Part shown: piece by piece, positions 1 through 64,000 of the stretch
How the letters are laid out: each line of letters opens with the position of its first letter
Position numbering within the stretch: position 1 is the stretch's first letter
Source of the DNA: Pseudomonadota bacterium
GTDB taxonomy: Bacteria > Myxococcota > JACRCW01 > JAFGSX01
Assembly: GCA_043821645.1 (NCBI GenBank)
Contig: JBDRCO010000072.1
Coordinates: forward strand, 79,962-143,961
Reading direction: 5' to 3'
Length of the DNA stretch: 64,000 bases
Translations under genes and position numbers: made by a program
The notes under the pieces: generated by a model
Seen by the model: only the letters and a program-made list of their open reading frames with translations
Database searches by the model: none
What the model was told of the DNA's origin: nothing

Positions 1-405
1 CCAGCCAGGGACTGGTGATGCGGCTGCTGGGGGGAGCGCGCTCGCTGCTGTAGGCAGCGCCCCGGGGCACCCTCGTTCGCGCTCGCCCGCAGAACACCAC
101 GCGGCCCCGAGGTGCACGCGCACGTCGCGGGCGTTCTCACACGGACCCGTCAGGTGGTGAGGTCTCACCCATGGTGCTGGCGCCGGGGCGTTCAGGTGCT
201 ACCTAGTTCCCACGCGCTTGCTCGGAGCAACCGGCCGTGACCCTGCTGCCCCGCTGGTCGCCTCTACCGCTCGAATCATGTAGAGAGCGGAGTGGCGAGG
301 GGGGTACCGTCCGCCAGGGGCGTGCCACTCGCTGTGCTTCGACAACTCCGGCGCCGCTGGAACTTCGGTGACGGCGACCGCGGCAGCTGCGGATGGAGGA
401 CTCCC

Positions 406-1725
406 GTGCGCAAGGTGGTGCTTTACAGCGTCCTGCTGTTCGTCGGACTGGCGCTGTCCCAGGTCCTGCCGGCGTTGCTGGGCACAGCCCAGGACAGCGT
501 CGCCACGGCGATCCGCGTGCTGACCATGACGGGCCTGGCCTTCATCATGATCCACGTCGGCTTCGAGTTTCACCTCGACAAGTCGCGGCTCGGCTCCTAC
601 GGCTGGGACTACCTGGTGGCCTTCACCGCGGCCTCCTTTCCCTGGGTGCTGGTGACCGGCTACTTCGTGTTCGTGATGCTGCCGCCCGAGCTGTGGAGCA
701 ACTTCGACGCCTGGAAGGAGACCCTCCTGGCCGGCCGCTTCGCCTCGCCCACCTCGGCGGGGGTGCTGTTCAGCATGCTCGCCGCTGCGGGGCTGGGCGC
801 CACCTGGGTGTTCCGCAAGGCGCGGGTGCTGGCGATCTTCGACGACCTGGACACCGTGCTGCTGATGATCCCGCTGAAGATGCTCATGGTGGGTCTGGCC
901 TGGCAGCTGGGCCTGATCGTCGTGGTCATGGCTGCCCTGCTGGCTGTGGCCTACGTCTGGATGCACCGGGTGCGCCTGCCCCTGAGCTGGGGCTGGGTGC
1001 TGGGCTATGCCGCGGCGATCGTCGGCATCAGCGAAGTCCTGTACGCCAGCAGCAAGCTGGTGGACCCGTCGGTGCCCATCCACATCGAGGTGCTGCTGCC
1101 CGCCTTCGTGCTCGGCGTCATCGCACGGCCGCGGGAGACCGCCCCCGGCGCCGACGCCGCCGGGGTCGAGCACGCGCTGCACGCGCTGCTCGAGCGTCCT
1201 GGCGAGCAGCGCGCCACCTCCGTCATCTCGGCCGCCTTCATGGTGCTGGTGGGGCTGAGCATGCCTGCCATCCTCGGCGGGCTGGATGGGCAACATCCGC
1301 AGCCGGACCCGGCGGTGCTGCACGCCGCGGCCCCCGGCGCGGTGGTCGACGATCCTGTCCAGCACGGCGGCCCGGCGCCGGGGCAGGCGACCGTGACGGC
1401 CAGCCAGCCGAGCCTGGGATGGGGCCTGATCGCCCTGCACGTGCTGCTGATCACCCTGCTGAGCAATCTGGGCAAGATGTTCCCCGCCCTGGTCTACCGG
1501 CGTGAGGCACACTGGCGCCACCGCCTGGCCGTGGCCGTCGGCATGTGGCCCCGCGGCGAGGTCGGCGCCGGGGTACTGGTGCTCAGCCTCAGCTACGGCA
1601 TCGGCGGCCCCGTGGTCACCGTGGCCATGCTCTCGCTGGCGCTCAACCTGGCGCTCACCGGGGTGTTCATCCTTCTGGTCCGCAAGCTGATCCACGGCGT
1701 GCCAGAGGGGCCAGCTGCCGCCTGA
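406..1725 (+). CDS. Polytopic membrane protein, possibly cation/proton antiporter-like
   Basis: Track ORF 292..1725; many hydrophobic helices (VLYSVLLFVGLAL, LVGLAWQLGLIVVVMAALLAV). In-frame GTG at 406 chosen because N-terminal 38 aa are Arg-rich and non-membrane. Family assignment is by eye only. Confidence 0.45.
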   Translation: MRKVVLYSVLLFVGLALSQVLPALLGTAQDSVATAIRVLTMTGLAFIMIHVGFEFHLDKSRLGSYGWDYLVAFTAASFPWVLVTGYFVFVMLPPELWSNFDAWKETLLAGRFASPTSAGVLFSMLAAAGLGATWVFRKARVLAIFDDLDTVLLMIPLKMLMVGLAWQLGLIVVVMAALLAVAYVWMHRVRLPLSWGWVLGYAAAIVGISEVLYASSKLVDPSVPIHIEVLLPAFVLGVIARPRETAPGADAAGVEHALHALLERPGEQRATSVISAAFMVLVGLSMPAILGGLDGQHPQPDPAVLHAAAPGAVVDDPVQHGGPAPGQATVTASQPSLGWGLIALHVLLITLLSNLGKMFPALVYRREAHWRHRLAVAVGMWPRGEVGAGVLVLSLSYGIGGPVVTVAMLSLALNLALTGVFILLVRKLIHGVPEGPAAA

Positions 1726-1826
1726 GGCCCGGCTCGGTGCCGTCCCCTGCGGCGACCTCGACCGGAGACGGTGCCGCCAACCGGACGCAGGTGGCTCGCA
1801 GGCCGCCCATTGCATACCCTGAAGGG

Positions 1827-3074
1827 GTGATCGTTCTGTCTCCAGCCGCCGCCCGGCGCGGCAGGTGCTTCGTCGCCATCCCGCTGTGGCTTGTCGTGGC
1901 CTGCCCGGCCGTCCTACCTGGCGCGGATGCGGGCTCACCGCACCGCGACACGGGCCATGCAGACAGCGGCACGGTGGAGCTTGGATGGGTGGATGTGGCC
2001 TCGGGCGTCGACGCCACGACGGAGGAGGATGCGGGACGACGCCACGACGCTGCTGTCGGACTCGACAGCGGCACGCCGCCAGACGGCCCTGCGGACGCGG
2101 GCCACGGCGACAGCAGCGATGGCGCGACCGCCGGGGATATGGAGACGCTCCAGGACGCGTACATCGTCGAGGATGCCGGCCTGGACACTGACGCAGACCC
2201 GGGGCCCGATGCCGCAGAGCCGCCCGACGCCGGCTCTACCGACGCCCTGATCCTGACCGCGGTCACCCTCAACACCCACAGCTTTCAGGAAGGTCCGGAC
2301 TCCCTGGCCAAGCTGCAGCAGATCGGCCAGGGCCTGGCGGCCCTGCAGGCAGACGTGGTGGGCCTCAACGAGGTGATGAGCGGCGAGTTCTGGTCCTACG
2401 ACTACGGCGGTGCCAGCTACGACGGCACCGCGCTGATCCAGCAGGAGCTCGAGGACGCCAGCGGCGTGACCTGGTACCACGCTGCGGTCGGCTTCGCTCA
2501 CTGGAGTAGCGGCGAGCTGATGTCCAACGTGGTGCTGTCGCGCTATCCCCTTGTCGAGGTCGACAGCCGCGCGTTGACCACCACGGATTTCTGGCCGGCA
2601 CCCGACGAGCAGCGCAACGCGGTTTACGTGCGCATCGAGCTGCCCGCGCGCGGTCCGCTCAATCTTTTCGTGACGCACGCCTGGGGCTGGGACTCGGTGG
2701 ATACCCTGACCCAGATCGCCGAGGTCAAGACCTTCATGGCCAGCAAGGCCAGGGGCGATGAGGTCCTCGAGCTGCTGCTGGGGGATCTCAACATGCCCTC
2801 GACTTATGCAGGCTACGACGCATGGCTCGACGCGCCCCCCTTTGTGCTCGTCGACACCTCTGCCGTGGCCAACCCGTCCGGTATGGCCGACGCCACGACC
2901 GCGGATGAGATGTACCGCATCGACTACGTCCTGGCCCGCGAGGGTGCTGTGACGAACCAGCAACCGATGCGCCTGCAGTCGTTTCGGTCCTTTGATGGCC
3001 TCGAACACCTGGGTCTCACCCTGCCGCAGGTGTCGGACCACTACGGCGTGGTCACGGTGTTCGCGCTGGAGTGA
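1827..3074 (+). CDS. Endonuclease/exonuclease/phosphatase (EEP) family secreted protein
   Basis: Track ORF 1545..3074; GTG at 1827 precedes a signal-like stretch (AIPLWLVVACPAV); LTAVTLNTHSF near N-terminus and SDHYGVVTVF at C-terminus resemble EEP-fold motifs. Confidence 0.55.
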   Translation: MIVLSPAAARRGRCFVAIPLWLVVACPAVLPGADAGSPHRDTGHADSGTVELGWVDVASGVDATTEEDAGRRHDAAVGLDSGTPPDGPADAGHGDSSDGATAGDMETLQDAYIVEDAGLDTDADPGPDAAEPPDAGSTDALILTAVTLNTHSFQEGPDSLAKLQQIGQGLAALQADVVGLNEVMSGEFWSYDYGGASYDGTALIQQELEDASGVTWYHAAVGFAHWSSGELMSNVVLSRYPLVEVDSRALTTTDFWPAPDEQRNAVYVRIELPARGPLNLFVTHAWGWDSVDTLTQIAEVKTFMASKARGDEVLELLLGDLNMPSTYAGYDAWLDAPPFVLVDTSAVANPSGMADATTADEMYRIDYVLAREGAVTNQQPMRLQSFRSFDGLEHLGLTLPQVSDHYGVVTVFALE

Positions 3075-3140
3075 ATCGCCGCGGGGCCCGGTGGCGCACT
3101 GGCCGAGGTGAACACGGCAGTCCTGGCTGGACCGCGTCGT

Positions 3141-4430
3141 TCAACGCGGGGGTTCCACCACCGAGAAGTCCTGCGGATCGAAGCCTGCGGGCCGTGTGGC
3201 GTCGATGACCCACTTGCTGGTGGTCTCGGTGCGCGGGTCGCGCGAGGGATCCAGCGACGAGCCGTGGGCGCCGCCGACGATGACCAGGTCGCGGTCGGGT
3301 TGCACCCGCGTGGCGATGGCCCACTCCACGGCCACGGGGTCGTGAATGTCGACATCGCCGTCGACGACGACCACGCGCTTGAGCGACGGATGTGCGGCGA
3401 GGGCGGCCAGGCCGGCGTTCTTGCCCTGACCCGCGGCGCGCTGGTCGATGGACACCACGGCGTGCAGCCAGCCGCACCCGCCCTCGCTGAGCACCACGTC
3501 GCGCAGGCCGGCGACGGTGTTCTGCACGATGCGGAAGATGCGCGGCTCCTGGGGCACACCCATCAGGATGCGATGCTCGGAGCCTCCGGGCAGGATCACC
3601 TGGTAGATGTAATCATCGCGGTGATACAGCCGTTGCACCTCGAGCACGGGCTGCTGGCGGATGCCGTCGTAGGTGCCGGTGAGGTCGACAAAGGGTCCCT
3701 CGTCGGCGAGCTCGCCCGTGAAGCGCGCCTTCCACACCATCTCGGCGCCCGCGGGCACCTGCAGTCCGTCGAGGTCGAAGACGTCCAGGGGCTGGCCGAG
3801 CAGCGAGGCGGCACAGGCCATCTCGTCGAAGTCGGGGCCAAAGCTGATGGCCGCAGCGAGCCCGACCGCCGGGTGCAGGCCCACCACCACCGCGACCTCG
3901 GCCTGGCCACCTCCCAGCTCCAGGATCTGGTGCAGGTGGCGGGGCACGATGCGCACGGCAAAGCGGTTTCCGCCCAGGTACATCATGCGGTGATACGACA
4001 GGTTCATGCCGAAGGCCGGGTGGCGGGCGCAGATCACGCAGGCCGAGGCGTACACCCGCTCGCTGCGCGGGTAGAAGCGCATCAAGGGAACCAGGCTGTC
4101 GAGCTGCGGCGTGGCATGCTGGTTGGCGAGAAAGGGGGCGTCGGTGACGACGCGTAGCTCGCCGGGCGTCGAGATCGCGTCGGCCACATGGCGTACCAGC
4201 CCTTCGACGCTGCAGTCCAGGGCCCTGGCCAGCAAGGGACGGGTGGCTGCGATGTTGGCGAGCACAGGGGTACGATGGCCCTCGAGGTTCTCGAGCAGCA
4301 CCGCGCGCGATCCGGCGTCGAAGATGCGGCGCGCGGCCTGGTAGTTCGTGCTCAGGGGCTCCCGCACGCGATCGAGCCAGCCCAGGCTGTCGGCCTGCTG
4401 CACGAAGAAGCGAAGATCTGGACTGCTCAT
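3141..4430 (-). CDS. UbiD-family decarboxylase
   Basis: Track ORF 3141..4526, start taken at MSSPDLRFF (ATG at 4430). FVDLTGTYDG...YQVILPGGSEHRI region resembles the UbiD core (E. coli YGDHTGYY region). Confidence 0.6.
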   Translation of the reverse strand: MSSPDLRFFVQQADSLGWLDRVREPLSTNYQAARRIFDAGSRAVLLENLEGHRTPVLANIAATRPLLARALDCSVEGLVRHVADAISTPGELRVVTDAPFLANQHATPQLDSLVPLMRFYPRSERVYASACVICARHPAFGMNLSYHRMMYLGGNRFAVRIVPRHLHQILELGGGQAEVAVVVGLHPAVGLAAAISFGPDFDEMACAASLLGQPLDVFDLDGLQVPAGAEMVWKARFTGELADEGPFVDLTGTYDGIRQQPVLEVQRLYHRDDYIYQVILPGGSEHRILMGVPQEPRIFRIVQNTVAGLRDVVLSEGGCGWLHAVVSIDQRAAGQGKNAGLAALAAHPSLKRVVVVDGDVDIHDPVAVEWAIATRVQPDRDLVIVGGAHGSSLDPSRDPRTETTSKWVIDATRPAGFDPQDFSVVEPPR

Positions 4431-4482
4431 CGCCACATCCTCATGGTCGGGAACAGGGACGTGCGAGCTCGTGGCCTGGCCC

Positions 4483-6018
4483 TCAGAACTCGACGCGCCG
4501 CACCTCCCAGCTGCCTGCAGTGACACGCATGGGCGAGACCCAGCGCGACTTGTTGCCGTGCGCGATCTCGATCTCGTACACCTCCGGAGCCAGCTCCGCA
4601 GCCTCCCCTCCTCGCACGGTGACCGAAGGCGCCTTCGAACTCTTCTTGTAAAACCGAACCTCCGCGTCGACGCGGCTGCCGCGGTCGAAGGTGTCCAGGG
4701 TCAGGGTCCCGCGCTCGATGTTGACCAGGCGACGGGTCTCGCTCCCGCTCTCGATGACGACGTCCTTCAGTTGCTCGAGGTCGCCGCCGCGACCATTTGG
4801 ATAGAGCACATCGATATCGTAGCGCCCCGCCGCGATGGTCATGGGCTCGCCCGCCGCCCCTCCCGTGAGCTTCTGTCGCGGCGAGCTGGTCCACACGGTC
4901 AACGCCGCCACCTCGGGTTTGCCGTTCTTGGTGGCGTCGACGCGCAGCACGCCCGGCGTGAAGTTCAGGTGCAGCCGCTCGTTGCGGCCGACGCGGATCG
5001 TGACGGTGCGCTCCATGCCCAGCTCGCGGGGTCGTGCCGCGTCGTAGGACACGCTGTCGTCGAGGACCGCGCGCAATCGGTAGCGACCGGGCGAAAGATC
5101 CACATCCTGGTTCGCAGCGGTGAAGTTGAAATAATCAGTCGCCGCCGGCAGGTAGAGGTAGACGCGGCTGGGCACGGTCTCGCCGTAGAGCCGGGTGTCG
5201 ACGTGCAGGGTGCCCATGGTGAAGGCCACGCGCTCGCGCCGGGCCTTGCCAGGAAGCACCTCGACCTTGCGCAGGCGCTTGCCCTCGAAGTCGTACGAGC
5301 TCTCCAGCGACACCACCAGGTCGTAGGCGCCCGGCGGCACCAGTGCCTCGTGCCCGGTGGCAAACTCCGTCAGTCGCTCGGTGCTCCCCGGAGGGAACAG
5401 GGTCACCAGCCCCGCCGCGGCCTTGCCATTGCGCAGGGCATTGACGACCAGCGTGCCGTCGGAGAGATCCAGCGTGAGCCGGGCCGTGCGCCCCGCGGCC
5501 ACCTGCACCGCGCGGGTCACCTGGCACGGCAAGGCCCCCTCCTGCTCGAAGCGCACCCGTACCTGGTAGCGTCCTGCCGGAACGCGCAGTTCATTGCCAC
5601 TGCGGCCCTGGGCCACCACGATCTCGAGGCGCGGCTCCAGCACCTCCACCTCGGCGGTAACACGGCCGCCATCGCGCAGGGTCTGCACCACCACGTTGCC
5701 CCGGCGCAAGGACAGACGCTGGTGAGTGGTCGCCCCGGAACGCACCACCACATTGTCGACGACGCTGACCACGCCACCCTCGGCGTCACGGCACTCCACC
5801 CGCACCTGGTAACGACCCGCGGCGAGACGCAGGGGCTCCCCCAGCGAGCCGTCGAGGGCGAGCTCCCGGGGCCTCTCCTTGGCGTAGGCAAAACCCCGGC
5901 AGCGCTCGGTGTGCTCCTGGCCATCGACCAGGACCTGGAACTGGATCAGTCCTGGCACCTCGTACTGCGCCGGGGCGACGACGAGCAGAGCACCCCACAG
6001 CGTCGCCACCACCGCCAT
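4483..6018 (-). CDS. Secreted protein with about six to eight degenerate tandem modules
   Basis: Signal-like N-terminus MAVVATLWGALLVVAPAQ; recurring 40-50 aa modules each containing a GRYQVRV / GRYRLRA / GRYDIDV / GAYDLVV core; start codon overlaps stop of upstream TPR gene (ATGA at 6018). Confidence 0.5.
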   Translation of the reverse strand: MAVVATLWGALLVVAPAQYEVPGLIQFQVLVDGQEHTERCRGFAYAKERPRELALDGSLGEPLRLAAGRYQVRVECRDAEGGVVSVVDNVVVRSGATTHQRLSLRRGNVVVQTLRDGGRVTAEVEVLEPRLEIVVAQGRSGNELRVPAGRYQVRVRFEQEGALPCQVTRAVQVAAGRTARLTLDLSDGTLVVNALRNGKAAAGLVTLFPPGSTERLTEFATGHEALVPPGAYDLVVSLESSYDFEGKRLRKVEVLPGKARRERVAFTMGTLHVDTRLYGETVPSRVYLYLPAATDYFNFTAANQDVDLSPGRYRLRAVLDDSVSYDAARPRELGMERTVTIRVGRNERLHLNFTPGVLRVDATKNGKPEVAALTVWTSSPRQKLTGGAAGEPMTIAAGRYDIDVLYPNGRGGDLEQLKDVVIESGSETRRLVNIERGTLTLDTFDRGSRVDAEVRFYKKSSKAPSVTVRGGEAAELAPEVYEIEIAHGNKSRWVSPMRVTAGSWEVRRVEF

Positions 6019-7148
6019 CAGCGCCCCCGGGACCGCGGACCCTTGCGCGGGGCGGGTGCCGGCGTGGCCGGTGCGTCGAGCTGTTGCAGGGCGGCCTGAT
6101 CGCCCTGGGCCGTGAGCACCTCGCGCAACAGACTCCGGGCCCCGGCGTGATCCGCACGCCGCTCCAGGGCCTGTTCGAGCAGGCTCCGCGCCTGACCCAG
6201 ATCCTTCTTGCCGACGGCGATGCGCGCCAGCTCGACGTAGCCATCGGCGAAGCTCGGGTCCTCGGTCACGCTTGCGCGCAGGATTCGCTCGCTCTCCTCG
6301 ACGGAGCGGCCACCCACGCGGCGCAGCGACGCCGCCAGGGCCAGACGTGCCCGCTGATGGTCTGGTGCGCGCCGCAGCACGTCCCGGTAGCAGGCAATGG
6401 CGCCGGTCAGATCGTCCTTCTTCGCCAGCAACAGTCCCTTGTGAAAACGTGCACGCACCTTGGCGGGATCGAGATCCAGAGCGCGATCGTAACTATCCAG
6501 CGCCTTCTTGGGCAGCCCGTTGCCCGCGTAGGCATCCCCCAGGTGCGTGAACAGATCGGGGTTACCGCTACCATACGCCAGGGCGTCGGTGAGGGAGGTG
6601 ACCGCGTCGTTGTACAGACCGGCGCGGAGCTGCGCATAGCCCAGGTCACCCATGAGGTCCGCGTCTTCGGGACGCGTGCGCCGGGCAGCCTTCAGGTGCG
6701 TGACGGCGGACTCCACCTCGCCCACCATCAGCTCGGTGAGGCCCAGCTCGTGGAGCAAGGGCCCGTCGCCGGGAACCGCGGCGATGCCCCGCCGGTAGAC
6801 CTCGAGAGCCTTGGCTGGCTGCTCTGCCAGATCGTAGGACATGCCGAGCACCAGGTAGGCTTTGGCCAGCTTCGGATCCAGGGCCAGAGCCTGGTCCAGG
6901 TGCTGGATGGTGAGGTCGGACTTGTCGAGCTGGGCGTAGGAGATGCCGAGGCCAAGATGCGCTCGCGCTTGCTGCTCGGGGGGCACACCCTTGAGCTTGA
7001 GGACGCGCTGCAGCACAGGGATGGCCTTGCTGGCCGCGCCGCTCTCGGCGTAGGTTGTGCCTGCGCGCAGCAGCTCCTCGGCAGTGAGCGCCCGGACCGT
7101 GTTCGGCAACAAGCACAGGACAGCCGCGATCAGGAGGACAGGTCGCAT
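6018..7148 (-). CDS. TPR-repeat protein with signal peptide
   Basis: Track ORF 6018..7574; real start taken at MRPVLLIAAVLCLLPNTVRA (ATG at 7148); multiple 34-aa TPR-like units (AYLVLGMSYDLAEQPAKALEVYRRGIA etc.). Upstream 142 codons of the track ORF are Arg/Ser-rich junk. Confidence 0.6.
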   Translation of the reverse strand: MRPVLLIAAVLCLLPNTVRALTAEELLRAGTTYAESGAASKAIPVLQRVLKLKGVPPEQQARAHLGLGISYAQLDKSDLTIQHLDQALALDPKLAKAYLVLGMSYDLAEQPAKALEVYRRGIAAVPGDGPLLHELGLTELMVGEVESAVTHLKAARRTRPEDADLMGDLGYAQLRAGLYNDAVTSLTDALAYGSGNPDLFTHLGDAYAGNGLPKKALDSYDRALDLDPAKVRARFHKGLLLAKKDDLTGAIACYRDVLRRAPDHQRARLALAASLRRVGGRSVEESERILRASVTEDPSFADGYVELARIAVGKKDLGQARSLLEQALERRADHAGARSLLREVLTAQGDQAALQQLDAPATPAPAPRKGPRSRGR

Positions 7149-7182
7149 GCGCCCTCTATACCGCACTTGGGCACGGTGGGCG

Positions 7183-7803
7183 ATGCACGGTGTGTGGGCC
7201 TTGCTGCTGATGTCACTGCCGACCCGGAGCGCCGCCCATAACCTGGCCAGCATCGACGCGCGGCTGGAGCTGCGAGGGGCTCGTGCCGACCTCCTGATGC
7301 GCCTGGACCTGCGCGATCTGCGACATCTGGTCGAGGTGGATGCGGACGCCGATGGTCGTCTGACCCCTGCCGAGGTACTGGCCACCCGCGACGCCGTCGC
7401 CGAGCTCCTGGCCCAGTCCCTGCGCCTGGTGGCCGAGCCAGACACCACGTCCTGTCCGGTGCACCTGGCCGGCTTCAAGCTCGCCGATTTCTCCACCGTC
7501 GACGTGCACCTGCGCTTCTCGTGCAGCCATGCGATCGGCGGCGCGACCCTGCACAGTGGCCTGTTCGGGGGCACCGGCCATCGCTACCAGCTGCACCTCG
7601 TGGTGACGCGCGGCGACTGGTCCGAGACGCTGCAACTGGATGACGCCCACAACCGCGCCGTGCTGTCGGCGCCGCCTGCTGCGCACGCAGTGGCGTGGTG
7701 GCTTGGGCTCTGCTCCCTGGCCGTGGCGGTGGCGGCTGGACTGTTGCTGTGGGTACGCAGGGATCGCAAGGCAAACGGCCCGCCTGCCTCCCCGCGGGGC
7801 TGA
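7183..7803 (+). CDS. Hypothetical membrane-anchored protein
   Basis: Start at MHGVWALLLMSLPTRSAAH (signal-like), C-terminal hydrophobic helix WWLGLCSLAVAVAAGLLLWV followed by RRDRK; no recognisable domain. Confidence 0.4.
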   Translation: MHGVWALLLMSLPTRSAAHNLASIDARLELRGARADLLMRLDLRDLRHLVEVDADADGRLTPAEVLATRDAVAELLAQSLRLVAEPDTTSCPVHLAGFKLADFSTVDVHLRFSCSHAIGGATLHSGLFGGTGHRYQLHLVVTRGDWSETLQLDDAHNRAVLSAPPAAHAVAWWLGLCSLAVAVAAGLLLWVRRDRKANGPPASPRG

Positions 7804-7813
7804 CCTTCAGGGA

Positions 7814-8461
7814 TCAGGGGGCCGCGACCGGGCTCTCCGTCGACGGGCCTGGGGCTGCGACCGGCATCTCGAGCATCTCGACCATTTCCAGGGCGTCCTC
7901 TTCCATCTCGAGGACCAAGCCATCGACGCGACTCAACACGTAGCGATAGGCCACCAGCGCCGGGATCGCCACGATGAGGCCGTAGGCCGTGGTGAGCAGA
8001 GCCTCCCAGATGCCGGAGGCGAGATCGGCGGGGTTGCCGACGCCTTGCTTGGTGACGTCCTGGAACACGCGGATCATGCCGGTGACCGTTCCCAGCAGGC
8101 CCAGCAGTGGCGCGATCGCGGCGACGATGCCGATGACGCCGACGAAGCGCTCCAGGTTCGCCGCCTCGTGGCGTCCAACCTCCTGCACCGCCTCCTTGAT
8201 CTCGGCGCGCACGCGACCCCGGCGCTTGAGACCCGCCGCCAGCACCGCCGCCACCGAGGAGCTGTGATTCTGGCACAGGACGAGGGCATCACCGGTCTTG
8301 CCGCTGCCCACCAGGTCGTGGATCTTGCGCACGAAGCTCGCAGGCACCACGCGCCCGCGCTGCAGGCTCCACAGCCGCTCGAGGAGGACCGCCAGGGCGA
8401 TCACCGAGCAGGCCGCGATGATGTACATGAGCACGCCACCGCGCTGGAAGAGGTCGAGCAT
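7814..8461 (-). CDS. MotA/TolQ/ExbB-family proton channel protein
   Basis: Start taken at MLDLFQRGGVLMYIIAACSVIALAVLLERLW; three TM helices and the GLLGTVTGMIRVF...EALLTTAYGLIVAIPA core typical of ExbB/TolQ. Confidence 0.65.
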   Translation of the reverse strand: MLDLFQRGGVLMYIIAACSVIALAVLLERLWSLQRGRVVPASFVRKIHDLVGSGKTGDALVLCQNHSSSVAAVLAAGLKRRGRVRAEIKEAVQEVGRHEAANLERFVGVIGIVAAIAPLLGLLGTVTGMIRVFQDVTKQGVGNPADLASGIWEALLTTAYGLIVAIPALVAYRYVLSRVDGLVLEMEEDALEMVEMLEMPVAAPGPSTESPVAAP

Positions 8462-8626
8462 GTTGCGCTCCTTGATCCCCGCACAGGTCTGGCCGCGGCT
8501 CCACGCCGCGCTGCGGGGCGAATGTACCCGGTCCACCTGCCCTGTGCCAGCGGGCTCTGATTTTCCCGCCGGAGTCCGCCGTGGCTGGCGGCCCTGAGAA
8601 CAGCGCAGCAATGGCCTGACACCGAT

Positions 8627-9154
8627 CTACCTGTCGGGCGTTGTATCCAGGGCTCCGCCGATGGCCCGGGCAAGGTCCTCGTAGGCCTGCACGCCCTCGC
8701 GATCCCACACCACCCTCCGCGCAGCGTCGACAACGATCACGCGCGGGACACGCACGACCGGCCCCAGAGGGGAGCTGCCGGCGGCAAGACCGGGGCCGGC
8801 GCGCAGTACCGGAAAGGGGGATCCGAGCGCGTCGGCAAAGATGCGCACCACGCGCCCGTTGTCCGGGTCCATGGCCACCAGCACGATCTGCAGTCCTCGG
8901 CCTGCGAATTGCTCGTCGAGTGCCCGCAACTTGTTCTGGTCGGCCAGGCAGGCATCACAGCCCGTGGTGAGGAGGTACAGCACCAGCACACGCCCTGGCA
9001 GCTGCGCCGCGCTCGTCTCCCTGCCCTCCAGGGTCCACAGGCTCAGCTCCGCCACACGCGGCCCGCGGCTCGTGGTGGCGCACGCACTTGCCAGGAGGAA
9101 CAGCACGACCAGCGCCTGCGCCATGCAGGACATGAGGCGAGGCCACGCCTGCAT
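8627..9154 (-). CDS. Thioredoxin-like (TlpA/redoxin-type) thiol-disulfide oxidoreductase
   Basis: Signal-like N-terminus, CxxC motif (TTGCDACLA), thioredoxin-fold-like spacing; start codon chosen at MQAW, uncertain by a few codons. Confidence 0.5.
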   Translation of the reverse strand: MQAWPRLMSCMAQALVVLFLLASACATTSRGPRVAELSLWTLEGRETSAAQLPGRVLVLYLLTTGCDACLADQNKLRALDEQFAGRGLQIVLVAMDPDNGRVVRIFADALGSPFPVLRAGPGLAAGSSPLGPVVRVPRVIVVDAARRVVWDREGVQAYEDLARAIGGALDTTPDR

Positions 9155-9183
9155 CCTGCCTGGCCGCACGACCACCCCCGTCG

Positions 9184-9768
9184 TCAGTAGTAGACCGTGT
9201 AGCCCGCCAGCACCGAGACCGCCGGGAAGTAAATGGAGCCAATGGTAAAGAAGAACTCACCGGCCAGCTCCACGCTCAGGGACATCTCCTCGTGGAAGTA
9301 CCACTCGAGACCTCCAGCTCCCCGCGCCGCCAGGAACATGGCCTGCCCCCCGAGGGCCGGGTTGCCCTGCAATCCCGTCACCGTGTACAGGAACCACAGA
9401 TAGTGCAGATCGGCTTCGACGTAGGGGCGAATGTCCTCGTCGAGGAAGTTGTAGCGAATGCCGGAGATGGCGCTGAGGCTGGTCAGCATCTGCGGCTCGT
9501 CCGGGGTCGTATCGTGGATGGGCAGCGAGAAGCCGAGCATCAGGCGATAGGTCACCCAGAAATTGTATCCGATGGAGTTGGAGCCGCCCACGCCGAGCAG
9601 CACCGCGTCACTGGATCCGATGTCGTTGACCCCGAACAGCTCCAGGGTCAGGTAGCCCACCTGGGGCAGGAAGATCCCATTGTTGCGGAACTGTGCCCGC
9701 GCGGCGGTGGGCGCCAGCAGCGCCACCACCAGGACCAGCGCACCCCATCCTGCTCGACTCCCACTCAT
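9184..9768 (-). CDS. Putative outer-membrane beta-barrel protein
   Basis: Signal peptide MSGSRAGWGALVLVVALLAPTAARAQ; alternating aromatic/hydrophobic beta-strand pattern and C-terminal ...AGYTVYY ending in aromatic residue. Confidence 0.45.
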   Translation of the reverse strand: MSGSRAGWGALVLVVALLAPTAARAQFRNNGIFLPQVGYLTLELFGVNDIGSSDAVLLGVGGSNSIGYNFWVTYRLMLGFSLPIHDTTPDEPQMLTSLSAISGIRYNFLDEDIRPYVEADLHYLWFLYTVTGLQGNPALGGQAMFLAARGAGGLEWYFHEEMSLSVELAGEFFFTIGSIYFPAVSVLAGYTVYY

Positions 9769-9915
9769 GGACCCACCTCGTCGCCTGCTGGAGCCTCAGG
9801 CTGCACCCGTTTGGGTATCTCTTTTTGCCAGCGCTGTCGACCCGCTTGCCCAGGGCACCTGCACCCCGTATTCTCGGTCCGGTGGCGTGCTGGGTTGCGC
9901 CCTTGATCGGGGAGT

Positions 9916-11295
9916 ATGACGACGAGAAAAACGCAACACCCGGCCGTCTCCCGTAGCTTACCTCGACGTCGATCGCGGTTGCGGGGCACTGCCGTCCTCG
10001 CCCTGGTCGCGCTGACCGCATGCCCCGAACTTCCGGACGTGTTGCCGCTCCTCGATGGTGGCGCGGTAGAGGCTGGCGCCGGTGATGGGCGCATCGCCGA
10101 CCGGACGGGGGCAGATTTCGGCCACTTTGACGCAGCCGGCAACGACGCCTCCTGCGGCCCGAACACGCCGCTGTACGGAGATCCCTGCGGCGACTGTGGG
10201 ATGTACCTGTGCGATCTGACCGGCGCCCTGGTGTGCATCGATCCCGGGCGCAATGCCTGCAACGTCTGCGGCGAGCTCGACGAGAGTGCCGGCCGCCTCG
10301 GTCATCCCTGTGGCAGCTGTGGCCAGGTGCAATGCACCGCGGATGGCCTGGCGACCCACTGCGTGGGCGAACACACCCCCAACGCCTGTGGCGGCTGTGA
10401 GCCCATCAACCCCGTCGACGCCGGCTCCCCTGACGCGCACCTCAAAGGACCGCCGGGCGCGAGCTGCTCGTCGTGTGGCAGCGGGACCTGGCGCTGCACG
10501 GCGGACCTCAACGACCTGGCCTGCCACCGTGGTCGGGGTCTCACGGCCTGCGGCAGCTGTGAACGCTGCGTGCTCTACCACGCCACCATGGACCAGCGCT
10601 TCGGCGGCGCCTACCTCAAGGCGGGAACGCTGGCCCTGGTCGAGGACACCGGCACCGATGTCGACGTCGGCAGCAGCGAGGTGGCGGGTACCAGCCGCTC
10701 CCTGGTCTTCGATCCCCTCATCGCAGGACCGGGCGCCAGCGGACTGGCCCTGGCGTACGTTATGCTGTCCCCGACGGCCGATCCTGACGACTTCAACGCC
10801 ATGCTGATGTTCCCCGAATTCTCGGCTAGCGGCGACGGGATCCAGTCCGACGACCTGCGGCGCTACATCGTGTACAGCTGGATGTCCCTCGACGAGTACC
10901 GCTACGTGCTCATCTACGACTACTTTTTAGAGACCCTGATCTCGGTGGGAGAGCTGGTGCCCGGGCCACCCCTCGCTGCCGGTGTCGACGGAGGCCTGGA
11001 AGACGCGACCCTGACCGATGGCGCGAGGCAGGACGGCCCCATCGCGGAGGGCGGTGCTGGTACCGACGCCGGCGCGGGAGACGCGGCCCATTCCGACGGC
11101 ACTCTCGTCGACACCCGCGTCCCCGACGGCGCAATCTCCGACGGCGGACACGACACGTCACCCGACAGCAGCGCGGCTCTTGACGGCGGGCTTCCCGATC
11201 AGAACGCCGTCGACACGACGGTCGAGGATGTGAACACGACGGACGCCCGGACCGAAGACCTGGTGCTCGAGGACGTCCCCACCGACGCCAACTGA
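9916..11295 (+). CDS. Cys-rich lipoprotein with acidic Asp/Gly/Thr-rich C-terminal tail
   Basis: Lipobox-like LALVALTAC; about 24 Cys in CGxC/CxxC arrangements within first 230 aa; no enzymatic motif seen. Confidence 0.5.
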   Translation: MTTRKTQHPAVSRSLPRRRSRLRGTAVLALVALTACPELPDVLPLLDGGAVEAGAGDGRIADRTGADFGHFDAAGNDASCGPNTPLYGDPCGDCGMYLCDLTGALVCIDPGRNACNVCGELDESAGRLGHPCGSCGQVQCTADGLATHCVGEHTPNACGGCEPINPVDAGSPDAHLKGPPGASCSSCGSGTWRCTADLNDLACHRGRGLTACGSCERCVLYHATMDQRFGGAYLKAGTLALVEDTGTDVDVGSSEVAGTSRSLVFDPLIAGPGASGLALAYVMLSPTADPDDFNAMLMFPEFSASGDGIQSDDLRRYIVYSWMSLDEYRYVLIYDYFLETLISVGELVPGPPLAAGVDGGLEDATLTDGARQDGPIAEGGAGTDAGAGDAAHSDGTLVDTRVPDGAISDGGHDTSPDSSAALDGGLPDQNAVDTTVEDVNTTDARTEDLVLEDVPTDAN

Positions 11296-11372
11296 CCGCC
11301 TCCCGACCTCAGCGGAAGCGTCACGGGACGCCACCGGTCGTGGGGACGTCGAGCCTCGACGTTTTGCGAACC

Positions 11373-11945
11373 TTAGCGGGAACAACGCGGATACAGCGAA
11401 CTCTCCTGCAGCGCCTGGGTACAGACCTCCAGAGTGTGAGGCGCAAGTGCATCCAGCTGCAAACGCAGCGCCTGCTCGCACGAGGACTGGCCCAGGCAGA
11501 GCCGACCACCGTCAGCCACGGGCCCGCAGGTCCTGTCAACCAGGATGTCGCAGGTGTTGACGGCGTGGCAGTCGGGGTAACGCGCCGTGTCCTGCAGCGC
11601 GTTCCCGCAGCGCTCCAGGCCGTCCTCGAATTCCGTCATCAGCGTCACCGCGGCGCAGGCCGGAGAATCCTGGCAGGCGTGATCCGCGCCGCAGACCCGG
11701 CTCATGAGGTCCGCGCAGGCTCCGCTGGTCAACCGGCCCAGGTAGTCCGTGCAGCGTGCTGGCCAGTCCAGGGTGTCGACCACACCAGCGTCGAGGGCGG
11801 CACCAAGGTACTGATCCCAGCACTCCTGGGCCGACAGATTGTCAGCACTCAGATCGGTGGGCGCCCTGTCCTCTGCAGAACACTGCATGGCCGTCGAGCT
11901 GACCACGGCAAAACAGACAAGGAACACCGGCTTCAAGGTCGACAT
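11373..11945 (-). CDS. Cys-rich secreted protein (tandem paralog A)
   Basis: Track ORF 11373..12308; start taken at MSTLKPVFLVCFAVVSSTAMQC; repeated C...YPxC motifs (ARYPDCHAVN, SLYPRCSR). Upstream 121 codons overlap the neighbouring paralog out of frame. Confidence 0.45.
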   Translation of the reverse strand: MSTLKPVFLVCFAVVSSTAMQCSAEDRAPTDLSADNLSAQECWDQYLGAALDAGVVDTLDWPARCTDYLGRLTSGACADLMSRVCGADHACQDSPACAAVTLMTEFEDGLERCGNALQDTARYPDCHAVNTCDILVDRTCGPVADGGRLCLGQSSCEQALRLQLDALAPHTLEVCTQALQESSLYPRCSR

Positions 11946-12460
11946 GGGGGATACAGCGCCTTCTCGTTGAGGGCCGACACACACCGCTCCTGGCGCTCGA
12001 ACTCCTGCGCGCCAGTCTGCACATCGGACATGCCAGCGTCGGCCAGTGTGACGAGGGCGCCGACCAGGAGGTTGGCGTTGATGCAGGCGGGCGTCGCGTG
12101 GCAGGTGCGCGTACCCGTGGCAGGGTCCGGGCTCCCGCACACCACCTGCACGAGCTCCGCGCAGGAGTCCCCATCGAGCACCACACCCCCCAGGTCGCGG
12201 CACACGGGATAGCGCGAGACATCCTGCAAAGCCTGCTGACAGCGCTCGCCGCTGCGGTCTTGCTGCACCAGATAGCGCGCAGCCTCGCACGACAGCTCGT
12301 GTTCGCATTGCATGGCCGGACCACAGGTCGTGCTCAGGAGCACGGCACAGGCTTCCTCGGCCGGCACCAGACCCGCATCATCACCCAGGTTCTCCGGCAG
12401 CACGCAGGCCCCGAAGATGAGGCCGCCATAGACACCGAGCAGCAGGACCACGGTCTTCAT
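11933..12460 (-). CDS. Cys-rich lipoprotein (tandem paralog B)
   Basis: Start at MKTVVLLLGVYGGLIFGACV (lipobox); same C...YPxC motif set (SRYPVCRDLGG, ALYPPCRP) as 11373..11945. Confidence 0.45.
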   Translation of the reverse strand: MKTVVLLLGVYGGLIFGACVLPENLGDDAGLVPAEEACAVLLSTTCGPAMQCEHELSCEAARYLVQQDRSGERCQQALQDVSRYPVCRDLGGVVLDGDSCAELVQVVCGSPDPATGTRTCHATPACINANLLVGALVTLADAGMSDVQTGAQEFERQERCVSALNEKALYPPCRP

Positions 12461-12526
12461 GAGTGTGTAGTATACTCCATATCGGTCGCCACACACCGTG
12501 CGACCCCTGATTGCTGGTGCTGTCTG

Positions 12527-13396
12527 ATGAGATCATCCCTGGCCCTGCTCGCGCTCTATCTCCTGATCTCGCCGCACCCGGTGCGCGCGCAGGCCGAGTC
12601 CCGACCCCGCCAGAAGGTCGCGGTGTTCGATCTGCGCACCACCGGTCTCGACGACGGAGCCCGCGGATCCCTGATGGCCGTGTTGACCAAGGCCGTGGCG
12701 GCGGCCCCCTGGCTCGATGTGGTGAGCCGCGACGAGATCGCCACCATGCTCGACGCCGAGGCCCAGAAGCAACTGGTGGGCTGTGACGATACCGGCTGCC
12801 TGGCTGAGATCGCGGGAGCCCTCGACGTGGACATGCTGGTGGCAGGGAGCGTGACCCGGCTCGGCGAGTCGCTGGTGGTGACCCTGCAGCTCATCAACCA
12901 GCGCTTTGCCAATGTCATGAACCGGGTGGCTGTGACCTGGAATGGCCCGCACGATCGTCTGCCCGAGGTCCTGGAAGCCGCTGTGCAGTTGCTGATCCTG
13001 GAACCCGCAGACCGGGTGCCGGTGCGGGTTCAGGTGATCGAGGCGCCGGCGGAGACCGAGGTGTTCGTCGACGAGCACGAGAAGGGCCTGGTGGATGCCC
13101 AGGGTCAGCTCGAGGTGGTGGACGTGGCCGTGGGTCTGCACACGCTGCGCCTGACCGCGCCTGGTCACCAGATGCGCGAGATCCCCTTCGTCGCGCGCGT
13201 CGGCAAGAACATCCGCGTCAACGGAGCCCTGGAGCCGCTGCCCTTCTACGCCACCTGGTGGTTCTGGACCGGCGCGGCGGTGCTCGGTGGTGGCGCCATT
13301 CTGGCAGGTGCGGTGGCGACGGTGCTGGTGCTGTCGGATAACACCGGATCGGTGCGCATCGAAGCCAACCCCAACACGGCACAGGAGGTCCCATGA
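12527..13396 (+). CDS. Secreted protein with PEGA-like domain and C-terminal membrane anchor
   Basis: Track ORF 12098..13396; start at MRSSLALLALYLLISPHPVRAQA (ATG 12527); central VRVQVIEAPAETEVFVDEHEKG...HTLRLTAPGHQ resembles PEGA beta-sandwich; C-terminal helix WWFWTGAAVLGGGAILAGAVATVLVL. Confidence 0.5.
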   Translation: MRSSLALLALYLLISPHPVRAQAESRPRQKVAVFDLRTTGLDDGARGSLMAVLTKAVAAAPWLDVVSRDEIATMLDAEAQKQLVGCDDTGCLAEIAGALDVDMLVAGSVTRLGESLVVTLQLINQRFANVMNRVAVTWNGPHDRLPEVLEAAVQLLILEPADRVPVRVQVIEAPAETEVFVDEHEKGLVDAQGQLEVVDVAVGLHTLRLTAPGHQMREIPFVARVGKNIRVNGALEPLPFYATWWFWTGAAVLGGGAILAGAVATVLVLSDNTGSVRIEANPNTAQEVP

Positions 13397-14619
13397 TGCG
13401 GGGCGCGACCTGGCTGTTCGCACTCCTCGTGGTCGCCGCCACCAGCTGCGCCGGGGGAGGCCACGAGATCGCCCTGGGGCGACCGCAAACCCTGCGCGGC
13501 CTCGAGGGCGTCCCCCTGAGCGCGACCGCCGAGGTGTACCGCGAGGCCCAGGGATGCACGGGCAAGACCGTCACCACCGAGACCCTGGACGCGCAAGGTG
13601 ATCGCTTCGTGGGGACCCTGCACCTGCGCCCCGGCGCATATTTTTTCTGTGTGCGTTTTCGCTCCGGGGACACCGAGCTGGGTCTGTACCAGGACCTGGC
13701 TCTCGAGGTGACGCTGGGGGCCGACGACACCCTCAAGCTCCTCGATACCCATTTCCATTATCGCGACCTGGACGACGATCAGGATGGCATCGCCAACCTG
13801 GATGAGGTGCGCTTCAATTTCGATCTCAACACTCCGGACACGGACAGCAGCACCCGGGTCGACCTGCCGGCGCAGCCAAGCTTCGAGCTCGGTGCCTCGG
13901 ACAGTGCCGCAACCGTCGTCGAGATCCCGGCTCACAACATCGCGATACCCGCCTTCGCCATCGACAGGCTCGAGGTGAGCGTCGAGCGCTACCGCCTGTG
14001 TGTGGTGCGCAACCAGGATCCGTGCGCGCCGCCGCGCGGCATGGATCTGTTCGAGTTCATGAACCTCAACGCGACCGCCCGCCAGCTCCCGGCCACCGGC
14101 GTCGCGCTGGAGGATGCCAGACGTTTCTGCCAGGACGTGGCAGGGGGCGACCTGCCCCTGGAGCAGCAGTGGGAATATGCGGCACGGCCCGATGGCACGG
14201 TCTACCCGTGGGGCGACCAGCCCCCCGACGCTGGGCAGGCGCGCTGCGACTGGATCAACGCCCGCTGGCCGGCGGGTCCGTCCTCGTACCCGTGCTTCGG
14301 GGACAGTACGCCGGAACTGGTACCGGTCGCCCACTTTGACCTGACCGGAGATCTTCGCGGCTGCAGCCGACGCCCGGGCTCTTCGGCGCCGGACGGCCCC
14401 TGCCAGATGGCCGGCAACGCCTGGGAGTGGACGCGCAGTGACTTCGTGCCCTACGATGGTCCGGCCTGGCCTTCGCCGGGTGCGCTGACCGTCGTCCGCG
14501 GTGGCAGTGCGGACTCCCTCGACCACTCTCTCCGCTCGACCTTCCGCGTGGGGGTGGCCCCGGACCTGAGTGGCAGCGAGGCCTTGGCACCCCTGATCGG
14601 GTTCCGCTGCGTGTACTGA
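13393..14619 (+). CDS. FGE-sulfatase (formylglycine-generating-enzyme-like) domain lipoprotein
   Basis: Signal/lipobox LFALLVVAATSCAG; C-terminal half carries RFCQDVAGG...GNAWEWTRSDF...RGGS motifs typical of the FGE-sulfatase fold; start overlaps previous stop (ATGA). Confidence 0.55.
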   Translation: MMRGATWLFALLVVAATSCAGGGHEIALGRPQTLRGLEGVPLSATAEVYREAQGCTGKTVTTETLDAQGDRFVGTLHLRPGAYFFCVRFRSGDTELGLYQDLALEVTLGADDTLKLLDTHFHYRDLDDDQDGIANLDEVRFNFDLNTPDTDSSTRVDLPAQPSFELGASDSAATVVEIPAHNIAIPAFAIDRLEVSVERYRLCVVRNQDPCAPPRGMDLFEFMNLNATARQLPATGVALEDARRFCQDVAGGDLPLEQQWEYAARPDGTVYPWGDQPPDAGQARCDWINARWPAGPSSYPCFGDSTPELVPVAHFDLTGDLRGCSRRPGSSAPDGPCQMAGNAWEWTRSDFVPYDGPAWPSPGALTVVRGGSADSLDHSLRSTFRVGVAPDLSGSEALAPLIGFRCVY

Positions 14620-14631
14620 CGACACAACACG

Positions 14632-16512
14632 ATGCGCATCCAGACACGCCTGCTCCTGATCCTGCTCGTCGTGGCGCTCGTGCCCGTGACCGTGAGCGGT
14701 GTGACGGCCGTGATGCTGAGCCGGCGCGTGCTCACGCGGCAGATCCAGCAGGTGCAGGTCACCGAGGCGAGGACCCTGGCCGAGAACGTCGACAGCTACA
14801 TCGGAGAGGCACTGCGCGAGTTGCGCCTGGTCGCCGACATCACACCCTTCGCCACCCTGTCCGGCGAAGAACAGCGAGGTGCCCTGGGCCTGGTCTACCG
14901 CCTGCACGATGGATTCAACGTGGCCGGGCTGGTGGACAGTGCCGGCGAGGGCGTGGGACCCCCCGTCTTCACCACGGACAAGGCCAGCGACCCCAGCACC
15001 GCGCGCCACCACCCGGTCAACGAGGCCGAGCTGGTCCGTTTTGCCTCCAACATTCCGCTGCAAGCGGCGCTCACCGCCGGCGCCGCGGTGGGCCCGGTCT
15101 ACGTGTCGACCGAGAAGGGCTTGCCCCTGCTGGTGCTTGCCGTGCTGGTTCCGGGGCGGGTTCAGGATCGCGAGATCGTTCTCGCGGTGGAGCTGGCCCT
15201 GGATCCCGTGCTCAAGCGCGTGCAGGAGACGGCGTCGCAGGTCGGTGCCACGGCCTACATCGTGGACAGCCGCGGCCGCGTGGTGGCTCACAGCCTGCCC
15301 GAGGTTGCCCTCGCGCGCAGCGACTTCAGCGAGCGAAAGCCGGTCCAGGCCATCACGGGCAGCGCGCTCGATAGCCACGGCATGGTCCGCTACCGGGCCG
15401 GCGACACCCGGCTCGCCTCGGCCTTTGCCAGGCTCGGACGCTTGCCCTGGGGTGCCGTGGTCGAGCGGCCCGAACAGGAGGCCTTCGCCCCTGCCAACCA
15501 GATCGCCAAGCAAACCATCTTCTGGATCGCCGTCGCCCTCATCTGCGCCATCGCCGCAGGCCTGGTACTGTCGCGGAGCATTGGCGACCCCCTGCATGCA
15601 CTGACGCGGGTCGCCGAGTCCCTGGGGCAAGGCGACCTCGACGTGAGGGCCCGCGTCTCCGGCCGCGACGAGCTGTCGCAGTTGGCCTCCTCCTTCAACC
15701 AGATGGCCGACGCCATTGCCCGGCGTGACGAGGAGCTGCACGCCTTTGCCGACGACCTGCAAAAGCGTGTGGAGGAGCGAACCCGCGAACTCAAGCTGGC
15801 TCAGGACCAGCTGCTGCAATCCGAGAAGCTGGCTGCGGTGGGCGAGCTGGGCGCGGGCGTGGCACACGAGATCAACAACCCGCTGGCCGGTGTCCTGGGC
15901 TCTGCCCAGCTGTTGCTGCTGCGCACGGAGCCCGACCATCCGTCCCGCGAGCACCTGGGCAACATCGAATCCGAAGCTTTGCGGATCCGCGAGATCGTGC
16001 AGAACTTGCTACAACTGGCCCAGAGCAAGGAGAAGGCGGCGGGGACCTTGATCGACGTCAACCGGGTGGTCGAGGCCGCCCTGAGCCTAGTGGCCAGACC
16101 CATCATCGCCCAGCGCATCCGCGTGCACAAAGACCTGACCTCGGGATTGCCCAAGATCCGGGCCTCGGCCTCGGATCTGCAGCAGCTCTTCATGCACCTG
16201 CTGTCCAATGCCAAGAACGCCATGCCCGACGGCGGCGAGCTGCGTATCGCCTCGAGTGCCATCGAGAACAGGCTGGTCAAGGTCACCATCGCAGACACCG
16301 GCATCGGCATTCGCCAGGAGGACCTGGACAAGATCTTCGAGCCCTTCTTCACACGCAAGGAGGACTGGGACGGCAAGGGTCTTGGCCTGTCCGTCGTCCA
16401 CCGCACCGTCGAGCAGACAGGTGGCCGCGTGACCGTCGAGAGCGAGCGCGGTCATGGAGCCTGCTTCACGCTGGTCTTCCCCATGGCCCGCGACGGCCTG
16501 CACCTGGCCTGA
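14632..16512 (+). CDS. Sensor histidine kinase with periplasmic sensor and HAMP domain
   Basis: N-terminal TM, second TM IFWIAVALICAIAAGLVL, HAMP-like linker, H-box AGVAHEINNPLAGV, N/G boxes (LLSNAKNAM, DTGIGI, GKGLGLSVV). Confidence 0.7.
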   Translation: MRIQTRLLLILLVVALVPVTVSGVTAVMLSRRVLTRQIQQVQVTEARTLAENVDSYIGEALRELRLVADITPFATLSGEEQRGALGLVYRLHDGFNVAGLVDSAGEGVGPPVFTTDKASDPSTARHHPVNEAELVRFASNIPLQAALTAGAAVGPVYVSTEKGLPLLVLAVLVPGRVQDREIVLAVELALDPVLKRVQETASQVGATAYIVDSRGRVVAHSLPEVALARSDFSERKPVQAITGSALDSHGMVRYRAGDTRLASAFARLGRLPWGAVVERPEQEAFAPANQIAKQTIFWIAVALICAIAAGLVLSRSIGDPLHALTRVAESLGQGDLDVRARVSGRDELSQLASSFNQMADAIARRDEELHAFADDLQKRVEERTRELKLAQDQLLQSEKLAAVGELGAGVAHEINNPLAGVLGSAQLLLLRTEPDHPSREHLGNIESEALRIREIVQNLLQLAQSKEKAAGTLIDVNRVVEAALSLVARPIIAQRIRVHKDLTSGLPKIRASASDLQQLFMHLLSNAKNAMPDGGELRIASSAIENRLVKVTIADTGIGIRQEDLDKIFEPFFTRKEDWDGKGLGLSVVHRTVEQTGGRVTVESERGHGACFTLVFPMARDGLHLA

Positions 16513-16557
16513 GGGGCCGCGGGCTGGTAGTCTCTGGGTGAGGGAGAGAATGCATCC

Positions 16558-17304
16558 GTGAACCGGCCGACCATGCTCATCGTCGACGACGAGGCCACCC
16601 TGCGGACCGTGCTGGGTGCCATGTACACCGACGCTGGCTTCGAGGTCCGCACCTGCGGCAGCGCGGAAGAAGCCCTGGTGGACCTGGCCGCGAAGCCCTG
16701 CGACGTGCTGGTGGTGGACAAGAACCTTCCCGCGATGAACGGCATTGATCTGGCGCGCCAGGTGCTCGGCCTGGGCGCGGCCCAGCATGCGGTGATGATC
16801 ACAGGCTACCCCTCGACGACCTCGCTCATCGAGGCCATCAATGTTGGCATCCGCGGCTACCTCATGAAGCCCTTTCGAACCCTCGACGACGCGATCAAAG
16901 AAGCGCACTTCGTGGTGGACAATCCGCCCCGGCGAACGCGCCTGGGGCCGGTGGCCCTGCGCGCACACCTCGATGCAAGCAGCCCTCTGGATCCAGCGCC
17001 GAGCGCGGTGGTGGTGGTCAGCGACGTCAAAGTGCGCGACCAGTTCACGCGGCACCTGGGTGGGCCCATCCGCACCTTCGGGTCGGTGGAGTTCGGGTTG
17101 GCCGCACTCTACGATCGACCGCCCGACGTCGTCGCGGCGGACAGCGTCGTCGATCTGCTGCGAATGATCGAACGTGCTCCCGCGGCCTGTGGGTGTTACG
17201 TGGGCGCGTCGCCTGGCTTCGAGGACGCCCTGCGCTTGATGCGTGCTGGTCCCATGCTCGTGGCCGAGCCCGAGCAGCTCCGCGAGGGGAAACGGGGCAC
17301 ATGA
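16558..17304 (+). CDS. Response regulator, receiver domain plus degenerate C-terminal half
   Basis: MLIVDDE acidic pocket, phospho-acceptor-like D in VLVVDKNLP, conserved K in YLMKP; C-terminal 120 aa resemble a second receiver without the acidic residues. Confidence 0.6.
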   Translation: MNRPTMLIVDDEATLRTVLGAMYTDAGFEVRTCGSAEEALVDLAAKPCDVLVVDKNLPAMNGIDLARQVLGLGAAQHAVMITGYPSTTSLIEAINVGIRGYLMKPFRTLDDAIKEAHFVVDNPPRRTRLGPVALRAHLDASSPLDPAPSAVVVVSDVKVRDQFTRHLGGPIRTFGSVEFGLAALYDRPPDVVAADSVVDLLRMIERAPAACGCYVGASPGFEDALRLMRAGPMLVAEPEQLREGKRGT

Positions 17305-18287
17305 AGCGAAGCGTGCAGCTGGTGATCGTGCTGGTGCTCATCCTGGGCGGTGCGGCACTGCTGTACAGGCAGCTCTTTCCAGATGGCGGGGGCTCCCAGG
17401 TCTCGGCCACAGACGCGGCAACCCGGGTCCTTCCGAAGCTGGATGCAGCACAGGGCCCCGACGAGGACGCGGGTCGCGAGGATGGAGCCACGGCCACCGC
17501 GACGCGTGCCGAGATCATGGACCTCCGGGGGGTCGCGCAGCGCCGTCTGCCCGGGGGGCGCTGGGCAGACATCACCCAGGGCGACGCCCTCTCGCTCGAT
17601 GACACCATTCGAACCCTCGGCGGTGGCAGCGCCCTGGTGCAACTGGGCAACGCGGTCCAGGTTCGGCTGACGCCACACACCGAGGTCACCATCCGCGAGC
17701 TGACAGAGCGCACCTCGCGCGTCCGCATCGAAGAAGGCCGCATCGTGGCAGAGGTCAACCCGCAGGGGCGCACCGTGCTGCGTGTCGAGGCCAAGGGTTC
17801 CCGGGCCGTGGCTGAGGCCTCCGCGGGCAGCTTCTCGATGATCAGCGACGGCCGTGGCCAGGTGGCGGTCGCCACCAGTGCCGGATCGGTCAAGCTGGTT
17901 GCGGCCGGCGAGAGCGTGGACATCAGCGCCGGACAGGTGGCCCGGGTCAGTGGCGATGCAGCCCCCACGGCTCCGGCGGCCATTCCGACCTCGCTGTACC
18001 TCAAGGTCGCGGCCCCCTTGCGTGCGATCCAGCGCGAGAAAGAGACCGTGGTCCAGGGCACCGCAACACCCGGGGCACTGGTGCGCGCGGGCGAGCAGGT
18101 GGCCATGGCCGACGAGCGGGGGGCCTTCCGACTGCGCGTACCCCTGCGCGAGGGCAAGAACGACGTGCAGATCCGCGTCACCGATGTCGAGGGCCGGGAG
18201 CGCACTCAAAAGATGCCGGCGATCACCGTCGATACCCGCGAGCCCACGATCCAGAACCCCCAGGTGCAGTGGGGCGAGGACCCCTGA
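17301..18287 (+). CDS. FecR-domain protein (membrane-anchored)
   Basis: Track ORF 17193..18287; start at MKRSVQLVIVLVLILGGAALLY overlapping upstream stop; FecR-like beta-rich core (ALSLDDTIRTLGGGSALVQLGNAVQVRLTPHTEVTI). Confidence 0.5.
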   Translation: MKRSVQLVIVLVLILGGAALLYRQLFPDGGGSQVSATDAATRVLPKLDAAQGPDEDAGREDGATATATRAEIMDLRGVAQRRLPGGRWADITQGDALSLDDTIRTLGGGSALVQLGNAVQVRLTPHTEVTIRELTERTSRVRIEEGRIVAEVNPQGRTVLRVEAKGSRAVAEASAGSFSMISDGRGQVAVATSAGSVKLVAAGESVDISAGQVARVSGDAAPTAPAAIPTSLYLKVAAPLRAIQREKETVVQGTATPGALVRAGEQVAMADERGAFRLRVPLREGKNDVQIRVTDVEGRERTQKMPAITVDTREPTIQNPQVQWGEDP

Positions 18288-18362
18288 GCTCGGCCTCGCC
18301 CCGCCACCCAAACCCATGGTCCTTGCACGGCCACAAAGTGGCATGGTGGTGCCATCGCCGCT

Positions 18363-20360
18363 ATGCTGAAACGCGATGCGTCCGGAGTTCGCAGCGAGGA
18401 GAGTCCTGTGATCGGCAGCGTGTGCGCGCTGACCTGGATGGTGCTGTCCCAGCCCATGGCTGTGGATGGCATCCTGCCAGCCGGGGATATCCAGATCTCA
18501 GTCTCGCCGGACCATCTGGACCTCGGCGCCGAGCAGCCCGCCACGCTGACCCTGCATGTGTTCAACGCCGACGGCACACCCCAGGATCAGACGCCACCTG
18601 TCCTGCTCGCGTCGATGGGAACTGTTGACGGGCTCCGACGCGTGGCTCCCGGTGTGTTCGTGGCGTCCTACCTTCCTCCTCGATCTGGCTCCCCGCGGGT
18701 CGCGATCATCCTGGCTCGGACCCGGACGCGCAGCGGCCTCATTGCCGGTTGGGCCCGAATTCCGTTGTGGGGCAAGGGCAAGGTCAGCCTCGTCACCAAG
18801 CCGCAGTCCCAGGTCTGGCTCCGTATCGGCGAGACGGCGTTCGGACCGTCCGAGTCCGATCAGAAGGGCCGCGCCAACATCGCCATCCGGGTGCCGCCTG
18901 GGCCCCGCCAGGGCATTGCCGAGACCCTGGATCTCGCGGGCAACACGAGCAAGAAGACCATCGATCTGGGGGTCCGGTCCTTCAACCGGATGGCTGCCTT
19001 CGTCCTCGACGAGAGCATGGTGGCCGATGGCAGCGAGCAGTCCGGCCTGATCGCCTTCGTCGTCGACGACAGGGGAGATCCTCTCATCGAGGCGGACATC
19101 CAGGTCCAGGTCCGGCGCGGCCAGGTGGGTACCGTGCTGCCCCTGGCGCCAGGCGTTTATCGCATCGCCTACAGCTCCCCGAGGGAGATCGGCGATGGCA
19201 AGGACAGCGTCGAGCTGAGCCTCGCCCTGGACCAGACCTCGCGCCGGAACCTGCAGATCGCGCTGACCCCGGGCCTTCCCCAGCGCATTGAGCTGTCAGT
19301 GTATCCCCTGGAGTACCGGGCGGGGTCCGCGGTGCGCCCGGTCATCACCCTGCGGGCTTTCGACGCGTCGGGAAACGTGGCGCCCGCGTCCCTGGTGGAC
19401 CTCACCACCCAGGGTGGCGTGCTGGGCAATGCGCAGCCGGCGGCCCAGGGCGCCGTGCGCATCCCGATCGAACTCAGCGACCGATTCGGCGGGCGCGAGG
19501 TTCTGGTGGTGCGCGCCGAGGCCGTGCGCGGCCAGGCCCAGGCGGAGCTTCGTGTGCCCTTGCTGCCCGACCGCTGCGCCAGGATCACCCTCCGCGGTCC
19601 CGAGCAACTCATCGGCGACGAGCGGCGCGCGCAGTTCACCCTGCGCTGCACGGACCGCTTTGATAATCCCGCGCCCGCGGACGGCATCCAGGTCACGAGT
19701 GCTCTGCTCCTCGTCGAGAACGTGCAGCGGGCTGACGACGAGGTTCGCGTGACCGTGCGCACCCCCTTTCTGACCGCGCCCGACGACGCCACGCTGCTGG
19801 CCCAGGACGGCGAGGCAAGGACCAGCTCCCGCGTCCACCTGCTCCCGGGGATTGGTGTGCAGGCCGTGCTGGGGCCTCGCCTGGTGCTCGGCTGGGCCTA
19901 CGGCGAGCGCTGGCTCACCGGCGCGGCCCTGGACTGGTCGCTGGGGCTCCCGATTGGCCGCGACATGCTGCTTGTGGGCATGAGCCTGGGCGCGCTGCAG
20001 TCCCCCTCCGAGCGGCCACAACCAGGCCTCACGACGGGCGTACGCCGGCTGCTCACGTCCCCCCTGGTGTTCGCCGCGCAGTACGAAAAGCAGGTCCATC
20101 CGCGCATCGCGCTCCATGGTGGGTTGAGCGCAGGCCCGCTGTTCGTGGCACCGACGCTCGAACGCAACGGCGCACGCGTCGATGCTGCACTGCGAACCGC
20201 ACTCCTCGCGGAGGCCATCCTGGGCGCGGGACTGCGCCTCGGTGATGGCATGTTCACCCTGGACCTGCGGGGAGGCTATGCCCTACCCCTTGGCGACGAG
20301 TCCGGGCTCGGCATGCTGTCAGGGCTCTCCATGTCGATGGGCTACCGCTACTACTTCTGA
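18363..20360 (+). CDS. Large secreted protein with tandem Ig-like modules and C-terminal beta-rich (barrel-like) region
   Basis: 665-aa ORF; repeated beta-sandwich-like segments; C-terminus ...SMGYRYYF ends in aromatic residue as in OM barrels. Start uncertain (ATG 18363 or downstream GTG). Confidence 0.45.
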   Translation: MLKRDASGVRSEESPVIGSVCALTWMVLSQPMAVDGILPAGDIQISVSPDHLDLGAEQPATLTLHVFNADGTPQDQTPPVLLASMGTVDGLRRVAPGVFVASYLPPRSGSPRVAIILARTRTRSGLIAGWARIPLWGKGKVSLVTKPQSQVWLRIGETAFGPSESDQKGRANIAIRVPPGPRQGIAETLDLAGNTSKKTIDLGVRSFNRMAAFVLDESMVADGSEQSGLIAFVVDDRGDPLIEADIQVQVRRGQVGTVLPLAPGVYRIAYSSPREIGDGKDSVELSLALDQTSRRNLQIALTPGLPQRIELSVYPLEYRAGSAVRPVITLRAFDASGNVAPASLVDLTTQGGVLGNAQPAAQGAVRIPIELSDRFGGREVLVVRAEAVRGQAQAELRVPLLPDRCARITLRGPEQLIGDERRAQFTLRCTDRFDNPAPADGIQVTSALLLVENVQRADDEVRVTVRTPFLTAPDDATLLAQDGEARTSSRVHLLPGIGVQAVLGPRLVLGWAYGERWLTGAALDWSLGLPIGRDMLLVGMSLGALQSPSERPQPGLTTGVRRLLTSPLVFAAQYEKQVHPRIALHGGLSAGPLFVAPTLERNGARVDAALRTALLAEAILGAGLRLGDGMFTLDLRGGYALPLGDESGLGMLSGLSMSMGYRYYF

Positions 20361-20376
20361 GCGATGCAGCATCGCT
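20360..20376. terminator. Hairpin between convergent genes (candidate bidirectional terminator)
   Basis: agcgat-gcagc-atcgct: 6-bp perfect stem, 5-nt loop, lying in the 22-bp gap between stop codons at 20358-20360 (+) and 20383-20385 (-). Confidence 0.3.
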
Positions 20377-20382
20377 GCGGGC

Positions 20383-21906
20383 TCAGCGTGCTGTGAGATC
20401 GACGCTGCGCTGGACGCGTTCTCCAGCCCGGACCTCGACCTGGATCGTGCGCGTCAGGTCGAAGACCGGGTTGTGCAGGGTGATGCGGTGGGTTCCGACC
20501 GGCAACGAGAGGTCGCGCAGCGGTGTATGGCGCTTGATGGACACCCCGTCGATGGCCACCTGCGCCCAGGGCTCGGCGTGGAGATCCAGCCAGCCGTAGC
20601 CGGATGCCGCGTCCGCCGCCATCGAGGGCTGCGCCACCCGGATCGGTCTGCGGTGCGTGGGGCGGACAACGCCCGCATCCCGCCGCGACATCTCGTGCCC
20701 ATCCTGTGCCGTCCGCTGCACTGCCGCATCCTCCGTCGTGGGCGCGAGAATTCCGGCCTCGCGGCCAACGACCTGCATCACCAGGGCTGGCGCAGCATCC
20801 CGGGGCGTCTGCAGCACTGCAGCGTCGAGCACCTGCCCCTCCCCGGGTCGCTGCCAGTCCCGTAGGGCGATCCCTGTGGCCAGCACGACCAGCCCCACCA
20901 CCAGCGCTGGCACCCACCAGCGCCTGGAGTTGCCCGTGTCGGGCCTCCCCACGACCAGGGTCCGGCGTCGCGGTGCCGGACGCACCCTGTCCTCGAGCGG
21001 CTGGCGCTGACCCAGCACCTCGCTCATCAGCTCCTGCACCGGCACCGGCCCCAGCGACAGGCCCTCCTCGCGGGCGAGACGGCGCACCTGAGCGGCCACC
21101 TGCTCCGCGCCAGAAGGCCTCTCGCCGGCATCTCGCTGCAACAGCTGCAGGACCAGGGCATCGAGACCCGGCATCACCCCGTCGCGCAGCGACCCGGGCG
21201 CTGGAATCTCGGCATCGCGAACAGCCTGGACCGTGTCCAGGTCGGTGTCGCGGTCAAACAGGGGCCGACCGGCCAGCATCTCCCACAGCACGATGCCAGC
21301 GGAGAACAGGTCACTCGCAGGAGTCAGGGCCTCGCCGCGGGTCTGCTCGGGCGACATGTACGCGAACTTGCCCTTGAGGTCGCCGACCCGCGTCTTGTGC
21401 GTCTTGACCACCACCTGCACCACGCCGAAGTCCGTGAGCTTGACCGCACCATCGGTCCCGCACAGCAGGTTGCCCGGGCTCACGTCGCGATGGATCAAGC
21501 ACAACGTGCAGCCCTCCTCGTCCTCCATGGCATGCAGGTAGGCCATGGCGTCGAACAGGGCACAGGCCACGGTCAGGGCGAAGGCGAGCGGCAGGGGCTG
21601 ACTGCGGCGGTCCTGAAGCAGGGTGGCGAGGTCCGTGCCATCCACCAGCTCCATGGCCAGGAAGGGTCCCTCCTCGTCGCTGCCGTGTTCGAGCAAGCGC
21701 ACGACATTGGGATGGCGCAACCGCGCCCACACCCGGCACTCGTCCTGGAACATCTCGACGTAGTCCGGGTCCGCGTCGAAGGGCCGCTTGATGCGCTTGA
21801 GCGCAACCAGGGTGTCCCGGTCCAGGTCCCGGGCCAGGCAGATCTCTGCCATGCCGCCGTCGGCGAGCAGACCCAGGGATTGGTATCGAGACGTGCGTGG
21901 TTCCAT
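20383..21906 (-). CDS. Serine/threonine protein kinase with TM segment and C-terminal PEGA-like domain
   Basis: Track ORF 20383..22854; start at MEPRTSRYQ (ATG 21906). Hanks motifs: VALKRIK, HRDVSPGN, DFG, AYMSPE; TM WWVPALVVGLVVLATGIAL; C-terminal beta-rich segment. Upstream 316 codons of the track ORF are antisense to the next gene. Confidence 0.7.
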   Translation of the reverse strand: MEPRTSRYQSLGLLADGGMAEICLARDLDRDTLVALKRIKRPFDADPDYVEMFQDECRVWARLRHPNVVRLLEHGSDEEGPFLAMELVDGTDLATLLQDRRSQPLPLAFALTVACALFDAMAYLHAMEDEEGCTLCLIHRDVSPGNLLCGTDGAVKLTDFGVVQVVVKTHKTRVGDLKGKFAYMSPEQTRGEALTPASDLFSAGIVLWEMLAGRPLFDRDTDLDTVQAVRDAEIPAPGSLRDGVMPGLDALVLQLLQRDAGERPSGAEQVAAQVRRLAREEGLSLGPVPVQELMSEVLGQRQPLEDRVRPAPRRRTLVVGRPDTGNSRRWWVPALVVGLVVLATGIALRDWQRPGEGQVLDAAVLQTPRDAAPALVMQVVGREAGILAPTTEDAAVQRTAQDGHEMSRRDAGVVRPTHRRPIRVAQPSMAADAASGYGWLDLHAEPWAQVAIDGVSIKRHTPLRDLSLPVGTHRITLHNPVFDLTRTIQVEVRAGERVQRSVDLTAR

Positions 21907-22002
21907 TGCGACCCGGTCCAGGTTGCCTGTATCGTAGCCTGCCTGTTCAGGTGCGCAAAACTGCAGGTGGCGTGTCGTCCACGGAACCGGGAAGCATCGC
22001 TC

Positions 22003-23208
22003 GTGCTCGCTTGCTCCAGCATCCTGCTTGCTGCTCATCTGGCCCTGGCCAGCGCTCCCCGCGCGGCCATCCTGTCCCTCGACGACGGGGAGCAGGTCCC
22101 GGCGCAGCAGGCAGCCATCGAGGCGAGCCTGGCGGTCCGCGGCTACAGCAGCATCGACAGTGTGGATGCCCGCAGGTTGCTCGGCGACGAGCCTCCCGAG
22201 CAGGATGCCCAGGCGCTGGCCATCGAGGCCAAGAAAGCCTTTGGCGACTTCGATAGCACCACCGCACGCGAACGTCTGCGACAGGCCCAGGACATTCTGT
22301 TTGAATCGCCACGCATCCTTTCCGAGCGCACGCTGCTGGCGGACCTGCACCTGCTCGAGGGCCAGATCGCGCTCAGCGCGGGGCAGCACGACGAGGCCCT
22401 GCAGGCCCTGGCCCGCGCGGCACTGCTCGAGCCGGACAGGACCCTGCACCCCGGGCTGTATCCGCCGGACCTCATCGAGTCCTACACCGAGGCCCAGGAT
22501 TGGCTGAAGACCCAGGCCCAGGGCGCACTGGTGGTGACGACCTGGCCGGAGCATGCGCATGTCTACGTCGACGGCGTGTTCCGCGGCGAGGCGCCGGCGG
22601 TGATCGAAGGTCTGCCCGCAGGCTGGCACTACGCCACAGCCGCCGTGGATGGTCGGGGCGCGCGCACGCGGCCTTTCCTCGTCGAGGGAGGGCGCTCCAC
22701 ACAGACCACGCTGTTCGTGCCGGATGAAGCGGTCCGGGAGCAGCTCCCTTCGCTGCTGCGACGCTACCGGGCCCAGCCGGACGATGCCGATGTCGCCGCC
22801 AGGTTGCTCACCGCGGTGGGTGCACAGCTCCTCGTCGCCACGGGCACGAGCCACGACGCGGCGGCCCAGATTCTCGACGACGATCAGGCCGCGGTGGTCG
22901 TGGAGCCCGTCCTGGCGTCCACGATCGCCATCGAGGCGCGGGTCGACAAGCTCCTCGAAGCCCTCAGGAAAAAGCGCCCGGCCTCGCTGCCCGGCGTGGG
23001 CACCACAGCCACCTCGGACAGTCCACCGGCCTCGCTCGACCCGTCCGGCGATGGGGCTCCCTCACCCTGGCCCTGGATTGCCGCCGGGGCCGCAGGCCTG
23101 GTACTCGCAGGTGGAGTCACCGCCGCCATCGCCATCGCCATCGCCCTGGGGCAGCCCGAGGAGCCGGAGGATCGCGTCGATATCTACCTCGGGGGGCCCA
23201 GCCTGTGA
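22003..23208 (+). CDS. Secreted protein with TPR-like helices, PEGA-like domain and C-terminal TM
   Basis: Track ORF 21397..23208; earliest plausible start after the divergent kinase gene is GTG at 22003 (VLACSSILLAAHLALASA signal-like); PEGA-like VVTTWPEHAHVYVDGVFRGEAP...; C-terminal helix WIAAGAAGLVLAGGVTAAIAIAIAL. Confidence 0.45.
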   Translation: MLACSSILLAAHLALASAPRAAILSLDDGEQVPAQQAAIEASLAVRGYSSIDSVDARRLLGDEPPEQDAQALAIEAKKAFGDFDSTTARERLRQAQDILFESPRILSERTLLADLHLLEGQIALSAGQHDEALQALARAALLEPDRTLHPGLYPPDLIESYTEAQDWLKTQAQGALVVTTWPEHAHVYVDGVFRGEAPAVIEGLPAGWHYATAAVDGRGARTRPFLVEGGRSTQTTLFVPDEAVREQLPSLLRRYRAQPDDADVAARLLTAVGAQLLVATGTSHDAAAQILDDDQAAVVVEPVLASTIAIEARVDKLLEALRKKRPASLPGVGTTATSDSPPASLDPSGDGAPSPWPWIAAGAAGLVLAGGVTAAIAIAIALGQPEEPEDRVDIYLGGPSL

Positions 23209-24098
23209 TGCGGCTGCGCTCAGTTGCGCCGTGCGCGAGCGTCCTGGCCCTGGCCTGGATCCTCGGTGCATGCCCCAAGCCAGTGCCACCGCCAGTGCGC
23301 ACCGTGTCCATCAAGCCGTACTTCAAACCGTCGTGCGACTCGATCTGTGTCAGCACCTGTCTGGCCTGCGTCGACACCCTGCAGGTGTTCGCCATCGATG
23401 CCACGGGCCAGCGCCTGGTCGAGCGCTGTCTGGACGTCACCGGACGCTGGGAAACCCTGTGCGACCTGGCCACCGGCAGTGCCCAGCGATTGCTCGAAGA
23501 AGTCCCGACGAAAGAACCGGTGGTGCTCGAACTGCGGGCCTACCGTCGCCGCGACGCCTGGCGCCCGGATGCCGGTGTCGACGGAGGCAGCCTGTGCCAG
23601 GTGCTGCCGCGCAGCCGTGCGTGGAGCTGCGATGTCCACCAGAGCGACCTGATGCTGTGGGGCCGCGCGCGGCCCACGGATCTGAGCGCGGATGGGGGTC
23701 AGAGCAGCATCCTGGTCGAGTTCGAATGTCGCGCGGGCTGTGACTGCGTGGACATCGCAGCCCGCAAGCCGAGCTGCCCCGACGATCTGCCCGAGAGTGC
23801 GTGCGTCCCCGGCGATAGTTGCAGGCTGGGCTGCATCGATCAGACGGGCTGTTTCGAGGGTGCCCTGCGCTGCGACGTCGACGCCGGGCACTGTGACCCC
23901 GAATCTGCCGTCGGCTCGGCCACCCTCCCTTTCTGTGCGTCCTGCCAGCGTGCCAGCGACTGCCAGGACAGGTTGTGCATTGGCCGCCCGGGCCAGGATG
24001 GGGGCTTCTGCGCGCGCTCCTGCCCAGACCTGTCCTGTCCGCGCGGGGCGAAGTGCACAGCCATCGGCAATGACGGCGGATACAGCACCCTGCCCTGA
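23205..24098 (+). CDS. Cys-rich lipoprotein
   Basis: Lipobox ALAWILGACP; 30+ Cys in C-x-C / CxxxC clusters; start overlaps previous stop. Confidence 0.5.
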   Translation: MMRLRSVAPCASVLALAWILGACPKPVPPPVRTVSIKPYFKPSCDSICVSTCLACVDTLQVFAIDATGQRLVERCLDVTGRWETLCDLATGSAQRLLEEVPTKEPVVLELRAYRRRDAWRPDAGVDGGSLCQVLPRSRAWSCDVHQSDLMLWGRARPTDLSADGGQSSILVEFECRAGCDCVDIAARKPSCPDDLPESACVPGDSCRLGCIDQTGCFEGALRCDVDAGHCDPESAVGSATLPFCASCQRASDCQDRLCIGRPGQDGGFCARSCPDLSCPRGAKCTAIGNDGGYSTLP

Positions 24099-24129
24099 AC
24101 CTGCGGCGGCCCCACGACGACGGGTGCGC

Positions 24130-24981
24130 TCAGGCCAGAGCCACGGCCTCGGCCACCACCACCTGCCCGCGGTCCTCCCGCACCCTGCAGGCCGCCACCA
24201 CCGGGTCGTGCTCGAAGACCAGGATCCAGTTGTCCTCGACCGCCTGGGCCAGGATGGCTTTCTTCTCCTCGATGGTGGTCAGGGGATACAGGTCATAGCC
24301 CATGACCCACGGGATGCGCAGATGGGCTGTGGTCGGGATCACGTCGCCACAATACAGCAGGGTCTCGCCGCCACCCCGAACCCGTACCAGCTGCTGACCC
24401 ACGCTGTGTCCCTCGCTGACCAGCACCTCGACACCGTCGAAGATCTCGGTATCTCCGTCGAGCAGGTGCAGCCGGCCGCTGCGCGCGAGCAGGGTCACCT
24501 CGTCGAGCTTGAACGAACCGCGATCCTTCTCACTGGCGTGCTCTGCCCACTTGAAGTGCCGGCGCTGCAGGTGGTGGGTCGCCTCGGAAAATGTCGGCAC
24601 GAGGGTGCCCGCGCCATCCCGGCGCACGATGCCTCCGGCATGATCGAAATGCAGGTGGGTCAAGATCACATCCGTGACCTCGTCCGGCGCGACGCCGATG
24701 CGCTGCAGGGCGCCCAGGACACCTCCAGCCACGGGAGCCAGGTCGTAGATATCCTGCTCGCGCTCGCTCCAGTTCTCGCCGGCGCCGGTGTCGACCAGGA
24801 CCAGCCGACCGGCCACCCGCAGCAACAGGCAGCGCAGTGCCAGCGGGATGCGATTGCGCACATCCGCAGCGATCTGCTTCTCCCACAGCGGCTTGGGAAC
24901 GACGCCAAACATGGCGCCACCGTCGAGCGCGAAGCGTCCCATCTCGATCGTTCGAACCTCGATCTCGCCCAGCTGTCGCAT
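24130..24981 (-). CDS. MBL-fold metallo-hydrolase
   Basis: HxHxDH zinc motif (LTHLHFDHAGG) and downstream His/Asp ligands; start taken at MRQLGEIEV. Confidence 0.6.
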   Translation of the reverse strand: MRQLGEIEVRTIEMGRFALDGGAMFGVVPKPLWEKQIAADVRNRIPLALRCLLLRVAGRLVLVDTGAGENWSEREQDIYDLAPVAGGVLGALQRIGVAPDEVTDVILTHLHFDHAGGIVRRDGAGTLVPTFSEATHHLQRRHFKWAEHASEKDRGSFKLDEVTLLARSGRLHLLDGDTEIFDGVEVLVSEGHSVGQQLVRVRGGGETLLYCGDVIPTTAHLRIPWVMGYDLYPLTTIEEKKAILAQAVEDNWILVFEHDPVVAACRVREDRGQVVVAEAVALA

Positions 24982-25138
24982 CCTCGAACCTCGCACCTCA
25001 GACGTCCTGGTCGACCCCCTGGCACCTCGTCAATTCTGGGCCGTTCTCGCTCGAGCTGCAACGCTGGCGCTCGCGGGCACCGACGCCAGCGGCTTTCCTT
25101 GCACGCGGCCGCCGGAACGCGATACCACAGGAAAGGTG

Positions 25139-27019
25139 ATGCCACGCCAGCGCCACAGATGCGTGTTTTCGCGATACCGGACCAGGGCCGGTGCACTGTT
25201 CCTGTGCCTGACCCTGGCGTGTGAGCACACACCAATCAAACCGGACGAGACCAGCACCTTGACCCGGAGGTCGGCAAAGGACACGTCCCTGGCGACGCTG
25301 CCTGCCGACGAGGTTCGATTCATCTCCTCCGAGGCTTACTACCACTTCTTGCAGGGACAGCTTGCGGCCGATGCTGGGCAGTGTGAGCGCGCGATCGAGC
25401 ATTATCGAGAGGCCCTGTCCTTCGATCCGGACTCGGCACACCTGCACGTGCTCTGTGGCCGCTGCCTGCTTCGACTCGGACGCCTGGACGACAGCCTGCG
25501 CGAGGCCAGACGCGCCGTGGCACTCGATCCGTCGGGTGCCGATGCCTCCCTGCTGCTGGCCCGCGGCCTGATGCTCGCGCGGGATCTGCCGCAGGCCGCG
25601 CAGGTGCTCAAACGCGCCGCCGAGGCACACCCGGAGACCACGAGTCTCGTCGAACTGCAGGCGGAGATTGCCCTGGACCGGGGTCAGGACGAGTACGCGC
25701 TGCAGCTGATGCAGCGGCTCGCGACCCACGACCCCTCGGATCCGCGCCCAACCCTTGCTCTCGGCTTGTTGTTGCTGCGCCAGACCCGCTGGGAACTCGC
25801 GGCCCAGGCCCTGGAGCAGACACTGCAACGCGACCCCGATTCCCTCGACGCCATGGACGCCCTGACCCGAGCCTACGAGCACCTGGACCGCCGCGAAGAC
25901 GCCGCACGGGTGGCTGCACGCCGTCTCGATCTGACCCCGGACGACCGGGATGCCATCTATTCCTTCATGCGCCTGCAGGCGCGGACAGGTCAGCTGGGTC
26001 CCGCACAGGTGCTGATGCAGCGCTGGCACGACGAGGAAGGGAGCGCGGAGCTTTGGGTGGCGGCGGCCCAGGGACTGGCGGACGGAGGCGCCGACGCCAG
26101 CGCGGTCACGGTTCTCGACGAGATCCTGGCACGCGAACCGGATCTGGACCTGGCCCTGTTTACCGCAGGAAGCCTGCATGCGCGACACGGCCGCCTGAAA
26201 CGCGCCGATACCCTCCTGCGCCGCCTCGAGCCCGGTTCTCCACTCTTCTCCGAAGCGCAGGTCGAGCGCAGTCGCGTGCTGTGGCGCATGGGACGCCTCC
26301 GGGAATCGCGGGAGGTCCTGGAGCAAGCCCGCACCAGCGTCCCCGACAGCCTCGAGATAAGCCTGGCTCTCGCCGATGTCCTCGCCCGCCAGCAACAGTA
26401 CGAGAGGGCCTTCGCCATTCTCGAAGAGCTCCCCGTGCCCGCCCTGGGCCGCGAACTGGTCGTGGCGGCGCGCTCGCAGCTGCTGGCCGAGATGGGTCGT
26501 GCCGACGAGAGCGTGCAGGTTGTGTCTGACCTGGTGGCCCTGCGCCCCGACGATGCCGACCTGCTGGTGCTGCTGGCCATCGCCTACGAGCGCGCCGGAC
26601 GAAAAGCCGAGAGCGAGGGTGCGGCGCGCCAGGCCCTCACTGCCATGCCGGACCATGTGGCCGCCCAGAACTTCCTGGCCTACACCCTGGCTCAGCACGG
26701 GGACAGGCTGGACGAGGCCGTAGAACTCGCCCGGAGGGCGGTGTCGACCAGTCCAGACGACGGCTACATCGTCGACACTCTGGGTTTCGTGCTGCTGCAG
26801 CAGGGAAGCGTGGCTGAGGCCAGACAGGTCTTGCTCAGGGCAAATGAACTCAGCCCCGACGAGCCAGAGATCCTCCTGCACCTGGGAGATACGGAGCGCG
26901 CTCTGGGTCAACACCACAGCGCCCTGAAACGCTACCGCCGCGCACTCCAGCTGAGCCCGCGCGAGCGAAGCGTCCGCGAGGCGGTGCAGGAGCGCTTGAC
27001 CCGAGGAGGCTCGAGGTGA
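25139..27019 (+). CDS. TPR-repeat lipoprotein
   Basis: Track ORF 24788..27019; start at MPRQRHRCVFSRYRTRAGALFLCLTLAC (ATG 25139); more than 12 TPR-like units across 620 aa. Confidence 0.6.
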   Translation: MPRQRHRCVFSRYRTRAGALFLCLTLACEHTPIKPDETSTLTRRSAKDTSLATLPADEVRFISSEAYYHFLQGQLAADAGQCERAIEHYREALSFDPDSAHLHVLCGRCLLRLGRLDDSLREARRAVALDPSGADASLLLARGLMLARDLPQAAQVLKRAAEAHPETTSLVELQAEIALDRGQDEYALQLMQRLATHDPSDPRPTLALGLLLLRQTRWELAAQALEQTLQRDPDSLDAMDALTRAYEHLDRREDAARVAARRLDLTPDDRDAIYSFMRLQARTGQLGPAQVLMQRWHDEEGSAELWVAAAQGLADGGADASAVTVLDEILAREPDLDLALFTAGSLHARHGRLKRADTLLRRLEPGSPLFSEAQVERSRVLWRMGRLRESREVLEQARTSVPDSLEISLALADVLARQQQYERAFAILEELPVPALGRELVVAARSQLLAEMGRADESVQVVSDLVALRPDDADLLVLLAIAYERAGRKAESEGAARQALTAMPDHVAAQNFLAYTLAQHGDRLDEAVELARRAVSTSPDDGYIVDTLGFVLLQQGSVAEARQVLLRANELSPDEPEILLHLGDTERALGQHHSALKRYRRALQLSPRERSVREAVQERLTRGGSR

Positions 27020-27834
27020 CCCGGCACACTGTGCGTCGTCGGTTTCCAGCACCGCTGACCTTTGCTGTCGCGCTTGGTGTGCTCACCACGTCGGGGTGTC
27101 CGCACCCTGCCTCTCCCATCCCGCGCCTGGCCGGCGTCGAGCCGGCGGATCTGCTCGCGCGTCTGCAGGTCGCGTGGGATAAACCTCGCCAGGCGGTGGG
27201 CCTGGTCCTGCTGGAGTATCTGGCGAGCGACGGCTTTTTTCGCGGCGAGGCTGACGTGGCTGTGCAACGGCCGCGGAACCTGCGCATCGAGCTGCGGTCC
27301 TTCTTCGGGCAGCCGGCCGGGGCGCTGGTTTGTGATGGGCGACGTTACACCTTCGTGGACAACACCAGGGCGATCAGCCAGTCCGGCCCGCTGGACGACC
27401 CGGCCCTGCGTGCCCTGCTCCCCCTAGGGCTCGACGCCACGACGACGGTCTCGCTGCTCCTCGGAGGGCTCCCCGCCCTCGGACCCGGCTCCACCTCCTA
27501 CATCAAACCGCAACGACCTCCACACCTGGCGCTGCGGCACGACGACGAGGCAGGGCGCTGGCTGCTCGAGCTCGACGACAGGGCCGAGCGTCTGCTCCAG
27601 GTCGAGCACCAGGACAGCCGGGGCGATCTGCGCTTCCGGGCGCGCTTTGACGGCGCCGACTCCAGAGGCACCGTACGCTTCTCGCGCAAGGGTGAGGTCG
27701 AGGTGCGCGGGCGTGCAGGTGCCGTGAGCTGGGCTTGGAAGGACGTCGAGCTGGACGGTGAGGCCTTGCCGGCCGAGGCCTGGCAACTCAATCTACCAGG
27801 CAGCAGTTCCGACGACGACCAGAGCGAGGATTGA
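27016..27834 (+). CDS. Lipoprotein, possibly LolA/LolB-like fold
   Basis: Lipobox LGVLTTSGCP; beta-rich; start overlaps TPR stop. Fold assignment is a guess from architecture and adjacency to a TPR gene. Confidence 0.4.
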   Translation: MTRHTVRRRFPAPLTFAVALGVLTTSGCPHPASPIPRLAGVEPADLLARLQVAWDKPRQAVGLVLLEYLASDGFFRGEADVAVQRPRNLRIELRSFFGQPAGALVCDGRRYTFVDNTRAISQSGPLDDPALRALLPLGLDATTTVSLLLGGLPALGPGSTSYIKPQRPPHLALRHDDEAGRWLLELDDRAERLLQVEHQDSRGDLRFRARFDGADSRGTVRFSRKGEVEVRGRAGAVSWAWKDVELDGEALPAEAWQLNLPGSSSDDDQSED

Positions 27835-27844
27835 AGCCGTCGTC

Positions 27845-27923
27845 TTGCGACGAATTTTGCCCAGGTGCTAGCATGCGGTAGTCTGGTGTTCACACCTCGA
27901 GGTGCCGTGCGGGGACGGCACCA
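27845..27923 (+). promoter_or_regulatory. Candidate sigma-70-type promoter and 5-prime UTR hairpin upstream of first MshEN gene
   Basis: TTGCGA (27845-27850), 18-bp spacer, TAGCAT (27869-27874); then perfect inverted repeat ggtgccgt-gcgggg-acggcacc (27901-27922) 16 nt before the ATG at 27939. Confidence 0.25.
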
Positions 27924-27938
27924 GGTATAGGTTTGTCG

Positions 27939-28712
27939 ATGGATCGACGCATCCGGTTGGGCGAATTACTGCTGCGTGCGGGGCTGATCACCGAGATGCA
28001 GCTCAAGGCCGCCCTCGCGGAGCAGAAGAAGTGGGGAGGACGGCTGGGCACTATCCTCGTCAACATGAATTTCATCTCAGAGGATATCCTGGTCAAGGGC
28101 CTGGCACGCTTGCTCGAAGTGCCCCGGGCGGACTTCGAGAACATGAACGTGCCCGACGTGGTCCTGCAGCGCTTCGACCCCACCGACTGCCAGACCCGTG
28201 GCTACCTCCCGGTGCAGTACAGCCACGCAGAGAAGAAGCTCACCGTGGCATTCGTCGACGTCAACGATCTCGCCCTCGTCGACGAGCTGCGGTTCAAGCA
28301 CGGCCTCAACATTCAGCCCGCCATCACCGGCGAGCACGCCCTGCAGGCCTCGTTGCGCAGTCTTTTTTACAGCGAGGCGCTGGACGCGAGTGTCACCGGC
28401 CAGGAGCCTGGGCTCAAGCTCATCGACAGTCGCGGCGGGACCCTGGTCAAGAACCGCGCGGAGATCTTTGGCAACGAGCCTCCGCCGGCGCCGGTGGCCA
28501 CCACGGGGGTTGAGCGTGCACCCGCCGGTGTGGCCGCGGCCCTGCCGCCCCCCCCGGTGGGCGGGATCCCCGCAGGACTGCTCAACGAGCTCGAGATCGC
28601 GCAGCGGCGCCAGTCCAGAGCCATCAAGACCGTCCTGGAGCTCCTGATCGAGAAGGGAGTGATCTCTCGCGAGGAGTTCGTCGCCAGCGTCAACAAGCGC
28701 AGCGACAGTTAG
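27939..28712 (+). CDS. MshEN (T2SS GspE N-terminal) domain protein, predicted c-di-GMP receptor
   Basis: N-terminal RLGELLLRAGLITEMQLKAALAEQ fits the 24-residue MshEN motif RLGxx(L/I)(L/I)xxG(L/I)(L/I)xxxxLxxxLxxQ; followed by GGRLGTILV...ISEDILVKGLARLL second motif and remainder of a GspE_N fold; Pro/Ala-rich linker and short C-terminal helix. Confidence 0.65.
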   Translation: MDRRIRLGELLLRAGLITEMQLKAALAEQKKWGGRLGTILVNMNFISEDILVKGLARLLEVPRADFENMNVPDVVLQRFDPTDCQTRGYLPVQYSHAEKKLTVAFVDVNDLALVDELRFKHGLNIQPAITGEHALQASLRSLFYSEALDASVTGQEPGLKLIDSRGGTLVKNRAEIFGNEPPPAPVATTGVERAPAGVAAALPPPPVGGIPAGLLNELEIAQRRQSRAIKTVLELLIEKGVISREEFVASVNKRSDS

Positions 28713-28767
28713 GAGACTCAAACGGGCCGCTCGTCGATGACACGGCGGTGCGCACCCGGAGCGACTC

Positions 28768-31700
28768 ATGGCGCAGCGGAAACGTCTCGGCGACTACCTC
28801 ATCGAGGCTGGCATCATCGACCAGTTCCAGCTGCAGTCTGCGCTGGGGCATCAGAGGCAGTGGGGTGGCAAGCTCGGCCGGATCCTGGTCGAGAATCGCT
28901 TCGTCAAGGAAGACGTGATGGTGCGCGCGCTGTCCGAGCTGCTCCGCATCGATGCCGTCGAACTCTCCTTGATGACCATCCACGCCCGGGTCATCGAGCT
29001 GGTGCCCGTGGACATGGCCGAGCGCTTCGGGCTGATCCCGGTGGCACTCAAGCGCGAGAAAGCAGGCGAGTTCGTCTACATCGCCATGAGCGATCCCACC
29101 AATCTCGAGGCCGTCGACGCCATCCAGTTCAAGACCGGCAAGAAGGTCAGGTCGATGATCGCGGGGGACAGCGCGATCGATCGCGCCATCCGCCACTACT
29201 ATTACGGAGAGACCCCCCGCGAGACAGCCAGCACACCGGCCGGACAGGTCCAGTTCTCGGGCCGCGAGATCGCGCTGTCGCCTACCCATACGCCGCCTAC
29301 CCAGGCAGCGGTGCAGGCCCCTGCGGCGGCGGGCCACCCGGCGCTCGTGGTCCCTCCTCCGGCGACCTCGCAAGGTGCCATGCCGACGCCCCCTGTTCAT
29401 CCTTTCGCGGGGCAGCCCCAGCCAGCGCTCGCTCTCCCGGACGACGACGACGACATTCCTCTGATCACGGGCACTCCGGCGGGACCAGCGACGGCAGATG
29501 ACTGGTTCTTGCCTGGTGCACCCGCTCCGGCACAGGCACTCGCAACGGCTGTTTCAGCCCCACCTGTACCTGCGACGCCCGCAGTTCCCCCAGCGCTTCC
29601 CGTCGGGCCGGCCCCGCAGCAGCAGGCACCGGTGATCCTGGATGCGCGAGAATTGACGGCCGTGAATCCGCCCGAGGCGCCATTGCCGAACGCAGCGAGC
29701 GTGCTCTCTCCTTCTCAGGTGCCTCCCCCGACGCCAGTGTCGGCCTCCTCGAGTCTTTTTGGCCCGGCCGGGGGCCTCCTGGGGGGTGAGGATGCTGGAC
29801 CGGGTTTGTCGGCGCCGCGGCAGGATGTGGCATTCGGAACGCTGGAACTCCCGACACCGGGTGCTGGGACGGCTGCGACGAGACCGCCGGCGGCGAGGAC
29901 TCCGCCTGTGCAACCCGCAACCGCAGGTCCGGCCCCTGCAGGTCTGGGGCACGTCGAACCGCCGGACGCTGCCGGCACTCCAGCGGTCCTGGACAGCAAT
30001 CTTCTGCAACCCATCAAGGAACCTGCAGTCGCCAACGCTGTGCTGGGTGAGATGGAGTTTGCTGCCCCTGAAAGCCCGCCGAGCGCATCCACCGCACCGG
30101 GGCTGGAGCCTGGTGTGATCCCGGATCGATTCCCGGCGTCAGCGCCACTTCCGGAGCATCTTCTCGCCGCCTCGGGAATGGCATCCTTCGATCTGGGGCC
30201 CGGTGACGACGATCCGCTCGAATTGGACCTCCCGGGCACACCTGTCGCCACGCCGGGGCCTGCCACCTCCACCTTGACGGTGGCTCCGAACTATGAGGTT
30301 GACCTCGGACCCGAGTCCGCTGCGATTCCCCTCGACGAGGCGACATCTCCGGCCCCGCACTCCAGATCCCCTGTGTCCGACGACGGCAGTGCTGCGGCCA
30401 TGCCCGGGGCGGTCCTCGCCGCGTCGGGACTGGCAGACTTCGAACTCGACGAGGATGGCAGCAGCATCGAGCTCGACTTCGACACCCCGACCCCAGACGA
30501 CGCGCAGTCCGCGACCCCCGCGGATCCTCTGGCGAGCATGCTTCCTGTACAGCACGCGAGCGATGAGCCCCTCGAGAGCCGCACCGAGCCCGAGAGCCCT
30601 GGGGTTGACGACAGCCTGAGTTTCGTCCCCCTCGCTCCTCCCCAGCGTGTCTCCGCCGCGGCCGCCCAAGCTGCGACCATCACCCCGAGTATACCGGTGC
30701 AGGAGAACTCCTCGGCCGCCGAGACAGAGGCAGCGGTCACGGCGGACCCTGTCGACGTGCCGCCCCCGAGCGGCAGGGACCCGTCCGGGTTGGAGCTGGT
30801 CCCTCCGGTGTCCACGGCCTTCTCCTTCGAAGACCTGGATCGGCCCCCCGCCGACGCGGTTCCCCTCGGCACCGGCCCCGACCTCGAGGTGGTTCAAGCC
30901 GAGGAGATTAAGCGGCTGGACGCTCCGAGCCACAGTCCTCAGCTGGAGACGATCCCAGCCCAGGCTGACGATTCACCGGACGCCTCTCTGCGGGAGAAGA
31001 CAGAGACCCCAGCGGCGGTCGAAGATCCGCCCCTGCCAGACCTCCCGATGGAGGTCTTCAGCGATGTCGTCGACGTGGACGCACCGCCAGTGCTGGTCAC
31101 CCCTGCACGTCTGGCGGATCCCGCGGTCGAGACCCCAGCCCCGCCGCTGCCAGAGCGCACAACCGCTCCGGAGGTGGAAGGAGCACAGGCACCTCGACGC
31201 CCGCTGCCGCCAGACCCTGTGGCGGAGGCCTCGCTGGTCGCACTCGAGGACGGAGCCAGCGACGATCTCAGCGACCTCGACTTCTCGCTCGACATCGAGG
31301 ACCCACCTCCACCCCTGGCTGCGCGTGTGCCGAAAGAGCTGCAGGCCACCGAGGAACCCGCGGTACACGAAGGGGCCGCGTCCTCCGAGCAAGCACCTCC
31401 ACTCGAACTCAGCCCCACCACCCCGGCACTCATGACCGGGGGCAGCCCGGATATCGAACCGGGACAGGGCGTGAGCGACGATCTTTTGATCCCCGAAGTG
31501 CCTGCGCAGGACCTGGCCGAGGACACCGAGGACAGCACCGTCACCGATGGTGACGAACACGCGACGATGCACGATCCCGCGTCTGATACCCAGGCACCCC
31601 AGGAGCAAAGCCCGATGTCCGGCCTGGAGCGCACGATCGAAGACGCAGCGCCACAGGACACGGAACCAGCCAGCCCAGGCGTCTCCGCTCCACCCAGCGC

Positions 31701-33006
31701 ACTCACTCCCGTCGACACCCAGACCATGGATCTGGCCCAGGGGGCCTTTGACCCGTCGAACTGGAGTCTGGATGCCTTCCCCGAATCGCTCCCAGCAGCA
31801 TCGGTGGCAGCCCCTGCACCGATCGAGGACAAATTCGCCGAGCCTGCCGGCGCGATGCCGGGCCCGGAGGATCAGGACTTCGAATCCATCGTCGACTTCT
31901 CGGAGTCAGACTTTCCGAGCGAGGCCCAGAGTCAGGACGCCGTGCTGGGAGAGGAGGATGAGGACGTCGATTCCATCATCGATTTCAAGGAATCGGACTC
32001 CCCGCGCGAGGTCCAGGGTCCGGAGACCGCGCCGGGACCGGAAGCGGACGAGTTCGTGTCCATCCTTGACTTCTCGGAGTCGGACTCCCCGCGCGAGGCC
32101 CAGAGTCCGGAGCCCAGTGCTCCCGTCGCTGACGCTCCAGCCTCCGATGGTCCGATGCCGGCGACGATCGGCCGCGTGGAAGGTGAACCGAACGCGGCTT
32201 CCGTCTCCGATGATGAAGAAGCCTCGGACCTGGACCTGGGCGAGGATCTGCCAAACTCCGAGCCCATCTCGCTGCTACCTCCACCACCCAACTTCTCCTC
32301 GGCCTCCGCCCTGCTCTCCGCACTGGACCAGGGAGAGGATCTCCCCGACCTCGAGCAGCCAGACGCCTGGATAGATGCACCGGCGGCACCGATCGCGCGG
32401 GACCCGTCCGAGGCCTCCCTGGCCCGGTTCCACGACGACGCCGACCCGAGCGATGCGCTCGACCTCCCATTTGACGCGGAGCAGGCACCCTCGCCCGCTC
32501 CCAGTGCCACGACAGTCCTGGATGAGCCGCCATCCTCCAGCCACCCGATCGAGGATCTGAGCTCGGCCCTCGACGTGGCTTTCCCGGACCTCACCCTCGA
32601 TCCCCCGACGGAAGACAGCGTGCCACCGTCTCTCCCGGCAGCTGGGAGTCGGCTGCCAGAGGTCGCCCTGGACGCGCTCGGGGATGACATCGACGCGGTC
32701 GCGACGGAATTTCAGCTCGACCCACCGGCGAGCGAGCCCGCGATGACCCTGTCTGGATCTGACGTCGCGGTGCTACCCGAACTCCAGCTCGAGGGCCCGG
32801 AGCTGGCAGACGAATCCTTGACGGCCTCAGCGTCAGGGCCAGCCACCGAGAAGACGACGACACATCCGGTCCTGGCACCCGATGTGGAGGCTCTGCTCGA
32901 CAATATCGATGCCGCCAAGATGCCCGCGGTCCTCAAGCTGCTGCTGGAAAAGGGTCTGCTCTCCCTCGAGGACATCGAGGCGACCCTGGGCAAGAAGAAG
33001 GACTGA
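28768..33006 (+). CDS. Giant MshEN-domain protein with about 1200-aa acidic Pro/Ala/Glu/Asp-rich low-complexity region
   Basis: N-terminal RLGDYLIEAGIIDQFQLQSALGHQ (MshEN motif) and full GspE_N-like domain (about 155 aa); then continuous low-complexity P/A/E/D/S-rich sequence to near the C-terminus, ending in a conserved-looking helix MPAVLKLLLEKGLLSLEDIEATLGKKKD. Confidence 0.65.
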   Translation: MAQRKRLGDYLIEAGIIDQFQLQSALGHQRQWGGKLGRILVENRFVKEDVMVRALSELLRIDAVELSLMTIHARVIELVPVDMAERFGLIPVALKREKAGEFVYIAMSDPTNLEAVDAIQFKTGKKVRSMIAGDSAIDRAIRHYYYGETPRETASTPAGQVQFSGREIALSPTHTPPTQAAVQAPAAAGHPALVVPPPATSQGAMPTPPVHPFAGQPQPALALPDDDDDIPLITGTPAGPATADDWFLPGAPAPAQALATAVSAPPVPATPAVPPALPVGPAPQQQAPVILDARELTAVNPPEAPLPNAASVLSPSQVPPPTPVSASSSLFGPAGGLLGGEDAGPGLSAPRQDVAFGTLELPTPGAGTAATRPPAARTPPVQPATAGPAPAGLGHVEPPDAAGTPAVLDSNLLQPIKEPAVANAVLGEMEFAAPESPPSASTAPGLEPGVIPDRFPASAPLPEHLLAASGMASFDLGPGDDDPLELDLPGTPVATPGPATSTLTVAPNYEVDLGPESAAIPLDEATSPAPHSRSPVSDDGSAAAMPGAVLAASGLADFELDEDGSSIELDFDTPTPDDAQSATPADPLASMLPVQHASDEPLESRTEPESPGVDDSLSFVPLAPPQRVSAAAAQAATITPSIPVQENSSAAETEAAVTADPVDVPPPSGRDPSGLELVPPVSTAFSFEDLDRPPADAVPLGTGPDLEVVQAEEIKRLDAPSHSPQLETIPAQADDSPDASLREKTETPAAVEDPPLPDLPMEVFSDVVDVDAPPVLVTPARLADPAVETPAPPLPERTTAPEVEGAQAPRRPLPPDPVAEASLVALEDGASDDLSDLDFSLDIEDPPPPLAARVPKELQATEEPAVHEGAASSEQAPPLELSPTTPALMTGGSPDIEPGQGVSDDLLIPEVPAQDLAEDTEDSTVTDGDEHATMHDPASDTQAPQEQSPMSGLERTIEDAAPQDTEPASPGVSAPPSALTPVDTQTMDLAQGAFDPSNWSLDAFPESLPAASVAAPAPIEDKFAEPAGAMPGPEDQDFESIVDFSESDFPSEAQSQDAVLGEEDEDVDSIIDFKESDSPREVQGPETAPGPEADEFVSILDFSESDSPREAQSPEPSAPVADAPASDGPMPATIGRVEGEPNAASVSDDEEASDLDLGEDLPNSEPISLLPPPPNFSSASALLSALDQGEDLPDLEQPDAWIDAPAAPIARDPSEASLARFHDDADPSDALDLPFDAEQAPSPAPSATTVLDEPPSSSHPIEDLSSALDVAFPDLTLDPPTEDSVPPSLPAAGSRLPEVALDALGDDIDAVATEFQLDPPASEPAMTLSGSDVAVLPELQLEGPELADESLTASASGPATEKTTTHPVLAPDVEALLDNIDAAKMPAVLKLLLEKGLLSLEDIEATLGKKKD
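31876..32115 (+). repeat. Three tandem about 75-bp coding repeats inside the giant gene
   Basis: Peptide units ESIVDFSESDFPSEAQSQD / DSIIDFKESDSPREVQGPE / VSILDFSESDSPREAQSPE; DNA units share ...gacttctcggagtc(a/g)gact(tt/cc)cc...gaggcccagagtc.... Confidence 0.5.
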
Positions 33007-33040
33007 TCCCCCACGCGGCACCATCGTCGGGACGCTCGGC

Positions 33041-33409
33041 TCAGTCTTCTCCGCGCGCTGCCACGATGGTGTCAATGAGCTGTCGGCTCTCGTCGTCGAG
33101 GCTGAGGAACTCGATACCCATGCCTGGCACCTGATCGGCACTCGCCTGGGCGCTGGCCCACACGACGCGACCGATGCCCTCGATGAGAGGCATCCCATCT
33201 GCCAGGGCAAAGCGCAGGTAGATGGTCGAGCCGATCGCATGCGGCGAATCGGTGCGCAGGAACAGTCCCCCGGCCGACAGGTCGGTCGCGATCTCTTCCA
33301 TGAAGGCTTCGAGGGTCTCGAAGCGGTGCTGAACCAGGAGGTTGAGCGGGACGCGACGGTGGCGACGCCGGTCCTTCGGATCAGACGATGCCCCATGCGG
33401 CTTTGCCAT
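33041..33409 (-). CDS. Single-domain PilZ protein, predicted c-di-GMP receptor
   Basis: C-terminal 122 codons of track ORF 33041..34276; start MAKPHG (ATG 33409); RxxxR motif (DRRRHRRV) followed about 25 aa later by DxSxxG (DLSAGG). Confidence 0.65.
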   Translation of the reverse strand: MAKPHGASSDPKDRRRHRRVPLNLLVQHRFETLEAFMEEIATDLSAGGLFLRTDSPHAIGSTIYLRFALADGMPLIEGIGRVVWASAQASADQVPGMGIEFLSLDDESRQLIDTIVAARGED

Positions 33410-33463
33410 CCCTGACCTCCCTGTGCCTGGCGTGCTGCATGAGTCTAGCGCGAATTCAGTTCG

Positions 33464-33498
33464 GGTAAAAAAGAAGACGCTCGCGCGCCAGGTGCCGG
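33464..33498 (-). terminator. Candidate intrinsic terminator after the metallophosphoesterase-like gene
   Basis: On the minus strand a GC-rich segment (ggcgcgcgagcg) is followed by a U-rich run (ucuucuuuuuua); stem is imperfect. Confidence 0.25.
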
Positions 33499-33500
33499 GC

Positions 33501-34565
33501 TCAGGGCTGCAGGGCCGCACGCTGGGCTGCCACCTCCGGGTCATCGGGAAGCCGGGCATCGAGCTCAAGCAGCCGGTAGCGGTAGCGGGTCTTGCCACGC
33601 TGTCTCTCGAGCCAGGCGGCAGTCTCCGCCTGCTCTGCGCGCGCCTGTGCATCCTCGGGCCTGCGCACGAGTCTCTGCACCGCCAGCTCCCGGCGCTCCC
33701 GCGCGTCCTCGGTGACGGCCCCGCCACGCCAGGTGGCGTCACCCCGAACAGCCCACACCTCGAACTGGACGAGGTAGTGACCTTGCTGGCCGGCGGCCAC
33801 CACGGGCACGCTGCTGCCGTCCCTCTCCGGGTGCTGGCCAGGCCGGGCCTCCTCGCGAGGCAGAAAAGAAACCAGCCCACGCTGGGCGACCAGCACCACC
33901 GACACCTGTGGCAACCCCTGCGCCAGCCTGGCCGCGGCGTCGGAGGACATGCGTGCCACCAGCACCACATGATCACCGGGCCGGGCCACCTTCGCCAGCA
34001 CCCCGCGCAGCGCAGGCAGGGCGGGTGTCGGGTCCAGGCCCGTCGCGGGTGGCCAGTTGGCCGGATCCAGCGCACTGACGACGACGATACGCTGCCCACC
34101 GAGCTGCCGCACCACGTGGCTCTGGTAGGCCGGTCGGCGATCCGCGACCCGCACCAGGTTGCTGGCCACCACGGGGAGCTTGTACGCGCGCACCAGCTCG
34201 TCGAAGCGCGCAAGCCCCAGGCCGAGGTCACCCGGCCCGGGTACCAGCGCATCCAGCTCAGCCCTGTGGAGAGCACTTGCGATCACACGTGCCCGCGCCA
34301 GCGCAAGGACGCCATTGTCCCCTGGCGACGCCGCCTCGTCGAAGAAGCTGTTACCACCCTCGATGTGGAGCACGGGTCCGCGCTCCCGCAGTGCCCGGAT
34401 CGTTCCCACCTGCCTGGCCAGACCGCCAAGCGGACCACTGGGTCAGCCACAGGGGTCGAGGGCCCCCTCCCGGTCGTGGGCATAAAGCACCGTGAAGCTC
34501 ACGGGCTCGTCGTCGAGGTTGGCGGCGCAGAGCAGGACAGACGCCACCACGGCCAGGGCGTGCAT
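33501..34565 (-). pseudogene. Metallophosphoesterase/5-prime-nucleotidase-like gene interrupted by in-frame TGA, catalytic motifs degenerate
   Basis: Signal peptide + FTVLYAHDREGALDPCG (ORF 34443..34706, start ATG 34565) is in the same frame as ORF 33501..34409 but separated by TGA at 34443-34445; downstream sequence continues ...PSGPLGGLARQVGTIRAL...; expected GDxxD/GNHE metal ligands are replaced (LHIEGGNSFF, PGPGDLGLG). Confidence 0.4.
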
Positions 34566-34572
34566 GCTTCGC

Positions 34573-35889
34573 TCAGCCCGTGATCTCGGCGTTGCCTGGG
34601 CGGATGGCCTGCGGCCCGAAGGGGCAGCGTTGGAGCCGGATGTGCTCCTCGAACTCGTGCCGGAACTTCTTGACGAAGGCTCGGGCCGGGATCGCGGCCG
34701 CGTCACCCAGCGGGCAGATGGTGTTGCCGAGGATGTTGGCGGCGACCTCGTCGAACAGCGTGATGTCCTCGCTGCTTCCGTGGCCCTGCTCGACCCGGGT
34801 CGCCATCTTGGCGATCCAGTGCGTGCCCTCGCGGCAGGGCGTGCACTGCCCGCAGGACTCGTGGGCGTAGAAGCGCATCAGCCGGGCGGTCAGGCGCACC
34901 GTGCAGGTACTCTCGTCGAGGACCGCGGCACAGCCTGTGCCCAGCATGGTGCCCGCCTTCGACATGGCATCAAAAGTGAGAGGCACATCGATCTCGTCTG
35001 GAAGCAGCACCGGTGTCGACGAACCGCCGGGGATCACACCCTTGAGCGCCTTGCCATCGCGCAGACCCCCGCCATGCTCGAAGATCAGTTCCTTGAGCGA
35101 GATGCCCTGGGGGAGTTCCCACAGACCGGGCCTCGCCACGTGGCCAGAGGCGCCGTACAGCTTGGTGCCCACACCGCCGTTGACGCCCAGGCTCTTCCAG
35201 GCGTCGGCACCACGCTCGAGGATGTGCGGCACCTGGGCCAGGGTCTCGACGTTATTGACGATGGTGGGCTGGCCAAACACGCCGACCACTGCGGGAAACG
35301 GAGGCTTGAGACGCGGCTTGCCCGGTTTCCCTTCGATGGACTCGATGAGCGCGGTCTCCTCGCCACAGACGTAAGCGCCTGCACCACGATGCACGAAGAC
35401 GTCGAGGTCGAAACCTTTACCCAGGATGTTCTTGCCCAGATAGTGCGCGTCCACGGCCTCGGCGATGGCCTGCTCCAGGCGTCGGGCGATGGCGTGAAAC
35501 TCGCCGCGAATATAGATGTAGGCCGTATGGGCGCCGATGGCATGGCAGGCGATCGCGATGCCCTCGAGCATCATGTGGGGATCGCGGTCCATGATGTAAC
35601 GATCTTTGTATGTGCCCGGCTCACCCTCGTCAGCGTTGATGCACAGGTAGCGGGGACCGGGCTTGTCCTTGGGCACGAAGCTCCACTTCATGCCCGTCGA
35701 GAAGCCGGCGCCGCCCATGCCGCGCAGTCCTGACTTCTTGACCTCCTCGATGAGGTCGCCCGGAGCCATGGCCAGGGCCTTTGCCAGCGACGTGTAGCCG
35801 CCACCCTGCAGGTAGGTCTTGAGCGTGTGGCTCTCGGGCTTGCCCCAGTTGCGCGACAGCAGTCGCTCGCCCATTGCGTACCTCGTCAT
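34573..35889 (-). CDS. nuoF: NADH-quinone oxidoreductase subunit F (51 kDa flavoprotein)
   Basis: Full-length NuoF-like sequence: YLCINADEGEPGTYKDRYIM, GAGAYVCGEETALIESIEGK, 4Fe-4S ligands ESCGQCTPCREG. Confidence 0.8.
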   Translation of the reverse strand: MTRYAMGERLLSRNWGKPESHTLKTYLQGGGYTSLAKALAMAPGDLIEEVKKSGLRGMGGAGFSTGMKWSFVPKDKPGPRYLCINADEGEPGTYKDRYIMDRDPHMMLEGIAIACHAIGAHTAYIYIRGEFHAIARRLEQAIAEAVDAHYLGKNILGKGFDLDVFVHRGAGAYVCGEETALIESIEGKPGKPRLKPPFPAVVGVFGQPTIVNNVETLAQVPHILERGADAWKSLGVNGGVGTKLYGASGHVARPGLWELPQGISLKELIFEHGGGLRDGKALKGVIPGGSSTPVLLPDEIDVPLTFDAMSKAGTMLGTGCAAVLDESTCTVRLTARLMRFYAHESCGQCTPCREGTHWIAKMATRVEQGHGSSEDITLFDEVAANILGNTICPLGDAAAIPARAFVKKFRHEFEEHIRLQRCPFGPQAIRPGNAEITG

Positions 35890-35916
35890 CGCGGCTGTCG
35901 GTTCGCCCGGTCCGCG

Positions 35917-36384
35917 TCAGTCGGCGGCCCGCAGCACCGCCGCCACCTTCTCAGGGGTCATGTTCTCGTGAAAATCGCCGTCCACCTGCAGGGCAGGCGC
36001 CGTGCCACAGGAGCCCAGGCACTCGACCTCGTGAACGGTGAAACGGCCGTCGGCGGTGGTCTCTCCCGGCTTGACGCCGAGTTCGTGGCACACGCTGTCG
36101 AGCAGTTCCTGACCGCCGGTGAGGTGGCAGGACAGGTTGGTGCAGATCTCGACCAGGTGCTTTCCGACGGGGTGCTTGTGGTACATGGTGTACCAGGTCG
36201 CCACCTCGCGCACCCGGATCTCGTCGAGCTCGAGCAGCGCCGCCACCTCGCGCACGCCCTCGTCGTCGACCAGCTCGCGCTCACGCTGCACCACGTAAAG
36301 CGCGGGCAGGGTGGCTGCCGCCCGATCCGGGTAGCGTGTCTTGAGGGATGCGATCTCCTTCTTGGATGCCTCGCTCAGAGCCAT
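35917..36384 (-). CDS. nuoE: NADH-quinone oxidoreductase subunit E (24 kDa, 2Fe-2S)
   Basis: Thioredoxin-like 2Fe-2S pattern CTNLSCHLTGG ... ECLGSCGTAP; immediately upstream of nuoF on the same strand. Confidence 0.75.
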   Translation of the reverse strand: MALSEASKKEIASLKTRYPDRAAATLPALYVVQRERELVDDEGVREVAALLELDEIRVREVATWYTMYHKHPVGKHLVEICTNLSCHLTGGQELLDSVCHELGVKPGETTADGRFTVHEVECLGSCGTAPALQVDGDFHENMTPEKVAAVLRAAD

Positions 36385-36640
36385 GCCGCGTACCTCGTTG
36401 GTTCATCGCTGGGGACGTCCTGCGTCCCCGCTGGCGCCCGACCCACAGCCGCCGACGCCTTCACCCTGGTCGCACGTTCCCGCGATGGGATCTGCGTGCC
36501 GCAGTGCACCATGGGCGAAGCGACCGTAGGAGAGGGCAGGTCACAAGTCAAGGTGAGCCTGCGTCGTCACTGCCTTTCCTGGGCAGCCCAACGAAGCTCG
36601 CGCTCGGACCTGGAACGGAGGGCAGGAAAGGGGACGCGCC

Positions 36641-37723
36641 TCAGCCGCGACAGTTGTCGATGATAGTGCTGCCATCGGTGAAGACCTCGAGATCGCAGGT
36701 CTCGGCACTGCCCCCGACGACGTAGGTGGTGATGGTGCCCGTGGCATGGCCGCCGAGGTCGTAGTGCAGCTCGCCCTCTTGCTCCTTGGGCTGGGCCGTG
36801 AGCTCGTCGTCGAACACCCAGGTCTCGCGGTAGGCTCCACTGTATTCGATATCCTGATGCACGGTCAGGGTCGAGCCATCGGCGTAGTTCTGCGTGTAGT
36901 CGCCCTGCCCCGTGCCCGCAGGCGAGAAATCGTACTGGCCCTGGTAGTCCGGAAAGACCTCGGTGCCCAGGTCATCGTACCGGAACTCGTACCTCAAGCT
37001 GCCGTCGGGAAGCGCTGTCAGCTTCTCGCGCACACCCCAGCCGTCGGTGGTGCTGTCTATGGTCTGCTGGATGGTGCCATCGTGCTGCTCGACCTGGACC
37101 AGGGTCCAGTCCGGACTGATCTCGGTGCCCAGGTCATCGTAGCTCACGCTGCCATTGAAGCGCCCCTCGTCGTCGCTCAGGCCCTCGACCACGAACACGT
37201 GGTCCGGGTAGGCGTACACTTCGCGCAGTTCGGTCAGACCGTTGGCCAGCTCTCGGTACTCGCCCTCGAAGCCGCCGCCCTGGCTCGAGCTGCCGGTGTA
37301 GACGGTGGCGCCGGGCTCCACGGGATCTGGTCGGAAGTTGAACTCCCAGGTGACCTCACTACCGTTGCGAAGCTGGTACACGGTGCTGTAGTGACCGCTG
37401 CCGTCGCCGTTATCCACGCCCTGGGTCAGGACCCTGGCCACCTCGCCGCCCTCGGCGCAGGAATACGCCACCTCGAAGGCTCCCGTGGCATCGGTGTAGT
37501 GCTCGTAATCGGTGCTCCACTCCTGGCAGCTATCGGACTGGGCCTCACCCTCGGCGAGAGCCTTGGCCTCGATGGACGGGATGCCCCGGGCTCCGGTTTC
37601 ATTCGGGGGGGTCAGGTGTGGCACCACGGTGCCAAAGGCGTGAACCGCAGGCACACCCACGTCACAGCCGCCTGCGGCGACCGCCACCCATGCCAGCACA
37701 ACCGTCACAGACGCAATGCGCAT
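36641..37723 (-). CDS. Hypothetical lipoprotein
   Basis: Lipobox VAVAAGGCD; acidic, Gly/Tyr/Asp-rich beta-type sequence; no known motif recognised. Confidence 0.4.
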   Translation of the reverse strand: MRIASVTVVLAWVAVAAGGCDVGVPAVHAFGTVVPHLTPPNETGARGIPSIEAKALAEGEAQSDSCQEWSTDYEHYTDATGAFEVAYSCAEGGEVARVLTQGVDNGDGSGHYSTVYQLRNGSEVTWEFNFRPDPVEPGATVYTGSSSQGGGFEGEYRELANGLTELREVYAYPDHVFVVEGLSDDEGRFNGSVSYDDLGTEISPDWTLVQVEQHDGTIQQTIDSTTDGWGVREKLTALPDGSLRYEFRYDDLGTEVFPDYQGQYDFSPAGTGQGDYTQNYADGSTLTVHQDIEYSGAYRETWVFDDELTAQPKEQEGELHYDLGGHATGTITTYVVGGSAETCDLEVFTDGSTIIDNCRG

Positions 37724-37969
37724 GTCCCGTCCGTCGCGAACACCTCGACGCGGTACATGGATGCGAAACCCGGGCCATCGGGATCAGGTCCGAAGGCGCA
37801 GAAGATCCGGGCAGATCGAGAGGTGATCCGGATTTCGCCCATGATAAATGCGGCCGATTTCATCCAGAGTGGCTGATATGCTCCAGCAGCCTGGTGGATC
37901 CGAACCTCCCGCTCCTGCCCCGACAAGCGCGGATCAGGTGCGGCGCGGCTCTGCCGGGCGGAACATGGC

Positions 37970-40039
37970 TTGCTTCGCACGGAGGCGATGACGGATCGCA
38001 TGCCAACCCTGTCCTGCATCCCACGCAGCCGCGGCCTCGCCCGCGCCGCAACCCGTGTCGGGCTGGTGCTGGCCTGCGCGGTGTTCGGGGCGCCCGCCGT
38101 GGCGCAGGAGGCCGATCTGTTCGGGCTCGGCGAGGACGAGGGCGACGACGTGGCCAGTGTCCCCATGGTCATCGGTTTGCGCCCCGCCAGCGCCACCGTG
38201 CTCACCGGCGAGGATCTGCTGCGCCAGGGCTACCGCACCCTGGGCGATGCCCTGGCCGATGTGGTGGGCATCGACCTGCAGCGCACCACCCAGGAAAGGC
38301 GCTACGGCCTGCGCGGTATCCCCGACGGCATCCTGCTGGTCATCGACGGAGTGCCGACCCTGGTCGATGGCGAGCGCGACGTGCTCGACGTGGACGAGGG
38401 CCTGGATCTCAACGATGTGGAGCGGGTCGAGGTGATCCGCGGCCCGTCCTCGGCGGTCCACGGCGTGGCCTCGCTCTCCGGTGTGGTGCAGGTGACCACG
38501 CGTCGCCCCGGGCTGACCAGTGCACGGCTCCGCCTGGGCACCACCCACCTGGGCGAGCGCGAGGTCAGCGCCGACGGCACGGTGCGCTATGACGTGGCCG
38601 CCCTGCGCGCGTCGGTGCTCCACCGCGAAGGGCCCAATGGTGTGTGGCGCCTGGAGAACGTCCCCACACGCTTCATCCGGGTGGGGCGCGCGGTGGTTCC
38701 CTCGACCAAGGAGAACACCGAGATCATTCCCCAGGACGACAGCACCACCCACCTCCGGCTGACCGGCAGCATTGGAGCACTGCAGCTCGACGGGCGTTTC
38801 AGCCGCAGCGACGTGCACACTCCCATCTCCAGCTTCAGCCATGGCCTGCTGTCGACGGGCCCCCAGCAGCGGCAGCTGCGCGAACGCCAGCGCATGCAGC
38901 TGAGCTGGAACCGCCACCTGGGCCCACTGTTCGTCGAGACCTCCGCCTACGGCGCGCGCAACCTGCGCACGGACCTGATCGTGCTGTACCCGTCCCGCGG
39001 GCTGTTTCCGACGGGGGGCAGTGTCACCGTCGACAGTGAGGCCGACACTGCGGGCCTGTTGCTCACCGCGGGCGTGCCTGTGCTGCGCGACCACCGGCTG
39101 CTGCTGACCTGCTTCGGCGACCTGACCCGACAGTGGGCCGTGACCCGCGCGGTGGACCCCGAAGAGGAACGCGTGTACCCGCGACTGGTCGAGTTCGACG
39201 AGCTCACCGGCACGGCCACCGCAGCCTTCGAGTACCAGGGTGACTTCGGAGCGGGCTGGCATCTGACGGCGGGCGCCGCGGTGGAGTGGCGCACCGGCTA
39301 TGGCGCAGCCCTGGTGCCCCGGGCTTCCCTGAGCTACCTGCCGCTGTCCTGGCTCGCCCTGCGCGCATCGTACGCCGAGGGCTCGCGCACCCCGGACCGC
39401 TACGACCTGGCCTTGCTCACCCAGGCCGTGATCGCTGGCCGCGCCATCGGCGCCGGTGTCAATCCCGACCTGCAGCCCGAGCACGCGCGCAGCCTCGAGC
39501 TGGCGTTGCGTCTGGAGCCGTCGGCTCAGCTTCACGCCGAGCTTGACCTGTTTGCCTCACGCCACGAGAACGCCATCGAGCCAGAGATCGTGGGTGCGCG
39601 CATGGTGCCGCAGAACCTGCCTCCCCGGCTGGTCCTCGGCGGCGAGCTGTCGACGGAGATCGAGGCCATCCCGACCCTGCTGCACCTGGGTGCGGGTGTG
39701 GCTCTGGCACGGACCGTCGATGGACCCGCGCTGGAAAACCGCTTGCTGCTGGTGACCGCCACGGCCGAGGTGACACCCCTGACCGGTATCGCGCTGGGTG
39801 CGCGCGGCCGCGCCGGCTGGCGAGAGCAGAGCGATGCCGCATCGGGAACCTCGGGGAACGCCGAGATCTTTGGCTCGTACCGCGCCCTCGACGAGCGGCT
39901 GAGCTTCTCGCTGGTGCTGCGCAACGCCATCGATGGGCAGGACGATTCCCCGGACGTCGCCGTGCTCACCGGGACCTCTGACGTGGCCATCCCCAGCCGC
40001 GGCCGCGTGCTGTTCGTCGCCATCGAGGGCCGCCTGTGA
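37970..40039 (+). CDS. TonB-dependent outer-membrane receptor
   Basis: Signal peptide (VGLVLACAVFGAPAVAQ), plug-domain motifs (VIGLRPASATVLTGEDL, ERVEVIRGPSSAVHGVASLSGVVQVTT), long beta-barrel. Start may be 37988 or 38000. Confidence 0.65.
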   Translation: MLRTEAMTDRMPTLSCIPRSRGLARAATRVGLVLACAVFGAPAVAQEADLFGLGEDEGDDVASVPMVIGLRPASATVLTGEDLLRQGYRTLGDALADVVGIDLQRTTQERRYGLRGIPDGILLVIDGVPTLVDGERDVLDVDEGLDLNDVERVEVIRGPSSAVHGVASLSGVVQVTTRRPGLTSARLRLGTTHLGEREVSADGTVRYDVAALRASVLHREGPNGVWRLENVPTRFIRVGRAVVPSTKENTEIIPQDDSTTHLRLTGSIGALQLDGRFSRSDVHTPISSFSHGLLSTGPQQRQLRERQRMQLSWNRHLGPLFVETSAYGARNLRTDLIVLYPSRGLFPTGGSVTVDSEADTAGLLLTAGVPVLRDHRLLLTCFGDLTRQWAVTRAVDPEEERVYPRLVEFDELTGTATAAFEYQGDFGAGWHLTAGAAVEWRTGYGAALVPRASLSYLPLSWLALRASYAEGSRTPDRYDLALLTQAVIAGRAIGAGVNPDLQPEHARSLELALRLEPSAQLHAELDLFASRHENAIEPEIVGARMVPQNLPPRLVLGGELSTEIEAIPTLLHLGAGVALARTVDGPALENRLLLVTATAEVTPLTGIALGARGRAGWREQSDAASGTSGNAEIFGSYRALDERLSFSLVLRNAIDGQDDSPDVAVLTGTSDVAIPSRGRVLFVAIEGRL

Positions 40040-40911
40040 TGCTGCCCGCCCTGGCCACCGCGCTGTGCCTGGTCTTCGCTGCCGACGTCACCCCGGCCTC
40101 GCAGCCAGCCCCTGCCAGGGGCCCCGTGGTGGTGCTCGCGGATCGCGACACCCGCGCCTACAAGGAGGCGCGCGCAGGCATCGAGGCCGCCGCCGGGCGC
40201 CCGGTGCTGCTGGTGAACAGCAGCGAGACGGAGCGCTGGCATCAGCTCCAGCGCAGCCACGGCGATGCGACCTGGCTCGCCCTGGGACCCCGCGCCACCG
40301 CCCTGCTGAAGAGTTCACCCCACCCGCGCCGGGCCGCGCTGCTGGTGCAGCAGCAGGAGATACCGCCTGGTCTTGCCGCGGTCCCCCTCGAGCTGCCCTA
40401 CGCGCAGCAGGTCGCCTGGCTCAAGACCGGATTTCCGGGAAGGTTGCGCCTGGTGGTGCTGCGCCAGCCCGGTGGTCCGGTCGACGACGAGGCGCTGCGC
40501 CAGGCCGCCCAGGCGGCGGAACTGGATCTGGTCCTGGTCGACGTGCGCCGCAGCGGAGATGCGGTCCCAGCCCTGGAGGGTGCGCTGCGCGATCGTCGCC
40601 ACAGCTCGCTGCTGTGGGTCCTGCCGGATCCCGTTGCGGTGAGCACGGACACAGTGGCGCCGCTGGTGCAGGCCGCGCTCGCAGCGCGCGTACCCGTGGT
40701 CGGTTTCAGCGACTACTTCCTCCGCGTGGGCGCGCTGGGCGCGGTGGTGGTCGACTACCGTGCCGTGGGCTCCCAGGCGTACGGGATGGCGCGGGATCTG
40801 GCGACGAGCACGCAGGCTGCCGCGTCGGCGCACCTGGAGGTGGATGGCCGGCTCGCCGAGCGCCTTGGCATCGCCGTGGACAGTGGTCCCGGTGTCCAGG
40901 TGCGGAGATGA
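40036..40911 (+). CDS. Periplasmic substrate-binding-like protein
   Basis: Signal peptide MMLPALATALCLVFAA; alpha/beta pattern resembling periplasmic binding proteins that accompany two-component sensors; overlaps neighbours by 4 nt on both sides. Confidence 0.4.
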   Translation: MMLPALATALCLVFAADVTPASQPAPARGPVVVLADRDTRAYKEARAGIEAAAGRPVLLVNSSETERWHQLQRSHGDATWLALGPRATALLKSSPHPRRAALLVQQQEIPPGLAAVPLELPYAQQVAWLKTGFPGRLRLVVLRQPGGPVDDEALRQAAQAAELDLVLVDVRRSGDAVPALEGALRDRRHSSLLWVLPDPVAVSTDTVAPLVQAALAARVPVVGFSDYFLRVGALGAVVVDYRAVGSQAYGMARDLATSTQAAASAHLEVDGRLAERLGIAVDSGPGVQVRR

Positions 40912-42440
40912 ACACACCTCGTCGCTGGCGTCTGGGCCTGCGCGAACGGCTGGTGGCCGCGGTGCTGGGCGTGCTCACGGCACTGCTCGCCATCACCGCC
41001 GCGCTCGTCGTCATGCGCTCCGAGCTGGCCCTGGTCGAGGCCCAGCAGACGCGCTTCGCCGCACTCACGCGTCAGCTCGCGGACTCGCTGCGCTACGCCG
41101 TGCTGGCGCAGAGTCCCGCGCTCATGGAGCCCTCCCTCGACGTGTTCGCGCGCAGCCCCGACCTGGTGCAGGTGGAGGTGCGCGACGAGCGGCGTGCCTT
41201 GCTGGCGGTGAAGAGTGGCCCCCAGGGCCCCGTGGGTGATGGCGTCGAGCGCAGTGACGTGGTGACCGTGGAAGTTCCCGTCAACACCCGCGAGCAGGCG
41301 CCCGGCGATGAAGACGATGAGCTCGCGATCTTTGGTCTGGGCAGCGAGGGCACGCGCCTGGTGGGCTACGTGCAGGCGGTGTTCTCCACCGAGGCCACGG
41401 CACGCATCCAGGACAGGCTGCGGCGCGAGATCCTGGCGGCCTTCACGATCCTGGGCGGGCTGGGATTGCTCGCCGTGTTTGGGCTGGCGTCGTCCGTGGT
41501 GCGACGCACGCGCTTCCTGGCGCAGGCGGCGGCTCGGGTGGCTGAGGGCGACCTCGGGGTGCGCGTCGAGGACCCGGCAAGCGACGAGCTGGCAGCTCTG
41601 GCGCAGGACTTCAACGCCATGACCACCGCCCTGGCCGAGCAGCACGTCGCCCTCGACCAGGCCGCCTCGCAGCTCGCCGAACAGGAAGCGCTGAGTGCCA
41701 TTGGACGTGCCACCGCAGTCATCGCCCACGAGCTCAAGAACCCCCTGGGCATCCTGCTCGGAGCTGCCCAGATCGCGGCCAATGACGAGCGTCCCGAGAC
41801 CGCGCGGCGCAAGGCTGCGGGCATCATCGTCGAGGAGGTGCAGCGGCTCGAGCGAACCCTCAACGAGCTGCTTCACTACGCCCGTCCGCGTCCGGCCAGC
41901 CGCATGCCGGTCGACGTCCTGGAGCTGTGCCGGCGCAGCGTGCAGCGCGTGCGTTCGCCGGGCGGCCCCGCCGAGGGCGCGTCCATCGACGTGAGCGGCG
42001 AGAGCTGCACGGTGCTCGCCGACGAGCAGCAGCTGGCGCAGATCCTGCTCAACTTGCTGACCAACGCCGCCCAGGCCGGTGCCAAGCACATCGCGATCGC
42101 CGTGCAGCGCGCGGCAAGCCGCGTGCGTGTCGAGGTGCAGGACGACGGACCCGGGATCGCCCCGAGTGTGCAGGATCAGCTGTTCCGACCCTTCGTCACC
42201 ACCAAGCAGCGGGGAGCGGGCCTGGGCCTGGCTGGCTCGCGGCGCATGGCACGGGAGAACGCAGGGGACCTGCGACACGAGCCGGGCGAACAGGGCGCGC
42301 GCTTCGTGCTGGAACTCGAGATGGCCGCTCCAGGGAGCCCGCCACGACCGTCGGAACCACACACAGAGGCGTCAGAGCCAGGGCTCGACACCGCGGGGGC
42401 GGCGCACGAACGCCCTGACAAGAAAGAGGTCCAGGGATGA
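40908..42440 (+). CDS. Sensor histidine kinase (two TM, HAMP, HisKA, HATPase)
   Basis: Track ORF 39933..42440; start MNTPRRWRL (ATG 40908, ATGA overlap); H-box TAVIAHELKNPLGIL, N-box LLNLLTNAAQAG, G-boxes DDGPGI / GAGLGLAGS. Confidence 0.65.
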   Translation: MNTPRRWRLGLRERLVAAVLGVLTALLAITAALVVMRSELALVEAQQTRFAALTRQLADSLRYAVLAQSPALMEPSLDVFARSPDLVQVEVRDERRALLAVKSGPQGPVGDGVERSDVVTVEVPVNTREQAPGDEDDELAIFGLGSEGTRLVGYVQAVFSTEATARIQDRLRREILAAFTILGGLGLLAVFGLASSVVRRTRFLAQAAARVAEGDLGVRVEDPASDELAALAQDFNAMTTALAEQHVALDQAASQLAEQEALSAIGRATAVIAHELKNPLGILLGAAQIAANDERPETARRKAAGIIVEEVQRLERTLNELLHYARPRPASRMPVDVLELCRRSVQRVRSPGGPAEGASIDVSGESCTVLADEQQLAQILLNLLTNAAQAGAKHIAIAVQRAASRVRVEVQDDGPGIAPSVQDQLFRPFVTTKQRGAGLGLAGSRRMARENAGDLRHEPGEQGARFVLELEMAAPGSPPRPSEPHTEASEPGLDTAGAAHERPDKKEVQG

Positions 42441-43828
42441 CACACCGCGTGCTGCTGGTCGAGGACGAGCAGAACTACCGGCAGGTGATCGCCATGATGA
42501 TCGCCGATCTCGATGTGACGCTCATCGAGGCGGGCGATGGCCGCGAGGCTCTGGAGAAGCTGGACAGTCACGAGGTCGACCTCATCATCACCGACCTCAA
42601 CATGCCGCGCATGGACGGCATGGCCTTGCTGGCAGAGCTCAAGACCCGCCAGCTCAACCTGCCTGTCGTCGTCATCACGGCCTACGGCACGGTGGACTCG
42701 GCGGTGGAGGCCATGCGTCTGGGAGCCATCGACTACCTGCAAAAACCCTTCGAAGAAGCGCGCCTGCGCCTGACCTTGCAACGTGTGCTGCAGGTCAGTG
42801 ACCTGATGGCCGAGAACAGGCGGCTGCGCGACGCCGTGGAAAAGAAGTTCGACTTCTCACAGATCATCGGTGAGTCGGCGGCCATGGTCGCGGCGCTGAG
42901 GGTGGCCGGCCAGGTTGCGGGCACCGACGCCACGGTGCTGGTCGAAGGCGAGAGCGGCACTGGCAAGGAACTGGTGGCCCGGGCCATTCATTTCAACAGC
43001 CGGCGGGCCCGCAAACCCTTCGTGGCCGTGAACTGCGCGGCCCTGCCCGATACCTTGCTCGAGGCGGAACTCTTCGGCAGCGAGGTTGGCGCCTACACCG
43101 GAGCCACGCGCCGCCGCCGCGGCCGGGTCGAGCTGGCCCAGGGGGGAACCCTGTTCCTCGACGAGATAGGCGATATGCCGGCCATGCTGCAGGCCAAGAT
43201 CCTGCGCCTGATCCAGGAGAAGACCTACACACCGCTGGGCGGCGAGCAGGAAGCCCGCGCCGACGTGCGCTTCGTGCTGGCGACCCACCGCGACCTCAAA
43301 TCCCTGGTGGCCGAGGGCCGCTTTCGCGAGGACCTGTACTACCGGGTGAGCGGACTGCCCGTGCGTCTACCGCCCTTGAGGCAACGCGGTGACGACGTGG
43401 TGTTGCTCGCCGAGGCCCTGATCAAGCAAGCCTGCCAGAACCTGGACCGCCCTCCCCTGGAGCTGACCCCGGCCGCGCGCGATGCCCTGCGAGGCTACGG
43501 TTTCCCGGGCAACGTGCGCGAGCTGGCCAATCTGGTGGAGCGCGCCACCTTGCTGAGCGAAGGCACCACCATCGACGCGACGGACCTGGAACTCGACGAC
43601 AACCCCGCCTCGGCACCGGCAGCGGGATCGGTCCCCGGAGCCTCGACCACGGCGGTCAGCGGTGTGTTCACCCTGCCCGAGCAGGGCGTGTCTCTCGAGG
43701 AACTCGAGCGCAGCATGGTCAAGCAAGCCCTCGATCGCGCTGCGGGCAACAAGAGCCGCGCGGCCAAGTTGCTGGGCCTGTCCCGCGCCACCCTGCGCTA
43801 CCGCATCGAGAAGTTCGGGCTCGAGTGA
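42437..43828 (+). CDS. Sigma-54-dependent response regulator (NtrC family: receiver + AAA+ + HTH)
   Basis: Receiver ([14 protein letters not shown]), Walker A GESGTGKE, sigma-54 interaction motif [13 protein letters not shown], arginine finger region, C-terminal Fis-type HTH ([24 protein letters not shown]). Confidence 0.8.
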
Positions 43829-43896
43829 CACAGCCGGGCGCCCTGAGCCGCCGGCCGCATCCATGCTAAGCTGCACACTCCGCCCCGGAGTGCCAC

Positions 43897-46026
43897 ATGC
43901 AGGGAGTCCCTTCGAGACGATCCGCCATCGCCTGCTCGCTGGTCCTCGTGCTGGGAGCTGCGCTCCTGGCGTGCCCGCAACCCGCAGGGACCTGCAGCAC
44001 CCAGGCGCACTGTGCCACCGGCGAGCTCTGCATCGAGGGCCGGTGCCGGCAGGCCTGTGCCTCCAGTGCCGTGGATTGCCCATCTGACCAACAGTGCCAC
44101 GACGGTGTGTGCCTCCCCCTCGGCAACGCCTGTTCCAGCCCCGCCGACTGCCTAGGTATCGAGGCCTGTGTCCAGGGACTCTGCCATCTGCTGTGCAGCA
44201 CCAGCGTGCCCTGCCCGGGATCACAGCAGTGCATGCAAGGGTCCTGCATCGCGGCCACCGATGCCGCGACCCTGGACGGCTCTGGCAGCGACCAGCGCGC
44301 CCGGGACAGCGTGCAGCAAGATTCGGCTGCGGCGTCGGACCTTGGCATGTCCCCGGATGGACCGGTGTCCCGGGATGCCATGAGCGGCCAGGACAGGGCC
44401 GATGCGTCGGCCGTTGACATCGTTCGCAACGCTGACGCGACAGTCTTGTCCGATCACCCGACGGCAAGCGATGTTCCTGCCATCGTCGATGGTTCGACTG
44501 TCATCTCCGATGGCATGACTGTCCTGTCCGATGCCGGAACCGCCGACCTGGACCTGTGCAGCGATTCGGTATGTCCGGCGCCTGGTCAGTGTCACAACGT
44601 CGACGGAGGTGGGCACCAGTGTGCCTGCGGCGACGAGGTGTGTGCCAGCGGTCTGCTGTGCGTGGCCGACCGGGGCGACGCCGGCGTCGGGGACGCAGCA
44701 CCGGTGTGTTGCGCGGACGGCCTGACCAACTGCAGCAGCACCTGCGTCGACACCGCGCAGGACACGCGCCACTGCGGCGCGTGCGGCCACAGCTGTGCCT
44801 TCGGCGAGAGCTGCAGCAACGGATCGTGTGTGTGCGGTGCCACCCCCGGCTGCAACGCTGGCAGCCAGGATTGCTGTGGTGGCGTCTGCCGCGATGTGCT
44901 GACGGATCCCCTGCACTGCGGGCCCGTGGGCACAGGAATAGGCTGCTCGGCAAACTGTGTCTCGATGTCCGGGGTGGACTGCAGCCGCGCCTGCAGTCAG
45001 GCCCTGGTGACGCTGTCGGGCACCGTGTCCGGCCCCTTTGCCTTTCCGCAATATGACGTGGTGATCACCGACCTCGCCGTGACGCCCTTCGACGGGATCA
45101 ACGCGGGTGTCCTGCTGGTGACCGGCGCCAACATTCAGGTCACGGGGACCCTCGACGCCACGGGGGCCGGCTACGGCGGTGGCGGCGGTGGCGGGGGTGG
45201 CGCCGGCGGGGCGGGAGGCTACGATCAGGACCAGCTGGGTGGCGAGGGAGGCAACGCCGTCGCCGGAAGCATCGCGGGCATGGCGGGAACGGGGTGCGTG
45301 AGCGACCCGGGAAGCAGTCCTGACTGGACCTGCGAGATCCTGGGGAGTCGCCCCGGCGGCAATGGCGGCAAGGGTGGAGGCAGCTTCGGTGGGTCGGGGG
45401 GTACAGGCACCACGGCGGCCGGCGCCGGCGGCTATCTGGCCACCGGGGTCAATGGCGACAGCACGACCGACAGCCAGGTGTGGATGGGGGGTGGCGGTGG
45501 CGGCGGACGCGGCGGACGCGGCGCCGACGGCTGGAACGACTCCGGCACCTACTGCGGCGGTGGCGGTGGGGGCGGCGCCGGCGCCGGCTACCGAGGTGGC
45601 GGGGCCATCCTCCTGGTGAGTTCGGGCGAACTGGTGGTGACAGGCAGCATCCTCACCCGTGCGCAGGTGAGCTCCGTCGGCGCCAGCGGCGGCAACGGGC
45701 ACGCCTCGATGGGCTGGGAGGGTGGGGACGGTGGCCGTGGCGGCCACGCGCCCCAGGGTGGTGGCGAGGGCGGGACCGGTGGCATGGGTTGGTCGGCCTG
45801 TAGCGGTGCGGCGGCACATAGCGGCACGACCGGTGCCGCGGGCGGCGGCGGTGCCGGTGGCGGCATCCTGCTGCAAGCTGACGTCGTGAACATCGACGGG
45901 GTCCTCGACGCCCGGGGAACGGGGGACCAGCTCGCCAACAGCGGAACCATCAAGATCTTCTGGCACAACAGCTATCTGAACAACGGGGACCCGGCCACCA
46001 TTCGGGCCTTGATCGAGCAGCGGTAG
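43897..46026 (+). CDS. Cys-rich lipoprotein with Gly-rich C-terminal half
   Basis: Lipobox LVLGAALLAC; N-terminal 350 aa with about 50 Cys in EGF/defensin-like CxxxC spacing; C-terminal 300 aa dominated by GGGG/GAGG runs. Confidence 0.5.
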   Translation: MQGVPSRRSAIACSLVLVLGAALLACPQPAGTCSTQAHCATGELCIEGRCRQACASSAVDCPSDQQCHDGVCLPLGNACSSPADCLGIEACVQGLCHLLCSTSVPCPGSQQCMQGSCIAATDAATLDGSGSDQRARDSVQQDSAAASDLGMSPDGPVSRDAMSGQDRADASAVDIVRNADATVLSDHPTASDVPAIVDGSTVISDGMTVLSDAGTADLDLCSDSVCPAPGQCHNVDGGGHQCACGDEVCASGLLCVADRGDAGVGDAAPVCCADGLTNCSSTCVDTAQDTRHCGACGHSCAFGESCSNGSCVCGATPGCNAGSQDCCGGVCRDVLTDPLHCGPVGTGIGCSANCVSMSGVDCSRACSQALVTLSGTVSGPFAFPQYDVVITDLAVTPFDGINAGVLLVTGANIQVTGTLDATGAGYGGGGGGGGGAGGAGGYDQDQLGGEGGNAVAGSIAGMAGTGCVSDPGSSPDWTCEILGSRPGGNGGKGGGSFGGSGGTGTTAAGAGGYLATGVNGDSTTDSQVWMGGGGGGGRGGRGADGWNDSGTYCGGGGGGGAGAGYRGGGAILLVSSGELVVTGSILTRAQVSSVGASGGNGHASMGWEGGDGGRGGHAPQGGGEGGTGGMGWSACSGAAAHSGTTGAAGGGGAGGGILLQADVVNIDGVLDARGTGDQLANSGTIKIFWHNSYLNNGDPATIRALIEQR

Positions 46027-46055
46027 CCCCTCGCTGTGACCCGCGAGAAATCCGT

Positions 46056-47966
46056 TCAGGCTCCTGCCTCCGGACGCTCGCTGCGCGGTCGACGACGCAG
46101 GCCTGCCAGCGCCAGCGCCAGCAGTCCCGATGGCGCCGAGGGAAAGCCCTCGCGGCAGCTACAGCCGCGGGCGACCACCGTCGAGAGTTTCTGACTGTCC
46201 GTCGTGACAGGGGCGTCCGCGATCGCACCTCCCTCGACGACGCTGGCCGCGTCCTCGCGGCTTCCATCAACCGCGGCAACATCCGCCCCCATGGCCTGAT
46301 CCGCGGCGAGCAGATCGGCCCGGGCAGTGTCGAGAGGGGAGGCGTCGCCGACGACCTGTGCATCACCGGCCATGGCTGCATCACCTGCGGGCGAAGCATC
46401 GGCAAGCGGTGCACTGTCCACCCTGGCGACGTCGGCCGCGGTCGCAGCATCGGACAGGGCTCCCGAGTCCGCCACCGTTCCTGCATCCGTTCCTGCGTCC
46501 CCGGACAGACCGGCATCCTCGACCGCCTGTGCATCGAGGTTAGAAGTCGCGTCTCGCAGCGGCCCCGCGTCTGTCCCGGGTGGCAGGTACTCGTAGGCGC
46601 CCAGGTCCTCGACGCCCTCCTGCGGCCGCGGCACGCGGTCCCTGTCGTCGACGGGGGCCAGGACGGACGAGCCTACATTGCGCGCCGGGCTGCTGGGGAT
46701 CAGGTGCAGGTCCCCGCCCAGGTAGTTGACGAAGTACGCGTCGACGTCGCTGATCAGAGCGTTGTGGTCCTCGGTCACATCCTGGCCGGCGGCGATGCTG
46801 AGCGCGGTGGTCAGGTTGTTCCGCACCACGCAGCCCGTGCTCGCCGTGCCGTCCTTGTGCAGGCCGATGCTGATCCAGGGCGGGCCTGGGGTCGTGTCGT
46901 TGAGGTCGAGCACGGTGTTGTTGACGATGCGGCTGTTGCGGGCACCGAGCAGGGTGATGCCATGCCAGTGATCGGTGAGGATGACATTGTTCTCGATCAC
47001 CCAGTCGACGAAGAAGCCGTCGAAGCAGCCTATGCCCTGCAGGGTGCCGCGAAAGGGCTGGTTGGGGTCCGTGTAGTTGATGATGGTATTTCCGCGCAGG
47101 GTGATGCCGACGACCTCGCCAGTGCCGACGCCACCAGGGCCCACGGACCAGGACTGAAAGCCGTCGTCGTGGTTGGCATTGACGTCGTAGCAGTTCTTGA
47201 CCGTGTTGTACTGAAAGGTGTCGTGGTCGCCCAGGCCGCGCAGGCCGTCACCGGCGAAGTTCTCGATCACGTTACCCTCGACCAGGCCTCGCGCGCCGCT
47301 CACGGTGATGCCGAAATTGACGTTGAGCAGGTGATTGTCCCGCGCCACGCAGTCGTCGCCGGACACGCTGATGCCATTGCAGGCCAGGTTGTTCCAGTCG
47401 TCTAGGGTCCAGGCCGAGGTGTCGCGCACGCTGAACAGCTCGCAGCCTTCGATGACGACATCGTGGGCGGGCCCGCTGTAGTTGTGCGAGGTCACTTCGA
47501 CCAGGTGCACGGTGGTGTAGCTGGCGTCGTGACTGGGGCTGATGGAGACGCCGCGCAGGAGCCAGTTGGCCGAGGCCACGATGCGGGCGCGCCTGAGCTG
47601 CGGGCTATGCCCGGGTTCGGCAGCGATGGTGACCAGGGCGCTGTTGTACATGCGAAGCAGGTCGAGCTCGCCGTGGTAGCCCGAGCGCAGCCAGATCGTG
47701 TCGCCGGCCTTCACCGGTGCGCCGACGTTGCGCGGCACCAGGGTCGAGCTCGCCGTGTAGGGCAAGGCATCCCAGGTCCGTGTCTCGACAAGGTCGTCGG
47801 CGATCACCTCCTGCAGGGTGCGCCAGGGGTGCGCCGCGCTGCCATCGTTGCCAGGATCGCCAGTGGCAGGGTCGACGTAGAACTCCTCGGCGCGTGCGGC
47901 TGGAACCAGGAGCAGGACCACACCGAGCAGAACGATCGCGGATGGCCGGGTTCCGGAGCAGCGCAT
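46056..47966 (-). CDS. Right-handed beta-helix (pectate-lyase-fold) protein with MYXO-CTERM sorting tag
   Basis: Signal peptide (start MRCSGTRPSAIVLLGVVLLLVPAARA); repeated NxxG/IENN beta-helix rungs (GNVIENFAGDG, NTVKNCYDVNANHDDG, IENNVILTDHWHGIT); C-terminus ARGCSCREGFPSAPSGLLALALAGLRRRP. Confidence 0.6.
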   Translation of the reverse strand: MRCSGTRPSAIVLLGVVLLLVPAARAEEFYVDPATGDPGNDGSAAHPWRTLQEVIADDLVETRTWDALPYTASSTLVPRNVGAPVKAGDTIWLRSGYHGELDLLRMYNSALVTIAAEPGHSPQLRRARIVASANWLLRGVSISPSHDASYTTVHLVEVTSHNYSGPAHDVVIEGCELFSVRDTSAWTLDDWNNLACNGISVSGDDCVARDNHLLNVNFGITVSGARGLVEGNVIENFAGDGLRGLGDHDTFQYNTVKNCYDVNANHDDGFQSWSVGPGGVGTGEVVGITLRGNTIINYTDPNQPFRGTLQGIGCFDGFFVDWVIENNVILTDHWHGITLLGARNSRIVNNTVLDLNDTTPGPPWISIGLHKDGTASTGCVVRNNLTTALSIAAGQDVTEDHNALISDVDAYFVNYLGGDLHLIPSSPARNVGSSVLAPVDDRDRVPRPQEGVEDLGAYEYLPPGTDAGPLRDATSNLDAQAVEDAGLSGDAGTDAGTVADSGALSDAATAADVARVDSAPLADASPAGDAAMAGDAQVVGDASPLDTARADLLAADQAMGADVAAVDGSREDAASVVEGGAIADAPVTTDSQKLSTVVARGCSCREGFPSAPSGLLALALAGLRRRPRSERPEAGA

Positions 47967-48038
47967 GGGGCCTCCGTGGCACACAAGGCCCGAGTATAAC
48001 GTTCTGTCGACGGTTGGGCGACGCGGCAAGGCCCGTGC

Positions 48039-49589
48039 TCAGCCCCGATACTCCCAGTGCCAGTGCTCCGACGGGATGCGCGAGAAGCCGAAGCGGTGGC
48101 CGTTGCGGGCCAGCCAGTTGTAGACCGCGCCCGTGCCCTGGCTGCGGCTCACGCCCTGGGTGTTCAGGTCCAGGGCAATGCCACTTTGGTGGTTGGAGTA
48201 ACCCGGAGGTGCTGCCGGGTTGAAACCGGGCAGGCGGTTGACCCAGCCGTTGTACAGGTACTGCTGCTCGGACATGGTCCTGAAGCCCGAGATGAGCGCG
48301 ATGTTCACGCCGTCCTTGCGCGCGGCGGCCTTCATTTTCAGGTAGGCGCGCGCCGTGTCCTTCTCGACCAGCTCGCCCTCGATGGGCACGACCTTGATGT
48401 TCCGGGACACGCCATTGACGTAGCCGGTGGCCGCACGCACCGGCAAGCCGTGAATGGGATCGCGCTGCGCCTTCTCGACCCGCTTGAGCGCCTTGAGCGT
48501 GGCCTGGCCCACGCCGTTGCCCTTGCCGTCGAGGTGGTGCTTCTGCCGGAAGCGATCCAGGGCGCGCTGGGTGCCCTCGGTGTACAGGCCGTCGACCTTG
48601 CCCGGATGGAAGCCGACCTTCTTAAGCAGCTGCTCGGTGCGCTTGACCGCGGCCGAGTGCTCGCCGATGCGCTGGTGTGGCGAGGTGGCGCTCTTCGCTT
48701 CCAGCGTCGCCCTGGACAGGCGATTCCAGGTGGCGGCGTCGACGCGGCCGCTGACCTCGAGACCGGTCTTGCGCTGGAACTCCTTGACCATGCCCTCGGT
48801 GCGGTCGTCAAACATTCCATCCTTGCGCTGCGGATCAAAACCCGCGGCCTTGAGGTGACCCTGCACCACCTGCACGGCGCGGCTCTTGTCACCGCGACCG
48901 AGGCCACCGCTGCCGTCGGCGTGCTGCTGGGCGGCGGCCCGCTCGACGATGCGATCGCTGCGGCGGCGCGCGTCCGAGGGCTTGACCCGCGCGCGATGGG
49001 GCGCGTGGTTGAGCGCTGCAGTCTCGTGCCGCAACACCGAACGACTGTTATTGCCGAGCAGGCCGCTCTTGGCTTGCCGCCTGAGCTCGGGCTGGTCGCG
49101 CTTGAAGGCCTTGACTGCGTCGGCGGTCTGGCCGTCGAACACGCCGTCGACCTTGCCCACGTCGTAACCCAAGCGGCGCATGCGTTGCTCGAGCTTCTCG
49201 ATGTGCTCGCCCTTCTGGCCACGCCCCACCTTGCCATTGTGCTCGCGCTTGGCGGTGCGCGCGCGCTCGTTGACCTTGCCCAGCTTGTTCAGGGTCGCAC
49301 TGGTGATGCGACCGTCTGCCGTCAGGCCCATGGAGGTCTGGAACTCCTTGAGCGCGTCCTGGGTCAAGCGCGTGTACTTTCCATCGACCTTGCCTGGCTT
49401 GAATCCCGCGCCCTTGAGCAGGCGCTCGGCTTTGCGCACGGTGGCGGGCTCGTACACATCTGCGGGATTCGTCTCGGCCGGGGGTGTGGGTTCGGTGGGC
49501 GGGGCCGCTGCTGGAGGCTGGCTGCTCGCTGCCGCAGGCTGGCGTGCCGCGCGGATGCCGCGAGTAGTCGAAGAAGTGGTGGCCACCAT
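48039..49589 (-). CDS. Peptidoglycan-binding-domain protein with C-terminal M15-type (VanY-like) peptidase domain
   Basis: Four repeats of GKVDGxxxxxTxxAxKxFQ (PG_binding-like); C-terminal SGFRTMSEQQYLY ... GYSNHQSGIALDL ... SEHWHWEY zinc-peptidase motifs. Confidence 0.6.
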   Translation of the reverse strand: MVATTSSTTRGIRAARQPAAASSQPPAAAPPTEPTPPAETNPADVYEPATVRKAERLLKGAGFKPGKVDGKYTRLTQDALKEFQTSMGLTADGRITSATLNKLGKVNERARTAKREHNGKVGRGQKGEHIEKLEQRMRRLGYDVGKVDGVFDGQTADAVKAFKRDQPELRRQAKSGLLGNNSRSVLRHETAALNHAPHRARVKPSDARRRSDRIVERAAAQQHADGSGGLGRGDKSRAVQVVQGHLKAAGFDPQRKDGMFDDRTEGMVKEFQRKTGLEVSGRVDAATWNRLSRATLEAKSATSPHQRIGEHSAAVKRTEQLLKKVGFHPGKVDGLYTEGTQRALDRFRQKHHLDGKGNGVGQATLKALKRVEKAQRDPIHGLPVRAATGYVNGVSRNIKVVPIEGELVEKDTARAYLKMKAAARKDGVNIALISGFRTMSEQQYLYNGWVNRLPGFNPAAPPGYSNHQSGIALDLNTQGVSRSQGTGAVYNWLARNGHRFGFSRIPSEHWHWEYRG

Positions 49590-49726
49590 GGCGGACTCCT
49601 TGTTCGAGGACGTCCGGGGTATCGGTGGGTCTATGTGCGCAGGTGTGGGATTCGGGGTCGGTCAACGGGTGGTCCGCCACATGACCGATGCTTCCGTGAT
49701 CGCCCAGATATCCGCGAATTTCTGGC

Positions 49727-50584
49727 TCAATCGAAATCCAGCCAAAGCACGGTGTCGGCGTCGCGGACCACCGGGCCAGGGACAAAGGACTGGCGGTGGC
49801 GGACCACCTTCGAAATGTGGACCTCATCGATCTCGCCCAAGAAGGGCGTGCGCAGACCCGTGTCCCCCTGGGGGCTGCGACACAACCACAGGCTGTCCAC
49901 GGCATGGGCCACCCCCTCTCCTGCAGGCCACTGGCCACCCGCGGTGGCGCGCTCGCCGTCGATGTACAGGTTGGTGCGCACCACACCGTCGGGCTGGGTC
50001 TCCACCGACGCGGCCAGGTGATGCCAGGTGCCGGGCTCGACCGGGTGCAGCCACCCCATGCCCCGTCCGCCGTTGACTTGACCCTCGCGCAGACGGTGGC
50101 TCTTGAAGCTCACGGTGCGGTAGGTGCGCCCCACGCCGTCACCCAGCTCGACGTGAAAGTCGTCCTCGCGGGTGTCGCGGCGTGGCGCCACCAGCAGGTC
50201 CACCGGCCGCGAGCCCAGGTCGCCCACGGCAGCGGGCCTGAACCAGAACTCCACGCTCAGGGCCTGGGTACCGTCAAGGGCAGCGTCGAGATCCAGCTGC
50301 ATGCCGTCGATGCCATCGCAGCGGAGCGACTGACCCGAGGGCGCCCGCGGCGGCGACCCAGGCAGCACCAGCGCCTCGGCCACGGCGACCTTAGGCGCCC
50401 CTGACCCAACGCGACGCCCGGATAGTCGCGGCGCCTCAGCGCGCTGCAGGGCGCCGGTGACGACGGGAGCGGGGAGATCCTGCGCGGGCCCGGGCGGCAA
50501 CCAGCCCTGCTCGCACTGCTCGCCACTGCCGGCGAGGGCCATGGTCAGCACGAGCACAAGGCGAACCATCGATGCCGATTTCAT
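49727..50584 (-). CDS. Secreted protein with LamG/concanavalin-A-like domain
   Basis: Signal peptide MKSASMVRLVLVLTMALAGS; beta-sandwich-type sequence (ALSVEFWFRP, WHHLAASV, LYIDGE) typical of LamG-like lectin fold. Confidence 0.4.
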   Translation of the reverse strand: MKSASMVRLVLVLTMALAGSGEQCEQGWLPPGPAQDLPAPVVTGALQRAEAPRLSGRRVGSGAPKVAVAEALVLPGSPPRAPSGQSLRCDGIDGMQLDLDAALDGTQALSVEFWFRPAAVGDLGSRPVDLLVAPRRDTREDDFHVELGDGVGRTYRTVSFKSHRLREGQVNGGRGMGWLHPVEPGTWHHLAASVETQPDGVVRTNLYIDGERATAGGQWPAGEGVAHAVDSLWLCRSPQGDTGLRTPFLGEIDEVHISKVVRHRQSFVPGPVVRDADTVLWLDFD

Positions 50585-50685
50585 GACCGCACTCCTGTCT
50601 GCTGGGCAGCGTCCTCAACGCGCGATCTCCGGCCACGATCCAGCGCGCGAACAAAAAAATTGTGGACCGAGGGTGTGGTCAAAGG

Positions 50686-50703
50686 TGCGTAAGCTTTTAC
50701 GCA
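50686..50703. promoter_or_regulatory. Perfect 7-bp inverted repeat (candidate operator) in divergent promoter region
   Basis: tgcgtaa-gctt-ttacgca at 50686-50703, in the 258-bp gap between divergent genes (LamG-like minus, lipid kinase plus), next to an A7 tract and an unusually AT-rich stretch (50741-50800). Confidence 0.3.
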
Positions 50704-50842
50704 GTGGCGTGTAAACGGCTTCCCGATCCAGCGCTGGGCGCGACCCGGCACCATTTTGTGTTCTTAACTAATTGTTATTAAACGTGAATACAGTACGTCG
50801 CGCCGCCAAATGGTGGTCCAGGTCTTGCGAGCAAACGCGCAC

Positions 50843-51922
50843 ATGTCCATGAACACCTATCTCAATCCGACCCAGCTGGCCGCGGATCGCACAGCGGTCA
50901 TGCTCAACATCAACGCCAAGAAGGTCACCTCGCGGGTGGTGGATCGCGTGGCCCAGGTGGTGCCGCACACCGACCTGTTCCTGTCGCGCTCCTTTGACGA
51001 TGCTCGCAAGCAGGTCGAGACCGTGGTGGCGCGAGGCTACGGCCGCGTGCTCGCCGGCGGTGGCGACGGTACCCTGGTGACGCTGATCAATCTCATCGAT
51101 CGCACCATTCGACGCTGCCTGGATCGCGGCCAGCAGGTACCCTTTCCCGAGATGGGCATGTTGCGCCTGGGCACGGGCAACGCCGTGGCCTCGGTGCTCG
51201 GTGCGGGTTCTCTCATTCCCGACGTGAAGAGGCACCTGCGCGGAGAGGATCAGCTCCGCGTGCAGCTCGACATGTTGCGCGTCGGCGATCAGGACACGCT
51301 GTGCCCCTTTGCCGGCATTGGCTACGACGGCGAGATCCTGGGCGACTACAACTGGGTCAAGGCGCATGCCCAGAATCCCGTGGCCAAGGCCCTGATGCAG
51401 ACCTCACTCGGCTACCTGGCCGGACTGTTCCTGCGTACCTTGCCGCGCAAGCTGGCCGAGTTCGGGCGCAACCTGCCCGAGATCGAGGTGCGCGCGCGCG
51501 GCCGCGCCTTCCGCGTCGACCACCAGGCCAACGATGCCCTGGTGCGAGCCGATGACGAGCTGCTGTACCGCGGTCCCGTGGGCTTCGCGGGCGCTGGCAC
51601 GGTGCCGGTGTACGGCTTCAACTTCCGGGTGTTCCCCTTTGCCGGTCGCGTGCCTGGCCTGATGCACCTGCGCGTCACCGACGTCAGTGCGCTCACCGCC
51701 GTGGCCAACCTGGGCGGCCTGTGGCGCGGTACCTGGCGGCATCCGCAGCTGCACGATTTCCTGGTCGAGGGTGTCGAGATCGTGGGCGATCGCCCCCTGC
51801 CCTACCAGCTCGGTGGCGACGCGGCTGGTGCGCGGGCGAACCTCGACCTACGCGTGGCCGAACAGCCCCTGGCCATGGCCGCCCTGGCCCCGCCCCGGCT
51901 GGCACTGCCCGCAGCAGCCTGA
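50843..51922 (+). CDS. Diacylglycerol-kinase-like lipid kinase (DAGK catalytic domain family)
   Basis: Track ORF 50810..51922; GGGDGTL signature (VLAGGGDGTLVTLIN) and surrounding fold typical of DAGK_cat / YegS-type lipid kinases. Confidence 0.65.
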   Translation: MSMNTYLNPTQLAADRTAVMLNINAKKVTSRVVDRVAQVVPHTDLFLSRSFDDARKQVETVVARGYGRVLAGGGDGTLVTLINLIDRTIRRCLDRGQQVPFPEMGMLRLGTGNAVASVLGAGSLIPDVKRHLRGEDQLRVQLDMLRVGDQDTLCPFAGIGYDGEILGDYNWVKAHAQNPVAKALMQTSLGYLAGLFLRTLPRKLAEFGRNLPEIEVRARGRAFRVDHQANDALVRADDELLYRGPVGFAGAGTVPVYGFNFRVFPFAGRVPGLMHLRVTDVSALTAVANLGGLWRGTWRHPQLHDFLVEGVEIVGDRPLPYQLGGDAAGARANLDLRVAEQPLAMAALAPPRLALPAAA

Positions 51923-52032
51923 ACCCTCCGCCAGATTCGCTTTCTTCATGATAAGAAAGGTACGCGCCGTCGCGTCCCGCCCACAGCACCTGCACGCCAG
52001 CAGGAGTCCGGGCGGCAGAGGGGAGCCAACGC

Positions 52033-53142
52033 ATGACAGGCATCAAGGGACCGGCCACCGGCTACCGCATCACCCCGCACGCGCAGGACCAGGGCACAGC
52101 CCTGACCAACAAGGACGTGCACGCCTCGTCGTCGCGCGCCGGTGAAGCCAGCGCTCCCAAGGTTGCCAAGGCCCTGGACAGCGCCCTGGCCGACGGGCGA
52201 CTGACCCTGCAGGAGTTCGAGGGCGGAAGGACAGAGCGCTTTTTACGCACCCTCGGCGTCGACGGCGGGTCGTCGGTGCTGGGCGCCATGCGCGACGACG
52301 GCTTGCTGGCCAAGAACCAGATCGACCCCGTGGACTACCGCGACTGCCAGCGCCTGCTCGAGCGCGCACAGCTCCCGGCGGGCCACCCCGACCACATCAC
52401 CCTCGACGCTGGCGTGCCCGAACGGCTGGGCAAGGTGGTCGACGAGTTTCAGGCACGGATGCTAAAAGGCCCGCAGGCCGGCGCCTTCATCGAGAAGATC
52501 CAGGACGAGAAACTGGGCCCGCAAAAGGTGGTCAACCAGACCGCCATGACCCTGGCCCCCGTCGACACCGGCACCTTCCTCGACCGCCTGCCGCCCGAGC
52601 GCTGGGCCGAGGAGTGCTATGACCTCAAGAGCCTGCACAACCAGGTGCTGGACCGCCAGGAGCTGCCCGACGGCGGCTACCAGGTGACCATGCTGCAGCG
52701 CATGGAGTTCGGCGACGGCGGCACCGCCACCGACATGACCAAGCGCACGGTGGTGCGCAAGTGGAGGGACGCGGACAGCGGGCAGTGGCACGCCACCGCC
52801 GAGTGGAAGGTGTACAGCTCCGATCCCACGAGCCAGATCCCGCACGCGGGATCCATGCGCATCGACACCGGGCGCATGGAGTTCAAGCCGGTGCAGAAGG
52901 ACGGCCGCTGGCACACCGAGGTGCTGTTCAACAACGCCACCCAGACCAACACCGCCACCGAGGAGAAGCTGCTGGGCCTGCTGGGCAAGAACACGCCGCT
53001 CAGGCAGAACATCTCGGCCCAGCTCGGCGCCTCGCCCCTGGGTATCACGCCCTTTGCCAGCAGCGTGGTCGAGCGCTACCGCGATGTGGGCAGCGGTCAG
53101 ACACCGCCGCGCTGGCAGGGCCTGGCCACCCACACCGAGTAG
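52033..53142 (+). CDS. Hypothetical cytoplasmic protein
   Basis: 369-aa ORF with protein-like composition, no signal peptide, no recognisable motif; sits between lipid kinase and phosphatase genes on same strand. Confidence 0.4.
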   Translation: MTGIKGPATGYRITPHAQDQGTALTNKDVHASSSRAGEASAPKVAKALDSALADGRLTLQEFEGGRTERFLRTLGVDGGSSVLGAMRDDGLLAKNQIDPVDYRDCQRLLERAQLPAGHPDHITLDAGVPERLGKVVDEFQARMLKGPQAGAFIEKIQDEKLGPQKVVNQTAMTLAPVDTGTFLDRLPPERWAEECYDLKSLHNQVLDRQELPDGGYQVTMLQRMEFGDGGTATDMTKRTVVRKWRDADSGQWHATAEWKVYSSDPTSQIPHAGSMRIDTGRMEFKPVQKDGRWHTEVLFNNATQTNTATEEKLLGLLGKNTPLRQNISAQLGASPLGITPFASSVVERYRDVGSGQTPPRWQGLATHTE

Positions 53143-53252
53143 AAGGACACGCCGGCGCTTTCGGCCTGGGCTCCTGGTCGAGCCGCCCGGGTTCTGCTAT
53201 CTCGGACCGATTGGAAGGACACGCTTGCTGGCGCCGCCAACGAGGATCTCGC

Positions 53253-54683
53253 ATGACGAGACTGCTACCCAACTTCTTCCGCCGCATCGAGAATCTGTTT
53301 CATCCGGCACCCCTGTCGCCCACACGCGACGCCTCGACCACGACGGAAACCTTGCCCGAGGGCGACCGCTTCAGCCCCGATGGCCACGCCTCGCCGCTGC
53401 CTAGCACACAGCCGCCGGCGGGGACCGTGACATCTCCCCTGGGCGCGCGCCTGTCGGCCATGGGCGTGGGCGCACAGACCGACGTGGCGACGGTGCAGGC
53501 CCGCATCGAGACGCTGCTGGCCAGCCCCACCGAGAAGCCCCAGGAGGCCGAAGTGCTGGGGCTGCTGCGCGGCAGCGGCGGCCAGGCCCTCGATCAGCTG
53601 GTGCAGCAGCTGGACCTGTCGCGCCTGGTCGAGGCCATGGACGACCGCTGGTTCGGCCCGGACAACCGCGAGGCCCTGCTCGACCTGCTCACCGACGAGC
53701 GCGTGGGCGACCTGAGCACCGATAGCCGGGCGCGCCTGATCACCGCCCTGCAGCGCGGCGAGACCCCGCGGCAGTCCGAGCGCGCCATCGAGAGCCTTTT
53801 TCTCGCCACCACCGGCAGCGAGCTGACCGCACTGAAGAACGCCATCGACGCCGGTGGCGATCACCGCGACCTGCTGCAGCTGCTGCACCACGACATCGAC
53901 GCGGGCGGCATCCGGCGGCGCATCCTGCGCCACATCGAGGCGCAGGCTCCGGCGCGCCAGCCTGGTCGGCTCAAGGTGCTCAGCGACATCGACGACACCT
54001 TCTACGCCAACCTCAAGGACAAGCGCTTTCCGTCGAAGACGGTGTACCCGGGCGTGCGCAGCTTCTACGAGGCCCTGGCCGGTGAGCGCATGACTGGCGG
54101 CGGCGCCGAGGCGCGGGTGGGCTTCTTGACCGCGCGCCCCGAGGACCCCACGGGCCTGATCGAGGACGAGACCCTGCGCATGCTGCGCGAGCGCGGCGTC
54201 GACCAAGCCATGGTGCTCAGCGGCGATATCGGCCACGTCGTGGGCAACGAAGAGATCGCCGAGAAGAAGCGCGAGAACTTCGACCAGTTCGCGGCGCTGT
54301 ATCCCGAGTACGGCTTCGTGTTCGTGGGCGACAGTGGCCAGGGCGACGCCCTGCTGGCCCAGGGCCTGACCGCGGATCACGGCGGCCAGGTGCCCGCGAC
54401 CTTCATCCACGACGTGGTGGGCCTGCCGGAGACGCAGCGTGCCTCCCTGGCGGCGCAGGGGGTGATGGTCTTCGACACCTACGCCGGGGCGGCCCTGGCA
54501 GCGCACAACAAGGGCCTCATCGGGCTGCCTGCGCTGACCAAGGTGGCCCGCGACAGCGTCGCCGAGCTCAAGGCCGTATCCTTTGGCGATGCCGCGCAAC
54601 GGACTGCGCGCTTCGAGGATCTCGGCCGCGACCTCGTGGCCATCAACGCCTTGCTGCCCACAGACCAGCAGATCGTGCTCTGA
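53253..54683 (+). CDS. App1-like phosphatidate-phosphatase-type domain protein with N-terminal extension
   Basis: Track ORF 52761..54683; start MTRLLPNFF (ATG 53253); C-terminal half has VLSDIDDTF ... FLTARPE ... FVFVGDSGQGDA resembling the App1/DUF2183 HAD-like phosphatase signature; N-terminal 240 aa unassigned. Confidence 0.5.
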   Translation: MTRLLPNFFRRIENLFHPAPLSPTRDASTTTETLPEGDRFSPDGHASPLPSTQPPAGTVTSPLGARLSAMGVGAQTDVATVQARIETLLASPTEKPQEAEVLGLLRGSGGQALDQLVQQLDLSRLVEAMDDRWFGPDNREALLDLLTDERVGDLSTDSRARLITALQRGETPRQSERAIESLFLATTGSELTALKNAIDAGGDHRDLLQLLHHDIDAGGIRRRILRHIEAQAPARQPGRLKVLSDIDDTFYANLKDKRFPSKTVYPGVRSFYEALAGERMTGGGAEARVGFLTARPEDPTGLIEDETLRMLRERGVDQAMVLSGDIGHVVGNEEIAEKKRENFDQFAALYPEYGFVFVGDSGQGDALLAQGLTADHGGQVPATFIHDVVGLPETQRASLAAQGVMVFDTYAGAALAAHNKGLIGLPALTKVARDSVAELKAVSFGDAAQRTARFEDLGRDLVAINALLPTDQQIVL

Positions 54684-54786
54684 GTCGACGCCCTCTCCCC
54701 CTCCCAGAAGAATCCTGTCGTCGCGCGTTGGGCTTGGCGCAGTCAACAGCTTCGCGGACAATGGCGCCACGATTCCGGGGAGGACC

Positions 54787-55725
54787 ATGACAGGCTCTTT
54801 TTCACGCGAGGACGTCCTGGCGCTCATGCCCGAGTGGGCGGACCAGGTGCTGGACATCCAGCCGCTGACTGGCGGCATTACCAACACCCTGTATCGCGTG
54901 CGCACCGGCCGCGGTGACGACGTGGTGGTGCGCCTGCACGGTGCGCGCACCGAGATCTTCATCGACCGCGACCTCGAGGTCGAGAACCTGCGAAGACTCG
55001 AAAACACGGGTGTGACCCCAAGACTCGTCCGTTACCTGCCCGCGCAGCGCGCCACGCTGGTCGCTTTCATCCCGGGCCGTGTGCTCAAGAACCCTGACTT
55101 TCTCGACGAGAAACTGTGGCCGGTGCTGGTCGAACCCATTCACCGTGTGCACCGCAGCGGCGTGGTCCTGCCGCGCGTGTTCGAGCCCCTGGTCGAGGTG
55201 AGACGGCTGGCACGAGTCTTCGGCGATCTCAACGTCGACTATCCGGAGTTCGACATTCCTGGCACCTTGGACAGGCTGGAGCGCCTGGCCGCGGCCGCGG
55301 CCGCCCCCGTCGACGATTACGTGGCCTGCCACAACGACCTGCTGGCCGAGAACTTCGTGCTGGCCGGCGAGGGCGAGGCTGCACGCATGCACCTCATCGA
55401 CTGGGAGTACGCGGGCCAGAGCACGCCGCACTATGACCTGGCGGACATGTTCCAGGAGATAGCGGTGCCGCGCGCGATCGAGCGCGAGCTGCTGCGCCTG
55501 TACTGGCAGGACCAGGACCTGGACACAGCGATCCGCCTGTGCGACCTGCACAAGCCCTTTCCGGATATCTACTGGTTCTTGTGGAGCCTCATCCAGCGCG
55601 CGGTGTCGACGATAAACTTCGACTACTACAGCTACGGCGCCACCAAATACCGCAACGCCTGGGCCAACATCAAAGCCGCGCGCACGCTGCATGGGGTGCG
55701 CAGCGACGGCGCACGCTCGGGCTGA
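54787..55725 (+). CDS. Choline/ethanolamine-kinase-like phosphotransferase (APH fold)
   Basis: Track ORF 54583..55725; start MTGSFSRED (ATG 54787); GGITNTLYRV nucleotide loop, Brenner motif HNDLLAENFV, IDWEYAG motif. Confidence 0.65.
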   Translation: MTGSFSREDVLALMPEWADQVLDIQPLTGGITNTLYRVRTGRGDDVVVRLHGARTEIFIDRDLEVENLRRLENTGVTPRLVRYLPAQRATLVAFIPGRVLKNPDFLDEKLWPVLVEPIHRVHRSGVVLPRVFEPLVEVRRLARVFGDLNVDYPEFDIPGTLDRLERLAAAAAAPVDDYVACHNDLLAENFVLAGEGEAARMHLIDWEYAGQSTPHYDLADMFQEIAVPRAIERELLRLYWQDQDLDTAIRLCDLHKPFPDIYWFLWSLIQRAVSTINFDYYSYGATKYRNAWANIKAARTLHGVRSDGARSG

Positions 55726-55848
55726 ACATGCCTCATCCAGGAAGCTCGAGAACCTCTTCGCGCTGCTCCCTAGGCAGCGCGCGCCATCCACGCCACAATG
55801 CGCAACCACACGCGCGCCTCTGGACCTCGCGCGTCAACGGAGCTTCCC

Positions 55849-56892
55849 ATGCAACGCAACAACATCCTGGTTCTGGCCCTGCTGCTGACCAGCGGCCTGG
55901 CCCTGCTGGTTGGCGTGTTCAGGCTCGCCTCGGCGCCAGCGCCGGCGGAACAGAGCGAGTCTGACGACGTCGAGGGTTTGGTTGGCGAGCTGTGGTCCGG
56001 AGGTAAAGACGCCCGCGACGGCGTGGGCGTGGTCGAGCTCAGCGGCGTGATCCAGTTCGGTAGCGAGGACATGGGTCCCTTCTCGACGGTGTCGCCCACC
56101 GACCTGGCCCTGCGCAAGCTGCGCGCCTTTGCCAAGGACAACAAGGTCAAGGCCGTGGTGCTGAGGGTCAATAGTCCGGGCGGCTCGCTGGCGGCGTCAC
56201 AGGAGATCGCGGACGAGGTCAAGCGCCTGGTCAACGATCTGAAGAAGCCCGTGGTGGTGTCCATGGGCGACGTGGCCGCCTCGGGCGGGTACTACGTGTC
56301 GGCGCCGGCGAGCAAGATCCTGGCGCAGCCCGGCACGCTCACCGGCAGCATCGGCGTCATCACCAGCGGTCTCAACCTGGCCGGCCTGATGGAGAAGCAC
56401 GGGGTCAAGGTCAACAGCATCACCAGCGGCCCCAACAAGGACACCCTGGCCTACTGGCGCGAGCCTCGCCCTGACGAGATCGCGCTGATGCAGAAGCTGG
56501 TCGACGACGCGTACGGTCAGTTCCTGGAACAGGTGGCCACGGGCCGGCACATCGATATTGAGGTGCTCCGACCAAACGCCGATGGCCGCGTTCTTCTCGG
56601 CAGCCAGGCTCTGGAACTCGGGCTGGTCGACGCCCTGGGTTCGTTTCGCGACGCCGTGCGCCTGGCCTGCGAGCTGTCGGGCCTGGACCCCGACGACCCG
56701 CACCTGATCCGCGACAGCGGCTCGTGGATGGATCGTGTGCGCCTCAACTTCGATTCCCGCCTGGGCTCGTGGCTCGGAGCTCGGGCTCCGGGTACGACGG
56801 GCGCCCAGCTTCTCGCCGCCTCGACCTTGCCCGTGGCCTACCTGTACCTGCCACCAGCCTCGTTGCGCCAGCTGGTCGAGGTGCTGCCGTGA
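55849..56892 (+). CDS. sppA: Signal peptide peptidase SppA (36K type)
   Basis: N-terminal TM anchor (ILVLALLLTSGLALLVGV); ClpP/crotonase-like core with KAVVLRVNSPGGS and GDVAASGGYYVSAPASKI catalytic Ser region. Confidence 0.7.
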   Translation: MQRNNILVLALLLTSGLALLVGVFRLASAPAPAEQSESDDVEGLVGELWSGGKDARDGVGVVELSGVIQFGSEDMGPFSTVSPTDLALRKLRAFAKDNKVKAVVLRVNSPGGSLAASQEIADEVKRLVNDLKKPVVVSMGDVAASGGYYVSAPASKILAQPGTLTGSIGVITSGLNLAGLMEKHGVKVNSITSGPNKDTLAYWREPRPDEIALMQKLVDDAYGQFLEQVATGRHIDIEVLRPNADGRVLLGSQALELGLVDALGSFRDAVRLACELSGLDPDDPHLIRDSGSWMDRVRLNFDSRLGSWLGARAPGTTGAQLLAASTLPVAYLYLPPASLRQLVEVLP

Positions 56893-57437
56893 GCCGCGCC
56901 CTCGAGCTGTGTCGACTTCTGGTGGTGGCGCCGGAAGAAGCCGCCCAGTCCGTGCTGCAACGACCCCTGGAGTCGTCCACAGTGGTCCTGCTGCTGTGGG
57001 GCGTGTTCGCCCAGGCCGTGTCCCAGGCCCTGAGTGCAGGCCATGCACCACTCGGTCTGGCAGCAAGCTTCCTTGCCGCCCTGATCGCGGCCAGCGTGGC
57101 CATCTTGCTCGGCGGAGCCCTGATCCACCTGAGCGCGGGCCTGCTCGGAGGCAATGGCAGCGCCGGAGACCTGGTGCGCGTGCTGGCCCTGGTCTACGCC
57201 CCCAACATTTTTCTGCCAGCATTTGCCCTGGCAGGCGACGGCGCGCTGTTTCTGGCGCGCGTACTGATCGGGCTGTGGCAGCTTTGGATCCTCGTCGTCG
57301 GCGTGCGCGAGGCGCACCGACTGAGCACCTCCACAGCAGCCAGCGCCGTGATCATTCCCGCGGTGTTCCTGCTGTTCGCCCTGCCCCTGGCGGGGATCAG
57401 CGTGCTGATGCTCGGCCTGCTGTCTGCGATGGGCTGA
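56889..57437 (+). CDS. Yip1-like multi-pass membrane protein
   Basis: Track ORF 56724..57437; GTG start at 56889 overlapping sppA stop; four to five hydrophobic helices. Confidence 0.4.
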   Translation: MSRALELCRLLVVAPEEAAQSVLQRPLESSTVVLLLWGVFAQAVSQALSAGHAPLGLAASFLAALIAASVAILLGGALIHLSAGLLGGNGSAGDLVRVLALVYAPNIFLPAFALAGDGALFLARVLIGLWQLWILVVGVREAHRLSTSTAASAVIIPAVFLLFALPLAGISVLMLGLLSAMG

Positions 57438-57446
57438 GCGCGTCGC

Positions 57447-58388
57447 TCACAACAGCGCGGTCGAGAAGTAGCGCTCGGCGCGGTCGGGCAGGATCGTGGC
57501 CACCCTGGACCTGGGTCCCAGCCGTTCGGCGACGATGCGCGCGGCAAACACATTGGCGCCGGCCGAGGTCCCGACCAGCAGGCCCTGGGCGCGCGCCAGC
57601 TTGCGCGTGGTGTACACCGCGTCATCGTCGGAGACGGTCACCACCTCGTCGATGATGCGCGGGTCGAGCACCTTGGGCACGAAGCCATCACCGATGCCCT
57701 GGATCTGGTGGATCACGTGCAGGCCGGGCTCGATGCCAAGCAGCGCCGAGAAGCCGTCGGGCTCCACCGCCACCAGCGTGACCTCGGGGTTCTTCTGCTT
57801 GAGGAAGCTGCCCACGCCCTGCAAGGTGCCACCCGAGCCCACTCCAGCGACAAAGGCGTCGACGCGGCCATCCATCTGCTGCCACAGCTCGGGTCCGGTG
57901 GTCTGGAAGTGGATCTCGGGGTTGTGTGGGTTGTCGAACTGACCCACACGCCAGACGTTCTTGTTGAGGGCCACCAGCTCCTCGAGCCGCCGCACGGAGC
58001 CTTCGATGCTCTGCTCGGTGGGCGTCAGGATCAGATCAGCGCCAAGGGCGCGGATCAGCTTCTTGCGTTCCTCGCTCATGGACTCGGGCATCACCACCAC
58101 CACCCGGTAGCCCTTGCAGCGCCCGACCATCGCAACACCTATGCCGGTGTTTCCCGAGGTGGCCTCGGCGATGATCATGCCCTTGCGCAGATCTCCCTTG
58201 GCCTCGGCCTGCTCGATCATGTGCTTGGCCACGCGGTCCTTGACCGAGCCCCCCGGATTGAGGAATTCGGCCTTGCCGAACACGGAGCCGGTGCGCTCGC
58301 CCGGCTCATCGATGTGGACCATCGGCGTGTTGCCGATGAGCTGTAAGACGCCCGTGGCCTGGCTCCGCACGTGCTCGATGACGTTCAT
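57447..58388 (-). CDS. cysK: Cysteine synthase (PLP-dependent, CysK/CysM family)
   Basis: Start MNVIEHVRSQ; PLP-lysine motif SVKDR, TSGNTGIG loop, GxGSGGT glycine loop. Confidence 0.8.
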   Translation of the reverse strand: MNVIEHVRSQATGVLQLIGNTPMVHIDEPGERTGSVFGKAEFLNPGGSVKDRVAKHMIEQAEAKGDLRKGMIIAEATSGNTGIGVAMVGRCKGYRVVVVMPESMSEERKKLIRALGADLILTPTEQSIEGSVRRLEELVALNKNVWRVGQFDNPHNPEIHFQTTGPELWQQMDGRVDAFVAGVGSGGTLQGVGSFLKQKNPEVTLVAVEPDGFSALLGIEPGLHVIHQIQGIGDGFVPKVLDPRIIDEVVTVSDDDAVYTTRKLARAQGLLVGTSAGANVFAARIVAERLGPRSRVATILPDRAERYFSTALL

Positions 58389-58494
58389 GCTGTACTCCCG
58401 CAGCGGGGGAAAAACCTGCCGCGCTTTCGCTGCGATGAGCCTATCGCGAGTTGAGCTGCCCGGAGAGTGAAGATTGCACACGCTGGGTCCCGAC

Positions 58495-60922
58495 TCAGCG
58501 TCGCCGACCCCGGATCAGCAGCACGGCGAGGACACACAGCAGCGCCAGGCCGCCGGACCGAGGAACAGCGCTGCATCCTCCCGCCACTGCCGTGCCCTCG
58601 TCGTCGACGGTCCCCGCGAGACCGGGGTCCATTTCCGGCTCCAGGGTCTCCACGTCGATGCCGCTTGCGGCGTCGTCCACCGAGGCCTCGGCGGCGTCGG
58701 GACTCGCCCCGCCATCTCCGCCGCCATCGAAGACGGGCGGCATTCCTGCGTCGGCCTCGCCGGTCGCATCCGCCGAGCCATTCGAATCCGTTCCGGCGCC
58801 GGTGTCCGCAGCGAGGTTGGCATCCACAAGACCGGCATCAGGTGCCACGCAGGTCCCCTCGTCGACCAGGCCATCCCCGTCGTCGTCCCGGCCATTGCAC
58901 CGCTCCACACCCCCGCCGCGGTCCCGCGAAGCGCAGCGTGCTGTAGTACTTGAGACTGCCCCAGCCCACCTCGTCCGTGAGTGCTGGGCCCATGATCGCG
59001 GCCGAGAACCCGCTGCCCGTGGAGCGGTAGCAGCGCACACCAGCCGAGCCGCGCGCGCACAGATCGGCCTTGCCGTCCCCGTCGAGGTCACCCAGGCGCA
59101 GACTGCTGTAGTAGGTGTGGAAGTTCCAACCCGAGGCGTCGCTGAGTGTGGGTCCGTCAACGCGCTCGCCGAAACTCGAGCCCAGCCACTTCCAGCAATA
59201 CACCCGCGCGTTGGCACGGGCGCACAGGTCCAGGTCGCCGTCACCGTCGATGTCTCCCAGGCGCAGGCTGGCGTAGTTGCCGTGATCACGCCAGCCCGAG
59301 CTGTCAGCCATGCCAGGTCCCGCGGTGGCAGGGACGAAACCTCTCCCCGTCGACAGGTGGCACTCGAAGCTGGCGCTGCCTCGACCACACAGGTCCGCCT
59401 TGCCGTCGTTGTCGATGTCGGCCAGGCGTATGGTGCTCCAGTAGGGCACCTGGGCCCAGCCGGAGGCATCACTCCAGGCCGGACCGTTGATCAGGGTCGG
59501 GAAGCCCACACCGTCGGACAGCCAGCACTGCATGCGGTTGTTGCTGCGTGCACAGACGTCCTCCTTGCCGTCGCCATCGACGTCGCCCATGCGGATGGTG
59601 CCGAAGTGATCCTCGGTGTTCCAGCCGTTGGCGTCTGATAGAGCCGGACCGCTGATGGCGGCGCCAAATCCACTGCCGGTCGAGGGATAGCAACGAAAAC
59701 CCGCGGCGGCCCGGGCGCAGAGGTCGTCCCTGCCGTCGCCATTGATGTCTGCAAGGCGCAGGGTCGAGAAGTACTGCGGCTTGCTCCAGCCCGACGCGTC
59801 AGACAGGGCCGGTCCGTCCTGGCGGGGCGCGAAGCCACTGCCCGTGGAGCGCCAGCACGAGAAGCCCGCATCGCGCCGTGCGCACACGTCGCCCAGGCCG
59901 TCGCCGTCCACGTCGCCAATGCGCAGGGTGGCGAAGTTGGTCTCGTCGTCAAAGCCCGAGGCGTTGGACAGATCGCCCAGCTGCCAGCGCGCACCGAAGC
60001 CACTGCCCGTCGAGGGGTAGCACAGCAAGCCACCCGAGGAGCGAGCACACAGGTCGGCCTGGCCGTCGCCGTCGAGGTCGGTGGAGCGTGCATCGTCCTG
60101 CTGGTGCGCCTGAAGGACCACCTCGTCGACGGACCAGTCGCAGGACCCGGGGTTGCCGCTACCGGTGGCGTGCACGGCCAGGTGATTGCCCACCACCCGC
60201 TCGCTTCCGTCCGACGGATGATTGACCACGCCGGAGCCACGGAGCCACATGGTGGTCGAGCCTCCGCCGTCGAGATTGATCGCGGTCCAGGCTCCCAGAC
60301 CCTTCATCAGGGTGCCGAGCTCGGCGCAGGTCATACCGATGCTCGCGCTGGTGCGCCCATCGACCACTGCCAGGAACAGGGTCTGTCTATCGCGGGAGAA
60401 ACCCGCGGCGGTGCGCGGGTGGCGCTGGGAGCAGTCGGAGCGGTTGAAGCTCGCCGGCACGCCACCGTCCTGCACGAGGATGGGTCGTCCTCCCACCGCC
60501 TGCTGGACCCAGGACGGCACGCTGCTCAGGGTGCTTAGGTTGACCAGCGCCGTGTCATCCCCGAACACCAGCTCCAGCGACCCACTGCGGTCCGGCTTCC
60601 ACACGTGGCCGTTGCCCACCGCGAGATCCGTCGGGAAGTAATCGGTGTAGCTGAAGAAATCGCCGTTGATCGCAGCCTCGGCGCCCACCAGATTGGCAAA
60701 GGATGAGGTGGTGCGACGGTGCTGGCTCTCGTCGGTGGCCTGCAGGCGGACCCCGCGGGCGCACAGGTCAATCTTGAGCGCGTGGATGCGCCAGGGATTG
60801 CTGGTGCTGCGCGTCAGATGGCGAATCCCGGGATGCGGTGTGGTCCAGGTGTCGGTGGCGCGGACAGGAACGACCAGCAGCAGCACAGGAAGGATCGCGA
60901 GAACACTGTTCCGGGGTTTCAT
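58495..60922 (-). pseudogene. Secreted phosphodiester-glycosidase-like / FG-GAP-repeat protein with MYXO-CTERM tag, reading frame broken at a C5 run
   Basis: ORF 58838..60958 (start MKPRNSVLAILPVLLLVVPVRA at 60922) carries NAGPA-like region and six DxDGDGxxDLCAR repeats, then turns to nonsense after ...STLRFAG; ORF 58495..59472 in another frame supplies ...ERCNGRDDDGDGLVDEGTC... and the tag GGCSAVPRSGGLALLCVLAVLLIRGRRR. Removing one base in the ccccc run near 58910-58914 joins them. Confidence 0.5.
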
Positions 60923-61027
60923 GTTCCAGATTTCAGCAGGCGCGAGCGCACCCGCCATCCGTCAAGCGGGGGAGGGTCGGACAGAGGGAGGAGGATGAGA
61001 CGGCCAGGTGCCGACCCCGGCTGATGG

Positions 61028-61708
61028 TCAGCGCTGCGGGGCGCGAACCCGCCGTTGCACCTCGTCCCGGGTGGCGCGGGCCACCATCATGGCCGTGGTG
61101 ATGGTGACCCCGGTCATGAACTCCGGCTCATCGCGGAACATGCTCCCGAGCCCCCATCCGAGCTGGGTGAGATCCGTGTACGTGGTGTAGAAGCACAGCG
61201 TCCGCGGTCCCGCCGCCACCAGCTCCCAGCGGCCACGGGTTCCTGGAAGCTCACCGTCAACCTGCCAGAAGCTCACCCGAGTCGGCGGATCCAGGCGGTG
61301 CGCCAGGGTGTAGTGAACCTCGATGGCGGGCAGGCGCCACACGCGCATGGCCACGGTCTGCTGCACGCGCACAGTGCCTGCGGGGCTGCCATCGAGCACC
61401 TTCGCCTCGGTGTTCTGAGGCATGAAGCTTGGGTAGTGCTCGAAGTCGGTGATGGTCTGCCACACACGATCTACGGGCGCGTCCACCAGCACACCGGCGG
61501 TCACCTCGCGCAGTGTGCCGTCGGCCTGGCGCGCGACCAGCACCAGCTCCCCCTGACGCAGGAGGTCCTGCACTGCGCTGGCCGGCAGAGCGGGCAGACC
61601 CTTGTCGACGGGGGACGAGGGCTGCGAACTCGCCGCGCCGAGGATCAGCAGACCGCACCCCAGCACCATGAACACGGCGTGCCGGGTGGCACCGGACCCG
61701 ACGCTCAT
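61028..61708 (-). CDS. Secreted SRPBCC-like (START/polyketide-cyclase fold) protein
   Basis: Signal peptide AVFMVLGCGLLILGAASS; VDAPVDRVWQTITDFEHYPSFMP is typical of the SRPBCC ligand-binding fold. Confidence 0.45.
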   Translation of the reverse strand: MSVGSGATRHAVFMVLGCGLLILGAASSQPSSPVDKGLPALPASAVQDLLRQGELVLVARQADGTLREVTAGVLVDAPVDRVWQTITDFEHYPSFMPQNTEAKVLDGSPAGTVRVQQTVAMRVWRLPAIEVHYTLAHRLDPPTRVSFWQVDGELPGTRGRWELVAAGPRTLCFYTTYTDLTQLGWGLGSMFRDEPEFMTGVTITTAMMVARATRDEVQRRVRAPQR

Positions 61709-63141
61709 GACGGCGCCGTCACGGCGTGCAGGCGTTCGCGCACCACATCGCGCAGCAGGCGCAGGCTGTCGTCGTCACCAGGCTCCAGCGCGTCGATGAC
61801 CGACACAAGACCATTCATCTCGGGTCGCGCATGACTGGCCAGGACGCCGAGCGCCGCACCGCGTACAGAGACGTCGCGGGCAGAGAGCAAGGCCGCCACT
61901 CGATCGGCATCGTCGACGGAGAGTTGCGACGAGGAACCGTGCAGACGATCCAGGACACCCAGGGCCGCTGTCACACGTTCGGGCTCACCGCTGCGAAGGT
62001 GAGCGCGTGCCAGGGGAAGCAGTGCATCGCGAAAAGGTCCGTCGAGGGGCAGCGGCGACAGCGGACCGGTCAGGGAGCGCAGCAGCGGCGCCTGGCACCG
62101 GGGCGTCGCCCGCGCGAGCCGGTCGATGAGTGCGTCGACCTGAGCGTCGGGCACGCCGGTGCGAGACAGCGCGCGAGCGGCCTCCTCGGCGACAAAGCTG
62201 TCCCTGTCGTCGAGCATGGGCAGCAGCGCCGCGACAGATTCTGTGAAGGCCAGGCAGCCCAGGGCCGCAGCCGTGCCCGCCCGCACGAAGCGATCGGGAT
62301 CGTGCGTGAGCTCGGTGAGATCGTCGACAATGTGCTGCTCGCTCCCGGTGAGACTGCTGGCCAGGGCGCGCAGGGCCATGGCGCGCAGGTCTGCGGCGGC
62401 AGGACCGTCCCCACCCGAGGCCGCGAGCAACAGCAGGGCGCCACTGGCCTCGGGCGCAGGCCGCTGCAACAACAGACGCACGGCGGTCGAGCGAACGGCG
62501 AGCACGGGATCACCCAGCGCTTCGATGAGCACGGTCTGACCACGAGGCCCTGCCTGCAACAGCTCCTGCTCGGCTCTGGCGCGCTGGCTGGCCACCGCGT
62601 GAGCAGCCTGGCGCAGGGCGTGCCGCAGGTCCGCATCATCGGCCCCCGAGACCAGCTCGGCGAAGCTCGACAGGTCCTCGGGCTCCACCTCGATGCTCGT
62701 CAGCGCCGCCGCCGGCATCGCCGCAGGTTGCGGGCTGGCGATGCCATCGAGTGCCCGCTGGGCCGCCGCACGCACGTCCAGGTCGTCATCGCGCGTCAGA
62801 TCGCGCAGGCGTTGGCGGTCTCCCTCGTCATGCCAGCTCGCATCCGCCAGGTCCGCCGCAGCTCCGAGCAGGATCGCACGCAGGTCGGCATGCGTCTCGG
62901 CTGTCGCGGCCTGCACCAGTGCCGGGCGAGCCTCGAGGTCCCGCAACGCCGCGAGCAGCAGGGCAGCCTGGGCCACCAGCAGGGGGCGTTCGCCGAGCTG
63001 CAGGGCGTTGCGCAACAGGGGCCTGGCAAGTTCGGCCTTCTCCTGCAGGGCCTGCTCCGCGGCCTGGCGTCGTTCTGGATGGGTCGCATCCAGATCGTTG
63101 ATCCAGCGCACGACCTCGTCGGTGGGATCGGGCTTGCTCAT
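61705..63141 (-). CDS. HEAT-repeat protein
   Basis: Track ORF 61705..63411; start MSKPDPTDEVVRWI (ATG 63141); repeated D..VR..AA.ALG helical pairs; stop overlaps downstream start. Confidence 0.5.
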   Translation of the reverse strand: MSKPDPTDEVVRWINDLDATHPERRQAAEQALQEKAELARPLLRNALQLGERPLLVAQAALLLAALRDLEARPALVQAATAETHADLRAILLGAAADLADASWHDEGDRQRLRDLTRDDDLDVRAAAQRALDGIASPQPAAMPAAALTSIEVEPEDLSSFAELVSGADDADLRHALRQAAHAVASQRARAEQELLQAGPRGQTVLIEALGDPVLAVRSTAVRLLLQRPAPEASGALLLLAASGGDGPAAADLRAMALRALASSLTGSEQHIVDDLTELTHDPDRFVRAGTAAALGCLAFTESVAALLPMLDDRDSFVAEEAARALSRTGVPDAQVDALIDRLARATPRCQAPLLRSLTGPLSPLPLDGPFRDALLPLARAHLRSGEPERVTAALGVLDRLHGSSSQLSVDDADRVAALLSARDVSVRGAALGVLASHARPEMNGLVSVIDALEPGDDDSLRLLRDVVRERLHAVTAPS

Positions 63142-63237
63142 GGCGGTCTGTGTAGCACGAAGCGCGCAGGGCTCCAATGCGACCTGCCAGTACGGGCGTG
63201 CGTGGTATATCTCGACCCGTCCTGCCAAGAGGTGCCC

Positions 63238-64000
63238 ATGCGCGTCATCACCTGGAACGTCAACGGCGTCCGAGCTGTCCTCGGCAAGGGGCTCAAGCCC
63301 TGGAGCATTGTCCCAAAATGCGACGTGGTGTGCATTCAGGAGACCAAGGCCCAACCCGACCAACTTGACGCGGACGTGGTGACACCACGCAACTGGCACG
63401 GCTTCTGGCACTCGGCCCAGAAGAAGGGCTACTCGGGTGTGGCCACCTTCTGCCGCGCTCAGCCAGACGAGGTGGTCGAGGGCCTGGGTGATCGCCGCTT
63501 CGACGACGAAGGCCGCGTGCTGGCCGTGCGCTTTGGTGAGCTGGTGGTGGTCAACGCCTACTTTCCGAATAGCCAGGACGAGGGCCGGCGGCTCGACTAC
63601 AAGCTGGCGTTCTGCGCCTCGGTCGAAGAATTATTACGCGTCTGGCAGAGCAAGGGCTGCGAGGTGTTGCTGGTCGGTGACTACAACATCGCGCACCAGC
63701 CCATGGACCTCGCCAGACCTAAGCAGAACGAGAAGAACGCGGGCTACCTTCCCGAGGAGCGCGCCTGGTTCAGCCATTACCTGTCCCTGGGCTATCGCGA
63801 CGTGTTTCGCGAGCGCTACCCCGAGCGGGAAGGTGCCTACACCTGGTGGAGCTACCGCGGTGGCGCGCGCGCGAAGAACGTGGGGTGGAGACTGGACTAC
63901 GGCACCACCACGCATGCTCTCGCGGATCGCGTGGCCGACATCATCATCCACCCCGACCTCGAGGGCAGCGATCACTGTCCGGTGCGCATCGAGCTGCGCT
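63238..64000 (+). CDS. xth: Exodeoxyribonuclease III (AP endonuclease), 3-prime partial at window edge
   Basis: My own translation from ATG 63238: MRVITWNVNGVRAV...CIQETKA...VNAYFPN...GDYNIAHQP...SDHCPV; not in the ORF track because no stop lies within the window. Confidence 0.75.
   Translation, partial: MRVITWNVNGVRAVLGKGLKPWSIVPKCDVVCIQETKAQPDQLDADVVTPRNWHGFWHSAQKKGYSGVATFCRAQPDEVVEGLGDRRFDDEGRVLAVRFGELVVVNAYFPNSQDEGRRLDYKLAFCASVEELLRVWQSKGCEVLLVGDYNIAHQPMDLARPKQNEKNAGYLPEERAWFSHYLSLGYRDVFRERYPEREGAYTWWSYRGGARAKNVGWRLDYGTTTHALADRVADIIIHPDLEGSDHCPVRIELR

Follow-up and report, generated by a model that had tools for sequence, protein, structure and literature searches.

Where would a proton-channel subunit find its partner once the partner gene is no longer at its side? 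In the 5:2 proton motors (MotAB, ExbBD, TolQR and AglRQS), both subunits are thought to be needed and their genes are almost always adjacent. The wheel-and-axle architecture of these motors is reviewed in PMC9389320, in which exbB–exbD synteny is described as near-universal and ExbB without ExbD is left as an open question. In the window, by which we mean the whole 64-kb stretch analysed here, taken from a 161-kb contig of a fragmented metagenome-assembled genome, we found an exbB/tolQ-like gene with no exbD beside it (Table 1). Because exbB and exbD are almost never apart in this family, their separation throughout a clade is unusual and might signal a changed mechanism. An orphan clade in which the wheel gene has stayed intact and been selected for a long time without its neighbour is well suited to asking whether wheels can be shared across the axles of other systems and whether an ExbB-type protein can act alone.

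Table 1. The orphan exbB gene and the features around it (positions within the window)
Feature	Position	Strand	Description
Convergent gene, ~218 aa from the likely ATG	7147..7803	+	Secreted; EF-hand-like loop; C-terminal TM anchor
exbB/tolQ-like gene, 215 aa	7814..8461	-	MotA/TolQ/ExbB proton-channel (stator 'wheel') subunit; no adjoining exbD
Spacer, 165 bp	8462..8626	-	From the redoxin stop to the exbB start
TlpA/ResA-like thiol:disulfide oxidoreductase (redoxin) lipoprotein	8627..9154	-	Pfam Redoxin; C-D-A-C; LLASAC
OMP194, 194-aa 8-stranded outer-membrane beta-barrel	9184..9768	-	First gene of the same-strand cluster

The start codon of exbB is the ATG at 8461, with AAGGAG upstream at a 6-nt spacing; it lies inside the longer open reading frame as listed (7814..8611, minus strand, with a TTG at 8611), in a window whose G+C content is ~69%. 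In a Pfam scan, PF01618 matched the protein over profile positions 5–126 of 127 with a score of 111.8 bits (E = 2.3e-32), far beyond chance against the curated cut-off of 22.9 bits. The protein has three hydrophobic segments (residues ~9–30, 106–131 and 151–172), and its AF2 model (pLDDT 79.7) is all-helical with long helices at residues 85–139 and 144–198. Compared by Foldseek over its full length, the model gave TM-scores of 0.66–0.70 with E. coli TolQ chains and 0.60–0.64 with ExbB chains, and much weaker matches with the flagellar MotA/PomA chains. The top PDB sequence matches were likewise E. coli ExbB (51 bits) and TolQ (49 bits). The predicted layout is that of the ExbB/TolQ fold, with three transmembrane helices and a helical domain between TM1 and TM2. 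Thus, profile, sequence and fold searches all agree with the preliminary description, which had recognized a complete ExbB/TolQ-like protein here and had named a failure of the profile searches as one result that would count against it.

The likeness to the named E. coli proteins nevertheless has limits. The window ExbB has PF01618, the fold and the pore residues in common with TolQ and ExbB, but only ~22–27% identity, and neither tolR, tolA, tolB and pal nor exbD and tonB stand alongside the gene. In NCBIfam, it reached neither the TolQ equivalog (TIGR02796; 90.3 bits, cut-off 221) nor the ExbB equivalog (TIGR02797; 64.1 bits, cut-off 206.2). The gene product is an ExbB/TolQ-type protein and the equivalog of neither. 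PADLOC models for Zorya (ZorA) and other MotA-like proteins of defence systems matched neither exbB nor four neighbouring genes at E ≤ 0.01.

How complete is the absence of a partner? Six-frame searches of the 64-kb window, covering ORFs of at least 30 aa, found no ExbD/TolR with a four-sequence HMM and phmmer, and no ExbD with a 79-sequence HMM; neither HMM gave anything at E < 1, while the ExbD/TolR models detected their positive controls in control loci at 1e-18 to 1e-55. Pfam scans of the ~45 window ORFs revealed no ExbD, TonB, MotB/OmpA or second MotA_ExbB domain, and no tolR, tolA, tolB, pal, exbD or tonB was found in the 64 kb. The sole related item in the window is a TonB-dependent receptor (37877–40039, plus strand), ~30 kb from exbB. 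On its two sides, exbB is separated from its neighbours by 165 bp and 10 bp; in the related locus L004, the corresponding gaps are 72 bp and 12 bp. Because the exbB stop codon lies 10 bp from that of the convergent gene, no room is left downstream for exbD or a remnant of it. The initial claim that neither side carries an ExbD/TolR or TonB partner therefore stands on a closer look at the flanks and can be extended to the whole window. The spacer upstream of exbB contained no usable small ORF in three frames, no minus-strand terminator-like or sigma-70-like site and no Rfam match, and promoter/terminator and Rfam scans of the exbB region gave nothing useful.

The same arrangement recurs in relatives. 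We recovered ten independent orphan exbB loci that fall into two related clades, with the reading frame intact at 53–100% identity. Clade A (67–100% identity) comprises the window, L002, L004, L096 and L097, clade B (53–61% identity) comprises L005, L089, L092, L094 and L095, and neither has an ExbD within 6–10 kb. Because every readable locus of both clades is without ExbD over that distance, the lone exbB is a conserved lineage trait and not an accident of assembly. In contrast, exbD lies directly downstream on the same strand in 78 of the 79 testable GTDB outgroup loci (38–54% identity), the set consisting of 80 species-representative loci, one of which (L024) lies on a contig that ends too early. 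The alignment-based scan that produced this set was swamped by generic TM2/TM3 patterns, and it returned only the 38–54% relatives and missed the close clade; the set was still used as the baseline for exbD adjacency. A metagenome scan with a back-translated motif specific to clade A yielded a single 3.3-kb locus. The only testable outgroup locus without ExbD within 10 kb (1/79) was L036, a Bacterium UASB270 scaffold with exbB at 10001–10591, and for this reason it looks like an independent second orphan exbB.

The nearest sequence relatives of the window ExbB are exbB–exbD pairs that have no adjoining TonB, with 38–59% identity over the full length. They have the same length, the same three-TM layout and the same motifs in TM2 (GLLGTVxGM) and TM3 (EALxTTAxGLxVAIPA), and what sets them apart from the window gene and the two orphan clades is the exbD that follows directly. 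This was also the case in all three of the closer paired relatives, P0042, P0054 (a Nannocystaceae MAG) and P0032. Given that the outgroup and the closer relatives are paired, the orphan gene probably descends from an ordinary exbB–exbD pair. A neighbour-joining tree placed clade A, clade B and the paired P0054 clade together, with a branching order that is undecided and carries no support values, and from this grouping we deduce that exbD was lost once or twice. The gene belongs to a known family, and it is the atypical, lineage-conserved gene arrangement that differs; it is not a new system.

Does the orphan protein retain what an axle would require of it? In the ExbB/TolQ families, a set of T/E/T/P residues lines the pore around the ExbD/TolR aspartate. 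Residues T125, E153, T158 and P167 of the window ExbB align with T148, E176, T181 and P190 of E. coli ExbB, for which the PDB sequence was used, and with T145, E173, T178 and P187 of TolQ. The residue numbering of a second pore alignment with the E. coli sequences agrees with that of the PDB-based one. T125, T158 and P167 show no variation across the two orphan clades and the 81 paired relatives, and E153 is kept in 100% and 96% of the two orphan clades and in 84% of the paired relatives. No pore position differed between the orphans and their nearest paired relatives. Pairwise dN/dS values were 0.15–0.30 for clade A and, over all comparisons, mostly under 0.5, and these are, if anything, overestimates, because dS is probably compressed by the strong GC3 bias. 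Judged from these substitution rates, the orphan exbB is under purifying selection, and the evidence indicates that its product is still doing ExbB-type work.

We therefore favour, at slightly better than even odds (a probability of roughly 0.55), a working pentameric stator subunit whose ExbD/TolR-type dimer is encoded in trans. The orphan ExbB would be the inner-membrane pentameric 'wheel' of a proton-driven 5:2 motor, and its gene would derive from an ordinary exbB–exbD pair whose exbD member disappeared in one or more ancestors of the lineage. Because the channel-lining residues and the protein as a whole stay under selection, the wheel most likely still assembles around an ExbD/TolR-type dimer encoded elsewhere, probably in another operon of the Ton, Tol or Agl type. 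Proton flow through the motor would then drive some process in the envelope. The preliminary description had left the choice between a partner encoded elsewhere and a different role for the protein; the invariant pore residues and the purifying selection favour the former.

Which axle might this be? The ExbD subfamily that is paired with the nearest relatives was not found on the orphan-carrying contigs, including one of 6.98 Mb, among the best 120 matches (at least 141 bits). This hints, suggestively at most, that the ExbD of this subfamily has disappeared and has not simply been relocated. On the same grounds, any partner would have to come from a different ExbD/TolR subfamily, and cross-system pairing would then be required. 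Passages of PMC13367063 cite two precedents, namely that H. pylori TonB1 works with an unlinked ExbB3/ExbD3 pair and that E. coli TolQR and ExbBD cross-complement in part. However, the H. pylori pull-downs reported in PMC13367063 revealed a high specificity between ExbB and ExbD, which weighs against pairing across systems.

Two further systems invite comparison. AglR, from the AglRQS gliding motor of Myxococcus xanthus, belongs to the same MotA/TolQ/ExbB family and likewise comes from a Myxococcota-type high-GC genome (PMC3169522). In that operon, however, two genes of the ExbD/TolR type, aglQ and aglS, come after aglR (PMC3169522), whereas there is no ExbD/TolR-type gene near the window exbB. 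The earlier suggestion of a link to gliding motors is unsupported, since the nearest relatives are plain exbB–exbD pairs and not an aglRQS-type operon. The other comparison is with annotated members of the ExbB family that come from Gram-positive bacteria in which ExbD is lacking and that are noted as unexplained in PMC9389320. These resemble the window gene in being ExbB-type subunits with no cognate ExbD adjoining, but they come from monoderm organisms that may lack ExbD genome-wide, whereas the window organism is diderm-like, with genes for an outer-membrane barrel and a TonB-dependent receptor.

Could the orphan wheel instead have acquired a new partner? ExbB might work without an ExbD-type axle, together with the small barrel, perhaps joined by the redoxin or the convergent protein, as a new trans-envelope module; we regard this as unlikely. 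The case begins with the gene order. The barrel gene, the redoxin gene and exbB lie head to tail on the same strand, with the barrel gene 9–29 bp upstream of the redoxin gene, depending on which redoxin start is used (alternatives are a GTG at 9175 and an ATG at 9133). The preliminary description was right to place the redoxin gene on the same strand as exbB but not to call it the only such neighbour, because it had passed over the barrel gene. OMP194 has a signal peptide and a C-terminal ...YTVYY, and its AF2 model (pLDDT 79.6) has eight strands, with Foldseek matches to OmpW, the OmpA TM domain, NspA and OmpX. Wherever a clade-A locus is long enough (window, L004, L002 and L097), the OMP194 gene was found upstream of exbB and in the same orientation, even as the gene between the two changes. 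The OMP194 family has only 11 detected members in a database of 5.8 billion proteins, several of which lie on contigs that match those of the clade-A exbB genes in length. Among the neighbours, only the barrel gene keeps its link with exbB across the whole of the closest clade; under the favoured reading, too, it may be co-expressed with exbB, and this linkage is the only lead to a non-canonical role for the orphan ExbB. The apparent absence of the subfamily's ExbD from the orphan contigs, described above for the best 120 matches, would also fit a new partnership.

The convergent gene offers a second association. It adjoins exbB in three clade-A loci, with homologues flanking exbB in L004 (9419–10075, minus strand, 39% identity) and L096 (1170–1976, plus strand). 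In the predicted protein, a signal peptide is combined with an EF-hand-like loop, which reads DADADGRLTPAE in the window and DRDRDGRMSPDE in L004, and with a TM anchor at the C-terminus that has a basic tail after it; no Pfam, NCBIfam or PADLOC model matched the protein. Antisense within this gene, at 7391–7445 on the minus strand, the Rfam model SECIS_2 scored 30 bits against a gathering threshold of 70 (E = 0.006), probably by chance.

Several observations count against a new partnership. First, no neighbour has an acidic residue in a TM helix that could replace the ExbD/TolR aspartate, and the pore Thr/Glu/Pro motif that is known to surround this aspartate is unchanged. Second, the neighbours in clade B are wholly different, with no barrel homologue among them. 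Third, clade A spans a divergence of only about family level, so that its shared gene order may be inherited and not selected. Fourth, an ExbB-type motor coupled to an 8-stranded barrel corresponds to no known mechanism. ExbB wheels running without an ExbD axle, with the small barrel or another unrelated partner, would constitute a new proton-driven trans-envelope module, or, in a milder version, a specialised alternative wheel set on another system's ExbD/TolR dimer; both are long shots. For the present, what we have is an oddity of gene order in an uncultured bacterium that provides no evidence for a new mechanism.

The redoxin itself does not hold its place. The sequence carries the Pfam Redoxin domain (38.5 bits, cut-off 26.6) and AhpC-TSA (31.8 bits), a C-D-A-C motif and a lipobox-like export signal, LLASAC, and this combination of domain, CxxC and export signal makes it a TlpA/ResA-like protein; with the specific NCBIfam ResA/TlpA models, it scored far under the cut-offs (24.7 against 170 and 24.1 against 230). 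A homologue with 45% identity occupies the same position in L004, but a guanylate-cyclase/TPR gene takes its place in L002 and L096, and L097 retains only a remnant of the latter gene. Because this slot between the barrel gene and exbB varies among close relatives, we ruled out the redoxin as a functional partner and consider it an incidental neighbour, contrary to the tie with a thioredoxin-like gene that had been implied at the outset. L097 has a 53-aa ORF in this slot, which was considered as a possible mini-partner but proved to be the C-terminal remnant of the cyclase/TPR gene. Around its active site, the redoxin reads T-G-C-D-A-C in the window and T-S-C-D-V-C in L004, compared with the usual W-C-x-x-C. 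In L093, a redoxin lipoprotein (31% identical, W-C-L-P-C) is encoded 3 kb upstream of a paired exbBD, a weak hint of old synteny.

Alternatively, the orphan gene could be the leftover of a broken exbBD operon, either functionless or redundant with ExbB/TolQ paralogues and drifting towards loss. Such a fate would accord with the disappearance of the cognate exbD and with the several Ton/Tol/Agl sets that Myxococcota-like genomes usually carry; M. xanthus, for example, has tolQRA-tolB-pal as well as aglRQS (PMC3169522). A decaying gene, however, would hardly have kept its frame intact in ten independent loci of two clades, its pore and TM2/TM3 motifs invariant or nearly so and a good ribosome-binding site before its start, with the low dN/dS values given above in spite of the GC3-compressed dS. 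We consider this explanation quite improbable. That an adjoining exbD was missed through misassembly, a frameshift or extreme divergence is barely credible: the source is a metagenome-assembled genome and one outgroup locus (L029) does carry a frameshifted exbD, but the six-frame searches with two HMMs gave nothing, the exbB stop lies 10 bp from a conserved convergent gene, the independently assembled Logan contig L001 has the same arrangement, and nine further orphan loci come from different samples.

The case also points to a widespread exbB–exbD subfamily, which lies beside msbA-lpxK-kdsB in Gammaproteobacteria and beside divIC in Myxococcota-like genomes. The gammaproteobacterial relatives have a conserved comEC-exbB-exbD-msbA-lpxK-kdsB cluster that places ExbBD beside lipid A/LPS genes with no TonB. 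It was found in L065 (7470–14821), L067 (8050–12077), L041 (11100–14081) and ~40–50 other GTDB loci, and we take it to be the PA2983/PA2982 type of Pseudomonas aeruginosa. Our search of the literature on orphan ExbB/TolQ/MotA, PA2983/PA2982 and exbBD-lpxK-msbA found no functional study. In the paired Myxococcota-like relatives (P0042, P0054 and P0032; L006, L008 and L093), exbB–exbD is followed by divIC and a GAF-GGDEF gene. In four clade-B loci (L005, 8920–12764; L092, 11057–14172; L094, 8487–9908; L095, 7074–10606), exbB is followed by a gene for a MepM-like peptidase (Csd3_N2 + M23) that is anchored in the membrane; three of the four loci also have a GH3 glycosidase gene after exbB. These neighbourhoods hint that the exbB subfamily may be tied to the cell wall or cell division. 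An FGE-sulfatase that seemed to be a synteny common to paired and orphan loci was set aside, because the proteins are only 25% identical and are thus generic paralogues.

Beyond the cluster, the window resembles L004 over a longer distance. Upstream of the barrel gene, a 459-aa Cys-rich secreted protein (9916–11295, plus strand) and two tandem paralogous Cys-rich lipoproteins of ~175–187 aa (~11373–11900 and 11933–12496, both minus strand), all with no Pfam match, are syntenic with L004, as are an LpoB-like gene, an FGE-sulfatase, a dCache histidine kinase and a response regulator at 12.5–17.3 kb of the window. Farther along, two adjoining ORFs (27882–28712 and 28741–33006, both plus strand) each start with MshEN; in the second, which stays open for ~1,420 aa, this domain is the only Pfam match.

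Follow-up and report, generated by a model that had tools for sequence, protein, structure and literature searches.

A receptor-type Ser/Thr kinase with a PEGA domain is conserved beside genes for a PEGA anchor protein and a Cys-rich lipoprotein in uncultured Myxococcota-like bacteria

Results

Genes at the locus

The window, that is, the whole stretch of 64,000 nucleotides that was analyzed, carries a Ser/Thr kinase gene oriented divergently from two overlapping genes that encode a membrane-anchored protein and a Cys-rich protein with a lipobox. The features of the locus, with topological terms as predicted, are the following:

20383..21906, minus strand: gene of a Hanks-type, receptor-type Ser/Thr kinase, 507 aa (Pfam and ortholog alignment)
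21097..21882, minus strand: cytoplasmic kinase domain, aa 9-270 (PknB alignment and invariant ortholog columns)
20863..20916, minus strand: single transmembrane (TM) helix, aa 331-348 (Kyte-Doolittle hydropathy 2.17)
20602..20862, minus strand: low-complexity periplasmic linker, aa ~349-435 (ortholog alignment columns ~390-500)
20392..20565, minus strand: C-terminal PEGA domain of the kinase, aa 448-505 (PF08308)
21907..22002, no strand: divergent intergenic region of 96 bp between the kinase gene and the anchor operon (gene coordinates)
22003..23208, plus strand: gene of a bitopic anchor protein, 401 aa (start identical to the NCBI call P0134)
23205..24098, plus strand: gene of the Cys-rich lipoprotein, 296/297 aa (start GTG 23205 or ATG 23208)

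On the minus strand, the stop codon of the kinase gene ends at 20383, and the start was placed at ATG 21906 from the GC3 phase and the N-termini of the orthologous proteins (MATRYQ..). By the same two lines of evidence, the 823-aa ORF at 20383-22854 is too long at its 5' end to be the kinase gene. The start annotated by NCBI (551 aa, from 22038) also looks wrong, and it would make the kinase gene overlap the divergent anchor gene. The intergenic region presumably carries both promoters; no match to the sigma-70 consensus was detected in 21907..22002, and a promoter/terminator consensus scan and an Rfam search returned nothing.

The catalytic core of the kinase

The kinase domain was recognized by PF00069 with 133.1 bits (cutoff 31.7, E=1.5e-38), and the nearest solved structure in a PDB sequence search is the kinase domain of PknB (E=4e-45). 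It contains the G-loop AxGGMAE, K37, E56, HRDVSPGN, DFG, the activation loop KTHKT and SPE. An earlier sequence-only reading had described the Hanks core as intact, and the alignment with PknB bears this out: K37, E56, D141, N146 and D159 align with K40, E59, D138, N143 and D156 of PknB, and Thr172 in the activation loop aligns with T171. The five catalytic residues are invariant in the ortholog alignments. Two positions depart from the canonical motifs in the PknB alignment, since the catalytic loop reads HRDVSPGN in place of HRDxKxxN, with S143 opposite PknB K140, and the G-loop reads ADGGMA in place of GxGxxG, with Ala replacing the first Gly. These two substitutions could indicate a catalytically impaired protein, a pseudokinase or scaffold that signals without phosphotransfer; however, this is very improbable, given that all five catalytic residues and the activation-loop Thr are kept and that the variants HRD[VI][ST]PxN and AxGGM occur in ~95% of the retrieved homologues (>110 kinases). 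The substitutions are therefore a subfamily trait under selection and not a sign of decay.

Membrane topology and ectodomain of the kinase

The topology was deduced from a Kyte-Doolittle hydropathy profile, from the positive-inside rule and from the requirement of the kinase domain for ATP. As had been claimed, hydropathy reveals one TM helix (aa 331-348). The juxtamembrane motif RRRT (aa 313-316), invariant in the ortholog alignments, lies on its N-terminal side, and there are four K/R within the 15 residues before the helix vs one after it. This bias predicts an N-in/C-out orientation with the PEGA end outside, in agreement with the outward-facing C-terminal domain proposed earlier; nothing pointed to a cytoplasmic C-terminus. 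The linker that follows (~90 aa) is weakly conserved and of variable length among the orthologues. The terminal PEGA domain scores 22.3 bits against a Pfam cutoff of 20.8 (E=1.3e-4), and its motif EPWAxVAIDG...TPLR...G.HR.TLHNP is kept in the orthologues, including those of the loci L009 and L010.

The combination of Pkinase and PEGA is a common, previously catalogued architecture (precomputed PF08308 matches are present in 35 of the 120 best kinase homologues), and to judge from its sequence the protein is a membrane Ser/Thr kinase of the ordinary myxobacterial type. An exact-sequence look-up of this kinase and of P0001 gave no record. In the literature on PEGA kinases nothing was found other than the 2004 paper that defined PEGA (PF08308) as a domain of ~70 aa in archaeal and bacterial cell-surface proteins (PMC2447325).

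The divergent anchor protein

The product of the divergent gene starts with a putative export signal (aa 1-19), followed by a TPR-like helical region (aa 69-170; TPR_2 scores 19 bits, which is sub-threshold in Pfam), a PEGA beta-sandwich (aa 173-238), an alpha/beta region, a disordered linker, a C-terminal TM helix (aa 358-385) and a conserved tail of 16 aa. Pfam places the PEGA match at aa 174-210, with 23.5 bits (cutoff 20.8), and in the structural model the domain is a beta-sandwich of seven strands with a pLDDT of ~82-92. The earlier description of this neighbour as a PEGA module joined to a TM anchor was thus correct. The N-terminal signal is hydrophobic and atypical, since it has no basic n-region and carries a Pro right after AxA; hence its cleavage, and strictly also export, is uncertain. 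A PDB sequence search with the anchor gave no significant match.

The Cys-rich lipoprotein

The stop codon of the anchor gene (TGA, 23206-23208) overlaps both candidate starts of the next gene, GTG 23205 and ATG 23208, in the sequence TGATG, in support of the translational coupling that had been proposed for the pair. The second ORF ends at 24098, and its product has a lipobox (LGAC) with Cys23 encoded at 23271-23273, from which it is predicted to be a lipidated bacterial lipoprotein. It has 28 Cys in total and comprises an N-terminal beta-sandwich half and a disulfide-rich C-terminal half.

The family to which it belongs includes 53 cluster representatives at E<1e-10; family members are labelled as Myxococcota or Deltaproteobacteria MAGs, and a scan of a genome collection found a single species representative, on the same contig as locus L001. 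Cys23 and 21 more Cys are invariant across 49 family members; Cys23 is likewise invariant among 13 close members, and nearly all the representatives show the signal-plus-Cys N-terminus. The lipoprotein start chosen by NCBI (264 aa) looks wrong, as it drops the invariant signal peptide and lipobox. Neither Pfam nor NCBIfam matched the lipoprotein, and Pfam matched none of the 49 members, so this is a family without a Pfam model. No significant match was obtained in a PDB sequence search.

A third PEGA-like protein

The sequence-only reading had counted three PEGA-like proteins within 11 kb and suggested that they share a ligand or partner. The gene of the third one lies at a distance of 10.7 kb from the 3' end of the anchor gene:

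12527..13396, plus strand: gene of the third PEGA-like protein, 289 aa (Pfam PEGA 14.6 bits, under the cutoff)

In the Pfam scan of 38 ORFs of the window, PEGA matches of any score were confined to the kinase, the anchor and this protein, which consists of a signal peptide, an alpha/beta domain, a PEGA-like module and a C-terminal TM helix. The count of three holds only in part, since the kinase and the anchor are above the Pfam cutoff, whereas the third protein (E=0.032) fails the cutoff of 20.8 bits. Its module aligns with that of the anchor in the PEGA register (hhalign E=3.8e-5), and direct pairwise comparisons of the three modules gave E=1.3e-3, 3.8e-5 and 0.015. A full-length hhalign of kinase vs anchor gave no PEGA match, only a spurious one between TM segments. 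Judged by these alignments, the three modules are alike only generically, which led us to discard the idea that they are recent paralogues or specifically matched; full-length paralogy of the anchor and the third protein was also rejected (E=7.6e-4, hhalign probability 25%). The third gene is the first of an operon with FGE-sulfatase, dCache histidine kinase and response regulator genes, and lies outside the conserved trio formed by the kinase, anchor and lipoprotein genes. It is found in L002/L003 and L004 (the L001 contig stops short of the position) and accompanies the trio in the close lineage only.

The suggestion of a shared ligand or partner loses its footing with the generic likeness of the modules and the sub-threshold score of a protein that is encoded in another operon. 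It is weakened further by the loci L011, L012 and L075, where kinases with a similar PEGA ectodomain have 6 kb of readable upstream sequence in which the anchor/lipoprotein pair is absent.

Conservation of the gene neighbourhood

The trio shows conserved synteny across L001-L004 (four loci, three further lineages), with ~50% protein identity. Distant homologues of the lipoprotein were retrieved with a profile search (A1, E about 1e-24 to 1e-32). In every locus with readable upstream DNA, the lipoprotein gene is accompanied by a gene directly upstream; the stop and start codons of the two overlap by 1 or 4 nt in L006, L007, L009, L010 and L091, and the genes are separated by 4 nt in L008 and 77 nt in L092. 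The upstream gene encodes an anchor homologue in L006, L009, L010, L091 and L092, and a weak match in L008, that is, in six of seven lineages when the weak match is counted; in L007 the upstream ORF is partial and no anchor match was detected in it.

A kinase gene is divergently adjacent in three of the four distant loci with enough upstream sequence, and in all close relatives; in L006 the pair is present with no adjacent kinase gene. The L009 and L010 kinases match the window kinase over the full length, including the TM helix and PEGA (hhalign 1.5e-82 and 2.5e-37; Pfam PEGA 21.7 and 20.2 bits), and in L091 the contig holds an N-terminal kinase fragment (1.8e-37). Kinase identity across these three loci is 24-38%, their remaining neighbours are unrelated to those of the window, and their GC content ranges from 52 to 66%. 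A metagenome scan with the kinase alignment found the lipoprotein, and the pair, in none of 80 related KGKFAYM-subfamily kinase loci. In a rough NJ tree, calculated without support values, a split separates all the trio kinases from 78 other KGKFAYM-type kinases.

These observations come from a handful of loci. The recurrence of the trio in L009, L010 and L091, amid different neighbourhoods, supports the view that the kinase and the divergent pair are functionally linked. The adjacency could instead be inherited and uncoupled, with the kinase acting alone, as a member of the large set of paralogous receptor kinases that Myxococcota possess, and the PEGA domains serving as generic beta-sandwich spacers in the periplasm. 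The frequency of the Pkinase and PEGA combination, the merely generic likeness of the three modules, the L006 pair and the count of zero in 80 related kinase loci favour this explanation; nonetheless, we regard it as unlikely, since in the three distant loci the divergent arrangement persists where all else has changed, and the kinases there retain the TM-linker-PEGA layout and the EPWA..HNP-type motif.

The trio could also be part of a larger unit, given that it lies in a syntenic block of ~20 kb, which includes:

first part: the PEGA-like protein, an FGE-sulfatase-like protein, a dCache histidine kinase, a response regulator and a FecR/Ig protein
second part: an Ig-repeat protein with a C-terminal beta-barrel-like end, the kinase trio, an MBL hydrolase, a TPR protein and two MshEN proteins

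The whole block might form one cell-surface or adhesion apparatus in which the kinase would be one regulator of several. In L001-L004, near-complete synteny extends over 13-16 genes with about 50% identity, the block contains all three PEGA-like proteins, and it includes MshEN domains, with a PilZ protein at the L001 edge; MshEN and PilZ are families linked to c-di-GMP. However, L001-L004 may be merely moderately close relatives, and in L009, L010 and L091 the trio occurs with no other gene of the block, which makes a single apparatus of this size quite improbable. The presence of the trio alone outside the close lineage indicates that it is the evolutionarily stable unit.

Discussion

What is new in this work is the gene neighbourhood: in distantly related uncultured bacteria, the kinase is kept beside the same two genes for uncharacterised envelope proteins. 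From its domain content, intact catalytic residues, conserved gene trio and lipobox, we consider it fairly probable that the locus is an envelope-signalling module of three conserved genes in an uncultured Myxococcota-like bacterium of high GC content.

In the mechanism that we infer, the first gene would provide a receptor-type kinase with a PknB-like domain in the cytoplasm, one TM helix and a flexible periplasmic linker that ends in the PEGA beta-sandwich; the second, a TPR-PEGA protein of the periplasm, attached to the inner membrane through its C-terminal TM helix; and the third, a disulfide-rich lipoprotein with a Pro-rich tether. Anchor and lipoprotein would form a periplasmic complex that the kinase PEGA ectodomain touches or monitors. 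Changes in this complex, such as its assembly, oxidative folding or a bound envelope ligand, may alter the clustering of the kinase, and this in turn would change autophosphorylation of the activation loop (conserved KTHxT) and the phosphorylation of cytoplasmic targets. More tentatively, the trio may be a dedicated trans-envelope sensor in which the lipoprotein, from a disulfide-rich family not described before, is a ligand-binding or redox/folding-sensing co-receptor of the Hanks kinase; at least 12 conserved disulfides would be possible in the lipoprotein family.

Taken alone, the locus is a routine example, from an uncultured organism, of an architecture that has already been catalogued; it is a lead and not a discovery. 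Receptor-type Ser/Thr kinases number in the hundreds in Myxococcota, and to our knowledge the extracellular input has been established for almost none of them. An orthogroup that keeps the genes of two putatively exported partners over deep divergence offers a concrete candidate for what the PEGA ectodomain contacts, and the locus also defines the lipoprotein family described above. If the co-receptor reading were true, the module would correspond, among Ser/Thr kinases, to the RcsF or NlpE lipoprotein sensors, would be conserved across uncultured Myxococcota, and would provide the first defined partner for a PEGA domain.

With regard to PEGA itself, the family motif is recognizable in the kinase (AEPWAQVAIDG) and the anchor (WPEHAHVYVDG), with marginal scores of 22-24 bits, and falls below the cutoff in the third protein. 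We know of no ligand for this domain, so that membership in the family predicts no function.

Among characterized kinases, PknB of M. tuberculosis and StkP of S. pneumoniae share with the window kinase the layout of a cytoplasmic Hanks domain, a juxtamembrane segment, one TM helix and an extracytoplasmic sensor, as well as the activation-loop Thr. In contrast, their ectodomain is made of PASTA repeats, whereas the window kinase has a single PEGA beta-sandwich at the end of a long disordered linker, and its catalytic loop reads HRDVSPGN where theirs is of the HRDVKPAN type. In agreement with this, the NCBIfam model NF033483 (PknB_PASTA_kin) matches only aa 6-284, without PASTA, with 211.9 bits against a cutoff of 450. 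The kinases of Myxococcota and related phyla that combine PF00069 and PF08308, known as a database architecture, have the same domain architecture and share the subfamily motifs HRD[VI][ST]PxN and KGKFAYM; the orthogroup of the window kinase differs from them in its divergent anchor and lipoprotein partners. Lipoprotein-assisted modulation of inner-membrane enzymes occurs in RcsF-IgaA, NlpE-CpxA, LpqB-MtrB and LpoA/LpoB-PBP. By analogy, the trio may share with these systems the concept of a tethered, disulfide-containing lipoprotein that, together with an inner-membrane partner, modulates a signalling enzyme from the periplasm, and the location of its genes next to that of the kinase would be a further resemblance to such sensors.

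Gene organization of the region

The GC content of the 64-kb window is about 68%, and the genes located between 12.5 and 33 kb were delimited by GC3 phase analysis combined with Pfam searches:

12527-13396, + strand, protein with a signal peptide, an alpha/beta domain, a PEGA-like module and a C-terminal transmembrane (TM) segment
13393-14619, + strand, FGE-sulfatase-like protein
14632-16512, + strand, dCache-HAMP histidine kinase
16558-17304, + strand, response regulator; its C-terminal half (~140 aa) has no assigned domain
~17300-18287, + strand, FecR and Ig-like protein
18363-20360, + strand, Ig/Invasin-like protein, 665 aa, C-terminus ...GYRYYF
20383-21906, - strand, Ser/Thr kinase
22003-23208, + strand, TPR-PEGA protein (the anchor)
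23205/23208-24098, + strand, Cys-rich lipoprotein
24130-24996, - strand, metallo-beta-lactamase (MBL) fold protein
within 24788-27019, + strand, TPR protein
27016-27834, + strand, product unassigned
27933-28712 and 28768-33006, + strand, two MshEN-domain proteins

The span 20383-24098, described in the sequence-only reading as a Ser/Thr kinase divergent from PEGA/TPR and Cys-rich proteins, was confirmed, and its limits coincide with the genes for kinase, anchor and lipoprotein (the trio). From the PEGA-like protein through the Ig/Invasin-like protein, six genes follow in a row on the plus strand (12527-20360), a synteny that is kept in the close loci L002/L003 and L004 and partially in L001. 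Since this run includes a histidine kinase and a response regulator, a two-component system lies back-to-back with the Ser/Thr kinase trio; the last protein of the run ends as an outer-membrane beta-barrel-like C-terminus. The adjoining MshEN proteins (259 and 1412 aa) carry this domain at the N-terminus, and the larger one has no Pfam match outside it; both are kept in L001-L004, followed in L001 by a PilZ-domain gene. On the minus strand, 6018-9795 contains a Tol/Exb-like cluster in which genes for a TPR protein (6018-7583) and for a MotA/TolQ/ExbB protein (7814-8626) are accompanied by two small ORFs, at 8627-9175 and 9184-9768; no Pfam match was obtained for 9184-9795.

The kinase

The mechanically called kinase ORF (823 aa) is over-extended, with its upstream third facing the anchor gene on the other strand. 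In the orthologues the N-terminus reads M(A)TRYQ, which places the start at the ATG at 21906 and gives a protein of 507 aa; the NCBI call P0001 (551 aa, start at 22038) begins 44 codons upstream of this ATG and would run 36 nt into the divergent gene, hence its start appears to be wrong. Pfam identified Pkinase (133 bits) and, at residues 448-505, PEGA (22.3 bits, just over the 20.8 cutoff). The nearest solved structures are the kinase domains of PknB, StkP and PknA (E=4e-45), and in a residue-level alignment K37, E56, D141, N146 and D159 correspond to K40, E59, D138, N143 and D156 of PknB, and Thr172 to the activation-loop T171. In contrast with PknB, the catalytic-loop Lys is replaced by Ser (HRDVSPGN) and the first Gly of the G-loop by Ala. 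These changes might suggest a pseudokinase scaffold; nevertheless, about 95% of over 110 homologues of the kinase share them, and they represent a subfamily signature, not decay, so that with the aligned catalytic residues we consider a scaffold very improbable.

Hydropathy revealed one true TM helix (residues 331-348), flanked by four K/R in the preceding 15 residues and by one on its other side. Given that the kinase domain requires cytoplasmic ATP, the PEGA domain is predicted to be periplasmic; it follows the TM helix after a linker of ~90 aa with variable length and low conservation. Two invariant motifs, kept in all kinase orthologues including that of L009, are candidate autophosphorylation sites: the juxtamembrane RRRT (residues 313-316, about 20959-20970), ~15 residues N-terminal to the TM helix, and KTHxT in the activation loop (residues 168-172, about 21391-21405).

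The anchor and the lipoprotein

Our 401-aa call for the anchor agrees with the NCBI "PEGA domain-containing protein" P0134; its PEGA match (23.5 bits) is over the Pfam cutoff and that of TPR_2 (19 bits) is under it. The AF2 model (overall pLDDT 71) shows a very confident helical-repeat domain (residues 69-170) followed by a seven-strand sandwich (173-238); beyond these come an alpha/beta region, a linker that is disordered and, at the C-terminus, a TM helix. At its N-terminus the protein has a short hydrophobic stretch that closes with a conserved AxA-PRAA motif; this stretch is signal-peptide-like but lacks a basic n-region and carries Pro at +1, which makes its cleavage uncertain. The tail after the TM helix (residues 386-401, 23158-23205, ..PEEPEDRVDIYLGGPSL) has an acidic composition, and its conservation extends to the distant loci L006 and L091. 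The cytoplasmic flank of a stop-transfer segment is usually basic, and an acidic tail would be unusual there.

The anchor stop overlaps the lipoprotein start in the sequence CTG-TGA-TG (TGA 23206-23208; ATG at 23208, GTG at 23205). In 13 close homologues of the lipoprotein the lipobox Cys23 is shared together with another 27 Cys positions, and Cys23 with 21 further Cys is invariant in 49 more distant members. The NCBI call P0121 (264 aa) starts 33 codons late (23205-23303) and is probably too short, since the invariant signal peptide and lipobox are lost. Sequence searches found no relatives in Pfam, NCBIfam or PDB, and profile searching against 1.84 billion representatives gave 53 clusters (50% identity) with E<1e-10, almost all of them lipoproteins of 260-310 aa with 23-27 Cys. 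After the lipoprotein gene, L006 (5276-6316) and L007 (1308-2357) carry a gene for a ~350-aa TPR and Zincin_1 protein; the large TPR protein of the window is also nearby, but past the opposite-strand MBL-fold gene. In L091 a convergent gene for a TSP_3/OmpA-domain protein (2603-4786) lies downstream of the lipoprotein gene.

Conservation of the trio

Kinase orthologues with 50-55% identity lie in ~20-kb blocks with full synteny in L001 (a Deltaproteobacteria MAG), L002/L003 and L004. Shared ancestry alone could explain this synteny, which would fit a kinase placed beside the anchor-lipoprotein pair merely by inherited adjacency as well as a functional unit formed by the whole block. In L004, two inserted genes (11086-13733) separate the orthologous kinase from the Ig/barrel gene, one for a second Ser/Thr kinase (569 aa) and one for a 319-aa product without Pfam matches; the PEGA match of this second kinase is far stronger (70 bits, two matched stretches).

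Distant lipoprotein homologues, found with the lipoprotein profile A1 (E about 1e-24 to 1e-32; 27-36% identity for those aligned), offer a stronger test of linkage. In every distant locus read (L006-L010, L091 and L092) a gene is located directly upstream of the lipoprotein gene; the two overlap by 1 or 4 nt in L006, L007, L009, L010 and L091, and are 4 nt apart in L008 and 77 nt apart in L092. The product of the upstream gene was recognizable as an anchor homologue in L006, L009, L010, L091 and L092; the match is weak in L008 (hhalign E=9e-5), and the partial ORF of L007 gave no match to the anchor. The L091 version is cut down to about 134 aa (PEGA, TM and conserved tail) and is preceded by a separate 117-aa ORF (region 933-1794). 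A divergent kinase is found upstream in three of the four distant loci with enough sequence: those of L009 and L010 can be aligned to the kinase of the window over the whole length, TM and PEGA included (hhalign 1.5e-82 and 2.5e-37; Pfam PEGA 21.7 and 20.2 bits, respectively), and the L091 contig covers only an N-terminal fragment. In L006, NorB occupies the kinase position and no divergent kinase is adjacent. The remaining neighbours in L009, L010 and L091 (GC 52 to 66%) are unrelated to those of the window. This evidence indicates that the stable unit is the trio; accordingly, we regard mere inherited adjacency as unlikely, in spite of L006, and the whole block as functional unit as improbable.

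The pair predicts the kinase; the converse fails, and the kinase subfamily extends beyond the trio. A metagenome scan gave 80 loci encoding kinases of the broader KGKFAYM subfamily, and the lipoprotein was absent from all 80. Among them are L011, L012 and L075, whose kinases carry a PEGA ectodomain of similar type and whose upstream DNA spans 6 kb. A rough NJ tree, which carries no support values, split all the trio kinases and two others from the remaining 78. The named family members are Myxococcota MAGs.

Discussion

The interpretation made in the sequence-only reading, a shared ligand or partner for three PEGA-like modules, was borne out in part: a functional link of the kinase with the pair found support, and nothing beyond a common fold class supports a ligand shared by the three. 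Among 38 window ORFs scanned with Pfam, three gave a PEGA match of any strength, and all three proteins are kept in the close lineage. The third one (12527-13396) is under the cutoff (14.6 bits), its gene is translationally coupled to the FGE-sulfatase gene of another operon, and it does not travel with the trio outside the close lineage. Pairwise hhalign comparisons of the modules (E=1.3e-3, 3.8e-5 and 0.015) reflect the generic PEGA register only, and the full-length kinase and anchor gave no match to each other.

The 2004 definition of PEGA describes a domain of ~70 aa in cell-surface proteins (PMC2447325), and our literature search found no experimental work on PEGA kinases. The kinase itself belongs to a well-catalogued architecture (PF08308 in 35 of the 120 best homologues); what is new here is its conserved partnership with an undescribed lipoprotein family, a modest and testable lead. 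We lean, with some reserve, towards the idea that the trio works as a module for signalling from the periplasm to the cytoplasm. In this model a periplasmic complex would be built from the anchor and the tethered, disulfide-rich lipoprotein; the PEGA domain of the kinase, reaching out on its long linker, would touch or monitor this complex and thereby modulate autophosphorylation of the activation loop. By an analogy drawn from general knowledge rather than from detected homology, the trio would resemble the lipoprotein-assisted sensors RcsF, NlpE and LpqB.

What the first reader, a model, noticed from the sequence alone, without database searches (positions are those of the whole stretch)
27845..33409. 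Three predicted c-di-GMP receptors in one locus: two adjacent MshEN-domain genes and a convergent PilZ gene
Both + strand genes open with a near-perfect copy of the published 24-residue MshEN c-di-GMP-binding motif (RLGELLLRAGLITEMQLKAALAEQ and RLGDYLIEAGIIDQFQLQSALGHQ) but lack the GspE/PilB ATPase domain that normally follows it. The 122-aa protein on the opposite strand has both PilZ signatures (RRRHRR and DLSAGG). Stand-alone MshEN proteins next to a PilZ protein suggest a dedicated second-messenger readout module of unknown output.
Basis: partly seen in the sequence, partly recalled or inferred. Interest (0 to 1): 0.8.

Follow-up and report, generated by a model that had tools for sequence, protein, structure and literature searches.

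The report
Paired ATPase-less MshEN receptor genes
Two adjacent genes encode proteins with the c-di-GMP-sensing head of pilus and secretion motors but no motor; they are this organism's copies of a gene pair conserved across myxobacteria (MXAN_4667/MXAN_4666 in Myxococcus xanthus), and the PilZ gene next to them is a real but only patchily conserved neighbour.

Summary
Gene A (27939-28712, 257 aa) and gene B (28768-33006, 1412 aa) each open with a perfect 24-residue MshEN motif I, a 5-residue spacer and an imperfect motif II. Both pass the Pfam MshEN and NCBIfam c-di-GMP-motif models, and neither has an ATPase domain. The convergent 122-aa protein is a canonical PilZ of the TIGR02266 family.

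This is not a new kind of system. A and B are orthologues of M. xanthus MXAN_4667 and MXAN_4666, catalogued as MshEN proteins in 2016 and 2022 but never studied. The tandem pair is conserved in 74 of 77 Myxococcota species loci. Both proteins have the same plan: an MshEN domain, a proline-rich acidic disordered linker (about 55 aa in A, about 1215 aa in B), and a C-terminal helical hairpin that resembles a third, degenerate motif copy.

In most relatives the pair heads a gene string: two ABC ATPases, DUF2085, an ECF sigma/anti-sigma pair, then the Tad-like Kil cluster 2. The window lineage has lost that downstream part.

PilZ adjacency in this form occurs only in the window's narrow clade (four loci). 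Other PilZ genes flank the pair in two or three other arrangements. A three-receptor module is therefore possible but unproven.

The parts
27939..28712 (+). Gene A: 257-aa ATPase-less MshEN protein, orthologue of M. xanthus MXAN_4667. An alternative TTG start lies at 27933.
   Evidence: (100% identical to NCBI MAG protein P0001)
27954..28112 (+). A: 53-residue c-di-GMP-binding region. Motif I is 27954-28025 (perfect), the spacer KKWGG is 28026-28040, and motif II is 28041-28112 (Asn at position 10, Leu at position 24).
   Evidence: NF053729 74.5 bits
28116..28376 (+). A: MshEN_C alpha/beta subdomain, equivalent to the N1 platform-docking domain of T2SS ATPases.
   Evidence: Pfam PF05157 residues 62-148. 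The AF2 model has pLDDT above 90 here, and Foldseek matches 5HTL with TM 0.77
28572..28703 (+). A: conserved C-terminal helical hairpin (…TVLELLIEKGVISREEFVASV…), reached through a roughly 55-aa low-confidence proline-rich linker.
   Evidence: Invariant L236 and G240 in 29 homologues; AF2 helices 212-238 and 244-255; hhalign to motif I gives probability 79%
28768..33006 (+). Gene B: 1412-aa ATPase-less MshEN protein, orthologue of M. xanthus MXAN_4666. A GGAG lies 7 nt upstream of the ATG, and the gene starts 55 nt after the stop of A.
28783..28941 (+). B: 53-residue c-di-GMP-binding region. Motif I is 28783-28854 (perfect), the spacer RQWGG is 28855-28869, and motif II is 28870-28941 (Arg at position 10, Leu at position 24).
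   Evidence: NF053729 65.7 bits on the whole protein and 71 bits on the isolated fragment
28945..29211 (+). B: MshEN_C subdomain.
   Evidence: Pfam PF05157 residues 60-148, 1.4e-16. Residues 6-151 are the only long block conserved among B orthologues
29245..32880 (+). B: disordered linker of about 1215 aa. Composition: Pro 16.8%, Ala 15.6%, Asp+Glu 18%, Lys+Arg 2.6%, net charge about -186. It contains three 29-aa peptide repeats (nt 31888-32145).
   Evidence: The sequence is not conserved even in the closest relatives, but the composition is conserved across the family
32881..33003 (+). B: C-terminal helical hairpin (…AVLKLLLEKGLLSLEDIEATL…), homologous to the hairpin of A.
33041..33409 (-). 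122-aa single-domain PilZ protein (TIGR02266 family), convergent with B with 34 nt between the stop codons. RxxxR is at 33356-33370 and DxSxxG at 33266-33283.
   Evidence: (R15, R19, G47, G48 invariant)
27016..27834 (+). DUF4292-like lipoprotein (lipobox LTTSGC). It is a frequent upstream neighbour of the pair.
   Evidence: tblastn to Pfam-confirmed DUF4292 genes in L001 and L085. Adjacent in 26 of 75 loci and within 8 kb in 47 of 60
25139..27019 (+). TPR lipoprotein (lipobox LTLAC). Its stop overlaps the start of the DUF4292-like gene.
33501..34409 (-). Context only: an UshA-like phosphoesterase (weak match). It lies upstream of PilZ on the same strand and is preceded by nuoF (34573-35889) and nuoE (35917-36384).
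   Evidence: The same string occurs in L008, L088 and L089

Best explanation
The locus holds this uncultured myxobacterium's orthologues of the M. xanthus MXAN_4667/MXAN_4666 pair. [quoted passage not shown]

Shown by computation:
- Each protein consists of a four-helix c-di-GMP-binding bundle (motif I, spacer, motif II), an MshEN_C docking subdomain, a proline-rich acidic disordered linker and one C-terminal helical hairpin.
- The pair is conserved across Myxococcota.

Inferred:
- Each head binds one monomeric c-di-GMP molecule. Affinity is probably lowered because the motif II glutamine is a leucine in both window proteins.
- The output is protein-protein interaction, not catalysis. The MshEN_C surface would dock a partner.
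- The two single hairpins, each a degenerate copy of the 24-residue unit, may pair A with B into an MshEN_N-like four-helix bundle.
- The very long acidic linker of B would act as a flexible tether.
- Synteny in relatives points to the likely ancestral client: the adjacent ABC-ATPase/DUF2085/ECF-sigma module and the Tad-like Kil cluster 2. The Kil motor KilF is annotated with only an FHA and a P-loop NTPase domain, so it apparently lacks an MshEN head of its own.

In the window lineage that downstream block is gone. The PilZ gene is a separate transcription unit and at most an optional partner.
For: - Domain identity. The AF2 model of A (pLDDT 82) matches MshE 5HTL (TM 0.77) and the PilF GSPII domains.
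- Orthology: the N-termini printed for MXAN_4667 and MXAN_4666 in the Wang 2016 supplement match the Myxococcus sp. locus L085 A and B. Gene lengths (756 and 1017 nt) and gene order match Kuzmich 2022 'Operon 24'.
- Pair conservation: B follows A in 74 of 77 loci. A and B form separate orthologous groups, 80 of 81 each.
- Binding residues are conserved across the family. [RK]-L-G, L17 and L21 are nearly invariant. Gln24 is present in 75 of 75 (A, motif I), 70 of 75 (A, motif II) and 69 of 81 (B, motif II).
- Profile scores: window A (73 bits) and B (71 bits) score above the experimentally proven binders PilF GSPII-B (63) and GSPII-C (62).
- Hairpin: conserved in A and B. It aligns in register with motif I (hhalign probability 79%, E 1.5e-5). 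HMMER also matches some B C-termini to the motif region.
- Linker: composition is conserved but sequence is not, and length ranges from about 140 to about 1550 aa.
- Synteny over 80 species loci: ABC ATPases in 49 of 67, DUF2085 in 47 of 58, ECF sigma in 45 of 58, RcpC+TadB+TadC within 8 kb in 18 of 31.
- MXAN_4661, which lies five genes from MXAN_4666, is the last gene of Kil cluster 2.
Against: - No binding data exist for any member of this family.
- Motif II in both window proteins lacks the turn Gly and the terminal Gln. The equivalent PilF Q218E change costs 77-fold in affinity.
- A good motif is not sufficient. PilF GSPII-A scores 55 bits, above the model cut-off, yet does not bind, even after its consensus residues were restored.
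- Pairing of the hairpins is pure inference. No complex could be modelled.
- The window contains no Tad, pilus, T2SS, ABC-ATPase or ECF genes next to the pair, and no GGDEF, EAL or HD-GYP gene among about 36 ORFs scanned. The client in this organism is therefore unknown.
- The Kil link rests on gene order only, and several genes lie in between.
Confidence: 0.6

Rival explanations
1. One reading: A, B and the PilZ protein form one dedicated three-receptor c-di-GMP module. The PilZ protein would dock onto an MshEN domain as Xanthomonas PilZ docks onto the PilB N-domain.
For: - The tail-to-tail arrangement is kept in four loci of the window clade.
- Different PilZ genes flank the pair elsewhere. 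A 220-aa tandem PilZ lies directly upstream of A in 7 of 75 loci. It is inverted in L030, and another lies about 2 kb upstream in L059.
- All PilZ-HMM hits in the species loci (about 1.4 Mb) lie within about 2 kb of the pair.
- The window PilZ's only PDB sequence hits and its top 11 structural hits are the Xanthomonas PilZ, which was crystallised bound to the MshEN-like PilB N-domain.
- The Trp needed for that contact (W69) aligns with W83 of the window PilZ.
Against: - PilZ sits downstream of the pair in only 1 of 67 species loci.
- The gene is on the opposite strand, at the end of a nuoEF-phosphoesterase string.
- A 47%-identical PilZ orthologue lies elsewhere with no MshEN gene nearby.
- M. 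xanthus has 24 PilZ genes, none near MXAN_4666/4667.
- The aligned Trp is His in the syntenic relatives P0129 and P0132.
- The resemblance to Xanthomonas PilZ may be generic to the TIGR02266 family.
- PilZ genes are abundant in this phylum, the PilZ HMM used was narrow, and the number of independent events (3-4) is small.
Confidence: 0.25
2. A and B are degenerate MshEN domains that no longer bind c-di-GMP. They would act only as scaffolds, or as decoys that compete with MshEN-bearing ATPases for platform proteins.
For: - Both motif II copies fail the relaxed published pattern at positions 10 and 24.
- Leu at motif II position 24 is rare in the family: 4 of 75 A and 2 of 81 B.
- PilF GSPII-A shows that a high-scoring domain can be a non-binder.
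- In one clade the B heads are clearly degenerate (31.5 bits, below the cut-off).
Against: - Motif I is perfect in both proteins.
- The Gly at position 3 of both motifs is kept. G11L and G40I abolish the c-di-GMP thermal shift in VcMshE.
- All Leu contacts are kept.
- Losing one Gln in PilF GSPII-B still leaves a KD of 460 nM.
- Asn, Ser or Lys at position 10 is the family norm in A, so it is tolerated by the fold.
Confidence: 0.25
3. The pair works with the upstream envelope genes (the TPR lipoprotein and the DUF4292 LolB-like lipoprotein), for example by coupling c-di-GMP to outer-membrane lipoprotein or envelope assembly.
For: TPR-DUF4292-A-B is the only part of the neighbourhood retained in the window. 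It recurs widely: DUF4292 is adjacent in 26 of 75 loci and within 8 kb in 47 of 60.
Against: - A and B have no signal peptide, whereas the two upstream proteins are lipoproteins.
- In many Myxococcaceae about 3.5 kb is inserted between DUF4292 and A.
- In M. xanthus a transcription start maps 5 nt upstream of MXAN_4667, which is called the first gene of its operon.
Confidence: 0.1

Closest known systems
M. xanthus MXAN_4667 and MXAN_4666 (MshEN-domain proteins listed by Wang et al. 2016 and Kuzmich et al. 2022)
   Same: Positional and sequence orthologues. They share the tandem order, the MshEN head, a proline-rich linker and the C-terminal hairpin, and a DUF4292 gene lies upstream.
   Different: - Window B is 1412 aa, against 338 aa in M. 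xanthus.
- The window lacks the downstream ABC ATPases, DUF2085, ECF sigma and Kil cluster 2, and has a convergent PilZ gene instead.
- Both window proteins carry Leu at the last position of motif II.
- The M. xanthus proteins are themselves uncharacterised. No paper text in the searched library names them.
V. cholerae MshE / MshEN domain (PDB 5HTL) and T. thermophilus PilF GSPII-B and GSPII-C
   Same: Two 24-residue motifs with a 5-residue spacer, and the four-helix bundle plus alpha/beta subdomain fold.
   Different: No C-terminal ATPase. Motif II lacks the turn Gly and the terminal Gln. There is an extra disordered linker and a C-terminal hairpin.
Xanthomonas citri PilB-PilZ-FimX complex (PDB 7LKM)
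   Same: A small PilZ protein with a C-terminal helix, together with an MshEN-fold domain. The models of A and of the PilZ protein both hit chains of this complex.
   Different: [quoted passage not shown] Here all three proteins carry binding motifs.
- No FimX-like GGDEF-EAL gene and no ATPase are present.
- The interaction is untested.
E. coli NfrB and other MshEN fusions (REC, HD-GYP, CheA, glycosyltransferase)
   Same: An MshEN head used as a c-di-GMP input module outside secretion ATPases. NfrB-type models match residues 5-150 of both proteins.
   Different: Those proteins carry an enzymatic or signalling output domain in the same chain. A and B have none.
TIGR02266 PilZ paralogue family of Myxococcota (for example PlpA, PixA and PixB among the 24 M. 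xanthus PilZ proteins)
   Same: A single PilZ domain with RxxxR and [D/N]xSxxG, scoring above the family cut-off.
   Different: The specific orthologue group is small: about 15 proteins at 47% identity or more. It has no studied member.

Membership tests
MshEN (c-di-GMP-binding GSPII) domain | Motif I: RLGxx(L/V/I)(L/V/I)xxG(L/V/I)(L/V/I)xxxxLxxxLxxQ | tested here: met
   Strict regex matches in A (27954) and B (28783), with none in shuffles.
MshEN (c-di-GMP-binding GSPII) domain | A second 24-residue motif after a spacer of about 5 residues | tested here: inconclusive
   It is present with a 5-residue spacer. R/K-L-G, L17 and L21 are kept, but position 10 is Asn or Arg and position 24 is Leu, so it fails the relaxed pattern. 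The whole 53-residue region still scores 66-75 bits against a cut-off of 38.
MshEN (c-di-GMP-binding GSPII) domain | Four-helix bundle plus alpha/beta MshEN_C fold | tested here: met
   For A, the AF2 model has block-mean pLDDT of 92-97 over residues 11-140 and Foldseek matches 5HTL with TM 0.77 and E 3e-9. For B the evidence is profiles only.
MshEN (c-di-GMP-binding GSPII) domain | Binds c-di-GMP | not testable with these tools
   The non-binder PilF GSPII-A also passes the profile (55 bits), so sequence cannot settle this.
GspE/PilB/MshE secretion ATPases | C-terminal T2SSE ATPase domain (Walker A/B) | tested here: not met
   No ATPase family is hit in Pfam. The NCBIfam PilB and GspE models match only residues of about 2-153 and fall far below their cut-offs.
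PilZ domain c-di-GMP receptors | RxxxR and [D/N]xSxxG motifs in a PilZ beta-barrel | tested here: met
   RRRHR is at residues 14-18 and DLSAGG at 43-48. Pfam gives 9.6e-15 and TIGR02266 gives 82.4 bits. R15, R19, G47 and G48 are invariant in 22 homologues. The AF2 model (pLDDT 81) matches PilZ structures. Binding itself was not testable.
MXAN_4667/4666-type tandem pair (Myxococcota) | A short MshEN protein followed within about 100 nt by a second MshEN protein, both with a proline-rich linker and a C-terminal hairpin | tested here: met
   The window's best hits fall in the matching A and B orthologous groups.
MXAN_4667-4662 operon / Kil cluster 2 neighbourhood | Downstream ABC ATPases, DUF2085, ECF sigma/anti-sigma and RcpC-TadB-TadC-FHA | tested here: not met
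   None of these genes is present in the 64-kb window (Pfam scans). They are present in most relatives.
PilB-PilZ-FimX type complex | PilZ bound to an MshEN-fold domain, with a FimX-like EAL partner | not testable with these tools
   There is fold resemblance only. No GGDEF-EAL gene was found among the scanned window ORFs.

The most novel reading that the evidence does not exclude
The A-B pair would be a detachable, trans-acting MshEN module. It would supply c-di-GMP control to a motor that has no MshEN head of its own, namely the Tad-like Kil predation machine or its ECF-sigma circuit. A and B would be joined through a split four-helix bundle made from their two C-terminal hairpins, and PilZ proteins would be recruited as extra inputs in some lineages, including this one.
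Probability: 0.15. Interest if true: 0.7.

Novelty: new member of a known kind. Interest (0 to 1): 0.35.

Why it matters
By itself the locus adds one more member to a catalogued but unstudied class of c-di-GMP receptor candidates. The comparative result is more useful. The MXAN_4667/4666-type pair is one of the most conserved ATPase-less MshEN units in Myxococcota. It has a defined three-part architecture. In most lineages it sits at the head of the gene string that ends in Kil cluster 2.

How Kil assembly is triggered at prey contact is an open question. The Kil papers read here mention no c-di-GMP input. The pair is therefore a concrete candidate that can be tested genetically in M. xanthus. 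It would also be a test case for how an MshEN head signals without an attached enzyme.

Tried and rejected
- Look-up of the window's own protein in the contig index failed because it is not on record. The window context was surveyed with a GC3-based ORF choice and Pfam scans instead.
- The frgA paper (PMC111401) is not held.
- The Foldseek AFDB50 library is unavailable.
- Tandem Repeats Finder found no DNA repeat in B. The three 29-aa repeats are visible at peptide level only.
- The promoter and terminator scan gave nothing above the shuffle expectation, and no terminator between the convergent B and PilZ stops.
- A loose RxxxR…DxSxxG regex used to estimate background PilZ density was too noisy to use. 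Its only yield was the L059 PilZ.
- The C-terminal hairpins match no Pfam family.
- The window's 272-aa lipoprotein does not reach the Pfam DUF4292 threshold. It is linked to that family only through homologues.
- A rejected idea: that B is a spurious long ORF of a high-GC genome. It has an in-frame conserved head and tail 4.2 kb apart, and orthologues of 1042-1109 aa show the same plan.

Full report
**What is in the window**

The region holds three genes.
- Gene A: 27939-28712, + strand, 257 aa. An alternative TTG start lies at 27933.
- Gene B: 28768-33006, + strand, 1412 aa. It starts 55 nt after A and has a GGAG 7 nt before its ATG.
- A PilZ gene: 33041-33409, - strand, 122 aa. Its stop lies 34 nt from the stop of B.

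Upstream on the + strand are a TPR lipoprotein (25139-27019) and a 272-aa lipoprotein (27016-27834). The latter is homologous to DUF4292 genes of relatives. On the - strand, upstream of PilZ, lie an UshA-like phosphoesterase, nuoF and nuoE.

Gene A is 100% identical to a hypothetical protein of an NCBI MAG labelled 'Pseudomonadota bacterium', on a 161-kb contig. All named relatives of the A family are Myxococcota or 'Deltaproteobacteria' MAGs.

**Check of the observation**

The strict published 24-residue motif occurs exactly twice in the six-frame translation of the 64-kb window. Both hits are at the N-termini of A and B. None occurred in 100 codon shuffles.

Both motifs are followed by a 5-residue spacer and a second motif. 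The second motif keeps [RK]-L-G and the leucines. It has Asn (A) or Arg (B) instead of the turn glycine, and Leu instead of the terminal glutamine.

Pfam MshEN covers the alpha/beta half of each head. NCBIfam NF053729 covers the 53-residue binding region at 74.5 and 65.7 bits against a cut-off of 38. No ATPase domain is found.

The AF2 model of A is confident over residues 1-150. It matches V. cholerae MshE bound to c-di-GMP (5HTL, TM 0.77) and the PilF GSPII domains.

The PilZ protein passes Pfam PilZ and TIGR02266. It has RRRHR and DLSAGG, with the arginines and glycines invariant in 22 homologues, and it models as a PilZ barrel with a C-terminal helix.

**How safe is the c-di-GMP prediction?**

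The same NCBIfam model was scored on proteins of known behaviour.

| Domain | Behaviour | Score (bits) |
|---|---|---|
| PilF GSPII-B | binder | 63 |
| PilF GSPII-C | binder | 62 |
| PilF GSPII-A | non-binder | 55 |
| Window A | unknown | 73 |
| Window B | unknown | 71 |

The window heads look better than proven binders. However, passing the model is not proof. GSPII-A does not bind even after its consensus residues were restored (PMC12002112).

The terminal glutamines hydrogen-bond the ribose-phosphate backbone. In PilF GSPII-B, Q218E alone weakens binding 77-fold, to 460 nM, and only the double mutant abolishes it (PMC11731258).

Across about 80 species, Gln at motif II position 24 is kept in 70 of 75 A proteins and 69 of 81 B proteins. 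The window carries Leu in both. I therefore expect binding, probably of reduced affinity, with a probability of about 0.65.

**The pair is a conserved unit, and it is already catalogued**

A search with gene A found 159 close homologues of 215-330 aa, matched end to end. A profile search of 1.84 billion representatives gave 1854 hits at E ≤ 1e-30. The top of that list is dominated by full-length matches of 200-350 aa.

A scan of one genome per species returned 278 matches, of which 80 loci were kept. They include Myxococcus, Pyxidicoccus, Cystobacter, Archangium, Hyalangium, Citreicoccus and Vitiosangium.

In 74 of 77 loci with enough sequence, A is followed within about 100 nt by a second MshEN gene. 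A and B form two separate orthologous groups, 80 of 81 each.

In Myxococcus sp. (L085) the two genes are 250 and 338 aa. The supplement of Wang et al. 2016 prints the N-termini of MXAN_4667 and MXAN_4666. These match L085 A (identical, allowing for text-extraction gaps) and L085 B. Both are listed there with PilB, in a different column from FrgA and PulE.

Kuzmich et al. 2022 list both genes among 17 MshEN genes. They place them in 'Operon 24' (MXAN_4667-4666-4665-4664-4663), with a transcription start 5 nt upstream of MXAN_4667 and mild down-regulation in development. No paper text in the searched library names either gene. ATPase-less MshEN proteins are thus a known kind, and this is a new member of it.

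**Shared anatomy of A and B**

Both proteins have the same three-part plan.

- Head: conserved across the family. Residues 6-151 form the only long conserved block of B.
- Linker: disordered, proline-rich and acidic. It is about 55 aa in A. In B it is about 1215 aa, with Pro 16.8%, Asp+Glu 18%, Lys+Arg 2.6% and net charge about -186. Its sequence is not conserved even in the closest relatives. Its composition is conserved, and its length runs from about 140 to about 1550 aa across the family.
- Hairpin: a C-terminal helical hairpin, (V/L)ELL(I/L)EKG(V/L)(I/L)S.E(E/D), conserved in both families and confidently helical in the model of A.

Profile-profile alignment puts the hairpin in register with motif I (hhalign probability 79%, E 1.5e-5). 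HMMER also aligns several B C-termini to the motif region. The hairpin lacks the Arg-Leu-Gly and Gln positions.

One such unit is half of an MshEN_N bundle. Each protein carries exactly one. My inference is that the two hairpins pair, in homo- or hetero-fashion. I could not model a complex.

A is the more conserved sensor, with G3 and Q24 of motif I invariant. B varies more and is clearly degenerate in one clade (31.5 bits).

**Neighbourhood across the phylum**

tblastn of neighbour genes against the 80 species loci shows a recurrent gene string (Pfam support). It runs as follows: a TPR-like gene, DUF4292, then either nothing or a roughly 3.5-kb insert, then A, B, two OppD/F-like ABC ATPases, DUF2085, ECF sigma, a zf-HC2 anti-sigma, and finally RcpC/CpaB, TadB, TadC and FHA proteins.

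| Feature | Loci with feature / loci with enough sequence |
|---|---|
| DUF4292 adjacent | 26 / 75 |
| DUF4292 within 8 kb | 47 / 60 |
| ABC ATPases | 49 / 67 |
| DUF2085 | 47 / 58 |
| ECF sigma | 45 / 58 |
| RcpC+TadB+TadC within 8 kb | 18 / 31 |

In M. xanthus the numbering is contiguous. MXAN_4667 is A, 4666 is B, and 4665 to 4662 follow. MXAN_4661 ('putative zinc-finger') is the last gene of Kil cluster 2. That cluster spans MXAN_4648-4661 and includes KilB (RcpC), KilG and KilH (GspF-type) and FHA proteins. [quoted passage not shown] 2021).

The Kil papers read here mention no c-di-GMP or MshEN input. A 2026 Bdellovibrio preprint notes PilZ, FHA and TPR genes near tad genes.

The window lineage keeps only TPR-DUF4292-A-B. 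Its nearest outgroups (L009, L010) still have the ABC ATPases, so the breakpoint lies just after B. No Tad, pilus, T2SS, ECF, GGDEF, EAL or HD-GYP gene was found among about 36 window ORFs scanned.

**The PilZ gene**

Close orthologues are few: about 15 proteins at 47% identity or more. The same layout, with nuoE-nuoF-phosphoesterase-PilZ converging on B-A-DUF4292-TPR, occurs in L008, L088 and L089, where A is 62-67% identical. A 47%-identical PilZ orthologue sits elsewhere, next to a histidine kinase. This particular adjacency is therefore shallow, and PilZ belongs to another transcription unit.

Three observations keep a functional link alive.

- An HMM built from the PilZ homologues found other PilZ genes beside the pair. 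A 220-aa tandem PilZ with RNHQR…NISERG (Pfam 3.3e-16) lies directly upstream of A, on the same strand, in a second clade (L016, L018, L022-24, L041, L083). There the pair is followed at once by DUF2085, a zinc-ribbon gene and RcpC-TadB-TadC-FHA. The tandem PilZ is inverted in L030, and another tandem PilZ lies about 2 kb upstream in L059.
- No PilZ hit in the species loci (about 1.4 Mb) lay far from the pair. The HMM is narrow, however, and only 3-4 events are independent.
- The window PilZ's only PDB sequence matches and its top 11 structural matches are the Xanthomonas PilZ. That protein binds the MshEN-fold N-domain of PilB (7LKM), a complex the model of A also hits.

Against the link:
- The Trp critical for that contact is His in the syntenic relatives.
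- The resemblance may be generic to the TIGR02266 family.
- M. xanthus has no PilZ gene near its pair.

I put the three-receptor module at about 0.25.

**Verdict**

The features are real, but the kind is known. The best-supported reading is a conserved pair of ATPase-less MshEN c-di-GMP receptor candidates that act through protein-protein contacts. Their client in this organism is unknown. In most relatives the likely clients are the adjacent ECF/ABC module and the Tad-like Kil apparatus.

Novelty is 'new member of a known kind'. Interest is moderate to low for this locus and somewhat higher for the family-level lead.

Noticed in passing
Loci L026-L072 and others; M. xanthus MXAN_4667 to MXAN_4648: The MshEN pair heads a co-directional gene string that ends in Kil cluster 2: two ABC ATPases, DUF2085, ECF sigma, anti-sigma, then RcpC/KilB, TadB/KilG, TadC/KilH and FHA proteins. 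The Kil and c-di-GMP papers read here do not mention this link.
   Followed up: partly
L016, L018, L022-L024, L041, L083 (about 120-830 nt upstream of A); L030; L059 3370-4152: A 220-260-aa tandem PilZ protein lies next to the pair in other clades, in three different positions or orientations. It has a degenerate N-terminal half and a canonical RxxxR / [D/N]xSxxG C-terminal half.
   Followed up: partly
window 31888-32145 (B residues 1041-1126): Three consecutive 29-aa peptide repeats (…S-I-[VIL]-D-F-x-E-S-D-x-P-x-E-[AV]-Q…) lie inside the disordered linker of B. They are not seen in orthologues, and no DNA-level tandem repeat was detected.
   Followed up: partly
window 33476-33489 (- strand): A terminator-like hairpin with a T-run lies between the UshA-like gene and the PilZ start. 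It hints that PilZ has its own promoter, but such sites are not more frequent here than in shuffles.
   Followed up: no
window 34573-36384 (- strand): nuoF and nuoE stand alone without other nuo genes. They are followed by a weakly UshA-like phosphoesterase and PilZ. This string is conserved in L008, L088 and L089.
   Followed up: no
window 37970-43825: A cluster of a TonB-dependent receptor, an ABC substrate-binding-like protein, a HAMP histidine kinase and a sigma-54 response regulator. The same genes flank the locus in relative L088.
   Followed up: no
window 14620-17301 and 20386-23061: A dCache-HAMP histidine kinase with a response regulator, and an 892-aa Ser/Thr protein kinase, lie upstream of the locus. 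This is a typical myxobacterial signalling load.
   Followed up: no
Representative search hits P0158, P0159, P0194, P0220, P0230: Proteins of 1000-1300 aa carry 4-7 tandem MshEN-like stretches and score at the top of the A-family profile search. They are multi-MshEN arrays beyond the three GSPII domains of PilF.
   Followed up: no
Clade-3 loci L001, L012, L017, L019, L020, L084: In this clade the B head has degenerate motifs (for example RLVD…, HLLRVIV; 31.5 bits, below the cut-off), while the A head stays canonical. The pair is followed directly by an ECF sigma gene.
   Followed up: partly
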